Shown here: positions 1 to 64,000 of the stretch, one piece after another | Position numbering within the stretch: position 1 is the first letter of the stretch | Layout of the letters: the number at the start of each line of letters is the position of its first letter | NCBI RefSeq assembly: GCF_963921235.1 | Contig: NC_086109.1 | Location: forward strand, 76,818,001 to 76,882,000 | From: Mobula hypostoma | Lineage: Eukaryota | Reading direction: 5' to 3' | DNA length: 64,000 bases | Notes under the pieces: generated by a model | Databases searched by the model: none | The model's input: the letters and a program-made list of their open reading frames with translations, nothing else | Told to the model about the DNA's origin: nothing | Position numbers and translations under genes: made by a program

Positions 1-125
1 AAACCCACATGGTCACGGGGAGAATGTACAAATTCCTTACAGACAGTGGTGGGAAATGAACCCGGGTTGCTGGTACTGTAAAGCGTTGTGCTAACCACTA
101 CGTTAGCACACTACTGTGTCACCCT
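1..125 (-). mobile_element. tRNA-derived V-SINE, 5' part (runs off the window)
   Basis: Minus strand reads tagtggttagca (A box)...cccgggttcatttccc (B box)...gtacattctccccgtgaccatgtgggttt (V domain-like). Confidence 0.75.
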
Positions 126-2118
126 TTAGATTATACTACGGTAATAAATTTTTGTTTTTCTTTGGAATATTGTAATGTGGCTTGTTTTGATTGGAATATG
201 GTAGTTTTGGTGTACCAGTGGAGTATTTTTGATTGGACCATCTGACTCAGTTGAAAGTGTATCCACTAAACTAGCTGACAAAAGATGTTAGTGGAGATTG
301 GTTTAAAAAGTTGGGAAGTGGCATGAAGAGAAAGTAAGAATAAATCTTGGAATGAACTGCTGGGTACTTTGTACAAGCTGAAGCTTTTCTCCATTCTATG
401 TTTAATTACAGTCCTTAAGTTTTCATTTGCATTGCTTATTTTTATTGTCTTGGCACTTCCAATTTGTATTTATCCCTCAAGCTTAATTTACATTCTTAGA
501 GGTGTTGTACATTGGCAAAGACTGAGCAGTAACTGTGGGGCCTCTTGATGAGTCTGCTGTTGAACCTTTTCTGAACAAATCAATTTGTTTTTAAAGATGA
601 CAAGATTGAAGTTGTTGCACTTAGGTGAAAAGTTGTGCTTTGGGAAAGAAAGCCAAATGCTGGCTGAAAGCTCAAATTTGGAATTCATTCGGACATTTCT
701 GCCTGAGCTCAGAAAGATTCTAATGAAGGAGCAATTGGGAAAGAACAGAATGTATTCAGTGGTTTGCCACTATTAAGCTAAATTAATTGTTTTTTTTTAG
801 CTTTCCAAGAGCTAGCAGCTAGAAAGTGCTGCAGCAACACCAGTAGGATTGAAGAATTTAGCCTCTTCAATGAAGCAGAAAATTCTGGGTGGGGGAACAA
901 TTGGTGGCAACTTGCTCTTTGAGGAACGGATTCAATATGGCACCTGAGATCCAGCAAAGGTGAATATGTGGGTTGCATGAAGGATAATTAGATACGAGTT
1001 GTGCCATGTTATGTCATCTATATTCACATGGCTCCCCTTCTACTAACTGCAGGGGTTAAAAGAGCTATTTTTAAGTTGCTCTCTGGTTATATCTTGCATT
1101 TTAGTTAAAATTTGATTAGTAGTTTTTCTGTTGAAAGGTTGTGCCTGGCTAAAGTAGGTCCATAACAATGAATTTTTCTTTTGTGGTGCAATATGCAGGC
1201 CTGTGAGGTTGCGTGCTGCTTCAGAGGATGCTTTGCATTGTGGATCAAGTTTTGGTGGTTTATAGGGAAACCAGCTTTGTGTTCAACTTAGAACTTGCTA
1301 AATTTCGCTGTAGTAACTTGAAAGACTGTAGAATATTTTAAAAACAGTTTGTGTGCTTGTTACCCTTGTGTACTGGTGTTGCATCTCCTTTTATTAGATC
1401 TTTGTAAACACATGAGTAAATGTCAACAAACAAGTAGGGTAACTATTTAGAGTTTTGCTGTTTCTGATGCTGAGAGTTCACCAGGCCTATTTTTGTATTT
1501 CAATGGATATTAATCAAATTATGTATTTTTGGACTCCAGAAAGCATGGGACTAAAAATATTCCCCACATGCTTGAGTTTATAGCATCATTGTGAACTCGT
1601 ACAATTTTTATCATAAACAATTATTGTGCATTTTTAAAAAGAATCATGCATTAGAACACATCTCTCCTTGAGCCAGCCTGATCTGAACGTAGTTTAAGCG
1701 TTCAAATATACAGGATTAAATTTTCTACTGGTTCAATTGCAAAAAAAAAGCAACAGTTTGATAACAGGAAGGATGTAATGTCTATCAGTAGTTGGTGGTT
1801 TTGGATTGTCGAATACTTTCTGCATACAGAACTTCAGTTGCTGGTCATCCCATTGCATTCTTTTCATGATGCATCTATAAATACAAGTTGTCAGTGCTTA
1901 AAGGTGGTGTCAGATACAGACCCTAAGAAAAAACAAAGGTTTAAGTCACCTGATTCGTACTGCCTGATTGTGGTCTTCTAGTGTTCTGGTGGGTTATAGC
2001 AGATTGAGGAAGATTCATCCTACAGGAATACGGTAGTTTCTTTCAGCTGCTTTATTGGCTAAGACTGTCCATTCATAACTCAACATTCACTCACTCAACA
2101 CTGGGAAACTGATTTAAG

Positions 2119-2468
2119 TAAAAGAGACTTTCTTCTCTAGTGTCCAGGAAGATTCAAGCATATTTTAGCACTTCATTTTAAACTGCAGTTATTTCAGCAG
2201 TGCAGTTTGGCATAAGGCTTCCCCTAATTTTTTCATACCATATTTCTTGTATTATACAGCCAGCAGCAGTAAACTTTCCTGTGCTCTGATCACCTAGTTT
2301 TGAATTGAGCCATCAAAGCAGTTGCACTCGAATTGATGCCTGCCGTCTTGTTTCTGCTTTTGACTCCCAAGTGTTATCAGGACCCAACATGTTTTAAGCT
2401 GTAGTATTTCATTGGTCCTAAAGGGCCTATCCTGTTTTTGTAAGGTATGTCATCAAATGCTCCTGGAG
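2119..2468 (+). repeat. Unclassified ~350 bp dispersed repeat, copy 1 (paralogous to 16157-16525)
   Basis: Shared blocks such as ttttagcacttca.tttaaactgcagttatttcagcagtgc and aaactttcctgtgctctgatcacctagtt; roughly 80% identity by eye. Confidence 0.85.
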
Positions 2469-3649
2469 AAAGTGTGAAGAGAATTACATAGGGTTAGGTC
2501 CATTGATGGCTTGATCTGGAAAAAAGAGCTCTGACAGTTGTACATAATAGATCCTATGTTGTGTTTAGTGTATTTGATGGGATTGTTTCCTTGGACTTGA
2601 AACCTGTGACAATCCGGTCTGTGCTGGAAAATATTTAAGTTTGTGATTTGTAGCTAGCAGATCTGTGAAGCACTGAATTCTCATTGAGATTGCAAGCTCT
2701 GTTTAATTTCCCAGTAATTTGTCCAAATGTGTTTAGCAAATCAATCGCAACTGTGGTGAAAACAAGATAATATTTTGCACTGATGTTTAGCAATCAAAAA
2801 AAGTTAGCAATCAAAAATGTTTAAAATCACAAACAGGAATGGTGGCAAAAACATGGAGTATATACTGTGCAATATGGACAACATTGTTGAAACGGTAAAG
2901 GTGGCAGCGAAGCTGGCTAAAAGAATGTAAAAGCTAAAGGGGGGAAAAATTGGTGGGTAAGGAGTGAAAGGGGGAAGACAACTCGCAATTACCAAGAAAG
3001 GTGACGGAGCAAGAAATAGAATTGGGAATTGACACAAAAGATTGAACTGGCCGATCATTTGAAATTGTTGAATTCATTGAACCTGTAAGACTAATGTGTC
3101 TAATTCAGGCAGTGAGGTTCAGGAGGGGTCATGAGATGGAGAATTGAGGTAGCAGGCAGGTAGAAACTGGGTTTGTCCCTCCAGGCTGTATTGGATGAGG
3201 GGTTACCCTTGCATTCTATACAGAAGTTAAACACCTCCCTTGTTAGGCTGAATCCAACCTTCCCAAATTGGTAAAGCAACTGAGCTTCCTGTCTGCAAAT
3301 ACTTGGGACTCTATACTCAGTATCGGCAGAATGGTTGAGAGATGGGTGGGAGGGAGCCTTTCCTTGCTGCTGCTCTTGGGACTAGAGGAAAGGGCTTTCG
3401 ACTGGGTGAATAAAGTTGAAGAAGTGGAGATACTGGTGGATAGCTGAGGAAAAGTGTGTTGGTTTCTAGGCCCATCTCCACATGTGCATTTAATAAGGAT
3501 TCAGTGGTTTAGTGTCCAGTCACCATGGACTTCCATGCTATTAGACTGAGATCTCACTTTAAAAATTGAGCTAAGTGATTTTCCATCAGGCACCTTGCAT
3601 TAAAATGACTTGTGAATAAGTGCCTTTGACCCACTCCTCTTGATGTGTT

Positions 3650-3990
3650 AAGAGCCTGATGGAAAATCGCAACAGTGACAGACTTGGATATCAGATTGGT
3701 CTCAGAGCTTGGGAACTTGGATGCTTTGATATTAATATTGCTGCCCTGAGTGAGATATTACTAGCAGAAGACAGACATATCAAAGACAAGGAAGTGGTAT
3801 TTCAGCTAGAAGGGTTAACTCTGGGTTTTCCTGTCAAATATGAACGAGACTGGTGACATTCTATGTTCTCCTAAAATACTTCTAAATATACAGTACCCTT
3901 TTTGAATTACTCAGTCACTTGAGTCTACACATGTATTTTCCCTGTAAGCAATGTACTTTTAAACCAACAATGAACTACAGATTTCATGAT
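3650..3990 (+). mobile_element. RTE-clade LINE, 5' (AP endonuclease) fragment
   Basis: ORF 3659-3856 MENRNSDR...WELGCFDINIAALSEILLAED resembles the RTE N-terminus (DRPERRTA..EL..YNIDIAALSETRL). Confidence 0.65.
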
Positions 3991-3999
3991 CTTCTGAAG

Positions 4000-6900
4000 G
4001 ACTTGGTGGACTTAACTCTCAAGCGAGAAGGCATGGTACCTTAAGTGGATGAAGGTTCATTGCCATGGCTGGAAGCGAAACTTGGGGGGGGGGGGGGGGT
4101 GTGGGGTGCAGGTAAGACTTCAAGCCAGGATGAAACTGAGGAATGAGACCTTCATCACTGGGGAGGAAACTTGAGGTCCTGAGGGCAGGATTGCTGTATC
4201 AGAGGAAAATGAGAGATTGTTCTATTCGGTATGTAATCGAGACATGGCTCACTTGCAGCATGCCAGATACGGCGATCAGACCTGAAGGCGGCTTACTCAC
4301 AGGAACATCTGTACTGATTCCGAAAGGCAGAAGGTGGAGGTGTTTTTCATGATAAACTCAGGGCTTGATGTGACGGTTTTGTCTAACTAGTGTTCCCCTG
4401 ATGTTGAACACCTAACGATCAAATGCCATTCATTCTATTTACCTAGAAAGTGCTCCTTAATCCTGCCCACGGTTTACATACCACCGGCGGCTGATTATAA
4501 TCAAGCGCTTGAGATAAGACTATAAGACGTTGGTGTAGAATTAGACCATTTGGCCCGTCAAGTATACTCTGCCATTCAATTATGGCTGATCCTTTTTCCC
4601 CTCCTCAGCCCCACTCCTTGGCCTCTTACCTGTAACCTTTGATGTAGTCGCCAATCAAGAACTTATCAATCTCTGTCTTAAATACACCCAACGAACTGGT
4701 CTCCACAGCTGTCTGTAGTAACAAATTTCACAAATTCACTACTCTCTGATTAAAGAAGTTTCTCCATGTCTGTTTTAAATGGACACCCCTCTACCCTGAG
4801 GCTGTGCCCTCTTGTCCTAGACTCTCCCATCATCGGAAACATCCTTTTCACACCTATTGTCTAGGCCTTTAAACATACAAAAAGTTTCAGTGGGACTCCC
4901 CCCCCCCCCCATCCCTCTAAATTCTAGAGAGTATAGACCCTGAGCCATCAAACGTTCCTCATAATGACCTTTTCCTGGAGTCATCCTTGTGAACTTCCTC
5001 TGAACCCTCTCCAATGCCAGAACATTTTTTTCTTAGGTAAGGAGTCTAAAATTGTTACAAAACTCAAGGTGAGGCCTCACCAATGCCTTAAAGCCTCAGC
5101 ACCAAATCCCTGCTCTTGTATTCTCCACCTGTTGAAATGATTGCCAACATTGCATTTGCCTTCCTCACCTCCAACTCAAACTGCAAGTTAACCTTTAAGG
5201 TGTTTTGCACAAGCACATCCAAGTCCCTTTGTATTTTGGATTTTTGGATTTTCTCCCTGTTTTAAAAAAAGTCTACACATTTATTTCTACTACCAAAGTG
5301 CATGACCATGCATTTTCCAACATTGTATTTCATCTGCCACTTTCTTGCCCATTCTCCTAATCCAAGTCATTCTGCAGCCTTCCTGTTTCCTCAAAATTAC
5401 CTGCCTCTTTATCAATCTTCATATCATCAGCAAACTTGGCAACAAAGCCATCTATTTCATCATCTAAGTCATTGATACACAGATAAAAAGTGATCCCAAC
5501 ACTGACCCCTGCGGAACACCACTAGTCACTGGCAGTCAACTAGAAGAGGATCCTCTTACTCCCACTCACTGCCTCCTACCAACCAGCCAATGCTGTTAAC
5601 TTGGTAAGTAGTCTTGTGTGTGGTACCTTGTCAAAGTCCTGTTGAAAATCCAAATTTTAAATATCCACTGCATCTCCTTTATCTATCCTACTTTTAATCT
5701 CAAAGAATTCAAACAGGTTTGTCAGGCAAGATTTTCCTTCTGAGGAAGCCATGCTGACTTTGTCCTGTCTTGTCCTGTGTCACCAAGTGCTCCCTAACCT
5801 CAGACTTAACAATTGACTCCAATATCTTCCCAGCCATTGAGGTCAGGCTAACTGGTCTATAATTTCCTTTCTGCTGCATCCCTCCTTTCTTAGAGTGGAG
5901 TGACATTTGCAATTTTGCAGTCCTCTGGAATATACTGCATGATGCCATCTCCAAACTAGAAACAGTCCATCCTGATGCATTTCAGATCATAGTTGGGGAC
6001 TTCAACCAGGCTTGTTTGAAGAAAACCCTGCTCAGTTACCATGGGCATATAACCTGTGGCGCTAGAGGTCCCAACACACTAGACCACTCTTTTACTGAGA
6101 TAAGGAATGCCTACTGTTCTATGCTCAGACAGCATTTTGGTGAATTGGATTGCTTGGCTGCCCTCCTCCCACCTGCATGCAGGCAGAGACTAAAGAGCAA
6201 ATCTCCAGAGATTGGGACAATATAGAGCTGGTCAGTGAGGCGGAGGAGTGGCTATGGGATTGCTTGAAGTTGGTGGACTGGGCCGTGTTCAGTTCATCTG
6301 TGGATCTGAATGAAAATGTCATGGTTGTTACAGACTTTATTAAAACAGTTGTAGGTGAGTGTGTCCCTACAAAGTCATTGCCTTCCCAAATCAGAATCCC
6401 TGGGTGAAATTTGAGATCCACAATCTACTGAGGGGCAGGCCAGAGGCATTCAAGTCCATTGACCAAGAAAGTTACAGGAGGTCCAGATATGGTCTCTGGA
6501 AAGCCATCTCGCAGGTGAAGTGGCAATTCTGGGTTAAACTTGAATCAATGAAAGATGCTTGACAGTTGTGGCAGGACTGTTACACCTGTAACCTATCACC
6601 TGTTAAAGTAAAATTAAGTGACTTAGGTTACAGGACTTCGAGTTCAGATGAGCCCAATGCCTTCTATACTTGCTGTAACTGTCAAAACATGGCAGAAGCA
6701 TCACAAACTCCCACAGCCCTGATAATTCTGTGATTTCAGTCTGGGGCTGATGTGAGGGCATCCTTCAGGAGGGTAAACCCATGAAAAGCAGCTGACCCAG
6801 ATGGTACCTGGCCAAGTACTAAAGATCTCTGCTAATGATCAACTAGCTAGAGTCTTCACTGAGATCTTTAACCTCTCTCTTCAGCGATCTGAGGTACCCA

Positions 6901-8274
6901 CCTGCTTCAAGCAGTCTTCACTTACACGTGCCTAAGAAAAACATGATAACCTATTTCATTGACCATCATCCAGTAGTATCTACATCTACAGCAATAGTGT
7001 TTTGAGAGGTTAGTGATGAAACATATCAACTCCTGTCTAAGAAGCAACTTGGATCTGCTCCATTTTGACTGCTGGAGCAACAGGTCTATAGTAGATGCTA
7101 CCTCATTGGCTCTTTATTCAATCCTGGTCCATCTGGACAGTAAAGATGCATACGTCAGGATGTTCTTATCAACTACAACTTTGTATTCAATACTATCATC
7201 CCCCCTCAAAACTAATCGCTAAGCTTCAAGACCTTGGCCTCAATACCTCCTTGTGCAATTGGATCCTCAATCTTCTAACTTGCAGACCCCAGTCTGCAAC
7301 ATCTCCACAATCTCCATCAGCACAGGTGCACCACAAGCCTGTGTGCTTAGCCCCCTGTTCTATTTGCTTTGCACTTATGACTATGGCCAAGCAAAGCTCC
7401 ATTCTCATATTTAGGTTTGCTGACAACACTACTGTTGTAGGCAGAATCAAAGTTGTGATAAATCAGCATATAGGAGGAGGATTGAAAATCTGGCTGAGTG
7501 ATGCCGCAGCAACAATCTCTCACTCAATGTCAGGAAGATGAAGGAGCTGATTATTGACTTCAGGAGGAGGAAACCAGAGGTCCATGAGCCAGTCCTCACT
7601 GGGGGATCAGAGATGGAGAGGGTCAGCAAATTTAAATTCCTGCCTCTGCTTAGTTTGTGAAGATTAGGCATGACATCTAAAACTTTTATAGATGTGTGGT
7701 GGAGAATATATTCGCTGACAACCTCACAGCCTGCTATGGAAACATCAATATCCTTGAATGGAAAATCCTACAAGTAGTGGATATAGTACTTTACCACTGA
7801 GCACGCCTATGTGAAGCGTAGTCATAGGAAAGCAGCATCCATCATTGGGGACCCCCACCACCTAGGTCATGCTCTCTTCTCTCATCAGGAAAGTGGTGCA
7901 GGATCCTCAAACTTAAACTGCAAGATCCAGGAACGGTTATTACCCCTCAACCATCAGGCTCTTGAACCAAAGGGAATAACTTCACTTAACCTCACTTGCC
8001 CCATCATTGAAATAATTCCACAACCTTTGGACTCACTTTCAAGGACTCTTCATCTCCTGATGTTGATATTTATTATTACAATTTTTTTCATTTTGGGTTT
8101 TACACTGTAGTCTTTTGTACACTGGTTGAATGCCCAAGTTGGTGTGGGCTTTCACTGATTCTATAATGGTTATTATTCTCACGGATTTATTGACTATGCC
8201 CACAAGAAATTGAATGTCAGGGTTGTATATAGTGACAAATATACACTTTGATCATAAATTTACTTTGAACTTTG
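4000..8274 (+). mobile_element. Rex1/Babar-type LINE (decayed EN+RT), interrupted by a CR1
   Basis: [87 protein letters not shown]; 3' tail actttgaactttg. Confidence 0.85.
4514..5930 (-). mobile_element. CR1 LINE, 3' RT fragment nested in the Rex/Babar copy
   Basis: GNYRPVSLTSMAGKILESI...QSQHGF and ERVQRKFTRM...YEERL...GLYSLEFR; tail gtcttatagtcttat; host frame resumes across it (ALEI|LHDAISKLETVHPDAF). Confidence 0.9.
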
Positions 8275-9250
8275 TGATCCCAAGGATATCGCTAGTGCCA
8301 AAGATTACAGGGCTAACCACTGCCTAATCTGTTCTGTTACTTCAGCTAACACCAGCAGCAACAAAAACATTGTATGAAAAATGGAAGGAAATCAATGATC
8401 TCAAGGACCCTGCAAAGAAAGCTCTTGTCGGTTTACACCTGGTAGACAATTTGTCAACTCTCAAATACCTGAACTGCTCTAAATTCCACCATAATTAGCA
8501 GCAATGAAAATATTCTTGCCCTCTGGCAGATAACATGTATTACTTTGAGAATGACCAGGACATCAGTGAGCTAACACAAAACACAAGTCATTCTTGAAAG
8601 CTGCACGTCTCATGGGGAGAAAATAACTTTATAGGAGCCTGAAGGCAGAGGTCCAAGATTACAAACTTATGACCTAAGGAACAGATGGTGGGTGGAAAGA
8701 GTGCAGGAGATCCAGGAACTAATTTGCAAATGCAGCAGTATTAAGACTATGAAGGGTCTAAAATACTGAAGGCTTTCCCTGCTGAGAGTGGAACTATGGA
8801 GTTTCTTGAGTGCAGAAAAGACTCTGCATCCATTGTGTGGAATCTTTCAAAGAATCTCCTCACCTAAGACTTCGATACGTGTCTTGAAGTCATATCTCAC
8901 AGCACGTGTGCATTCTCAGCATTATCATTGCCAGTGTGTTGTGAAATGACTTGAAATTGAAAAGGCAATATGAGAACGGAGGCCTCTAGAGCCGATGGTA
9001 TTTCTTCTGAAACTCTAAAGCTTGGATTATCTTGTTCATATGAGAAAATGACAGGCCGGAGATATAATAATGTTCATATAATAAAAGTGACATAATATGT
9101 GATAATCAAGGATTTTTTTACAACATTGAATACATGGAAGAGCAACAATCACTGCATGACTGTTTGTGACCTCACCAAAGCTTTTAACTTTTTTCTTAAG
9201 TGACTAAAATACCTCTGGAGCCTTCAGAAATGGATCTACATTCTAAGTTG
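8275..9250 (+). mobile_element. RTE-clade LINE, continuation of the 3650-3990 copy
   Basis: Decayed motifs YFENDQDI, DLRNRWWVERVQEIQEL, DLTKAF. Confidence 0.6.
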
Positions 9251-9787
9251 AGGCAAACCATTATTCCATATTCCCTTACTACTAAGGTGGAGACCATTTG
9301 GCTCACTGAATTTTGATCATTCTGATTTTCTCACTAATTTCCCTGTAACTTCTCCTCACATTCCTGTCAACTTTTATTTTTCTCCAACCACCCTCAACAA
9401 AGCACGCCAAACCTTAACTAATCACAGACGTTCCTCTGTCTTTTCCATCCTGCCTTGCCTTCTCTGGAGATTGTAACCAGCTTTATCTTTCCCCCTTCAT
9501 GTGAAGCTTCAATTTGAAACATTAACTGTGTTTATCTGTTAATGGTTGCTGCCCACAGAGTATCTGCAGCTTCCTTTAATGGTAAATAATACAGGCTTGG
9601 TTTTGAGGATAGTGGTACAAAGCTTCATTTTCAGCATGCTTGGTAGCCTCTTCATCTTGAAGATCTTGTGTGTGAAATTGATATAATCTGGATGGGTCTT
9701 GGAGAAGAATTAGTAATGTTATTTATTATTGCTCAAGACTTTGAATTGCAGATTGTCTGTTTATTTTAATGGTAGCAAATATAAATG

Positions 9788-11320
9788 CAGTGGTGCTAAA
9801 AAGCTTGTGAACACTGTAAAATTTTCTTTTTCTGCATAAATATGACCAAAAATGTGATCGGATCTTCACGCAAGTCCTAAAACTGGATAGAACCCAATTA
9901 AATAAATGACACAAATTATACTTTAGAAAATGTTTCTCAAAAAATATTACATGTCTTTGGAAAAAGTATGTGAACCTCTGGGGTAATGTCTTCTACAAAA
10001 GCTATTTGGAGTCAGGTGTTCTAATCAATGAGATGAAATTGGAGATGTGGGTTGTAGAAGTGCCCTGCCCTATAAAAAAGACACAAGTTACTGACAGAGC
10101 CTGCTGTTCTTAAGAAAGACGTTTGTGTGCACCATGCCTCGAACAAAACAACTTCTATAGGGGCTTGGAAGAAGATTTGTAGAGATGCATGAAGCTAGAA
10201 AAGGCTACGGAAGCATTTCTAAAGACCTGAGTGTTCATCCATTTGCAATAAGAGAAGTTGTCTACAAGTGATGGAAATTCTATACTGTTGCTACTTTCCC
10301 TAGGGCATCCTGCAAAGGTCACACCAAAAGCACAACGTGCAGTGCTGGAGGAGGTGAAAAAGAATCCAAGGGCAACAGTAAAAGACCTGCAGAAATCTCT
10401 AGAACTTGCTAAGGTCTCTATTCATATGTCCACTGTAAGAATAACACAAGGGTGGTGTTTGTGGAAGGACACCACAGAGGAAAACATTGCTCTCCAAAAA
10501 AAAACATTGTTGCCTGTCTCGAGTTTGCAAAAGATCACCTGGATGTTCTACAACGTTTCTGGGACAATGTTCTGTGGACAGATGAGATAAAAGTTGAACT
10601 TCCTGACCGAAATGCATACCGCTATATTTGGAGAAAAAAGGACCCTGCACACCAACACCAAAACTTTAACTCGACTGTGAAGAATGATGGAAAGACCATC
10701 ATGATTTGGGGCTGCTTTGCTGCCTCAGCACCTGGATAGCTTGCAATTGTTGAGGGATCAATAAATTCAAAATTGGATTAAGGCATTTGACAGGAGAATT
10801 TCAGGGTAGCAATTCATCATCAGAAGCTTAATAGAAGTTAGATAATGCAACAAGACAATGATTGGAAAGACAAGTGCAAATCACCAATAGAATGGTTTAA
10901 AAAAGAAAATTCATGTTTTGGAATGGCAGAGTCAAAGTCCTGACCTTAATGCTATAAAGATGTTGTGCAAGGACCTGGAGCAAGCAGTTCATGCAAGGAA
11001 GCCCACCTACATCGCAGAGTTGTAGCAGTTTTATAAGGAGAAATGGCCTTAAATTCCTCCAAAGACTGACCAACAGTTACTGGAAACGTTTGGTTGAAGC
11101 TATTGCTATACCGGGGGCCACACCAGTTACTGAAAGCAAAGGTTCATACTTTTTTCAGCAAATACATGTAATATTGAATCATTTTTCTCAATAAATAAAT
11201 GAACAAGTATGTTTTTTGTGTTACTTGGGTTCTTTATCTAGTTTTAGGACCTGCTTGGTGCAGGTCACATGCAGAAATAGAGAACATTCTACAGGGGTCA
11301 CAGACTTTTTAGCAGCACTG
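9788..11320 (+). mobile_element. Tc1/mariner IR/DR-type transposon with inactivated transposase
   Basis: Ends CAGTGGTGCTAAAAAG...CTTTTTAGCAGCACTG|TA; inner direct repeats near 9961 and 11140; ATG 10134 MPRTKQL*, VLWTDEIKVEL, MIWGCFAA, QQDND, QSPDLN; stops and frameshifts. Confidence 0.92.
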
Positions 11321-12047
11321 TAACTGTGTTCTTTGGACATTTAAAGAGAAGCGTACAGATCATGGATTTTTGAAAAAAATTTGCATGAATTTTAATTTTC
11401 TTTTTGAAGTTCGGTCTGTAAACAGTTTGAAATTCAGTGCAGCCCACTTACAAATAAAATATTGCTTTTCTAGAAAACTGCCCATTTTGCATTTTTAAAA
11501 AATTTGTAATATGAGACCTTGGCAAAAATTCAGAACTCTTTTTTTGCATTTTTCCCCGTGTGTGTTTTTATAATATAAAAAAACCTATATTTTGTAGTAG
11601 TAATTAGTGAATTCTGTAAGGATGTTTCCATTACCTAACTGCCATGATCCAGGGTGCACCAAGTCATTTTATTAACTCAGCTTTAATTGTTTGCAGAGGA
11701 GTGATTGATAATTTGGATGGTATTCAGTGTTTATCATAAGATGCCAAAATTTTCACTTCAAGTAGTTTCTGTATTGACAAACTTTGTCTAACTGTTAATC
11801 TTGGAGTAACTTTTCTGGAAGTGAAGACGTTTTTGTTCTTGGTATAATATAACAAAACAGCTTGGGAAATTTTAGCATAGTGTATAATAACAAAACGTGT
11901 TGAAACTGGCGACATAACTTTGAGCAATATAGACCATGTTATCATTTTAGATACAAATTTTGTGCAAGTAAAATCAATTTAAAGTGATGGATAAATTATT
12001 TGATCACTGTGGTAAGGCAGCAAAAACTAGATTTTGATAAAACTGAT

Positions 12048-12212
12048 AAATCTCTTACTGACTCTCCCTTCAGTTAGTCATGACGAAGGGTCTCGGCCTG
12101 AAACGTCGACAGTACCTCTTCCTAGAGATGCTGTCTGGCCTGTTGCGTTAACCAGCAACTTTGTGTGTTGCTTGAATTTCCAGCATCTGCAGAATTCCTG
12201 TTGTTTGCGTTT
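12048..12212 (+). mobile_element. Penelope-like element 3' end (pseudo-LTR)
   Basis: Hammerhead motif followed by gatgctg.ctggcctg.tgcgtt...ttgcttgaatttccagcatctgcaga, the same end as the GIY-YIG-bearing copy at 18643-19515. Confidence 0.85.
12076..12110 (+). ncRNA. Minimal type I hammerhead ribozyme, degenerate (C3>A)
   Basis: AGUC AUGACGA AGGGUCUCGGCCU GAAA CG UC GAC. Confidence 0.65.
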
Positions 12213-12589
12213 TTAAATCTGTTCTAAAATTGACCATCTCCCACTTAAATATATTTGGCAACTTTAAGCACGTTGCAAGATTTGTGATCAGTTTGCAATA
12301 TTGTAAACTAGAAGGGTGTGTTCCTCCTTATGTTGAATTATTCATTGTTAGTTCGTTTCAAGGATTATATTTTAGCACAGCATTTTAATGTATTTCCAAA
12401 TATTTGGTTCATTAAACTGGGACCTTTTGGATGAATCTTGGAATCACTCTTAACTGGCTAAATGGCCAGTTAAAACAATTCTGAGTAGCTGCAATATTGA
12501 ATGAGGCACAGACAGGGATCCCAGAGCAGATCTTTGCGGGACACCATTGGCCATCAAACTCCTTTTTGAGATTTAGAAGAAGGAGTTTT

Positions 12590-13200
12590 ATTGAGATCTT
12601 GAGTGGTTTTTAAAGTAGATATTGAGATGTTCGGATAAGTACATAGATGGGAGGGGTATGAAGGGCTACGGTCCAGGTGTGGTCAATGGCAGTAGGTAGA
12701 ATAACAGTTCTGCATAGACTAGACGAGCTGAAGGGCATGCTTTGCTCTTCTTCACCAGTGTTCACTGTTTCACTTTTTCACCAGTGGAGGGGTCTTAGAT
12801 ATGATATTAGGGTGTGGACATTTAAAACTGAGGTGGGTAGGAAGTCTTGTGGGGAGGGTGTTTGATATTTAGAAGTCTCTACTCATGAATGGAGGCTGGA
12901 TCTCTGGGAGTGCTTAAAGATGAAACAGATACATCTTTTCCAAAGCAATACACAATTGGCTGGAAGAACTTGGTGGGCTGAACAGTGTCTGTTGGGGGTG
13001 GGTGAGTGAGTAAGGAATGATTAAAATTTAGGGCCCAAGTCCTGTGGTTCTAGGAGTATTTAAAGAATTTGAGAGGTACTTTATTAAGGGCATCAAAGGG
13101 GAGAAGGCAGGAGAATGGAGTTGAGAGGGATAAGAAATCAGCCATAATGGAATGGTGGAGCAGACTTGATGGAGTGAAAGGCCTAAGTCCTCTAATATAC
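12590..13200 (+). mobile_element. Old CR1 3' fragments
   Basis: CR1-like 3' phrases (tttaaaactgaggtgggtaggaa; gagttgagagggataagaaatcagccat...gagcagacttgatgg). Confidence 0.55.
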
Positions 13201-13466
13201 TAATGACGTATATGGCACTTTCTGCAGAGGTCTAAAAAAATGCTGCACAACAAATGGATTGTGTACAATGTTATCTCATTAGCAAGAGTTACAAGCACTC
13301 TTCCACTCTTCTGAGCTGTAAATATTTATTGAAGTTCAGAGAACTAGTCTTTGACATGATTTAGTGTTTTTATCTTAAATTTGCATCTGAGTGAGCCCCG
13401 AGTTTAATATCTCATCTGAAACAGGGTTCCTCCATCAGCAATTGTGCTATTTCACTGTGTCTGCAG

Positions 13467-13546
13467 TAGTGGTTCCCAACCTTTTTTATGCCATTGGCCC
13501 CTACCATAAATCGAAAGGTCCATGGACCCAAGTTGGGGAGCCCCTG
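13467..13546. mobile_element. 80-bp hAT-Charlie-type MITE
   Basis: TIRs tagtggttcccaac / gttggggagcccctg; flanks ctgcag / ctgtag (eroded TSD). Confidence 0.7.
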
Positions 13547-13736
13547 CTGTAGAGGCAGTCAGGCTTTTGAATGGGACAAGCTCACCTTTTGGCTTGGATG
13601 TAGCAAGTACTCGGCCGTAGATGCCATGATGGGTACTTTTGCCACTTCAGTTTTTGCAGCTAGTTCATTGCAAATGTTTGATCATTAATCTATTGAAGTA
13701 ACTTTTGAGTGATAAGAAACCGGTCCTGTTTTCCCT

Positions 13737-14017
13737 AATAAGAGCAAATCTGCAGATGATGGAAATCTGAGCAACACACATACACAATATGTTGGAGGAA
13801 CTCAGCAGGTTGGGCAGCACCTATGGATAAAAAGTAGAGTTGATGTTTCGGGCCGAAATCCTTTGGCAGGACTGGAGGGGGAGAAAAGCTGAGGAGTAGG
13901 TGTTAAAAGGTGGGGGGGGGGGAGGGGAGAGAGACCACCAGGTGATGGATGAAACCTAGAGGGGGAGGGATGAAGTTAAGGGTTGGGAAGTTGATTGGTG
14001 AAAGAGACAGAAGACCA
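13737..14017 (-). mobile_element. Penelope-like element 3' end with degenerate hammerhead
   Basis: Minus strand agtcctgccaaaggatttcggcccgaaacatcaac; 10-bp TSD tgttttccct (13727-13736 / 14018-14027). Confidence 0.8.
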
Positions 14018-14219
14018 TGTTTTCCCTGTTTGTTATTCTTTACAACAAATGCATATCTTAGTCTTCATTTTTCTTTCCACCTTCAAACAGGTATCTTATT
14101 GATAGTCACTTTCCATGTTTGCATGTCAGAATATCCATTTGGGTAAGAAATTCAAGGGTGGCTGATCCTTTACTACTGTGTCACTTCTCAGCACTAAATC
14201 ATTATCCTTTGATTCTTGT

Positions 14220-14520
14220 AGGGCAGCACAGCGTACTGGTTAACGTATCGCTTTTACATTGCCAGCTGTAAGATTGGGTTTCAATTCCTGCCACTATATA
14301 TGTTCCCTGTGACATCTGGGTTTCTTTTTGGTGCACTGGGTTTTCTCCCGCATTCCAGCGATGTACGGGTTAGTGAATTATGGGCATACTTGTTGACATC
14401 AGGTGCATGGCAACACTTGCACTTGCCTAGTATGATCCTTGTGAATTGACTTGATACAAACAACATATTTTTGCAGTATGTTTCTGTATATGTGACCAAT
14501 AAAGCTAATCTTATCTGATC
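14220..14520 (+). mobile_element. V-SINE (tRNA head, V domain, LINE-like tail)
   Basis: A/B-box remnants, gggtttct...ggtgcactgggttttctcccgcattcca V-domain, tail aataaagctaatcttatct. Confidence 0.7.
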
Positions 14521-14860
14521 TAATCATAATCCCTTAATGCCTGAGGACCTTTTTTGGCATTGGTGAAAGTACAAATGATATCAACAATAATAAATATGGT
14601 TTTCATGAAGTACATAATTTACAACTGTTTAATAGGATTGTTCCTTGACAATAATTTTGCACACTACAGAAAAGAAATGACGTTAAAACCTGCCCTGGTC
14701 ACAATGAATCTGCACATGACCTGAGCCTGAGTATTTAAATTTTGTAAAGATATGAAAAAAATTTGGAGAAGCAAGAAAAGTGAATTAAGGATGCAGGTGT
14801 CCCCTGCTTTCCGAACGTTCTGTTTACGACATTTTGCTTTTATGAAAGACTTACATTAGT

Positions 14861-15030
14861 CGTCGTCGTGGCTATCCCTCGAGGTTGAGGATGATGGTCT
14901 TCGTTCTGTTGATCTACTTATGGGCTCTCAAGTGGCTTATGGGTCTAATCTTGACTTTGAAAGTTCTTCTGCATTCAGGACAGGTAGTTCCAGATGGCAG
15001 ATCGGGCTTTGGTTGTTGCTGCCTCTCTTT
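14861..15030 (-). mobile_element. RTE LINE extreme 3' end (C2H2 finger and ACG tail)
   Basis: Minus strand KERQQQPKPDLPSGTTCPECRRTFKVKIRPISHLRAHK*, (ACG)n tail, 11-bp TSD c[t/c]tacattagt (14850-14860 / 15031-15041). Confidence 0.85.
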
Positions 15031-15282
15031 CCTACATTAGTACCTGTTTTCGTTAACCGAAAGAGGATTCTCACTTTTACGAAAAAGACACTCGCTGTAA
15101 ACTTGTGTTTACTCCGAGAAAGGCCACCATGACCATGAAGCCTTGCGCGGGCAGGTGTGTGTGCATGCATGACGTGCGAAAGCGTGTGCATGTGCCGATT
15201 TTTTTTTCTTCGACTAATCGATTTTGGCTCAAACTTCCGGATTCTGTTAAGTGAAACTACACTGTACATTATTTCTACTTTA

Positions 15283-15643
15283 TCTATATACTACTAAAAC
15301 TCTCGTGCTCTGTCTGTCTGTTTGTGACCTCCAATTAGTGCAAACGGTGCATTAGAGCGGCACTTGGCTAAATCAAATTAAAATGCGCTAACTTACAGAA
15401 TGCAGACAAAGTTCAGGGTCATATATTCGTATAAAATTGCTTATTCGCCAAAAATCAACAGGTTGCCTTTCACCCGAGACCCGATTGGCCATTATGGAAA
15501 TCGGGACGCCAAAGCCTGACGCATGCGTACGGCCAGCCTCAGCAGCACCTCAAGATGCTCTCAGAGCCACTTCCACCTTCCATGGAGACTGCAACGCCAC
15601 ACCATGATGCATGCGCACGACCAGCCTCAGCAGCTTGGAGGCT
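15283..15643 (+). mobile_element. Probable Helitron 5' portion (3' CTAG end lost)
   Basis: Starts A|TCTATATACTACTAAAA, followed by (CTGT)n; interrupts the Tigger element with no TSD; internal 26-bp direct repeat. Confidence 0.55.
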
Positions 15644-16156
15644 TTACGCCATTTCGGCTTATGAACGGTTTCATAGGAATGCTCTACATTCGGATAGCGG
15701 GGGAAACCTGTATATACAGTAATACTCGAGCAAATTACCCTGACTAGGGTAAGGTACTGAGTGAGATGAATCATGCCATCTTGGTCCTATCCACCAGCCA
15801 GAACCCATTTGTTTTGTAAAGACGTGTACACATTATTAGGTGTTTTCACACATGGGCCAAGTAGGCAGATTATAATTGAAAGGTTTAGGAAATTGGGGCA
15901 GATACAGTTTTGTTGGTCATTGTAGGTCATATGACTTCAACTTTTGTTCTGATTGGTATTGACAAGTCTGCCAATTAGAAATGTGTGTAAGTACCTTTTT
16001 TTGCTTCTGTGATGTGCCAGCCTATTAGTTGCTGGTGTAGTCTGGTTGATAACAATAGGTTACCTGTAAATTTTCTAAATACTTTGTACAATGAATGTCT
16101 AGGTAGATGAACAATAGACCAGCACAATAATATTCTAAGTATGTCCCACCTACAGA

Positions 16157-16525
16157 TAAAGGAGACTTCCTTTAGCATCAAGGAAGACTCAAACAAATTT
16201 TAGCACTTCACTTTAAACTGCAGTTATTTCAGCAGTGCCACTTGGCATAAGCCTTCCGCTGACTTGTTCACACCATATTTCTTTAATTATGCCGGAAGCA
16301 GCAGCAACAAACTTTCCTGTGCTCTGATCACCTAGTTCTTGAACTGAGTTATCAAAGTAGTTGTACTCAAGTCGAAGCCTGCCATCTCCATTCTGCTTTT
16401 GACTACCATGTGTTAGTAGGATTCAACTTATTTTAAGCTGCAGTATTTCATTAGTCCTAAATTTGTAAAGGAACTATCTGAGAAGAATCCAATTTTGTAA
16501 GCTACATCATCAAATGCTTCTGGAG
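16157..16525 (+). repeat. Unclassified ~350 bp dispersed repeat, copy 2
   Basis: Colinear with 2119-2468 in the same orientation; the flanks are unrelated. Confidence 0.85.
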
Positions 16526-18642
16526 CTACATATCAGCACATAATTCCAGTATTGTCTGATTCTGACCGGTCGGACTTGGGACTTTCATTACTAAATCTAT
16601 TTAAACAACAACAACCAGTTTGGATGAAGTATACTTTATTCCTAACAATTTGCATCATTTTTAACCATTAGATGAATTTGCAAATTAATCTGATCTTTTT
16701 GGATAAAAAATTGCATTACGCTAATGTGTTGTCATTTTAAAATTTACAGTAGTGCCGGGAGTGGCTGAAGATGTGTGCACTGAATGCAGTAAAAGAGAGA
16801 CTCAATATCATAGCAAAGTAATCAATTTAAAATCCCTGCACTTGGAGGATTTTAGAATTTTCTATTCCTAATCATCTGTATATCTGCTTGCATTTTGTTT
16901 ATTTTATGGGAAATGATGCATCAGATTGGGTTCACAGGACTATTGAAAGTTTGGCAAAGTCTTGCCGTGACCTATTGTCATGACATATTTAAAAAGCATT
17001 TGCTTAAGGTCCAGATTGTTTTCTTGGGTATGCTGTATAATGTTTTGAAATGAACAGACTGAAATATTGTGACTTTTTTAAAAATGGATACAGTTTTAAG
17101 GAGTTGGTTACAACTTTTTTTTAAAAAGTTGATTTTGTACATATATATTTATTACTGAGGGGGAAAATCAGTCTACATTCTAAATAAATATGTGTTCATT
17201 TACATTAACTGTACATTATTACAAAGAAGTGTTTTAGGTTCTGACATTTTAATTTTTGACTTACTGGGATGGTCAGTATTTTCTATTTAACCACCAGTAA
17301 GCTGTAGGTGTTCTGGCAGTCTCTAGCTGCTTTTTTTTCCCTTGATGGCAATTGTCTTGAAGAGATGTCACTTAATTTCCATAAATGTAATACTGGTCAA
17401 GTTCAAAATAGGATTGTTCGGATTAATTTTGCTAAGTTATCTGAAGTTTGGTCAATTTTCATAATTATTTAGCTCAATAAGTCTCTCTCACCTCTCAATG
17501 CAGCCTCAAATTATATTCCCCACCTATTTCTTTAGAACCATTCTTTCTACTGCCACCCTAGAGGTAATTAAATGAGCCAGTTTACCTACCAGTCAGCATA
17601 AATTTGTCATGAGGGGGGAAAACCAGAGTACTTATTACAGGGAACACCTGTAAATTCCACAGGAAGTACCAGATGTAATGACTGAACTTAGCTTGTCAGA
17701 GCTTTGATTCCCAATCAAGCTTAGTGAACTCTGTACAGTGGCTAATTCCAAAATCGGATTGAAGCAATTGAACGTACTTGGAATATATCTCAAAAATTTC
17801 TTTACTAGAAAATAAAGAAGTTTATCCAATTTCTTTTCAAATAGAATATCAAGTTTTTCAGATGTACATTAAAACTAATTGGAGCACATTTGAAGTGTGT
17901 GCAGTGTCACCAGGATGGAACCTGCTCATTAAACATTCAGTGTGCATTTTGAAAGGTACTGTAATTTGCATTCATTGTGCTACACTATACTTTTACTGAA
18001 AGATGAAAGTCATGTGGTTTGATCTTTGTAATGCATACTTTATCAACTAGTGTAAAGGCAACAATGTGAGTCCTCTCTGGAGTATCCTGAGGTGTTGATT
18101 GTCTAACTACCACTTCTGTCCATTTCACATGGTGTATATAATTTTTCAGTTGAAATTATGACCAGGGTTAGGCATTAAAGCTGGTTGTCTCATTGAATAA
18201 ACTAGACAACTTCCTCAAATTGTGTATTTTGATAGTTATTGTAGACCATAGAACTTGGAGCAAATTGGATATTGACTAGCATGGTATATTCTGAAGTGAC
18301 CAATCATTCTATTTCTGTTTGTACTGAGATACTTTTTTAGCCCAAAGGTATTTGTGTGCTGCTTTTCAAGACATGATATTGACAATGAAGTTGCTTTTAA
18401 ATCAAATGTTAAAATTATAGGCGGTGTGCAGGCAGGTCCCAGGTAATGACAGGATTCCATTTTGAGAATTGATCGTAACACCAACTGTTTCTAAGTCAGA
18501 AAGGAACAAAAGTGTGTGGGAAAGGATTTCAAGCAGCTGTGATGGGAAAGCAAGCAGACACAGGAGGAGCAGCCACCAGCTGGGTCATTGAGAAGCAGCA
18601 AAACATGCTACATCTAGTTTCAACAAGAAAAATTTGAAGATG

Positions 18643-19515
18643 CAAACATGAGGAAATCTGCAGATGCTGGAAATTCAAGACAGACACAGACACACACAGA
18701 CACACACACACACACCACTATCTCACTCTCTCACTCACTGCTGGTGGAACGCAGCAGGCCAGACAGCATCCATAGGAAGAAGCATGGTCGACGTTTTGGG
18801 CCCGAGACCCTTTGTAACTGAAAGAAGAGATAGTAAGAGGGAGGGGGAGATGAGACCAAGGGAGCCAAGAGTGGCCTCCTGTATATTGGTGAGACGTGAC
18901 GCAGACTGGGAGACCATTTCGCTGACCACCTACGCTCTGTCTGCCAGAGAAAGCAGGATCTCCCAGTGGCCACACACTTTAATTCCACGTCCCATTCCCA
19001 ATCTGATATGTCAATCCATGGCCTCCTCTACTGTCAAGATGAAGCCACACTCAGGTTGGAGGAACAACACCTTATATTCCATCTGGGTAGCCTCCAACCT
19101 GATGGCATGAGCATTGACTTCCCTAAGTTCCGTTAATGCCCCTCCTCCCCTTCTTACCCCATTCCTTTTTTATTTATTATTTTTTCCTTTTTTCTCTCTC
19201 TGTCCCTCTCACAATAACTCCTTGCCTGTTCTCCATCTTCCTCTGGTGCTCCCCTCCACCTTTTTCTCCCTAGGCCTCCCGTCCTATGATCCTCTCCCTT
19301 CTCCAGTCTGGTATCCCTTTTGCCAATCAACTTTCCAGCTGTTCGCTTTATTCCTCCCCCTCCTGTCTTCTCCTATCATTTCGGATCTCCCCCTCACCGT
19401 CCCACTTTCAAATCTCTTACTATCTCTTCTTTTAGTTAGTCCTGACCAAGGGTCTCGGCCCGAAACGTCAACTGTGCTTCTTCCTATGGATGCTGTCTGG
19501 CCTGCTGTGTGTTTC
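18643..19515 (+). mobile_element. 5'-truncated Penelope-like retroelement with an inverted pseudo-LTR and a GIY-YIG endonuclease C-terminal fragment
   Basis: From 18873: GLLYIGET*RRLGDHFADHLRSV...PVATHFN...RLEEQHLIFHLGSLQPDGM...*; hammerhead motifs at 19438-19473 (+) and about 18788-18818 (-); 15-bp TSD aaaaatttgaagatg (18628-18642 / 19516-19530). Confidence 0.92.
19438..19473 (+). ncRNA. Minimal type I hammerhead ribozyme, degenerate (G8>C)
   Basis: AGUC CUGACCA AGGGUCUCGGCCC GAAA CG UC AACU. Confidence 0.65.
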
Positions 19516-21419
19516 AAAAATTTGAAGATGATGGAATACTAATATCAAACACTACATACACGCAAAATGAAAATACACAAAAATTGCTGCACGGGTGCTA
19601 TTTCACCCCTGCCTATGTGCTAGCCAAGCCAAATATATTGAGGCAAATAGCACTTCAGTGTCTCTTGGTCCATAGCTTTCCAGTCATGACACAAAACGCA
19701 TCACACTTTGATTGTAGTCTGCTTGCATCACCATCAATTCTTTCACCACTATTAGAAGGAAAAAAAATATTTCAGTTTAAATACCTTAAATTTATGGGAC
19801 TGCTATGGGAAATTTTCATTATTTTGCAATGCGTAATTCATTTGATATTGGATTGAACATTGTGAATTTATATCTGAAATTGTCCAAATCTGAGCTGTAA
19901 AAGCAATGACATGTCAGTCTATAAGGAGTTCAAAACTTTGCCAAATGTGGCATCTATTATATATTCCCTCTTCACAGAATTCGTTTCATAATTGGGCTGT
20001 TGTATTGGAAAACTTGGTCACTGGAAAACAAATGCTTTGGAAGGGCAGTTGTTCCATCAGTTGATTGTTTAAACAGATGTTTGGAAATGTCACTTTTACT
20101 AAGTGGGTGACCATTGTTTAACTTGAGGCAAACATTCTTTTCTGAAATGTTGGGTGGGATATTAGATAAGGTTTCTAGTTCAGAACAAACCTCTCTTGGG
20201 ATCTGAAGCATGCAGTTCCTTTGTTTCATCTGATTTCCTTAGCTATGACATCTGTTCAACCAAACAGTCTCAGCTAAAATCTGAGCTATCTGCTATGACA
20301 TTATTGAAATGTTACAGCATGGAAGCAGCCATTTCTGCCCATTAACTCACTTTTGGCTGTATCCCATGTACAAGGCAGCTAGTTCTTCTAGCTGTCCTTG
20401 TACATCTACAAGTTTTTTTTCTCTCAAGTACTTATGCAATTCCTTTTGATTATCACCAATGAATCTGCCTCCACTACTTTCAATGCATTCCAACCCTATC
20501 TCTTTTTTTGCCTAAGTACAACAGAAAGGGGAAAAAGACTTTTTTTTAGCTTTGTCATTCACCATGTTCTAGATCCTTTTACCAGTGACAATTTTCTCCC
20601 TATCTGCCTAGACCACACATGATTTTAAATCTCTCTGATCTTCTCACAGCCTCTTGTTCAATCTGAGTTCCCTGTCCCTGGAATCACTCTAGTAAACCAC
20701 CTCATCTACTGTAAGGCCTTCACGGTGGAATATGGTGTTCAGGACAAGGCACATCACCCTAATTGTGACTGTATTGAAAATCATCCTGACCTCTTCCCTG
20801 TTCTTGAAAATAAAGGGTGCTTTGTTTTAGCCAAAGGTTCGTTATTATCAAAGTATACAACTCTGAAGTTGTTCTTCTCCAGATAGCCATGAAACCAAGA
20901 AAGAAGAATGGTAGCATATTCGACAACCTCCAAATCCTCCTTCCCCGCATTAAAAAAACGCGAATGATGGGGCGAAAATCACAGAATATTAAAAACTATA
21001 AGACTGAAAAGTTCATAACCAAAATGCAGAAAACCTGGGTAATGTTCTTGGGGCACAGTGGCAGCTTCCTTCTCTGGCAGCAGAGCGATCCCACCAGCGA
21101 TCAAAAGCCAGGCAGCTGGTACTCGCCTTCTGCATTCTCCTCCATGTTTCAATCTCCCTTGTCACTTTAATCGATGAAGTGGAGTCGAACATCGACTCAC
21201 GCCCCATCCTGCAACCTGCTCACTACAAGGTTCATGCATGCTGGCTGTTCCTCCCAGAATCCTCTCTTGCCTTGATGCTTTCAATGATTTGTGCATTACC
21301 CCTGCCCCCTATTGTTTCTGTTGGCTTTCAAGAAGGTCCTTTAATTTGTCATTCCATGTTCCTAACATGTAATATTTGGTTTGTTAATCAGCACTAAATT
21401 GTACTTTGTAGATAAACAA

Positions 21420-22860
21420 TAAATTTCAAGAACATAGAGTCCTTGAAAGTGAGTTTATAGTTTGTGGGAGCAGTTCACTGATGGAGCAAGTGAAATTGAG
21501 TGAAGTTATCCCCATGGTTGAAGAACCTGATGTTTGAGGGTAATAACTGCTCCTGACACTGGTGGTGTGAGTCATGAGGCTTCTATACCACCTTGCTGGT
21601 GGAAGAAGTAAGCAGGACCTGATTGGGGGTTCCTTGTGATGTGTGTTGCCTTCCTGCGACAATGCTCCATGTAGATATGCTCATTGGTGAGCAGGGTTTT
21701 ACCTGTGATGGACTGGGTCGTATCCACACCTTTTTGAAGGATTTTCCTTTCAAGGGTATTAGCTACATCACAGCCCAGTATGGAAGCACCAATCAATATA
21801 CTCTCCTCCACACATCTATCGAGGTTAGTAAAGGTAATAGATATGTCGAATCTTTGCAAACTCCTGTGGTAATAGCTGTTCCTTTGTAATTGCACTTGTG
21901 TGCTGAGCCCAGAATAAATCCTCTGAAATGAACACATTGAGGAATTTAAAGTTGCTGACCCTCTTCACCTCTGATTCCTCAGTGAGGACTGGCTCATGGA
22001 CCTCTGGTTTCCTCTTCCTGAAGTCGATCAGTTCTTTGGTCTTGCTGATGCTGAGTAAGAGGTTGCTATTGTGGTACTACTTGGCCAAATTTTCAGTCTA
22101 CCTCCTATATGCTGATTCATCACCATGTTTGATTCTGCCTACGACAGTGGTGAAGTCAGCAAACTTTAATATAGCATTGGAGCTGTGCTTGGCCATAGTC
22201 GTAAATGTAAAGTGAGTAGAGCAGGGGACTAAGCACAGCCTTATGATGCACCTATGCTGATGGAGATTGTGGAGATGTTGCCAATCTGATCTGACTGCTG
22301 TCTGCAAGTAAGGAAATTAAGGAGCCAGTTGCACAAGGAGGTATTGAGGCAAAGGTCTTGAAGCTTTTTAATCGGTTTTGAGGAGATAGTGGTACTGAAT
22401 GCTGAGATGTGGATAAAGAACATCTTTGCTGTCCTGAAGTTCCAGGGTTGAGTGAAGAGCCCGTGAAATGGTATTTGTTGTGGAACTAATGCTTGGGTAG
22501 GCAAATTGGAGCAGATCCAAGTCGCTTCTCAGACAAGAGTTGGTTTTTGAAAGGTTGGTGATGAAACGTATCACTGTGCAGTGAAGTGCTACTGGATGAT
22601 AGTTACTGAGGCAGATTACCACATTTTTCTTGGGCTCTGTATAATTAGAGCATGCTTCAAGCAGGTGGGTACCTCAGACTGCCAAAGCAAGAGGTAAAAA
22701 AAATCTTAGTGAGTGCTCCAGCCAGTTGATCGTGTTTGTACTTGGCCAGATACCCCATTGGGCTGGATGCTTTTCGTGGATTCGCCCTCCTGAAGGTTGC
22801 TCTCTCGTCAGGCTCAGAAACTAAAGTTAGAGAATCATCAGGGGCTAGGACTTTGCACAA
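21420..22860 (-). mobile_element. Rex1/Babar-type LINE RT/3' fragment
   Basis: NYHPVAL, DLLQFAY, LQDLCLNTSLCNWLL, ILKFADFTTVVG, CVEESILIG. Confidence 0.85.
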
Positions 22861-24117
22861 TCCTTTCCAGTAGTTGCTTTATTCATCTGCACATCTGTTT
22901 CATGCCTGGTTAGTGGTCATTGGGTTTCTTTCTAATTGGCTTGATGCCAACCTCAAAGAAATCTAATCTAGTTTTACTCCTTCTTGGCAGCTGACCTATT
23001 TCTGTTTAAAGTTGTAAATAGGTAAATGGACCCTTGCGTTGCGGAAATTCATTTTTTGTAAACTTTGCAAATTATGACCAGAAGTTTGAAATGTAGAATA
23101 AAATTTAAGGGTGACTTAATATTTTGAAATTCTGTGCTGTATTCTTAAATCAAAATTTGTGGGCTGCTCCATAATTCCAAAATGATGCTCAGTTGCAGAT
23201 AGTTTCTGTGGGTGATGTTTTAAAGGAGAGTCACCACTAGAAATATTAAAACAATGAGATTACTTTTCCTCAAAAGAAAGTGATCCTCCAATAAATCTAT
23301 ATTTTTCTTTCAACTTTCAATTTTCTTTCCATCCCCTCTCCTCCCCCCCCCATACACCCCAAAAATATTAAGAGTGTGAACATTAGCAGTTAGAAGTTGG
23401 ATAAGTAGATGACTTTTGAATAAAATTGTGGTTAAGTTTTATTATTCTTAAATTCCACCTGTTTAACCTGCAGCAAGCTTTTTCCATCTGTCATTGTCAT
23501 ACAGTATATTTTGCCATTGCTAATTTTGAAGAATGCTAGCATTAAAAGTTTGCTGATTCCTGCTCATGGCTACTTTTCAATGTTCCATTCTTCAAAATAA
23601 ACAAGATGTAACTGTATTCTATCAACGTGCATTTCGTCACCAGCATATTTCATCTGCATTTATGAGCACGTGGTTTAAAAAAATACTGCTCTAATCTTTT
23701 AATACTAAATCTCAACTAAAACCCTCAGAACTAAATACTGATGTGCTTTTTGGATTGTGGCATTTAACACATTGGTTATCTGCCAGTTTGCAAATAGTTG
23801 AATTGATTTGAGAAACTTGAGCATAGTAAATGTGTAGCAAAAATCTGAGCATGGTTCAAGTAAAAATATCTATGCTGATTATATATTGAGTGGGATATTA
23901 TCCAATCTAATAAGGAATTATACATAATATTTTATGTCTGTCAGAAATGTTGGCATTGTACAAGTAGAATATGTGAATTTGAGAGCTCTAAGATTTAGTA
24001 AATGTTTTTTAAAGTCTGATCCAAAGCGTGCAGATATGTATTGAAGTGGGAAAATCGTCAAAACATGAAGGAAGATGATAAACGGCTTCAAGCCTGATGT
24101 GAATACTGAAGTCTTGT

Positions 24118-26910
24118 AATCAGAAACAGGTTTATTATCACTGGCATGTGACATGAAATTTGTTAACGCAGCAGCAGGTCAATGCAATACATAATCTAGC
24201 AGAGAGAAAAAAAATAATAAATAAAATAAAACATAAATAAGTACACCCTATCCTTGTTATATGCAGGGGATACGTTCCTCAAAGTTGATGCATAATGTGA
24301 ATAATTATTTAAATGGAGTAAATAGGGATGCGTTCCAGAGGGCTTCCTAAATATGTTTTATCTGTAACTTATTCATATTTTTATACCAATACGACACAAA
24401 AGCAGTACTACAAGACAACATTTGTATTATATTTAATCAATTTAAGGGAATATTCAATGTAATAAATCATAGAAGGTTAACATCCTCTGGTGTATAGTAC
24501 TCAACAACAGTGGCAGGCGTGTTTGCTCCAGGAGATGAGTGATTGTGGTGTCGGGCAGCTTTACACGGATAAGGTGGATGGTTGTGGTCGTCAGGATAAT
24601 ATCAAGCACAGCAAGGGGTGAAGGAAGACTCTCAGAACTCTTAGAACTGCTGGCAGCAGAAGATTACAGTGATTTGCATAAAGTGGTGGGGTTGTTTGCT
24701 TGGCAGCATTTTGTTTTTCAATATAAATTTGCTTGTAGGGAAGAAGGGTTGACGGCAGGGAACGACTGAAATGCTGACTCCATTCTAAACTTGGGTCCTT
24801 GTCCATTGCCATTTGTGCCAAGTGTTCTGACTTTCACCATTGCCTCACCGTTGGTAAACTCCCGGGATTTTCAAAATTGTCTGTTGCTTGCAGCATCTCA
24901 GAGATAGTTTGCCGTAAAAAAAATGTACACCTTGAATGTGGATCACACCAGTCGAGTGGTTGAATCAGCGATGTTGTGTTAGGTGGTGGGAAACGCACTG
25001 TTATGTTAGGATGAATGCTGTCCAAATGTTTAAGATGGGCTGGCGCATTGTCAAGCAACAAAAGAACTTTAAAGGCAAGATTCTGTTCCCAGCAGTAGCA
25101 TCCCAGAGCTGTGTAACCTTCAGCTGATGGCGCGCTGTTTATAATTTCCAACTTTTTTTTCAAGTGTTAAAGCGGTTGTCTGCCACTCGGCTGATGGCCC
25201 AAGACATGACATCGGATGCTTAGGAGGCATAATTAAATATTTCAAGCACAAAATCACTGCACCGTAGGTAAAACCAACAAAAGTTTAAGATTGCGCAGCC
25301 ACACCTTGCCAAAACCAATGTGAGAGTGGCCGGAGTGAAATTGTGAGGTGCGCGCACCTGACTTGTATTGGCGGGAAAGCGGTGCTTCTCATCCCAACAG
25401 TGAGACTGTGAAGCGTGCGCACGTGACTTGTATTGGCGGGAAGACAGTGCTCCTCGCATAAATGAATTTTGGACACACATAATGAGACGTTGGTAGAAAG
25501 AGGTTCCTCACATAACTGAATCCGCATAGTCTGAAGACGCATATAACAAGGTTAGGTGTAAATCACATATATTGAATAGATTTTTTGAAAAACGTGCAAA
25601 AACGGAAATACTGGATTTTTTAAAAAGTGAGGTAGTGTCCAAAGCTTCAACGTCCATTTAGGAATCAGATGGCGGAGGGGAAGAAGCTGTTCCTGAATTG
25701 CTGAATGTGTGCCTTCAGGCTTCTGTATCTCCTACCTGATGGTAACATTGAAAAAAGGGCGTACCCTGGGTGCTGGAAGTCCTTAATAATGGATGCTGTC
25801 TTTCTGAGACACTGCTCCCTTAAGATATCCTGGGTACTTTGTAGGCTAGTGCCCAAGATGGAGCTGACTAGATTTACTAGATTTACAACCTTGTACAGCT
25901 TCTTTTGGTCCTGTGCAGTAGCCCCTCCATACCAGACAGTGATGCAGCCTTTCAGAATGCTCTTCATGGTACAACTATAGAAGTTTTTGAGTGTATTTGT
26001 TGACATGCTAAATCGCTTCAAACTCCTAATAAAGTATAGCGCTGTTTGCCACCTTTATAACTACATCGATATGTTGGGACCAGGTTAGATCCTCAGATCT
26101 TTACACTGAGGAGCTTGAAGCTACTTGCTGTCTCCACTTCTGGTACCTCTGAGGATTGGTATGTGCTCCTTCGTCTTACCCTTCCTGAAGTCCATAATCA
26201 GCTCTTTTGTCTTACTGACATTGAGTGCCAGGTTGTTGCTGTGGCACCAGTCCACTAATTGGCATATCTCACTCCTGTATGCCCTTTTGTCACCACCTGA
26301 GATTCTACCAACAATGGTTGTTACATCAGCAAATTTGTAGTTGGTATTTGAGCTATGCCTAGCCACACAGTCATGTGTATACAGAGAGTAGAGCAGTGGG
26401 CTAAGCACACACCCCTGAGGTGCACCAGTGTTGATCATCAGAAAGGAGAATATAGTATCACCAATCCTCACAGACTATGGTCTTCTGGTTAGGAAGTCAA
26501 GGATCCAATTGCCAAGGGAGGTACAGAGGCCCAGGTTCTGCAACTTCAGTCAGGATTGTGGGAATGATGATATTAAATGCTGAGCTATAGTCAATGAACA
26601 GCATCCTGACATAGGTGTTTGTGTTGTCTAGGTGGTCTAAAGCTGTGTGGAGAGCCATTGAGATTGAGTCTGCTGTTGACCTATTGTGGTGAAAGGCAAA
26701 TTACAATGGGTCCAAGTCCTTGTTAGTCATAACAAACCACTCAAAGTGTTTTATCACTGTCAATGTGAGTGCTACCAGGTGATAGTCGTTAAGGCAGCCC
26801 ACATTATTCTTGGGCACTGGTATGATTGTTACCTTTTTTTTTTGAAGCCAGTGGGAACTTCTGCCTGTAGCAGTGAGAGGTTGAAAATGTCCTTAGAATA
26901 CTCCCACTAG
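24118..26910 (-). mobile_element. Rex1/Babar-type LINE (RT and 3' UTR), interrupted by a Tigger element
   Basis: TGAPQGCVLSPLLYSLYTHDC...KFADVTTIVG...LNVSKTKELIMDFRK; LPSGRRYRSL...FRNSFFPSAI*; tail cctgtttctgatt. Confidence 0.9.
24244..25558 (-). mobile_element. Tigger/pogo transposon, internally deleted
   Basis: TA|CACCCTATCCTTGTTATATGC...GCATATAACAAGGTTAGGTG|TA; transposase remnant KKKLEII...KVLLLLDNAPAH...PPNTTSLIQPLD. Confidence 0.9.
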
Positions 26911-27311
26911 TTAATGGGCTAAACTGCAATGTAATAACATGATTTGGCACAATGACAAGTGGTTACAAGAGTAATAAATTGTAAATATTATGTTCTGCGA
27001 CTGATGCAGGCTTTGTAATGAATATTTGGGTTCTAAATGTTTTGGGAAGTGGAATTGCTTGGAATTAACATTTGACTGCTAATTAAAATGACATTGCAGA
27101 ATGAAACTGGGCAAATTTAAGTTTGTATAAGCATTGGAGCCACGAAGCTGAATTTGGTGCTCTGTACTGTGTGAAACTATTTCTCGGATGTTGGTCTTGA
27201 TTGGGTTTGATTATTTTTCATGTTCTTCAACAGAAGTAGTAAGCAGTGTCCTGCATTGGTTCTATTTGACATTCTTTTTGTTACAATCTCTGACTTTAGC
27301 TGTAAGAGGCC

Positions 27312-27760
27312 AAGTTCAGAGTAAATTTGTTATCAGAGTCTATGTCACCATATACCACCCTGAAGATTCATTTTCCAACTAGCATTCACAGTGGAACGAA
27401 GAAATACGACAGAATCAGTGAAGAACTGCATACACACTCAGACAAACAACCAATGTGCAAAAGGCAAACTGCAAATAAAAAAATAAATACAGTAAATAAT
27501 ACTGAACAAGAGTTGTAGAGTCCTTGAAAGTGAATCCATGGGTTGTGGAGTCAGTTCAGAGTTGAGGTCGGTGAAGTTACTCATGCTGGTTCAGGAGCCT
27601 GATGGTTGAAGGTTAATTGTTCCTGAATCTGGTGGTGCAGGACCTTAGGCTTTTGTACTTCATTCCCGAATGCAGCTGTGAGAAGAGAGCATGGCCTGGA
27701 TGGTTGGTGTCCTTGATGATGGATGCTGCTTTCTTGTGGCAGCGCTTCTTAGAAGTGCTC
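27312..27760 (-). mobile_element. Rex1/Babar-type LINE 3' end
   Basis: KRCHKKAASIIKDTNHPGHALFSQLHSGMKYKSL; tail aaatttactctgaactt. Confidence 0.8.
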
Positions 27761-28439
27761 AAAGGTAGAAACTCAAACAGATTTGAAGTCTCGGTCAAGC
27801 CTTTCCTTAAAGCCGCTTGTCAGTGGCTTGATCATCTGTTGGTGTTTTACAAATTTGGTCTTATTTAAAGTTTAACTTTTCTGAATACCCAAGAACAACT
27901 TCTGGTGTAACGTGACCTGCTGGGACACCAATGTGTACTTGGAATAATGGACTTCTATCCATTGTAATTTTAAATTATTTGTTTGACACACTTTAGGAAG
28001 GGATGTGAGAGTTGGCTGTGATATGATTCCAGATGTTGGGATTGAGTAATACAAAGATTTAATCATTTGCAGGCTATACCCTGTTTATTGTTGTGTTCAG
28101 TATTAAAGTACTGGCAGTTGTTGAATTTCTAACTAAAATTTAAGATTAAATTGGCAGTCGTCATCGATATTTAAAGCAGCAGAGTTGTTATCCCTTTTGT
28201 CAATGTAGGAGCACGATTTTTTTCATTTTTTGCTTGAAGATTAGTTCAGCTGTTTATAAATGTATCAGAAGTAATTATTAAATGATATTTTCAATAAAGC
28301 AGTGCTTTGGAAACTGAACATTTAGTCCTTATACTGTTTTGTAATGCTCAAATGGACAATTTTGTTGTTTGAACTTTCAATAATATGGATCCTTTCATAT
28401 TTGGATGCTCCAGTGTTTTAAAACCAAGGGTTGCCTATT

Positions 28440-28805
28440 TTGCTGGGCCAGATTGCAAAGGTCAGGTTGTCGGGGCCGGAGGCGAGGGGCAGGCCGATGT
28501 TCAGCTCGCTGCTCCATAAGGTTTACTCATCACTGCGCTGATCTGAGGCTGTGGCCCGCAACTATCAAGCTCCTGAATCGGCTGCAGTGATGCATGGCTT
28601 TGTGTCTGTGAACTCGCTTTTGTGAACTTCAGTTCCGTACGTTTGCTTGCTTTTATTGTTTGCACTATTTGTTCTCCTCCCCTGCCCCCCGCACATGTTT
28701 GACAGACTTTTTTAATGGATTCTATTGGGTTTTTGTTTAGTGGCTGCCTGTAAGGAAATAATTCTCAAGGTTGTATATAGTATACACACTTTGATAATAT
28801 ACTTT
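28440..28805 (+). mobile_element. Non-coding SINE-like element with a Rex/Babar-type 3' tail
   Basis: Tail gtggctgcctgtaagga...ctcaaggttgtatat...actttgataat is shared with 60870-61610 and resembles the LINE tail at 8200-8274. Confidence 0.6.
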
Positions 28806-29515
28806 AATTACAATGTACAGAAATAGGAGAAACCATGTTGTGTAGAGTAAGATTCAATAAGTGCTCTTAACTAGATAGAGGCTGTAAAAGTCCATGATGC
28901 CATTCAAAGTTCTCCCTCTAAGTAGCACTGAATCTCACAACTCTATCACAGCTTTAATCTCTGGCAATTCTTGAATTAGCCAGCTGAAGGCCATCGGGGA
29001 AAATGCCTGCAAGCCTTATGGTATTGTGTAAGGTGCATGGTAAAATGGAGCCTGTCTCTGTAAACTTCCACTGCTATGGAGATTATAAAGAAATTGTGTT
29101 GAGGGGAGGTAGTAGGGTAAGGCCAACGTCTTCATTATAGTAATTTAAATTGTAGAACTTTGTTTACTGCTAAGTAGTTACAGTATAGTATTGGTCTCAT
29201 TTGGGAAATTAACTGACATTTTTCTTTAAACGTTACGCATTGGCAGTTTACTCATTAGGTTATAAAATTGGGTGTAATTACCTATTTTTAGGCATAAAAT
29301 TAGGATATCGTGCAAATGAGTATAAATAACTTTCAAAATGGCAATTATATGCAGTGGTGTGTGGCAAGGGTCAGTGATTAGATGAATCCTTAATTACCTA
29401 GACTTGCAAAAGAATGTAATATTTAAGTTTGTCAACAATACAAAACATGGTTGAAAGTAAGTTGTAAGGGTGTCATTGAAGTTACCAAGTGATAAATGAG
29501 AAACATGATGGCAAA

Positions 29516-30190
29516 TTAGATTAGATTATGAGGACACGCAGTCCTCTTTTATTGTCATTTAGTAATGCATGCATTGAGAAATGATACAATTTGTTCCTCC
29601 AGAATGATATCACAGAAACACAAGACAAACCAGGACTAAAAAAAGCTGACAAAAACCACATAATTATAACATATAGTTACAACAGTGCAAAGCAATACCG
29701 TAATTTGATGAAGAACAGACCATGGGCACGGAAAAAAAAAAGGCTCAAAGTCTCTCGAAAGTCCCATCATCTCACACAGATGGTTGAAGGGAGAAACTCC
29801 CCCTGCCATGAGCTTCCAGCGCCGCAAATTTGCTGATGCAGCATCCTGGAAGCACCCCGACCACAGTCCGACTCTTGAGTGCGTCCAAAAACTTTGAGCC
29901 TCCGACCAGCCCTCCGACACAGAGCACCATCTCTGCCAAGTGCTTCAACCCTGGCAACGAGCAATAGGTAAAGCCGAGGATTCAGGGCCTTCCCCTCCGG
30001 AGATTCTTGATCACACAGTGGCAGCGGCAGCGAAGCAGGCATTTCAGAAGTTTCTCCAGATGTTCCTCTGTGCTTCTCACATCCGTCTCCATCAAATCAG
30101 GATTGTGCACGGCCCCTATTTAATAAATACAATATCAATTCGGAGCGGCCGCGCATGCTGCGTCGTGCCGCCATCTTCTCCTCCCCTCCC
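29516..30190 (-). mobile_element. Non-autonomous retroelement with a 3' stem-loop and (TAATC)n tail
   Basis: Minus strand begins GGAGAAGATGGCGGC and ends GAGGAC-TGCGT-GTCCTC ataatctaatctaat; no recognisable protein. Confidence 0.65.
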
Positions 30191-30243
30191 CTATGGAGTA
30201 TACTGTGGAGAAGTGAGGGATTATTGGCTGGTAGAATGTGAAT

Positions 30244-31048
30244 ATAGATAGATAGATCGATATACTTTATTAATCCCTAGGGAAATTTGGTTTCGTTACA
30301 GCCGCACCAACCAAGAATAGGGCGTAAATATAGCAATACAAAAAACTCCAACAATCAAACACCAAAATGCAAAACTATGCCAGATGGAAAATAAGTCCAG
30401 GACCAGTCTATTGGCTCAGGGTGTCTGACCCTCCACGGGAGGAGCTGCACTTTCGATGGCCACAGGCAGGAACGACCTCCCGTGCCGCCAGTGTTGTATC
30501 ACGGTGGAATGTGACCAAAGTCTAACAGTAAAAAGTTCAATATCCAGTCTGCAAACACGTTCCTCGATCATAATATACCCCGGATTGCACCATCTGTTGT
30601 TAGCCAGATCAGTAAGCACTTGAACTCCTTTACGCTTACCGCTCTCAGTGCACTTCCGGTCAGCCGGAACGGTATTACCCACCGAACTCCTCTTCTCCAA
30701 AAGTCTCTGTTGTCTCGACCCGGTCCTCTTTCCTTGGCTTTGTGATCCCCCTCTGTGTTTTCCTCCGGATTTCAGCAGGGGTGTCCACCGCTCTGTTCAC
30801 TAAGCCGGCCGGTCTTTGTTGGTCCGTGGAATACACAATGCGACCTTCTGTCCCACGTGTCTTCCAGCGCTAAAGAAAACCCAAATAAAACTCTCTCTAC
30901 CGGCCTGTTAGAGAAGGTGCTGCTTCAACGTGTTACCGTGAGAAAAAAAATACAAAAAAATAACGTAAATTAGAAAGTAAGAAGAAGAAACTAAGAATAG
31001 ATGGGAACGGCTGTACCAGGCTGCATGCACGACTGGCGCATGCTCACC
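30244..31048 (-). mobile_element. Internally deleted (bipartite) Rex1/Babar LINE derivative
   Basis: ORF 30416-30700 fuses endonuclease motifs (ADR..ESGKRKG...NNRWCNPGYI...DIELF) to the C-terminal tip (GRSFLPVAI); 3' end matches 54510-55048; (TATC)n tail. Confidence 0.8.
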
Positions 31049-31305
31049 AAATATTCTTGACTATTTGGTGTTCTGAAGGATTGTGGTCTTGCAGGCTCAA
31101 AAGGTATGCAGGTACAGCAAGCAATTAGAAAGGCACCACCATTATATACAAGGAAAAGTCTTGCAGCAATTGTAAAGGACCTGAGTACCTTGGTTGTTTT
31201 TGTCTTTTAATTCTTGATTTGTGTCTATGGTTTAGATCCTTTTGAATGCAAAGGCTTTTCATAGGTCCATGTTCTCTAAAGAATAGTTGATCGCAATGAA
31301 ATGTG

Positions 31306-34192
31306 TAGTGCCTAGAAAAAAAATATCCCCCCCCCCCCCCCACTTCTGGGAGTTTTTATGTTCTACAAACCCCATTTCCAGAAAAGTTGAGATATTTTCC
31401 AAAATGCAATAAAAACAAAAATCTGTGATATGTTAATTCACGTGAACCTTTATTTAACTGACAGAAGTACAAAGAAAAGATTTTCAATAGTTTTACTGAC
31501 CAACTTAATTGTATTTTGTAAATATACACAAATTTAGAATTTGATGGCTGCAACACACTCAATAAAGGTTGGGACAGAGTTAAAATAAGATTGAAAAGTG
31601 CACAGAATATTCAAGTAACACTGGTTTGGAAGACTCATTAAGCAGGCTAATTGGTAGCAGGTGAGGTATCATGACTGGGTATAAAAGTAGCGTACTTTTA
31701 TACCCAGGTACTTCGGAAAACCATTGTCACTCAACACAGTCCGTCGCTGCATCCAGAAATGCAACTTGAAACTGTATAACGCAAGGAGGAAACCATAAAT
31801 CAACTCTATGCAGAAATGCCAGCGAGTTCTCTGGGCCCTAGCTCATCTCAGATAGACCAAAAGACTGTGAAACCGTGTGCTGTGGTCAGATGGGTCCACA
31901 TTTCAGCTAGTTTTCGGAAAAAACGGGCGTCAAGTTCTCCGTGCCAAAGATGAAAATGGCCATCTAGATTGTTATCAACGAAAGGTGCAAAAGCCAGCAT
32001 CTGAGATGGTATGGGGGTGCATCAGTGCCCACAGCATGGGTGAGTTGCACGTATGTGAAGGTACCATTGACTCTGAGGCGTATATTAGGATTTTAGAGAG
32101 ACACATGTTGCCATCAAGGCGACGTCTCTTCCCGGGACGTCCATGCTTATTTCAGCAGGACAATGTCTGACCACATTCTGCACGGGTTGCAACAGCGTGG
32201 CTTTGTAGACACAGAGTGCGTGTGCTTGACTGGCCTGCTGCCAGTCCAGATCTATCTCCTATTTGAAAATGAATGGCGCATCATGAAGAGGAGAATCAGA
32301 CAACAGAGACCACGGACTGTTGAGCAGCTGAAGTCTTATATCAAGCAAGAATGGACAAAATTTCCAATTGCAAATCTACTACAGTTGGTATCCTCAGTTC
32401 CAAAACGATTAAAAAGTGTTATTAAAAGGAAAGGTGATGTAACACAATGGTAAACATGCCTCTGTCCCAACTTTTGTTGAGTGTGTTGCAGCCATCAAAT
32501 TCCAAATTTGTGTATGCTTACAAAATACAATTAAGTTGGTCAGTAAAACTATTGAAAATCTTTTCTTTGTACTTTTGTCAGTTAAATAAAGGTTCACGTG
32601 AATTAACATATCACAGATTTTTGGTTTTTATTGCATTTTGGAAAATATCCCAACTTTTCTGGAAATGGGATCTGTACATCGTTGGCTCACAGTGGATTTA
32701 ATTTGGCTTTTTTTTTTGACACTGATCAACAGAAAGACTTTTGTGTCAAAGTGAAAACAGATCTCAAAGTAATCTAAATTATGAATATAAAACACAATTA
32801 TTGATTGCATAAGTATTCACCCCCCCCCCTTTAATGTGACATACCAAATCATCACTGTTGCAGCCAATTGCTTTTAGGAGTCACATAAATTAGTTAAATG
32901 GAGACCTGTGTGAAGTCAAGGTGTTTCAATTGTTTATAGTAAAAATACAGCTGTATCTAGAAGGTCCAATTGCTGGTGAGTCAGTATTCTGGCATAAACT
33001 ACACCATGAAGATAAAAGAACACTCCAAGTAACTCCGCAAAAAGATTATTGAAAAGCAAAGTCAGGAGAAGGAAATTTTCTTGTATCCAGGTCACTGAAT
33101 ATCCTTTGAAGTACAATTAAGTAAATAGTCAAGATATGGAAAGAATATGGCAGCTGTAAATCTGCCTAGAACAAGGTGTCCTTTTAAAAAAAAAACTGAG
33201 TGACTGTGCAAGAAGAGGACTAATGAGGGAGGCCACTAAGAGACCTATAACTCTGGAGGAACTCTGGAGTGGCTGAGATGGAGAGACCGTGCATGTAATA
33301 ACTGTTGCCTAGGTGCTTCACCAGTTGCAGCTTTATGGGAGAGTGACAAAAAGAAAGCCACTGTTGGGGGGGAGGGGGAAACTCACATGAAATCTTTGCT
33401 AGAGTTTGTCAGAAGGCATGTGGAAGACTGAAATTAGTTGGTAAGATCTATGCTCTGAAACCAAAATAGAGCTTTTTGGCCATCAGGCTTAACACTGCAC
33501 ATCATCAAAAACACACCATCCCTACTGTGAAGCATGGTGGCGGCTGCATCATGCTGTGGGGATGCTTCACTGTAGCAGGCTCTAGAAGGCTTGTGAAGGT
33601 AGAGGGTAAAATGAATGCAGCAAAATACAGGGAAATCCTGGTGGAAAAACCTGATGCAGTCTGCGAGAGACCTGTGACTTGGGGTCATTGACTTGCTGGA
33701 AAATAGATCCCAAGCTTAAAGCCAAAGCTATACAAGAATGGCTTTAAAACAATAAAGTTAATGTCCTGGAGTAGCCAAGTCAGAGTCCAGACCTCAATCC
33801 AATTGAGAATTTGCAGCTGTACTTGAAAAGGGCTGTTCGCTCATGATTCTCTTGCAATCTGACAGTTTTAGCAGTTTTGTAAAGAGGAATGGGGAGAAAA
33901 ATGCAGCGTCCAGATGTGCAAACCTGGTAGAGACCTATCCACACACTCACACTGCCAAAGGTGCATCTACTAAATACTGACTTAAAAAGAAGTGATTAAT
34001 AATGTAATCAATTACTTTGTTTAATAATTGTAATTTAGACCAACTTGTAGAAATTTGTTTTCACTTTGACACGTAAGAGTCTTTTCTGTTGATCAGTGTC
34101 AAAAAAGTTAAATTAAGTCCACTGTGATTCAATGTTTTAAAGCAATAAAACATGAAAGCCTCCAAGGGGGTGAATACTTTTTATAGGCACTG
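31306..34192 (+). mobile_element. Tc1 transposon (Passport-like, IR/DR), inactivated, with a second Tc1 inside its left TIR
   Basis: Left tagtgcctagaaaaa..., right ...tgaatactttttataggcactg|TA; ATG 33006 MKIKEHSK*; [26 protein letters not shown]; SQSPDLNPIENL. Confidence 0.9.
31366..32674 (+). mobile_element. Tc1 (DD34E) transposon with ~210-bp TIRs and an N-terminal deletion
   Basis: TA|CAAACCCCATTTCCAGAAAAGTT...AACTTTTCTGGAAATGGGATCTG|TA; LWSDGSTF, MVWGCIS, FQQDN, WPAASPDLSPI, KRKGDVTQW*. Confidence 0.93.
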
Positions 34193-34643
34193 TATGTCTT
34201 TAAGAGACCCTAACAGCATCGCCACTGAGCTTGGCTTTTCTCTGGCAAGGAAATTTGGAACTGGAGGTTGTAATTTTAAGATTGTTCAGGTATTTGGATA
34301 GGATTTTTATCTCATGGCTTGTGAATTTTTGGAATTCCTATCTGATAAAGCCATGGATGTTCATTCACGAGTGAGCTTCTTGGATCTTTTGACTCGGAGG
34401 GAATTAAGGGCACAAATAATTTTAAATCAAGATATTTTCGACTGGTTTAATAAGCTCAAGGTGTGCCATTGGCTCTCACTTGTACTCAGAATTTTAAAAT
34501 TTTCATTTCTGGGAAGCTTTGTATTGGTTTAAAATCTTTACCGTTTAAAATCTCTGCATGTTTTCTTGGCAGAAATTACAATTGGTTAAAGATTGAATTG
34601 TTATATTGTTGCAGAATAAAGTGATATAATTGCTACTGAAGAG

Positions 34644-34769
34644 ATGGCTGTGCCCTTCAAAAAGGATCTGGAGAAATATAAAGATATTGATGAGGATGAA
34701 CTTCTTGGCAAACTGAGTGAGGAGGAATTGAAGCAGCTGGAAAATACCCTTGAGGAACTGGATCCAGAG
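34644..34769 (+). CDS. TMOD3: Tropomodulin first coding exon (tropomyosin-binding site 1)
   Basis: ATG at 34644; [42 protein letters not shown]; donor GAG|GTGGGA; probable acceptor ttttcttggcag| at 34572. Confidence 0.95.
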
Positions 34770-37700
34770 GTGGGATTGGAATTTTTGACATTTTCCATTG
34801 CATGTTTGGGCCTTGTGACTCTTCAGAAATAAAGCTAAACGTTTTTGGAAAGAAAAAATTTGTGATCTTTCATTATCAGAAATTTCTTTTGAACGACAAT
34901 GCAAGCCATGTTTGAACTACTGCATAAAGTTTTACAATTGGGTACTGAAGGGCTACAAGTTGTGCATTGTGATGCTAAAACAAGCTTGTTACTGGAGAGG
35001 AGTGTTTTTTAATTTAATTTGCATTGCATTTGTTCCCATTCTGTCACTGACCTATGGAAGCCACCTGATTTCCACATCTTTCCAAATGAGTTTTCACACA
35101 TTGTATTTGTGATTTTAAAAAAATTCAGAGCATTATGTGCGCACCTCCATCATATAGGTTATAGATGAGTACCAAGTAACTTCTTTAGTCTGTTTATACA
35201 TTTAACTTGATCACCTTCCAAAATTCTGCTCCTTCCATCAAATGTCCACACTTAGTTGCAGCTTTTGGTCCTTTTCATTTCGTCAGTGTCCAAGGGATTT
35301 GTACTGTTATGGAATGAATTTAAATTAGTTTGGTGGAGGAAGAATATAATGTAACTCACCCTAAAGTGTTAAATGAGCCTTAAATAAGTTGAGAAGCTTG
35401 GAGGCTTGGGGAAGTAAACTCAAGGTTTACAGTGTAAAATGTTTCATTTGTTCATGAGGGAACTACAAATAGCAATATAATGTTTGAAATTGTTGTGGGG
35501 AGCTGCAATGAGGAAAACTTCACCTGCCAATGATATGCTTATGTAGAAGTGTCATAAGGCACATGGTCCTTAAAATGCTTAATCCTTAAACACTTCTTTC
35601 TTAATGTAAAGGTGATCGGTAAACAATGGATAGCTCTATTGGATAAACAGTTACAAATTGATTGTGGACTAAATGAACTTGTGTTATCAATTGTTAACTG
35701 ACTGGCTTATCTGGCTATTGTATCAGGCTAGCACTGCACATCATCAAAAACTGTGAAGCATGGTGGCAGAGAGAGACAGACACCCCAACACCCCTTGGGA
35801 TTCCAGAATCCTATGTGCCAAGGATTTGTCAGGGCCCTACCTGGCTCTCATGATCTCTCCCCGAATCCTTTTCTGGTGTTATATTTCTCAAGGGATCAGT
35901 TTGATTATCTTTTCGTAAATTTCATTCTGCTTTCTTTTACCTTAACTAAATTCTTCCTCTCTCATCAAAGGTTCCTTTACCTTGCTATCTAATACAGCTG
36001 TGATATTGTTCCTGATTAGTATTACAACTCCTCCCCTTTATATCTATCACATCTGAAACATCCAAACCTTGAAATAGTTAAGCAGATATTTCTGCCCCTG
36101 CTCAAACAAGTCTTGCATCGTTCCTTGCATAGATCTGTGCTCTGTTCTTAGCTCATAAATAACACTTCAATTAAAATAAGCACATTTAACTTTTATGTCT
36201 AGTATGTACATTGCCTGTTCTTAGACTTGCTGGTCCTGATATCTACCTTTCCTTCAATTTTTTTCAGTTTCTAATGTTCTGGTTCCCATTCTCCTCCCCA
36301 CCAAATTAATTTAAACGCTTCTGAGCAGTGCTGGTGTGCCTCACTGCTAGAATATTTGTTGTGCTTGTTGCCTTTGTTGAAGTTACCCCAGCCTCATGTT
36401 TTTCAACCATGTATTGATCTGTGGTATCCTTCTATTCCTGTTCTCATTAGCACATAACACAAAGAGTAATCTGGAGATTCCCACCCTTATTCCTGTTTTT
36501 CAGACTCCTTCCTAACTCTGTAGGCATTTTCCCTATTCTCAGCATCACATTGCATTAAAGTAAGGTTGGTGTGAGAACATTAAGTTATAGGAGAGCAGAT
36601 ATCCTGATGTTTCTTACTCTGAAAGTTAGAGATAGGATTGGGAGGATGCTAAAGGAGTTGAGCAAAGAGTGGATAGAATTGTTCATAACCTAACAGTCAC
36701 CAAAATTTAAAAGCTGAAGTTTCTGATCTTCTCTGAATGTTGTTTGGCTTATATACATGTATTTTGTTTAGACTTGTAAAATATTATTTTCTCTGCCACT
36801 TTAGCATGCACTCCTGCCAGCAGGCTATCGTCAGAAGGACCAGACTCTTAAATCCCCAACAGGCCCCTTTAATAGAGAACAGCTTCTCTTATTCTTGGAG
36901 AAAGAGGCCTTGGAATACAAAGATAGAGAAGATTTTGTGCCTTTCACTGGAGAGAAAAAAGGTACAGTGCTCAACTTGAGTTCAGACTTGCACATTTTTT
37001 TGCATGTTTGCATCTTTGCGGGATTTAAGGAAAGATTTAAGTTTTTAACTTTTCCAATCTTGTGCCTGTAAATTAAGCATAGACACTAGAGCAAGCTCAA
37101 GAATTTTATTTAATCTTATTAGAATATTCAAATCCTCCCTTGTGAACTTTAAAAATTTGAATGTCAAATTTCAGCATATTTAGAAACTAAAAATCATGTT
37201 CTGTGAATTTTTGCTTTACAATATTGTTAGAATTAACATCTTAAAGAATTCAATCCTTAAGGTTTGCTCTTTATTTTAAATGTTGAAATGTAGGCATTTG
37301 TATTTTATTAAGACAAAGAACCCCTGTGTAGTTCCTGCTGCAAATCAAGCATAATTATTGATTAACGAAAACATACTTGAGTACATAATATTCAAATGAG
37401 AGGGTTTTGATACACTCCTGTTATGCATCAGGCATGCTAATTACAGTATATAGATGTGTTGTAATTGAGGAAAATGTTTTTAAAAGGATAATGGGCCTGA
37501 GGTGGTTAATCCTCATTTAGGATTTTTTTTAATGTTGGCAGCAGTTTGGGGTTGTCTTAGCTTTTGGATGAGTTTGTGCAGAAGTAGATCTAACATTGAG
37601 CAATTGGGAATTGCCAGAGAACTGCATATTTAATTTAAATGCATATTTTATGCTCTTCCAAGTAATTGACTGTAGAATAGCACTGGCATTTCCAACCAGT

Positions 37701-40700
37701 AGCATTGCCAGATATGCCTGCTGTTGAGAGTAGCCTTCCCATGACAGTAGTCTGTTCTTGTATACAAGTATACAGCAAGCAATCTTTATAGACTTCTATT
37801 TCAGGGCTTTGAAATAAATGCCTTAATGAAAACCAAATATTTATCATGTACTGTCTTTTAAAAAAATATCTAAACAGGATGAAAACCATGTTTATTTACA
37901 ATTGCAGGCTGTGCTAAGCTTTGTTTCTTAAGTACCAACTTAATTTCTAAAGTTAATAAAGAAAAGACTTTTTTTCTCATGTGAATTTTGATGCAAGTAA
38001 TAACTAACCTTCCTAAACTCATTTCATAATTCTCTTCAAAAGAATTTTGCTAGGATGATTGAGGCTTTAAGACACTGGTCAGACCACATTTAGAGTATTG
38101 CCAACAGTTTTAGGCCCCATATCTCAAAAGATGTGCTCTCATTGGAGAGAGTCCAGAGGAGGTTCACGAGGACGATTCTGGGAATGAAGGGGTTAACATT
38201 TGAGTAGCGTTTGGCAGCTTTGGGTCAGTACTCACTGGAAATTAGAAGAATACGGGAGAATCTCATTGAAACGTACCGAATGTTGAAAGGATTAGATAGT
38301 TTGGATGTGGAGAGGATATTTCCTCTGGTGGGAGTATCTAGAACTGGAGGGCACAGCCTCAAAATTGAGGGGTGACCTTGTAGAACAGAGGTAAGGAGGG
38401 ATTTTCTTAGCTAGAGTATAGCAAATTTGTGGAATGCTCTGCAACAGACTGCGGTGGAGGCAAAGTCCGTGGGTATATTTAAGGTGGAAGTTGATAGTTT
38501 CCTGATTAGTCAGGGCATCAAAGGTTATGGTGAGCAGGCAGGTGTATGGGGTTGAGTGGCATCCAGGGTCAGCCATGATGGAATGGCGGAGCAGACTCGA
38601 TGGGCTGAATGGCCTCACTAGGCTCTTGTGTCTTATGGATCAGGCATTTGATTCTTTTTTTCATGCTTTTTAAAAATGTATTATTATGCTAGAATGTTAA
38701 GAAGGAAGAAAATCTTGTCTTTAATAACAAATCCTTCTGCATAATTCTATATTCCTTAAGTAAAAAAGTGCATCTAAACATTAACTTTAGCTGTATTTTT
38801 AATATAAATGAATGTTACTTGAAGTACAAGTCAGTTAAAAATGCTTTGCGACCACTTAGATTTTACTTTAGTTCCCAGTGCTTTCCTAACTGTAGAATAT
38901 AAATTACATTTACAAATAGTTCAATGGCTAACATGCAAGAATACAAATTGTAAAATATAAAACACACTGCTGATTCCTGCACTGCCCTATTTTTGCCATT
39001 CATTACCAAATCCTAGTAATCAGTGTGATGACCTATTAAGAACTTCACTACTTTGAGATCCTGTAATTTGCAGTCAACAGATTAGCAGTATTTAATGTTA
39101 GATTTTTTTTTGAGCTAGCTTAAACTTCTAATTACTGCAAGAATAAATCTCTAAATCTGAAGCCAGGGATTGAAAAAAATCCAAAACAATTTAGATTTTA
39201 TTACCTGTAAGTAGCTCTTTACTAAGCTTACATTACCTGGGTAGAACTGCTGGAATCATGTCCTGCAGCTTACAAAATCACAATTTATGCTGAGTTTTTG
39301 CTCTAATAAACTAATTAAAATTCCAGGGTTTCCTTAAACATTTTAATATTTAAAAAAAACCCAGAAGCAACCATGTACTTTAGTATTGCACCCTTGTGAT
39401 GCTTACTCGAGTTTATGCAACCTGAAAGAAATGAAACAGAACTTCTATATTTTTCTAACCATTTAATTAGTACTCTTGTACCAAAATGAATTAGACTGAG
39501 TATTAATATTTGGATGGTATGTAAAACATGCCTGCCCTCACAAGGTCAATGCATGGCATATAATTCTTTTTTGCAGCTTGTAAAATTCTTGGGTAACCAA
39601 TCTAGTTCCTATATAAGCCAGAGACTTGATGCCTAATTGCACAAATGAAGACTAGTGAAAGAGGTGGTATGATTTTAGAATTCTTAACTTTGCATGATCA
39701 CAGTCCAAAAATTCTAAAGCTCTAACATGGAGCATATGGGTAGAGGTTGCGCTATTGCATCTGATTGGTCCTATTCTCACACTACTCATCCTCTTGCTCT
39801 TTACTTGTAGAATGCCTTGGGTTTTCTTCTTAATCTTGCTTGCCAAGGCCTTCCATAGTCCCTTCTAGCTCTCCTAATTTCATTCTTAAACTCCTTGGCA
39901 ATCTTGTAATTTTCTAGAACTCTACCAATACCTAGCTGCTTGAACTTAAGCTTTTCTTAACTAGATTTTCCACATCCTTCGTACATTTTTTTTTCTTTAC
40001 CCTACCATCCCTTCCCTGCCTCAATGGAACCTGACTATGCAGAATACCATGCAAGTATTCCGTGAACATTTGCCATATTTCTGTTCTGCATTTCCCTGAG
40101 AGTATCTGCTCCCAAGTTCCTTTCTAATAATATGATATTCCCTCCCACCCCAACTAAATGTTTCCCATATTGTCTGCTGCTGTCCCTCTCCAGTGTTATG
40201 GTGAAGGAGATAGTTTTGTGATCGCTACCTCCAAAATGCTCTCCTACCGAGCGATCTGACACCTGAGCAGGTTAATTTCCCAATACCAGATCAAGTACAG
40301 CCTCTCCTCTAGTTGGCTTATCTACATATTGCATCAGGAAACCTTTCTGAACACACTTAACAAACTCTACCCCATCTAAAAGCCTTGCTCTAAGGAGATG
40401 TCAGTCAATATTAGGAAAGTTAAAATCTCCCATCACAACAACCCTATTATTGCACTGTTCCAGAATTCGTCTCCCTATCTGTTCTTATTTCCCTGTACAA
40501 CTGGGGGTCTATAAAAGAAACACTCAGAGTTATTGCCCCCTTGTTTCTGACTTCCACCCACACTGACTCAGTATATAATCCCTCCATGACTTCCTCCTTT
40601 TCTGCAACCGTGACACTATCCCTGATGAGCAATGCCATGCCCCACCTCTTTTGCCTCCCTCCCTGTCTTTTGAAGCATCTAAAGTTTGGCATACTCCGCA

Positions 40701-43700
40701 GCCATTCCTGCCCCTGAGGCATCCAAGTCTCTGTAATGGCCATAACGTCATAGTTCCACATATTGATCCACCCATCTGCATTTGTTTATAATACTCTCAA
40801 ACCATTAGATTGAGTCTGTCTTTGCTCTCTCGTCTGCCTATACTTCCTCACAAACTTCCTACAAGCTACCTCTAATTGTGTGCCAACTGCCCCATCCTCT
40901 GCCTCTTCACTTTGATTCCCATCCCCTGCAAATCCAGTTTACAGCCTCCCCAATAGCATTAGCAAACCTTCCTGCCAGGATATTGGTTCCCCTGGGATTC
41001 GGGTGCAACCCATCCTTTTTGTACAGGTCACACCTGCCCCAAAAGAGATCTCAATGATCCAGAAATCTGAATCCCTGACCCCTGATCCAATCCTTCAATC
41101 ACGCATTTATCCTCCACCTTATTCTATTCCTATACTCACTGTTGTGTGGCACAGGCAGCAATCCTGATATTACTACCCTTGAGGTCCTGCTTCTCAGCTT
41201 CCTTCCTAACTCCCTGTATTCTGCTTTCAGAACCTCCTCCCTCTTTCTGCCTTTGTTGGTACCAATATGTACCATGACCTCTGGCTGCTCACCCTCCCAT
41301 TTCAGGATATTGTGGATGCATTCAGAAACATCATGAATCTTGGCACCTGGGAGGCATACTACCTTCTGTGTTGCTTTTTTGCGTCCACAGAATCGCCTAT
41401 CGGTCCACCTAACTACTGAGTTTCCTACTACTGCTGCCATCATCTTCCATTCCCTATCCTTATGAGCCACAGGGCCAGATTCAGTGCCAGAGGCACGGCC
41501 ACTGTTGCTTCCCCCAGGTAAGTTGTATCTCCACCCCTCTCCTCCTCCTCCTCCTCCCCCCCTCCCCCCCAGCAGTATTCAAAATGGAGTACTTATTGCT
41601 AAGGGGGACAGCCACAGGGGTGCTCTTCCTTCCCTCTCCTGACAGTCACCCACATATCTGTCTCCTGTAACTCCTGTCAATCACCTCACTTTCCCTAACA
41701 AGCCGAAGGTCATCGAGCTGCAGCTCAAGTTCCCTAACTCGGTCTCTAAAGAGCTGCAGCATGATGCACCTGGCACAGATGTGGCCATCAAGGAGGCGTG
41801 GAAGTCTCCCAGATATCCCACATCTGACACCCAGAACAGAAAACTGGCCTTGCAGTTATACCCACTATTCTTTAAGTTAGAGGAAAAAGAGATATGAAAG
41901 CAACTTACCTCACCGAAGCCCCAATGAGCTAAAGCCCTACCTACTATCTTGCACTATTCCAATTGTTCCACTAGGCAGTGTCTCCCTTTTATCCCGGAAC
42001 CTTCTCAGAGGCCTTGCACGATGACTAGCTACTGCGTCTGCGCACTTCTCCCAATCGAATCTCCCTGGTGGTTGGATTCTTCCATTTTCCGAGTTATTTC
42101 TTCTTGGGGGCCCTTGGCTCCCAGTGGAGTGTAAGCCATCGACGACCTCCCATGTCCATCGTCCTCTGTGAGCCAGTGTCTCATGAGTGGACCAGGAGTG
42201 TCCGCATTGTCTAATTTTGGCCTCGATGTCTCTCCTCCATATGTTCTTTGGACATCCTTTTTTCCTCTTTCCTTGGGGATTCCACTTCAATGCCTTTCTG
42301 GTGATGATGGTTGACTTCCTTGAGATGTGGCCAATTCACCTCCACTTCTGTTTGTGTATTTATATCTGTATGGATTTCTGGTTGGTGTTTTGCCACAGTG
42401 TCTGGTTGGTTACTTTGTGCATGTGATTTCTATGATCTTTCTCAGGCACTGGTTGATGAAAGCCTGGAATTTCTTTGTAGTGTCTTTGTTCTCCAGGTTT
42501 CAGAGCCTTATAGGAGCACCGTTTTAACATTTGAGTTGAAGATTCTGATTTTGGTTTTCCTTTATATGACTGGATGTTCATACTTCAAGATGTTGAAGAC
42601 TACCCTGGCCTTGACATCCTCATCTGTTCCACTGCTCTCAATGCCTCCAAGATGAAGAAAATCACTTTCAGGGTTGTGTCTCTCATCACTGTGGGTCTGT
42701 TGCTGGTGCAGTTTATCTTCATCACTTTTGTTTTATCTGTACTGGGTCTTAGATTCAGCATGGTGGAGTTACCAGTCAAGAGTGTTGATTTCTCTAGCAT
42801 CTGTTGGTCAGAGCTAGTCAGTAGGTCCTATGTCGTCTGCAAACTCTAGGTCATCAAGTTGCTGCCACATAGTCCACTGGATTCCTTTTCATTTTTCACT
42901 TATTGTCTGTTTCATAATCTAGTGTATTGCCAACAGGAAAGGAGCAATCAAACATCCCTGCTTCACCCCGGTGAAGCTTTCTGACAGTTTTCCCACATGT
43001 ATGACTTTGCATGACATGTAGGAGTTCCTGATGTATTGATAAATTTCTGTGATATTTTATGTTTCATAATTTTCCATAGGGTGTTTCTGTCTAAGCTGTC
43101 AAGACTTTCTCATAGTTGAAGAAGTTGACATAGAGGGAATTATTCCATTTGATTGACTGTTCTATGATTATTAAGGTAGTTGCCTGGTCTGTGCAGGAGC
43201 AATCTTCCCTAAAGCCTGCTTATAGCTCCCTTAATGTTTTGTCAAAGCTTATTGAAGGTGTTGCAGAATAATTCTGTTTAGCATCTTTCGGACTATAGAC
43301 ATTAAGGATGTACCTCTGTAGTTTTTAGCTTTGTAAGTCACCTTTATTTGGAAACTTGATTATGTGACTTTGCTTCCACTCTTGTGGCATCTTTGTCCCA
43401 GATGTTGCAGAACAAAGTATATAGGATATCAGCCTTCAATGCCTCTGATGGTACACTGGGCCAGCTGCTTTTCCTGACTTTAGCCTCCTGTTTGCCTGTA
43501 TGATTTCCTCCTTTTATGGCTTGGCACAGTTGACAGCCAAGTCTGGGGCTTCTGGAATTAAATGAGATTCTGCAGGAGGTGCTCTGTTGAGAAGCTCATT
43601 GAAGTACTGTGCTCAACGTTGGAACTGTTTGTCTTTAGTTAGAACATTTCTATCGTTAAGCTTCACTTGGGTGTTGATCTGGTTGAATTTGCCAGCTAGT

Positions 43701-46700
43701 TTCTTGGTAGTGTCATATAGTTTCATATTCCTGTTTGCTGAGGCTTCTTCCACTTGGGACGCAAGTGTGTTGATGTATCCTCTCCTATCCCTCTTGGATT
43801 TTTCTCCTTTCCTGTGCACTCTGAATCATTTAGTTGCATCTAAAGTTTTGTAGACTGTTTGGTTTAATTGCAATATGCAGTAATTTAAATCATCTGGTTG
43901 TGGGATTTGAGTGCATAAGCAGATAGACTAATACCATACTGAGGGAATGCTGCATTGTTTTAAGTACTCCTTTGGAGATCTCAGGCCATTAAATGTGCCT
44001 GATCAAGTAGATCTAAAAGGCTCCATTTAATGAACAGAAGTTTTGAAGGTGATTTTAAGTTGGCCAGTATGGACTTGACCAGTAAAGTGTTGACCAACTC
44101 CTTAATCTGAAATACTGCAGGGTATAAATTGGCTTCATTATTTACCTCTGTAGCTTCAGTGATAGCATTACTCATTTGCTTTGATGTTTTTAGACTATCT
44201 TTCTAATTACGGATCCAACTCTGGCTCAAGAATGATTCCTTGACTCCAAGAAATGCTGTGTAATATAACGCACCTTGACTTTGAAAACCACTGGGCTAGA
44301 TTAAAACATAGTTTATTAATAGCCCTGACTATTCAGGAGTGCTAAAACAATCTTTTAATTGTAGTCTTCAGTGTTTGTTATTTGCACCCTTTCCAAGCAC
44401 AGCTTCAGTGTTAATTCCTTAATTTTCTCCTGCTTTATGAAATTTTCTATCTCTTCATAGTGTGAAATACTCCTAATGTCATTTTATAATCTCAATTTCT
44501 CCATTAACTTTACCTTTTTTTTGGGCCATGTATTCAATATCAAAATTGTGAAGCAATTTTTAACAAATGGATAGTTGTTTGAAATCTAGGTTTAAATAAT
44601 ACACATATTACTTAAATGAAAGATTAAGAGCTTCGAAGTTTGACCTACTGTAGCTGATTGGAAGCATTTTTTGTACAGTATGGTTTTCTCCATTGGAATA
44701 TAACGAAAATGTAGATTTACCTAATGAATGTGTATATAGAAAAATGAAGGAATAGATGCATTCTGCATGATGCATGAGCTATCCGTTGGAATTGTTGCTG
44801 TTTACCTTGGCCAGATATACTTTATATTAGTGCATATTTTTTAGTTATTGTTGCACAGCCTGTCCCTTGTATTTTAAACTTAATATTTCCATCAAAAATA
44901 GTTCCTATTTCAAAAACTGCAATGTTTACTATTGACTGTTTTTTGCTTTTGCTGGCTTTTCTAATTTGCTAACCAGTACTCTCTGCTGCTCATCCTAATG
45001 CCAACCACAGGAGCAGCAGCAGCGGCCACTACTTCAGGTGAGAGATCCCTCAGTAGAAACTTTGCTTCCATTCAGTTTTCTTTTGAAATCATATGCATTA
45101 GCACACATCAATGTGTGTGTAATAGCAAAAAGTCGGGTTGTGTCATGCATTCCATTTTGATTTCCACCTCATTTGTGCTCATTGACCTCATTGCAGATGT
45201 TAATGGCTTGATACAAGCAAAATAGTGATGCAAGAGTTTACTGATTTTTTAAAAATTTAAGCACATTGTTAACAGCTGTATAAAATTTAATTTTCCTGTG
45301 ATTATCATTTGAAGTAGCTGATGGTTTTGTACTTTGGATTAATTGGTATTTACAGTTACCAGACTGAAATTATCTTCAGTTAATGCAGAATATTCTGTTT
45401 GATTTTGGAGCCTGTTCTGTGTCCTCATCTTATTTCCCTAAAGTTTAAGGGATTGTTGTTGGTATGTGTAAAGTTTTCTAAATTGATTTTCCTCTGCTTT
45501 TATTTTCTTAGTCCATAACCTTTCATGCCATAACTTTATCACTGTTTTTGTTTTGGTGTGTGGTATCTAATCTAACATTAAATTGGAAATGTGATATAAT
45601 TTTGATGTCTCATTTACCCATAACTTAATTTTGCAATTGCAGTTTGCTTTACACTAAGTTCCAAATGTCTTGTTAACATGGAACGGTTGCCATAAATGTC
45701 TTTTCAATATAATATAGTATTGAATTGAAACTATCCTTTCATTTTAGTTTGCAAGTATATTAGCTTTGGGTTGTAGGATAAATGCTTCTAGCAATAATTA
45801 TGAAACTTAAAGTAGCATTGGATTTGAAATAAATATAAGGTCTGATTATAATAGCTATTCTGCATTGCTGGCAAAAGTAGTATTTCACCCCTCAAGAACT
45901 GGTTTCTTACTAGTACCTCACTTTAAATTTGATTTCAATTAATGGCAATGCCATTGGTTGTAAATTGGTGCCAATGGTTCTTGCTAAATTGTGAACAAAT
46001 TGAGGCATCGATATATTTTTACACACTTGAGTTGAGGATTCCAATGCAACCATTGAAGTCTTCGTGCTATGCAGTAGTTGGTCTATGATAGTTTTTGTCA
46101 GATGAATAAATTCTTAATGGTTGACGTGTAGGCTTTATAAGGTTAAAATTTGGATTGTATTTATTCAGCTAATTTTCAGAGTGTGAACTGCCAAGCATTT
46201 TTTCAAAACAACATTCAGAATTGGAGGAAATAGTAAGATTTCGAAGAGATTTTTAGCAGTGAGGAAGCAACTAGAACCCGGACATCCCACCTCTCCCGGA
46301 AGTTCCGGGAGTCTCCCGCATATCGATAGTGGCTCCCTGATGCCCAGAAATTATATACAATATCCCGGAAATAGATTTTTTTTGAGAGGGAGAGGGACAG
46401 CGAACATCCTGATTGGTCTCTCTTCGTGCTAAGAGTGGTCCCCAACCACCGGGCCGTGAGGAAACAATATGATTTGGCGATATGAAACGATATGAGTCAT
46501 TTGCACCTTTCCTCATTACCTGTCACGCACTGTTGAACTTGAACGCACGCGAGGTCATTACGCACGTGTCATCTATGTCACCGCGGGAAGGAGATCAACT
46601 CGAGCTTGTAAATGACGACGGGCTGAGAAGTATGGTTGACATAACATCTCTGCTGGCATTCTGAATCAAAGTCAAGGTGAAATATCCCGAGATAGCCACA

Positions 46701-49700
46701 AAAGCACTGAAAACGTTGCTTCCATTTCCAACATCATATTGCTGCGAAGTGGAGTTTTCCGCAATGAATGCAACAAAAACTAAATTACGGCATAGACTGG
46801 ATCCTCCTTCAAGTATCGCTGTCTCCCATCACCCCTCGATGGGACCGTCTTGTTGCTGGAAAACAAGCCCAGGGCTCGCACTGATTCAGCGATATTGGTG
46901 TGTTGCAATGATTTTATATGTTCATACGGGGAAAACATGCGCTGTGTGTTTAATAGCCAAACGTTACTTAAAATGTTATGATGCTATTGACTTATCACCT
47001 ATATTCCGGTCGTGATTAATACCCCCCCCCCCCCCCCCCGCTGGTTGGCCGGTCCGCAAGAATATAAGAATATTGTCAATATTGAGCCAGTCTGCGGTGC
47101 AAAAAATGTTGGGGACCCCTGCTACATAGACCTATCAGTTTTCTCTGTGGGCGGGCTTTATAGTCGACCTCAAAAATAATGACAGTGTTGCTTGCTGCAG
47201 TTTGCAACAGTAACTTTTCTATTGCCCATGGTGGGTTAAAATGTAAAAGACATGTTGAGGTGAGTTTAACAGGTGTCATTACAGCATAGCTAATGTTATT
47301 TAAACTAGCTGGCTAGCTGCTAAGGAGCTACGCTATTGATGTCCTACATGATGAAGCCAAACTCCCTGTAGACCTGCTTAAAGTTGTAATAGAATAAACA
47401 TGATATAAGTACATATTTTAATATCACATTTGCTGCATATACCCAACTTGGTTTACAGATTAGATAAAATCACTAATCAAAGTATTACATACACCCTTGG
47501 AGGTCGGGGGGGGGGGCGGGGTGCTACCTCCCTGAAATGGCGGTGATACCTCCCTGAAATGAGTTTTTGCAGGGTAGGATGTCTGAGAACCTGTATCATG
47601 GATGCTGACTTGATTTAGTGGTTATTTATCCAGGTTATTTTGAGTTGCTAATGAGTATAAAATTTTTGTTCATGATCTAAAAGTTTGTTCAATGTGCTGA
47701 GCATCTGAAAAACTGGAATTATTCACGCAAGCATTTGCAAGCAGACCAGGCAGGTAACTAGTCAACCTTTCTGCTGAAGTTGCTTATTGACTCCAGTATT
47801 TGGCTTATATTTTGCTTTACTAAAGATCAAACTAATATTAATCTATTCTTTATCCAAATGATGCACACTTCACAGTAATCAAACTCTACTGCCTTGGTAT
47901 ATTGTATAACTTTACCAATTGCCAAGTAGCACAGGTTCAAAAGTAGTTTTTTTAATCAGGTTACTGAATAGACAACCTGTTTGTATATTTTAATCTGATT
48001 TTGCTCTGCGTTTTGTTCTCCAAAACTGCTAATGGATTTTGCTTTTTTAACTGAGCCACTTGAGCCTGTTCAATTTGTACCATGTTTTGCAATTGCAAAA
48101 TCAGTAATTTGAACTTCTTGACAGTAGTAAACTGTTTTAAATATACTCATTCACCATGGTCATGTGGGGGGGAGGGGGAAGTGGTCTGGTGTATACTCTG
48201 ACCCTTCCAATGCTAATGCACCACTTTTATCCAGAAAACCATTTAGTTAAAATGCTTCAGAGATTGATAAAGCTACATTTATTGACAGTGTGGTCTACGG
48301 GGGAAAAAAACTATTTGGTTTTCTTCAGTAAACATGAGGAACTCTGCCAATGCTGGAAATTCAAGCAACATACATCAAAGTTGCTGGTGAACGCAGCAGG
48401 CCAGGCAGCATCTGTCTTGACGAAGGGTCTCGGCCCGAAGCGTCGACTGTACCTCTTCATAGAGATGCTGCCTGGCCTGCTGTGTTCACCAGCAACTTTG
48501 TGTGTTGCTTGGTTTTCTTCAGTGTATCTTTTAAATGTTAAAATGAGTGTTGAGGGAAGAATGGCGAGTTTATTGCTTCTATCCATGTATTACATTAGAA
48601 AGTTGTAAATGATGCCGGCTGTAAATCTATAGTTGCCACATCACTGTACTGTTTGACAAATGGGCATTTATACCTAATTCTTGAATGTGATGTAGAATTA
48701 ATTGATCTAGATATTGCATTAATTAGATATTTATTCTTTTGATAACATGAGTTTACTCATTAGTATTAAAGTCTATCGTCTGGAAATGATTTGGTATCAA
48801 TTTTTGTAGTTACTGCATCAAGGGATAGTTGGGTAAAATATCAAGCTACAGATGGAAAATATGCCAATTTTTACTGAAGATTTTGCATTTTTATTCTCTT
48901 GCAACCAAATGTAATTTAATGTGTTGCAGAAATTGTTCAGTTAAAAAAAAATGAAGAGATACTTGTTTATACAGTTAGCTGGCTGTGTAGTTACAGTGAA
49001 AGAGTATTGCTTATTAAGAAGATAGTTTTGAAGAGCGCAAACCTATCAATCATGGCTGTCAGAATAAACACTGAGACTTGGAAAGCGCGTTAAATTTGTT
49101 TGAAGTACATGTAAATGATTTTGCACTTCTAAGTAACATACCATGAAACCTGTAACCAGAGGTAAATAAACTTATGAAGTGCAAATAATGAAGCAACCCT
49201 TCACCAGTCTGCCCATGTGACAAGCCATCTGCTGCATGAAGATTTTTAATTCCTTGAATTTTGTATTTTTCTCTTATAGAATGTAGTGTAGCAAATGTTT
49301 CATTCTATGGTATAAGAATAATATAAAGCATCTCTAATACCTGTGCCATGAAGGGCAAAGGAATACTGTCAGGTTCGCTAATAATATGATAGAGAAAGTT
49401 GGTCTTTTCTACTGCCATTTTTGGGTCCTTGATTTCCCTCTATCCAACATTGGAAGTACCTGTATCAAGCACTGTAAGAGTTCAGGATAGAGGTCCACCA
49501 GCACCAACATAAGAGCAAATAGGGATGCATAATGTTGGACTTGCATCTGTAGATAATGGAACCTCATGATCTGTCAGTAAGCCACAATGGTGATCATCCT
49601 CAAATTGACAGATTGCTAATCCCCTTTTGTTACATTTTGCAGCTTGTTAGATTTATTATTTCCCGGCAATATTCTTCATTTTGTTTGCTAATTGTTTAAA

Positions 49701-52700
49701 TAGCCAGCTTTGAGACAGGCATTATTCATTACTGAAGAATGTTTTCAATTAATAGCCTGGTTCTGAGTTTTTAAACTAAGTGGAATTGCTGGCATATTGA
49801 GTCAAGCCAAGATGTCTCCTAAACCTGCACTTCTGAGTCTTATGAAATGCATTGCACTCAGTTTCAGCTCTTTAAACAATGTAATAGCATATTGTAAGCA
49901 TGAGTAATCTCCAAATTTATGCTAAACTAAGTACAGCTCTGCAGTTGCCATTTCAGGATATTTTCAGTGACCTGGTGCAGAATTTCTGCTGCATTTGGAA
50001 TTGCAATTGTACCTTGGTGTTCAGTTGAATTTCAAAATACTTGTATGCATCTAAAAGGTAATATGAAATAGGTGGAATGTTGGAATATAACTTACAAATA
50101 ATTTGTTACAGGGAAATTATGGAAGCCCAAGCAGAAACCTGTGGAGCAGCATGTGGAAGAGAAAGTAATTTTGGATCCAGAACTGGAAGAAGCTTTGACC
50201 AGTGCATCAGATACTGAGCTCTGTGATCTTGCAGGTAACATATCTAGAGTGAACTTCAGTACATTGCTAGGTTTTGTTTTTGTCCTTGGTCGGCAATGGA
50301 GGGGGAACTATGTAAGACAAAAATTCTGTTTTATCCACAATCTCGTTTGGTTCTAATTGTAAATTACCAATGGATGTAATTCCTATCCAACTTCTGAGAT
50401 ATTTTACAGTATTATGGAGTTTTCAGTGAGCCAGATGAGTTTAAAGCGTGCATTGGAAAACAAAATCTAGTGAGTTTGGAGGGAGTATGGATAACCACAT
50501 CTGGTAAACCAGTTGCCATGCCAATCATTCAGATGCAGGATTATCAGAGATGCAATGTATTTCATAAATTACATCATCCGTTTAGTGCTGAAGTTAATAT
50601 AATAATGCCTAAACTAACAATCAGGAGATTTGTGTTCAAATCCTGCCATGGCTGCTACAGAAATTAAATTGTTAAATTTGGCTAATCAATTAAAAAGCCC
50701 TTCATGAGTAATGTCCACAGAAGTACTAGAAATGTAAACATGAGGAAATCTGCAGATGCTGGAAATTCAAGCAACACACACAAAGTGCTGGTGGAACGCA
50801 GCAGGCCAGGCAGATCTATAGGAAGAAGTACAATCGACGTTTCGGGCCGAGACCCTTCGTCCTGATGCTGCCTGGCCTGCTGCGTTCCACCAGCATTTAG
50901 TGCTAGAAATGTGTTAAATTTATTCACTGTGGCCTATGGGGTTCATGGCCCATCACTATGGTTGACTCGTGCCTTCTGAAATGCCTGAAAAAGCCATTCA
51001 ATTCAATGGTAATTAGTATTCCATTAAATCTTGGATGTCTGTACTAATTACTGAGCAACATGGAGTGCACTATTACTGAATGCATTGTAGCACAAGTGGT
51101 CATCATGTAGCCTTTCCAATGAACTTCAGTGAAATGTTATATGTATTAACTGCTCAGCATCCAGTGCCACAGTACTTGAATGTTTATCCCTACCAGATTC
51201 TTACTAGCTATCCTACAGTTACAAGTATTTCTAGTGGGCAAGAGTTGGGGAGATGAATTCAGACAGAAACAAGACAAAATGACCCTAACTAGAGATGTGA
51301 ACGAAGCATCTATGCTTCTCTTAGAAATGAGTTATGTTCCAAGTGGTAGAGTAAATAGGATAAATCAATGACATGCGGTAACAGCTCAATCAAAAATCTA
51401 TAATGTGTAATATCGCAGAAGTAGAATAGGAATTACATCCATTGATAATTTAAAGTCTCAGAATGTAGTCTGTATTCAAACTGTTTAAACTGTTCATAAT
51501 TGTATCAAATTTTAGGATGTCAATGTATTATCTTTTTGATTTCTTTTCCCCCATGCACATTTTGGAAACTTGATTACTGAAACTACAATCATGTAATACT
51601 TCATTGTTGCATAGCAGTGACTTCACATTACTAATGACTTCCTAGCAAAGAGTGAATTCTAGAAACCTGTTACTTTAAAGTAATGATAGCCAATTACATT
51701 TGGGTGTTCTGTTTCAAATTGTATTTTGAAATCCATATTTTGTGCACCTTGGATATACAAAATTATGATGAATTAAATGAAGGTAAGCCATCTGTTCCAT
51801 ACTTTAGTATTATACTTGTTACTGACAATAATTAATTTGGTTTCAGTATGCTTTTTTTTAAGCTTCTATCGCTTATTTTAAAATTGACTTGAGGCAAATG
51901 TTCGAAAGGTTATCGAACCTGTCAAAAATTTTTTAATGCAGTGTTTCTCAATTCCAGCTATTCTCGGAATGCACAATTTGAGCAACACACATTACTGTGA
52001 TTCAGTTGGTGGAAACAAGGGTTTGAACAGTAAGTTGGAGAACATCAATAATATCTAAAATTGTTTCTCAATTGATTTGTCCCATATTTCTTGAAGAAAC
52101 CATGGACTTCATGTTGAAACAGCATGCTGATTTAATTATGTATTAAAGAAATTTGTTCTTTTATATAACAGACATTTCTGCAGTATTGGGACATAAAGCC
52201 TTTGGAACCTATTCTACCATTCAATCCAGCCATGGAAGATCTGAGCTTGGCCTTATTCTACTTTCCTACCTAGTTTCCTCATAACTGATGACTGTCATTA
52301 GACCAAACTCAGGTTTCAATATATATTAAGTGATACAGTCCTCAGAGGAAAATTACTAATTTCAGTCTTATTCTGAAGCTATGCCCTCTTGGTTCTACAT
52401 TTTCCCCCATGAGGGAAATTCACTCCGCATCTACCTTTGTCAACCCCAAAACTGAATTTCATTCTTCGAAACTTCCAATGTATAGGCATAGACAGTTCGG
52501 TTCTTCAGCTGCATGCTAAGAGTCTTTGATTTGCTTTGAATGATAGTATATATCTGCAATTAAAGATGGTAAATGTAGTCTTGCCAAAGACCTGATCACT
52601 TTAAAGTCTTCCATTGTACTCAGTCTTCCTTACAATGAAGACCCACATTGTATTTATCTTTTGAATAATTTGCTGTACCTCTGAAATGTCAGATCCAGAT

Positions 52701-55700
52701 TTTACCCAGATTTTGCAGTCTTCTAGTCTAAGCCATACTCTGCTTTTCTGTTCTTCCTGCCAGAGTGTATTTAACTCATTTGCCAGACTTTAATAATCTG
52801 TCTAAATTTGAAATTCCATGTCTTTTGTAGTTTGCTTTCCCATCTATCTTTTCGTTAGCAAATTCTGCTATATATTTGGTCACTCCATTCAAGTCATTAG
52901 TATATAGTTAATATAGATTGACATTTCTTAATTCACAGCAATTCTATCACTGCTAAGCTTTTAACTGTCAGTAATTCACTGACTTTGTGCAGCACTTGTT
53001 ATTACAGGATGACCTGTTTGGTCACTGTAACACCTGTACCAGGTGTTCTGCACATTGAAAATTTTCCTGTGTGCCACCTAGATTTTCATTAAGTTCTGAT
53101 TACTCTCCCAAATTGCTCTATTATTTTCGTATTTCACTTAACCTGAAGTTGAACCAAACTGGAGGTGTTTATTGTTGTGGACTTTGTTTAATGCTGTAGC
53201 AATTGAGCAGGCCAAGTGGCTTCCATGGAGAGTGAAACAGTTATCTGACTGACAATACACACACAATGCTGGAGGAACTCAGCAGGCCAGGCAGCATCTA
53301 TGGAAAAGAGTAAACAGTCAACATTTTGGGCCGAGACTCTTCCTCAGGACTTTTTTTTTCCATAGATGCTGCCTGGTCTGCTGAGTTCCTCCAATATTAC
53401 TCTGATTTCCAGCAACTACTGATTTTTTTTTTGTGTGATCTGACTGGCAATGACTTTTTGTTGGAATAATTTCCAGCATCTACAATTTTTGTTTACTTTT
53501 TATTATTGCACATGAGAATAGTCTGGTTTACTAGAATAACTTTTGTTTAGTAATTCACTTAAGATGTTTTCAACTTTGCACACAAAGTGAAAATAGTACT
53601 GACTTCATTGAAGTAAGCCATAAACCAGCTTCAGTTGCAATCTTGCATTGACTTGATACCTGCATATTGCTGTCTGAAGCAATACTTCATTCAGATTGCA
53701 ATGCTTAAAATGCATTGTGGAAGAGTAATTTTCCTTGCATAAAGCAATACCTTTGAACATTTTAAAGAGCTCAGGATAATCGGTGACAGATGCATTTGAC
53801 TTCCTTTGATTGGTTCCTTCCAGATGTTGTCAAAGGTGAGAAGGTCAAACCTGTTATGGACGAACCTCCCAACCCGACAAATGTAGAAGAAAGTTTACAG
53901 CGAATAAGAGCCAATGATCCTGGACTTGTGGAGGTTAATCTGAATAATATTAAGGTAGGAGGCAGTGGTGTTGAATATTGTATTTTTATTTGAAAAATAC
54001 ATTTGTATTTAAATCCTCTATTTACAATAACATTTATAAGCTATTCTAAGCTATAGGCTGGTAAAATACTTCCATTTAATTTAAATTGTCATCTGTACTT
54101 TTAGAAACCTAACAGAAGTACTCCTCTGCCATGTTTTGTATATTGTCTGCAGTCAAGGCTCTTGTTCTTTCTAGCTAAATGACAACCTTTTCAGCTTCAA
54201 GGGGTTAGCTCTGAGATTGTAGCAAATGGACTGGTATGGCATCAAATCAGTGCCTTGATTGAGGAGCTTTTCCAAGTGTTCCTTCCACGGATTGATGCAA
54301 ACCTTTTGCTTATTTAAGCTTACGTGACACTCATTGATTGTTAATGGATCTCAGTGCTTTGTACCTTTTGTAGTGTTGTTAAGACCAGATAAAGTATCCA
54401 TGCGCAAGTTATCTATGCACTTTTTGGACCTATGTTTTGTGATTAGAAATTTTTTAAAATTTCACTTTGTTTATTGCTGTATCTCATGGGCGTTCTCATT
54501 AACTAGTTTTAGACATAGTCATACTTTATTAATCCCCGGGGAAATTGGTTTTCGTTACAGTTGCTTCATAAGTAATAAATAGTAATAGAACCATAAATAG
54601 TTAAATAGTAATATGTAAATTATGCCAGTAAATTATGAAATAAGTCCAGGACCAGCCTATTGGCTCAGGATGTCTGACCCTCCAAGGGAGGAGTTGTAAA
54701 GTTTGATGACCACAGGCAGGAATGACTTCCTATGATGCTCAGTGCTGCATCTCGGTGGAATGAGTCTCTGGCTGAATGTACTCCTGTGCCCACCCAGTAC
54801 ATTATGTAGTGAATGGGAGACATTGACCAAGATGGCATGCAACTTGGACAGCATCCTCTTTTCAGACACCACCGTGAGAGAGTCCAGTTCCATCCCCTCA
54901 ACATCACTGGCCTTACGAATGAGTTTGTTGATTCTGTTGGTGTCTGCCACCCTCAGCCTGCTGCCCCAGCACACAACAGCAAACATGATAGCACTGGCCA
55001 CCATAGACTCGTAGAACATCTTCAGCATCGTCTGGCAGATGTTAAAGGATAGTGTTCATGGTAGGAAAAACCAGGGTCTCTTCAGAACCTTCAATTCTGC
55101 AATAAGCTCATGATCTAAAAGTGGCCCTTTTCTCCACCCACATGTCTTCGAACACAAATGCAACTACAATAGGTACACTGAGACACTTGAAAAACTGTCT
55201 TAACACTCCTTGCAAAATCCTCCAAATGCAATAATTTACCTACCATGTCAATGCTGCTGCCTTTTCCTAAACCAATATTCCAAACTTCAAGATTGGATGG
55301 CTTTCAAGAACATCATCTGTATGTTTGATCCCAGACTCTAGAACTGAGCCTTGCATCTAGCTCCAACATGAAAAGTCATTTCTAGAAGAACAAAGCATTT
55401 CAAATCAGATTTATCTCCTTAGTGGGAAGTAATATCGACGAAGGGTCTCGGCCCAAAACGTCGACTGTACCTCTTCCTAGAGATGCTGCCTGGCCTGCTG
55501 CATTCACCGGCAACTTTGTGTGGTGTTTGAATTTCCAGCATCTGCAGATTTCCTGGTGTCCTTGTTGACCTACCTGGTTCATGATTACTCAGTGTAGAAG
55601 GACACTTCTGTAGGATTTCCTGATGGTAGTATTCTAGACCCAACCATCTTCATGAATGTCATTAATGACCTTCATTTGCTAGATCAGAAATATCTTTGAC

Positions 55701-58700
55701 TACACAGTCATGAATGGTGCTGAATGTCTCAACTATTGAAACAGCTGCAGCAAGACCTGGATAATATCCAGGCCTGGGCTGATAGATTGCAGGTAATATA
55801 CATGCTGCACAAGTGCTAGATAGATTTAAGTCCGGATAGTTTTATTTGTCATGTAGATTGAAACACATACTGAACTGTGATGCTTGCATCAAGGGCAGCC
55901 CACAAGTGTCGCCATGGTTCTGATACCAACATAGCATGCCAACAACTTATTAACCCTAACTTGTATGCCTTTGGAATGTGGGAGGAGACTGGAGCATCCA
56001 AAGGAAACCCACAGAGTCACATGGAGAATACACATACTCCTTACAGACAGCAGTGGGAAATAAGCCTGGGTCGCTGGTGATGTAAAGTATTACGCTGACT
56101 GCTCTATTACTGTGCAGCCCCTTAGTCACTGACTACATTGAACAAGAGAAAATCTGTCACTTACTGACATTCCATGGCATTACCATCACTGAATCCCCCA
56201 CTCTCTGTCCAGGAGGTTAACATTGATTAGTTACTGAATTGGAGTAGTCATATACACAATGTGGCTCCAGGAATAGAGAATCAGTTGCCTCCTAACTCAC
56301 CCAAAGCCTCTCCACCATCTGCAAAGCTCAAGCCAGGAGTGTGGTGAAGTACTTTCCCACAATACCCCTCCCCCTTTGGTTGAGTACAGCTTCAAAACTC
56401 AAGAAGCTTGACACCATACGGGATGCAGCAGCCTGCTTGGGGCATACTTACATCCATCCACAATCATTCACTCCAGCACCAGCGAACGGGAGCAGCAATT
56501 TGTACCAGCTGCAGGATGCGTTGTAACAACTCACCAAGGCTCCTCAGATGTTGCATTCTAACCCCACAGCCTCTACCCGCCAAAGTTGAGAATGCCACTG
56601 ACAGGAAGATTCCTGGAACTCCCACCCCCCCCCCCCCACTACAGCATCATGGATATATTGAGACCCCAGAACCACAGCAGTTCAAAAAGTCAGCTCAGCA
56701 CCACCATCTTCATAAGGGATAGGCCATTAAATGCTGGCTCAGCCTGTCAAACCTACAAACCCATCCTTTCAATCAACATGGCGATATATTTTAAAACAAA
56801 AAGCACCGGAACACATTTGGCACCACAAACTGCTATCGGACTAAGGCAATGTTCAAAAGCAGAAGGAACTCTCAATGTTTTAAGTAGCTGTCCCAGCTAC
56901 CTGCCTGCACAAGAGGTACAATGTTCAGGTACTGAAATGATCAATGTCAGGTGCAGCTCATGATGCCTTGAAACTGCAGTACTACGTAAATTATTAAATT
57001 CATTCAGTGAACAAAAAAAAAAATTATTTTTACCTTCACTATCTAAGAGGAAAAGATGTTTCAAACGCCAGCTCTTTCAACATTTGTATTTGTGGTTTGG
57101 CCAGTCAAAGTTACTAGATTACTAGGTGAAAGGAAAGAGGGCTGGCAGTTCTTTTTCACCAACCAGAACATAACATCAGCTAAGTCGGAGGCTTGTAAAA
57201 GCTATGAGGAATTCCATATTCAGTATTTAACACAATCATCCCCTCAATTCATCACTAGACTTTGGCCTTGGTACCTCCTTGTGCAACTGGATCCTCAGTT
57301 TCCTTGCTGTCCCTCCCAGTCAGTACAATTGGTAACATCTCCACACTCACCATCAGCACGGGGCTGTGAGCTTAGCTTCCTGCTCTACTCTATACCTATA
57401 GTTAAATATCACTCCAATGTCATATTTAACTTTGCCGATAAGATTACCGTTGTTGGCTGAATCAAAGGTGATGGTGTATTGGCATTTAGGGAAGATGCTG
57501 AAAATGTGGTTGTGGGGCCACAGCACTCAGTGTCAGCAAAAGCAAAGCTGATTATTGACTACAGGAGGAAGCAACTGTAAGTTCATGAGCCAATGCTTGT
57601 GACGGGGATGGAGAGAGTCAGCAGCTTTAAATTCCTTGATATTTACATATCAGGGGATCTGTGCTGGAACCAGCACATCAATGTCATCATAAAGAAAGCA
57701 CAACAGAATCTCCACTTTCTTAGAAGTTTGTGTAGATTTGGCATGTCATCAAAAACTTTGACAAACGTATCTAGATGCACAGCGAAGAGCATCCTAATGG
57801 ATTGCATCATGGCCAAATAAATTGTTAGGGCTTTCGGCAGATTTTCAACATGGGCACAGCTGGTAAATATAGTTAAGGTATTTGAAACTGGGCCAGTTGG
57901 CCATCAATCTGACTTGTTGACAACAACCAGTGAGGTCAGAGAAACAATGTAAATCTCATCAATTATTTGAATTTGTCCTCTAGAATATTCCAATTCCAAC
58001 GTTAAAGGATTTTGCGGAAGCTTTGAAAAAAAATTCTCATCTGAAGAAGTTTAGCTTGGCAGCTACTCGGAGTAATGATCCCATTGCTTTTGTAAGTTTT
58101 ATTTTTGTGTAATTGCATATTCACAAGAAGTATTTATTATAATGGTGGATTAATGTGAAAATCTAGATGACAATATAAAATCTTGGCACTGTATTGTTGC
58201 CTACACTCAGCAATGCTGTATTATCAACTTTTTATTTCCCTGCTAACAGCCACAGCTGGTCAAAACTAAGGCAACTGTACTAATTTTAAAAAGGTTTTAG
58301 TTGAATATTTTACGCTAAAATATCAGCAGTTGATCTGTTTTCAACAATTTTTCTTAGACACTCCAGAGATAGTGGGTTCTTTTAAGAAAACTGCAGTGTA
58401 GTATTAGTATTCTCTTGGTCTGAATTATTGAGACTGAGTGTTGAATACAAACAGGAAACTGGGTGTTGGAATAAGAGCCCAGTGGAAGGATAGTACAAAT
58501 GAATTCATTTGAGTCGGACTTCAGAATGTTGCAATAAAAAGGGAACTGAAAATCATGGTCCCAAAAAAAACAACCAAGGATTGGCACACAGATGCAAAAA
58601 GGAATTAAGAAAACTATTTGGACTTTTTTTTTCTGTTGCAAGATGTGTGGATTACAAGAGTTGGTAACTTTTGATGCAACTTTGCAGGCTGCTGCTGGAC

Positions 58701-60310
58701 TGCATCTGAATTAATGCATACAGTTTGTAATTCATGATGAAGGAGCCAGTTCAGGGAAGGTTTATTGTAGTGATGGGCATTGAATTAAGAAAGAGCTTTA
58801 TCTGTATTGCAGGGAAAATGTCAGAAGCCATCAGAGATATTGTAGCAGAACACTTAAACATTCAAGTCAATCAAGCAAAGTCAATGTGATTTTTGTGAAA
58901 TGAGAAATGTGCTTGCCTGGAGTTTGACATTTTAAGCAAGTGGTGCCTGCTGTGTATAGATTGACCTGGTCAATATGGAAGTACTTGACTTTCTGGAAAA
59001 TATGGTGTCCAAGGTCATAATGCAGCATGAATATTCACAATATAGAAAGCACCATTTTAGCATAACTTGGATAAGTTTGGTTGGCTGATGGGAAACGGTC
59101 AGAATAGAGGGCCTTTTCTCACTGGTGAGACACAATAGGGGTGCCAAAGGAATCTGTTGGGGCTTCATTTTTCCAATGTATATAAATGCGTCGATTGTAT
59201 AGATGCTTAATTTGCTAATGATACAAATATGTATGAAGAATGTTATGAAGAGATACAGATTGAATTGGGCAAATGTTTGGCAAATGGAGTATTATTTGGG
59301 AAACTGAAATTTCTCATTTTACTTGGAAAATAAAGTATGTTATCCAAATAAGAGCATGCTAAACCTTGGGTTGATGCTTGATCCCTAAATCAAAGGGATC
59401 TGTATTTCCTATGCACTAGAATTGAAATCTTTATTTTTGAGACTTTGTTTTATGGCACTTAATCAAACTTTGTTTTGGAAAGGCCTTAGCAGATATGCTC
59501 CAAGTAAATACAACACTACGAAGTTTAAATATTGAGTCAAACTTCATTACTGGTGCTGGTATACAGGCAATCATAGATGCACTGAAAGAAAATGAAACCT
59601 TAATGGAGATCAAGATTGATAATCAGGTGAGCTGCTTCACATCTTTAGTACACTGAAGTAAAAACAGTGTTGCATGATTCCTCTTGGATCTTAACTGAAG
59701 TAGCCCAAAATATCTGTTTTAAAGCCAAAACAATAATACCCTTCGTTGGTTACATTTCGTACACATTTAACTTTATTTTGGTTTTAATTATGCTTTCTGC
59801 CAAAAAATAAACTTTGCATCACCATCTTCCTCAGTGAACCCTTTCAAGATTTTATTGTATGAGGAATTGCAAAGGTATGCAGTACATTGTCATAATTTTG
59901 TAGTTTTAAGATAGAAATTGAATGAGTTTGAATGTTTTATGTATCAAAAAATGTCCTATGGTTACAATATAGAAAAACTATTGCTAACTTGTGTATGAAT
60001 AATGTACAATACCTTGTTTGAAGTACTTTAAATGTATTTCCAAGTCTTCAGTTCCCTCTCTGTTAAATCTTCCTGTCAGATTACTTGAACCCTAAAATGA
60101 TCACATAACAGCAGTAGAGGAGTGGCATAGTGAACAACTTTTATCAGATGTCTTTCTACTCACAGCGCCAGCAACTAGGTGCAACGGTTGAAATGGAAAT
60201 AGCAGAAATGTTGGAAACAAACACCTCAATCTTGAAATTTGGGTATCAGTTTATGCAACAAGGACCACGGTCAAGAGCAGCAGCAGCCATAACTAAAAAC
60301 AATGATTTAG
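34644..60310 (+). CDS. TMOD3: Tropomodulin (TMOD3-like, with TMOD2-like residues); spliced CDS join(34644..34769,36805..36961,50112..50234,51958..52029,53824..53954,57984..58091,59483..59626,60166..60310), 3'-incomplete
   Basis: The joined exons translate without stops: [33 protein letters not shown]...[29 protein letters not shown]...[12 protein letters not shown]...[10 protein letters not shown]...RSNDP...LNIESNFIT...IDNQRQQLG...ITKNNDL. All introns are GT-AG. Exon sizes 126/157/123/72/131/108/144/145 match the tropomodulin layout as I recall it, except the shorter 72-nt exon. TMOD3 vs TMOD2 is not fully resolved. Confidence 0.93.
36805..36961 (+). CDS. TMOD3: Tropomodulin exon 3 (actin-binding site 1)
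   Basis: ctttag|CAT..., [53 protein letters not shown], donor AAG|GTACAG; 157 nt. Confidence 0.95.
38060..38638 (+). mobile_element. CR1 LINE 3' end
   Basis: [30 protein letters not shown]; 3' UTR ggagcagactcgatgggctgaatggcct...gtcttatgg. Confidence 0.85.
39790..42080 (-). mobile_element. CR1 LINE 5' half: ORF1 (zinc finger and SGNH esterase) and ORF2 endonuclease fragments
   Basis: AVVGNSVVR...VCLPGAK...VMVHIGTN...VVISGLLP (esterase); [25 protein letters not shown] (AP endonuclease). Confidence 0.88.
42097..43830 (-). mobile_element. RTE-clade LINE, RT/3' part
   Basis: [42 protein letters not shown]...[20 protein letters not shown]; (GAA)n tail. Confidence 0.85.
45011..45037 (+). CDS. Candidate alternative 27-nt microexon of the tropomodulin gene (adds GAAAATTS-G)
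   Basis: cctaatgccaaccacag|GAGCAGCAGCAGCGGCCACTACTTCAG|gtgaga; phase 1-1, in frame with the flanking exons, no stop; flanked by splicing-factor motif clusters; no transcript evidence available. Confidence 0.6.
46279..47585. mobile_element. Non-autonomous DNA transposon with 13-bp TIRs and a 6-bp TSD (AGAACC)
   Basis: agaacc|CGGACATCCCACC...GGTAGGATGTCTG|agaacc; TIR match 11/13. Confidence 0.8.
46433..47121 (+). mobile_element. hAT-Charlie/Buster element with a transposase C-terminal dimerisation-domain remnant, nested in the 46279-47585 element
   Basis: TIRs gagtggtccccaac / gttggggacccctg; [39 protein letters not shown]...[21 protein letters not shown]. Confidence 0.88.
48330..48508. mobile_element. 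Penelope-derived fold-back mini-element with a hammerhead in the loop
   Basis: ~48-bp inverted arms around gtcttgacgaagggtctcggcccgaagcgtcgact; 15-bp TSD ttggttttcttcagt (48315-48329 / 48509-48523). Confidence 0.88.
48414..48448 (+). ncRNA. Minimal type I hammerhead ribozyme, degenerate (C3>U, GAAA>GAAG)
   Basis: GUC UUGACGA AGGGUCUCGGCCC GAAG CG UC GACU. Confidence 0.6.
50112..50234 (+). CDS. TMOD3: Tropomodulin exon 4 (tropomyosin-binding site 2)
   Basis: ttgttacag|GG AAA TTA TGG..., [40 protein letters not shown], donor CAG|GTAACA; 123 nt. Confidence 0.95.
50736..50898. mobile_element. Penelope-derived fold-back mini-element
   Basis: Arms tgctggtggaacgcagcaggccaggcag / ctgcctggcctgctgcgttccaccagca; minus-strand hammerhead 50832-50861; 14-bp TSD agt[a/g]ctagaaatgt. 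Confidence 0.88.
51958..52029 (+). CDS. TMOD3: Tropomodulin exon 5 (linker)
   Basis: ttctcaattccag|CT ATT CTC GGA ATG CAC..., [24 protein letters not shown], donor ACA|GTAAGT; 72 nt. Confidence 0.9.
53257..53437. mobile_element. Penelope-derived fold-back mini-element
   Basis: Arms ggaggaactcagcaggccaggcagcatctatggaaaa / ttttccatagatgctgcctggtctgctgagttcctcc; minus-strand hammerhead 53316-53351; 14-bp TSD atctgactg[a/g]caat. Confidence 0.85.
53824..53954 (+). CDS. TMOD3: Tropomodulin exon 6 (start of LRR domain)
   Basis: ttccttccag|AT GTT..., [43 protein letters not shown], donor AAG|GTAGGA; 131 nt. Confidence 0.95.
54510..55048 (-). mobile_element. Rex1/Babar LINE 3' end
   Basis: [22 protein letters not shown]...[10 protein letters not shown]...[16 protein letters not shown]. 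Confidence 0.88.
55437..55559 (+). mobile_element. Penelope-like element 3' end, truncated inside the hammerhead
   Basis: Begins gacgaagggtctcggcccaaaacgtcgact and continues with the standard PLE end. Confidence 0.85.
55570..56730 (+). mobile_element. Old CR1/L2-type LINE RT fragment, split by a V-SINE
   Basis: Decayed [40 protein letters not shown]. Confidence 0.6.
55818..56121 (-). mobile_element. V-SINE
   Basis: Same head and V-domain as 1-125 and 14220-14520 (ctgtctgtaagga...gtgggtttcct...ctcctcccacattccaaa). Confidence 0.75.
57225..57815 (+). mobile_element. Rex1/Babar-type LINE RT fragment
   Basis: [39 protein letters not shown]. Confidence 0.8.
57984..58091 (+). CDS. TMOD3: Tropomodulin exon 7 (LRR)
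   Basis: gtcctctag|AAT ATT..., [36 protein letters not shown], donor TTT|GTAAGT; 108 nt. Confidence 0.95.
59483..59626 (+). CDS. TMOD3: Tropomodulin exon 8 (LRR)
   Basis: tgttttggaaag|GCC TTA... (weak AAG acceptor required for frame), [48 protein letters not shown], donor CAG|GTGAGC; 144 nt. Confidence 0.93.
60166..60310 (+). CDS. TMOD3: Tropomodulin exon 9 (LRR end and C-terminal helix)
   Basis: tttctactcacag|CGC CAG..., [48 protein letters not shown], donor TAG|GTAAGT; 145 nt. Confidence 0.95.
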
Positions 60311-60869
60311 GTAAGTAAGCACGACAATCACCTTTGATTATATCATAGTAGACTGATTCCTGAAGGGAATTTTCTATTTCTCTACTCTAAACTGCCAGTA
60401 CTTATTAATTTTGGATCAACTTTATTTGGCATATACATTTAATTTGTGTTGCATTGGCATTACATGCAATAAAAAGTTTCGACAATCAAAGATGAAAATA
60501 AACGTCAAGTTATGTAGGATGTGGATTAAAATGTGCATTCATACCAGCATGTATTCAGTGTAAACAGCATTATCAAAAAGTAGTTTAGTGTGTTTACGTT
60601 GCAGTGACTGGGGTAGAGGGTGGGGATGGGATGACTAGAATGTTGATCACAAACAGTCTGGAGGGAAGAAACTTTTAAGATGGAGCCAGCGACCAACAGT
60701 GATGTTTTGAAAGCAGCTTACAAAACTGCTAGATAATCTTGTAGATATATTTCTGAACTGTGATCACTGCAGTTTGTAATTTCCCTTTTAAGCATGTTCT
60801 TTTGAACTGACTAAACAATCTAGCGCTTTTGCAGTCTCCTGGTGGATTCAACCAAACTAAACTCCCAAG

Positions 60870-61610
60870 AGTGTAGGTACGGTCGGGGTGGACACTGTGT
60901 CGGCGCCTGATGCTGGAAGACAAACCCATAGCCATCTCCATTATTCTGTCCCATTTAAAACATTGAACAAGATTTAAATCATCGAGAATAAGAGCAGTAA
61001 GCAGATGTTCAGCGTTGTCTGCCTGTATTTGATTGGTCCTCCTTTCTTCTCACTACTGCTATCGGGTGGGAGGTGTAGGGGTCTTGGGTCCCTTGCCCCC
61101 AGGTTTGAGAGCAGCTATTGGCCCTGTAGCTATCAGATGGGCTTCACACACCTCAGCACTGAACGGGCTCTGCAGCTGTGGACTCTGCAATTCATGTTCC
61201 ATGTGTTTTTGTTTACTTTGATTATTTGCGTAACTTGATCAAGGCTGAGGGCAAAGGACAAACCATTGTTCAGTTCTTTACTCCCAGAGGTTTACTTCGG
61301 TGCTGAACTGACTGCAGCTGTGGCCTGCAACTATTGTCATTCACCTCAGTGCTGAAATGGCCCTGTGGCTATGGCCTGTAGCCACTGGGTTCCTGCACCA
61401 CCTTCTCTCATCTCCATGGCTGTAGGCTCACTTCTGGGGACTCTGTGGTTCGTGTTTTGTGTTATTTGTTTTCTGTTTGCCAAATTTTGTTCTTTTTCAC
61501 ACATTGTGTGTTTGACAGCTTTTTTTAAAATGGGTTCTGTGTTTCTTTGTGGCTGCCTGCAAGAAGACAAGTCTCAAGGTTGTGTAAAGTGTACATACTT
61601 TGAACTTTGA
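60870..61610 (+). mobile_element. Non-coding SINE-like element with internal repeats and a Rex/Babar-type tail
   Basis: Repeated gctgaa...gctgtggcctg units; tail gtggctgcctgcaagaag...ctcaaggttgt...tactttgaactttga. Confidence 0.55.
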
Positions 61611-62186
61611 AGTTTTTGCTTTAGTAGCCCAATAGTGCTTTCCAGAAGGGAGCTTCTGGAAAAGGTAGTTTGCTGGTTCTGTAGTGTCAACAATATTTCC
61701 TGCCCACTTCCTTGTCCTGTACTCATACAGTACAAGTCCTGCATGGATGGTAAACTGCAGCCAACGACCTTTATGGTACATGTTGGAATATAATTCTAGG
61801 GTCTGCTGTCATTTTCTAATTTAAAAGCAGAATGCTGGAAACTCAGCAGGTCAGGTTGTATATGTGGAAAGAAATGGTTAATATTTCAAATCCAAAGCTG
61901 GGAATCCTCTGGATTCTTGCCGAAATGATCATTCATCTCAAGTGATAAAAGCTAAGTGCTGCAAGTGCTGGGAATGTGAAATGAAAGCAAAATATTGGAA
62001 ATAATCTTTGGCTGTTACAAAATCTGAGATGAATTTTTCATCAGTATGAAATATGAATGTTACTTTTCCTCACACTACCATGCCAGCTGAGTATTTGTTT
62101 TTTTTTAAACTTTGGTGTATGTTGAAGGTTGTGTACCAGGAGGAGAAGAATAGGATTTGTGTTCAGTCATTCGTCTCTTTTAAAGT

Positions 62187-62925
62187 TGTGACAAGAATAC
62201 ACATAGATAAAGATGTAGCTGTCCTGGGCTGGCACCAGTGGAATCAGCAGTTGGTCTGCCACCTGTCTTCAGGAGAGAGAGAGATAAGGAAAACAATGGA
62301 GCAGCATTTGGAGATGTTAATGAAGGAAGGAGAACTGTCAAGATCGGCTCCCCCTTTGAACCCTGAACTGTTTGAAGTGATGGACAGGCGATACCCAGCA
62401 GGGGGATAAAAAGGGACAGGTTCGCTAAGGCAGGACACACACGACACCCAAGGTAACAAGACCCTGGAAGCGGTGCGTCTCTCACAAGTCGGTGGGAAGT
62501 ACTGGGCCATAAACACACAAGGTGGAAAAGCACGATCGGCGGGAACCTGGTGTGTGTCCACCCTTGCCTGGGTGCCAGGTTCACCGCAGGGAAACGATCG
62601 TATCTGGAAACGGAGGGGTCACGGTCGATCACCTCAGATGACATCACAAAGAACTCGCCCGAAAGCTGACTGCGAAGGTCTGTGTGGAAGCTTTGAATAT
62701 TCATTCGTTTTGCTCTCTCTCTCCTTCCCCCCACTGTCCATCGCCACGGCAGCGATTACTGCAAACTGAACTGAACTTTGTGTCACTTTGAAACTGGTCA
62801 TTTACCCCTAGACAACGATAGAGCTTGATTGATCCTGTTATCTTAATTCTGTGTACATGTATGTTTATCATTGCTGAACTGTTGCATTCATTATCCTTTT
62901 GATTAGAGTACTATGTTGCTTGTTT
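62187..62925 (+). mobile_element. LTR (probably Gypsy-type), interrupted near its 3' end by L1
   Basis: Sharp onset with TGTGAC, GC/CpG-richer non-coding block, TATA-like GATAAAA at 62405, T-rich U5-like end. Confidence 0.6.
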
Positions 62926-64000
62926 CTTTTTTTTATATAATTTTTATTGAGTTTTCAAAAAGAATACATGAAAAGATAAAATCTACCCACCCCCCTCCCC
63001 TTAACCCTCCCCCCCCATATATATAGTCCTACCTAAAAGAAAGAAAGAGAAAAAAAAAAGAAGAGCCGCCTGGGTATTGGAAGGTTTCCACATGCTCCAT
63101 GGGATTCAAAATAAATTTGGTATAATTATTAGTTATTTTCCCCAAGTAACCAAATTCTTTGTCGGAGCACTTAAATATGACATCCTATCTTTTGTAAATA
63201 AGGGCGCCAAATATTCAAGAATGTTAGATAAGTATCTCTTAAATTATAAGTAATTTTTTCAAGTGGAATAGAACTAGCCATTTCATTATTCCAACGATCC
63301 ATACTTAAATACAAATCAGATTTCCAAGTAACTGCTACAGTCTTCTTAGCTACTGCCAATGTAATTTTTATAAATTCTTTCTGATATTTATTCAATTTAA
63401 GTTTCGGTTAGAAATAATACAGGGTTATGTGGAAGTTGAATTCCAGTAATTTGTTCCAATAAGACTCTTAAATTTATCCAAAAGGGTTGAATTTTAAAAC
63501 AAGACCAAGTAGAATGTAAAAAAAGTACCAATTTCTTGATTACACCGCAAACATTTATCAGATAGATTTGAATTTAATCTATTTATTTTTTGTGGTGTAA
63601 TATATAATTGGTGTAAAAAATTATATTGTACTAATCTAAGTCGAACATTTATTGTATTTGTCATACTGTCCAGACAAAGTCTTGACCAATTTATTTCATC
63701 AATATTAATATTCAGATCTGTTTCCCATTTTTGCTTTGACTTATGGGTTCCTTGTTTAATTGTCTGTTCTTGAATCAAATTATACATACAAGAAATAAAT
63801 TTTTTAATTTTCCCTTTTTGAATTAAAATTTCAATTTCATTAGCTTTTGGCAAAAACATTGTTTGACCCAGCTTACCTATTAAGTAAGCCCTTAACTGAA
63901 AGTAGCAAAAGAAAGTATTATTAGATATTTTATATTTATCCTTTAATTGTTCAAATGACATCAATATACCTCGCTCAAAACAATCTCCTATAAATTTAAT
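62926..64000 (-). mobile_element. L1 LINE ORF2 C-terminus and poly(A)-like tail (runs off the window)
   Basis: SFEQLKDKY...YFQLR, WETDL, QYNFLHQLYITP, KCLRC (zinc knuckle), AKKTVAVTWK, FLNIWRPY; A-rich tail with AATAAA on the minus strand. Confidence 0.9.

What the first reader, a model, noticed from the sequence alone, without database searches (positions are those of the whole stretch)
44940..45200. Candidate regulated 27-nt microexon inserting into tropomodulin actin-binding site 1
Seen: in TE-free intron 3 sequence lies cctaatgccaaccacag|GAGCAGCAGCAGCGGCCACTACTTCAG|gtgaga. It is exactly 27 nt and phase 1-1, so it turns ...GEKK-GKLW into ...[16 protein letters not shown]. Upstream are six YGCY/UGC motifs (44944-45002, the last one about 10 nt before the AG) and tandem UGCAUG (44764, 44771). 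Downstream are eight YCAY, six of them within 45143-45191. Established: UGC near the 3' splice site marks SRRM3/4-dependent neural microexons; downstream YCAY clusters are Nova enhancers; YGCY binds MBNL; UGCAUG binds Rbfox; the TGEKxGK segment belongs to Tmod actin-binding site 1. Inference: a tissue-specific, probably neural, isoform with altered pointed-end capping that gene predictors would miss.
Basis: partly seen in the sequence, partly recalled or inferred. Interest (0 to 1): 0.82.

Follow-up and report, generated by a model that had tools for sequence, protein, structure and literature searches.

The report
Real, already-annotated tropomodulin microexon
The 27-base segment is a genuine alternative mini-exon of a ray tropomodulin gene, conserved in sharks, rays and chimaeras and already present in public gene models, so it is real but not a new discovery, and its tissue pattern is still untested.

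Summary
At 45011-45037 lies a 27-nt, phase 1-1, AG...GT segment in intron 3 of a tropomodulin gene. One slip: the insert is nine residues (GAAAAATTS), not eight.

It is a real alternative microexon. My assembled inclusion isoform (344 aa) is an exact prefix of RefSeq XP_062922049.1, tropomodulin-2 isoform X1 of Mobula hypostoma. Models with the same-site +8/9-residue insert exist for at least nine other cartilaginous fishes, including Callorhinchus. A skate transcript contig splices exon 3, a 24-nt microexon and exon 4 exactly at the predicted junctions.

The exon, a CTAAC branch-point candidate at -39/-40, a CUCUCUGCUGCUC block, a proximal UGC and the GTGAGA donor are conserved in five other shark and ray genomes. 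This matches the published SRRM3/4 microexon architecture. The downstream YCAY (Nova) cluster is not conserved. GCAUG motifs are conserved, but only upstream.

"Gene predictors would miss it" is wrong. Neural specificity could not be tested, because my single read-laying run was rejected. I found no counterpart in bony-vertebrate TMOD2/3 proteins, in the Amia intron or in a paralog of this genome.

Verdict: already annotated, not described in the papers I could search, moderately interesting.

The parts
45011..45037 (+). Alternative 27-nt cassette microexon, phase 1-1, adding GAAAAATTS between GEKK and GKLW.
   Evidence: Searches give the sequence and frame; the inclusion isoform is an exact prefix of RefSeq XP_062922049.1; 24-nt orthologues are intact in five other shark and ray genomes; the skate orthologue is spliced in an assembled transcript.
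44968..44973 (+). GCTAAC, candidate branch point; the A at 44972 lies 38 nt before the G of the acceptor AG.
   Evidence: CTAAC lies at -39/-40 in all six species. Its use as the branch point is inferred, not shown.
44979..44991 (+). CTCTCTGCTGCTC: a pyrimidine tract carrying two UGC, the candidate bipartite intronic enhancer (UCUCUC plus UGC).
   Evidence: Invariant in all six species. It matches the UCU_CUC[N1-50]_UGC enhancer described for SRRM3/4 microexons.
44999..45010 (+). Proximal UGC (44999-45001) and the acceptor ...CCAACCACAG.
   Evidence: The UGC is kept in five of six species (Stegostoma reads CGC) and the acceptor is conserved in all. Across -45..-1, 35 of 45 columns are invariant.
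45038..45043 (+). Strong donor site, CAG|GTGAGA.
   Evidence: It scores above every constitutive exon of the gene on a rough position matrix. GTGAGA is invariant in six species.
44764..44776 (+). Two overlapping-spaced UGCAUG motifs in a conserved island about 240 nt upstream of the exon.
   Evidence: The 44771 copy aligns with TGCATG in five of six species. Each species has 2-4 GCATG within 300 nt upstream and none within 300 nt downstream.
45143..45191 (+). YCAY cluster (six in 52 nt) downstream of the exon; lineage-specific.
   Evidence: Present in the window but not conserved: 2-5 YCAY per 200 nt in Pristis, Amblyraja, Narcine and Stegostoma, near background.
36805..36961 (+).
   Evidence: Pfam PF03250 match.
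50112..50234 (+).
   Evidence: Pfam PF03250 match.
34644..60310 (+). Tropomodulin gene body within the window. Coding exons: 34644-34769, 36805-36961, 50112-50234, 51958-52029, 53824-53954, 57984-58091, 59483-59626, 60166-60310. The last coding exon was not found in the window.
   Evidence: The assembled 335 aa are identical to XP_062922051.1, Mobula hypostoma tropomodulin-2 isoform X2.

Best explanation
The segment is a genuine alternative cassette microexon of the single TMOD2/TMOD3-type tropomodulin gene of cartilaginous fishes. It is 27 nt in stingrays and devil rays and 24 nt in the other species examined. Inclusion adds 8-9 small residues (Gly/Ala/Thr/Ser) between the residues equivalent to Tmod1 R92 and G93, in the extended C-terminal part of actin-binding site 1 and just before the second tropomyosin-binding site.

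Shown: the exon exists, it is spliced into mRNA in a skate, both isoforms are annotated in many species, and the exon and its 3' splice-site region are under strong sequence constraint.

Inferred (about 55%): inclusion depends on an SRRM3/4-type enhancer made of a distal CTAAC branch point, a CUCUCU-UGCUGC tract, a proximal UGC and a strong donor, and is therefore enriched in neural tissue. The conserved upstream GCAUG motifs would then give Rbfox-type repression elsewhere.

Inferred (weaker): the insert acts as a flexible spacer that changes how ABS1 and the second tropomyosin-binding site engage the pointed end.
For: - My inclusion isoform (344 aa) is an exact prefix of RefSeq XP_062922049.1. 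The skipping form is 335/335 identical to XP_062922051.1.
- Same-site inserts are annotated in Hemitrygon, Pristis, Amblyraja, Rhinoraja, two Chiloscyllium species, Stegostoma, Scyliorhinus and Callorhinchus.
- Transcript contig SRR24105900_10738 aligns to the Amblyraja gene exon by exon and has a 24-nt block exactly at the predicted junctions.
- The orthologous exon is intact and in frame in Heptranchias and Narcine, where it is not annotated. It is the top-scoring frame-preserving candidate in intron 3 of all five other species.
- Across six species, 35 of 45 positions in -45..-1 are invariant, against about 10-20% in the flanks. CTAAC lies at -39/-40 in all six, CUCUCUGCUGCUC and GTGAGA are invariant, and the proximal UGC is kept in five of six.
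- This architecture matches the published description of SRRM3/4 microexons.
- In skates the skipping protein was seen on 87 contigs and each inclusion protein on 1. That fits restricted or minor inclusion.
- The insertion site maps inside the 4PKG ABS1 construct.
Against: - I obtained no read-level or tissue-resolved RNA evidence for this species; the one read-laying run was rejected.
- I cannot inspect what evidence supports the RefSeq X1 model.
- UGC/YGCY tracts also bind MBNL, and CU tracts bind PTBP1, so the motifs do not identify the regulator.
- The conserved GCAUG motifs lie upstream, which usually means repression, and Rbfox proteins are abundant in neurons as well as muscle.
- The Nova-type YCAY cluster is not conserved.
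- The branch point is only predicted.
- No functional data exist on the insert.
Confidence: 0.85

Rival explanations
1. It is a real conserved microexon, but its inclusion is not neural. It could be muscle- or heart-regulated, or broadly variable, and controlled mainly by Rbfox, MBNL or PTBP rather than SRRM3/4.
For: - Tropomodulins have major roles in muscle and the membrane skeleton (PMC4571291).
- YGCY clusters fit MBNL and CUCUCU fits PTBP1.
- GCAUG clusters are conserved upstream in all six species.
- No tissue data were obtained.
Against: - Short length, a strong donor, a distal branch point and UGCs between the pyrimidine tract and the AG are together the published signature of SRRM3/4-dependent microexons.
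- From my own knowledge, most conserved vertebrate microexons of 27 nt or less are neural.
Confidence: 0.3
2. It is a chance pseudo-exon: an AG...GT pair in frame that is never or only negligibly spliced.
For: On splice signals alone, 13% of simulated 13-kb introns contain a candidate as good, and a better-scoring one exists in the same intron.
Against: - A spliced transcript contains it in a skate.
- Isoforms with the insert are annotated in ten or more species.
- The exon, its frame and its splice sites are conserved from sevengill shark to devil ray, with a nearly invariant 45-nt upstream block.
- The better-scoring rival lies in a high-copy repeat.
Confidence: 0.01
3. It is spliced, but the protein insert has no function. 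The conservation would then reflect an RNA-level or regulatory element in the intron, and inclusion would be tolerated noise in a disordered linker.
For: - The first 12 nt of the exon are invariant even at synonymous sites, while the middle codons vary (A/T/I/S/G).
- The insert is low-complexity and lies in the N-terminal half that PMC4571291 and PMC7500696 describe as largely unstructured.
Against: - The frame and the absence of stops are kept in every species examined, and the length is 24 nt in all but the stingray lineage (27 nt, still a multiple of three).
- Residues stay small and uncharged.
- Both splice sites are maintained from chimaera to rays.
Confidence: 0.1

Closest known systems
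RefSeq model XP_062922049.1, tropomodulin-2 isoform X1 (Mobula hypostoma), and the equivalent X1/X3/X5 models in other cartilaginous fishes, plus UniProt V9KDT8 (Callorhinchus)
   Same: It is the same exon. The window's inclusion isoform is residue-for-residue identical over the 344 aa I could assemble, including GAAAAATTS. The other species carry 8-residue versions at the identical junction.
   Different: Nothing differs in sequence. These are automatic models with no description of regulation, conservation or function. In Hypanus sabinus, Mobula birostris, Heptranchias and Narcine only the skipping form is annotated, although the exon is intact in the two of those genomes I could read, Heptranchias and Narcine.
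SRRM3/4 (eMIC)-dependent neural microexons of vertebrates
   Same: Length of 27 nt or less, frame-preserving, a strong 5' splice site, branch point and pyrimidine tract set back from the AG, UCUCUC plus UGC elements in between, strong upstream intronic conservation, and location in a cytoskeletal protein's interaction segment.
   Different: Neural inclusion and SRRM4 dependence are untested here. The exon appears confined to cartilaginous fishes, whereas the classic programme is shared across vertebrates. No counterpart was seen in about 330 bony-vertebrate TMOD2/3 proteins or in the Amia intron.
Tetrapod TMOD2 (neuronal) and TMOD3 (ubiquitous) paralogues
   Same: They belong to the same gene lineage. 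In my tree the shark and ray gene lies outside a well-supported tetrapod TMOD2+TMOD3 clade that has Latimeria as sister (98/92 and 98/96 support), so it is a pro-orthologue of both.
   Different: Tetrapods have two genes and no insert at this site. Cartilaginous fishes have one gene of this type (only one found by the Pfam scan of the genome) with two splice forms.
Rbfox- and Nova-regulated cassette exons
   Same: (U)GCAUG clusters lie near the exon in all six species, and the window has a YCAY cluster.
   Different: The GCAUG motifs are all upstream, which is the repressive side on the usual position rule (my own knowledge). The YCAY cluster is not conserved.

Membership tests
Genuine alternative cassette microexon | Canonical AG/GT boundaries and a preserved reading frame | tested here: met
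   for the window; for five other species.
Genuine alternative cassette microexon | Found spliced into mRNA | tested here: met
   A skate transcript contig has the 24-nt block between exons 3 and 4 at the exact junctions. For the window's own species the only support is the RefSeq X1 model; read-level evidence was not obtained.
Genuine alternative cassette microexon | A skipping isoform also exists, so the exon is alternative rather than constitutive | tested here: met
   X1 and X2 pairs exist in Mobula, Hemitrygon, Pristis, Amblyraja, Rhinoraja, Stegostoma and Chiloscyllium. Skate transcript contigs of both forms are on record.
Genuine alternative cassette microexon | Conservation of the exon and its splice sites in related species | tested here: met
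   sharks and rays, genomic; Callorhinchus, protein.
SRRM3/4-dependent neural microexon | Length 3-27 nt with a strong 5' splice site | tested here: met
   The exon is 24-27 nt. CAG|GTGAGA is invariant and outscores the gene's constitutive donors.
SRRM3/4-dependent neural microexon | UGC between branch point and AG, with an upstream UCUC-type tract (the bipartite enhancer described in bioRxiv 10.1101/2024.09.17.613571) | tested here: met
   CUCUCUGCUGCUC lies at -32..-20 and a UGC at -12, downstream of CTAAC at -39. The tract is invariant and the -12 UGC is kept in five of six species. The branch point is predicted only.
SRRM3/4-dependent neural microexon | Inclusion enriched in neural (or endocrine pancreas) tissue | not testable with these tools
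   The single read-laying run was rejected by a filter, and run and tissue names are coded.
SRRM3/4-dependent neural microexon | Inclusion responds to SRRM3/4 | not testable with these tools
   This needs a minigene or knock-down experiment.
Nova-enhanced exon | A conserved YCAY cluster downstream of the exon | tested here: not met
   There are 8 YCAY in +1..+200 in the window, but 5, 4, 2 and 2 in Pristis, Amblyraja, Narcine and Stegostoma, which is near background.
Rbfox-regulated exon | Conserved (U)GCAUG within about 300 nt of the exon | tested here: met
   Each of six species has 2-4 GCATG upstream, in the top 1-6% of windows of its own intron, and none downstream. The direction and reality of any regulation were not tested.
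Tropomodulin (TMOD2/3 lineage) | Tropomodulin N-terminal domain plus an LRR cap domain, and orthology | tested here: met
   PF03250 matches on exons 2-4; 335/335 identity to RefSeq tropomodulin-2 of Mobula hypostoma; tree.
Insert lies in Tmod actin-binding site 1 | Position within the Tmod1 segment crystallised on actin | tested here: met
   The insert falls between Tmod1 R92 and G93. The 4PKG gelsolin-Tmod1 chimera aligns across the site to about residue 97. The 58-99 boundaries of ABS1 are from my memory of Rao et al. 2014, which I could not open.

The most novel reading that the evidence does not exclude
Cartilaginous fishes have a single TMOD2/3 gene. They may make a neuron-type pointed-end capper by splicing a lineage-specific, SRRM3/4-controlled microexon into actin-binding site 1, a microexon that predates the chimaera-shark split. 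That would achieve by splicing what tetrapods achieved by duplicating the gene into neuronal TMOD2 and ubiquitous TMOD3. The insert would retune the spacing between ABS1 and the second tropomyosin-binding site.
Probability: 0.2. Interest if true: 0.6.

Novelty: already known. Interest (0 to 1): 0.3.

Why it matters
The exon's existence is not new. It is already in RefSeq for a protein identical to the window's and for many relatives, so the scan gains no hidden gene product.

Three things are still worth noting:
- It is a clear example of a microexon conserved throughout cartilaginous fishes that seems absent from bony vertebrates. The well-known neural microexon programme is largely shared across vertebrates.
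- It lies in a structurally defined actin-contacting segment of a pointed-end capper, so its effect could be measured directly with existing capping and binding assays.
- The gene is the undivided counterpart of tetrapod TMOD2 and TMOD3. That makes a splicing-versus-duplication comparison testable.

I found no paper describing a tropomodulin microexon.

Tried and rejected
- **Read evidence.** I therefore have no read-level or tissue evidence. The runs are coded and mostly only guessed to be RNA.
- **Representative search.** A search with exon 3 returned mainly intron read-through fragments. It served only to obtain a full-length query.
- **Genomic DNA not obtained.** Look-ups failed for Mobula hypostoma (records of the window's genome are withheld), Hemitrygon and Cetorhinus (files too large) and Latimeria (not on record).
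- **Longer isoforms elsewhere.** The +7-residue TMOD3 X1 isoforms of reptiles and birds, and Latimeria X1, differ at the C-terminus rather than at this site. Odd inserts at the site in P0022 and P0213 look like prediction artefacts.
- **Paralog.** Intron 3 of the paralog on contig C59 of this genome has no similar exon.
- **Amia.** Intron 3 of Amia TMOD2 has no similar sequence or Ala-rich candidate.
- **Nova reading.** Rejected for lack of conservation.
- **Chance pseudo-exon.** Rejected.
- **Literature.** Searches for tropomodulin or Tmod2 with 'microexon', for SRR24105900, and for shark microexons found nothing relevant. Rao et al. 2014 could not be opened.
Full report
**1. Observation**

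The quoted sequence is at the stated place. An acceptor ...ccaaccacag is followed by a 27-nt segment at 45011-45037 and a donor gtgaga. Exon 3 ends at 36961 with one base of a Gly codon, and exon 4 begins at 50112 with the other two. Inclusion therefore keeps the frame.

The translation is [17 protein letters not shown].

- Six YGCY in 71 nt is matched by only 0.2% of equal-size windows in this intron.
- Six YCAY in 52 nt is matched by only 0.1%.
- Two UGCAUG in 311 nt is matched by about 4%.

The stretch 44800-45250 occurs once in the 3.48-Gb genome.

On splice signals alone the case is weak. With a rough position matrix the candidate ranks second of 478 open, frame-preserving AG...GT pairs in the 13,150-nt intron. 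About 13% of simulated introns contain one as good. The only better candidate (41473-41517) lies in a repeat with thousands of copies.

**2. What the gene is**

I assembled eight coding exons in the window. The 335-residue product is identical at every position to RefSeq XP_062922051.1, tropomodulin-2 isoform X2 of the devil ray Mobula hypostoma. Look-ups of that species' records were withheld as belonging to the window's genome or one very near it. The last coding exon was not found in the window.

A maximum-likelihood tree of 30 selected proteins places the shark and ray gene outside a well-supported tetrapod TMOD2+TMOD3 clade with Latimeria as its sister. The gene is therefore a pro-orthologue of both neuronal TMOD2 and ubiquitous TMOD3. 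The rows were my own selection from the search hits.

A Pfam scan of the whole genome found only one gene of this type, plus paralogs elsewhere. That count is a lower bound, because the tool scores only the best candidates.

**3. The microexon is real and already annotated**

Adding the 27-nt segment gives a 344-residue sequence that is an exact prefix of RefSeq XP_062922049.1, isoform X1 of the same species.

Proteins with an insert at exactly this junction are on record for many cartilaginous fishes:

| Species | Insert |
|---|---|
| Hemitrygon akajei | GAAAAATTS |
| Pristis pectinata | GAAAATTS |
| Amblyraja radiata, Rhinoraja longicauda | GAAAAITS |
| Chiloscyllium punctatum, C. plagiosum | GAAAATAS |
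| Stegostoma tigrinum | GAAAAAAS |
| Scyliorhinus canicula | GAAASSAS |
| Callorhinchus milii (UniProt V9KDT8) | GAAAGATS |

Each has a partner isoform without the insert. The exon is therefore alternative, not constitutive.

Direct transcript evidence comes from contig SRR24105900_10738. It encodes the 355-residue form and aligns at 98-99% identity to the Amblyraja gene in ten exon blocks. One block is 24 nt long and sits exactly at the predicted junctions.

In skates the skipping protein was recorded on 87 contigs and each inclusion protein on one. That fits inclusion being dominant in few samples, but it is only suggestive.

**4. Conservation and anatomy**

I fetched the orthologous genes of Pristis, Amblyraja, Stegostoma, Heptranchias and Narcine.

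In each, a 24-nt in-frame exon with an AG acceptor and a GTGAGA donor lies in intron 3. This includes Heptranchias and Narcine, where the exon is not annotated. In each it is the best-scoring frame-preserving candidate of the intron. The 27-nt length in the window reflects one extra GCN codon, shared with Hemitrygon.

In a six-species alignment, invariant columns are distributed as follows:
- -45..-1: 35 of 45
- the exon: 18 of 27
- +1..+8: 6 of 8
- further out: roughly 10-20%

The conserved block contains, in order:
- CTAAC at -39/-40, a near-consensus branch-point sequence;
- an invariant CUCUCUGCUGCUC;
- a UGC about 12 nt before the AG, kept in five of six species (Stegostoma reads CGC);
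- the acceptor.

A recent study describes SRRM3/4-dependent microexons in the same terms. They have a strong 5' splice site. Their strong branch-point and pyrimidine signals lie unusually far from the AG. In between sits a bipartite UCU_CUC[N1-50]_UGC enhancer. A UGC between branch point and AG was present in 74-79% of cases (bioRxiv 10.1101/2024.09.17.613571). The resemblance is close, but branch-point use and the identity of the regulator are inferences.

The other motif claims fare differently.
- The downstream YCAY cluster is not conserved. Pristis, Amblyraja, Narcine and Stegostoma have 5, 4, 2 and 2 YCAY in +1..+200, near background. The Nova reading has no comparative support.
- GCAUG is conserved as a cluster. 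Every species has 2-4 copies within 300 nt upstream, in the top 1-6% of its own intron, and none within 300 nt downstream.
- The upstream 300 nt forms an alignable island in which the copy at 44771 is shared by five of six species.
- From general knowledge of Rbfox position effects, upstream sites usually repress inclusion.

**5. Where the insert falls in the protein**

Aligned to solved structures, the insert lies between Tmod1 R92 and G93 (8F8T, 8IAH). It is inside the Tmod1 piece fused to gelsolin and crystallised on actin, whose alignment runs across the site to about residue 97 (4PKG/4PKH).

PMC4571291 describes ABS1 as a helix followed by an extended region running along actin subdomains 2 and 1 of the first subunit, and as critical for capping. 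The exact boundaries (residues 58-99) are from my memory of Rao et al. 2014, which I could not open.

A spacer of 8-9 small residues here could shift the downstream GKxW...PKQKP segment and the link to the second tropomyosin-binding site. This is inference only.

**6. Distribution**

None of about 330 TMOD2/3 proteins of bony vertebrates that I inspected has an insert at this junction, apart from two evident prediction artefacts. The set covers mammals, birds, reptiles, amphibians, coelacanth, bichir, sturgeon, bowfin and teleosts, including zebrafish.

Intron 3 of the Amia gene has no similar sequence. Intron 3 of a paralog in this genome has none either.

Within this sampling the exon is specific to cartilaginous fishes and predates the chimaera-elasmobranch split. 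Whether it arose there or was lost in bony vertebrates is open.

**7. What could not be done**

I therefore have no junction counts for this species and no tissue information. Neural specificity is unverified.

I put it at about 55%, on the strength of the architecture. I give about 30% to another tissue pattern (muscle or broad). The remainder goes to functionally neutral inclusion.

**8. Verdict**

The core interpretation (a real, regulated-looking microexon in ABS1) is supported. The Nova element is not supported, and the 'missed by predictors' claim is wrong.

Because the exon is already in public gene models for an identical protein and many relatives, I class it as already known. It appears undescribed in the literature I could search. 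It would make a tractable case for studying lineage-specific microexons and pointed-end capping.

Noticed in passing
window 41473-41517 (context 41350-41650): This is the best-scoring frame-preserving pseudo-exon of intron 3 (45 nt, stronger signals than the real microexon). It lies inside a roughly 280-bp repeat with thousands of genomic copies (2648 first-look candidates, 74-86% identity). It shows that splice scores alone mislead here.
   Followed up: partly
protein tree, (window gene 34644-60310): TMOD2 and TMOD3 of tetrapods group together, with Latimeria as sister. The TMOD2/TMOD3 duplication therefore looks tetrapod-specific, and the 'tropomodulin-2' of sharks, rays and ray-finned fishes is a pro-orthologue of both.
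   Followed up: partly
P0363 (RefSeq XP_062922052.1, isoform X3), corresponding to window exon 3, 36806-36961: This 304-residue model starts at an ATG inside exon 3, reads that exon in another frame (MHSCQQAIV...) and then continues in the normal frame from exon 4. It looks like an annotation artefact.
   Followed up: no
P0275/P0324 (Scyliorhinus canicula X2/X6), between the equivalents of window exons 4 and 5 (50235-51957): Catshark models carry a second alternative insert of 12 residues (DLKLDSKTTLRA) after ...CDLAA. A tblastn search of the window returned no hit for it.
   Followed up: partly
P0274, P0276, P0379 (shark 397-405 aa isoforms) and P0159-P0175 (reptile and bird TMOD3 X1, 359 aa); downstream of window 60310: An alternative C-terminal exon beginning VW... 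replaces VRKKR... in sharks and in sauropsid TMOD3. It may be an old alternative 3' end. I found neither terminal exon inside the window.
   Followed up: no
window 45011-45022 and the orthologous exons (alignment A1): The first 12 nt of the microexon (GAGCAGCAGCxG) are identical in all six species even at synonymous positions, while the middle codons vary. That suggests an RNA-level constraint such as an exonic enhancer.
   Followed up: no
I did not examine them.
   Followed up: no
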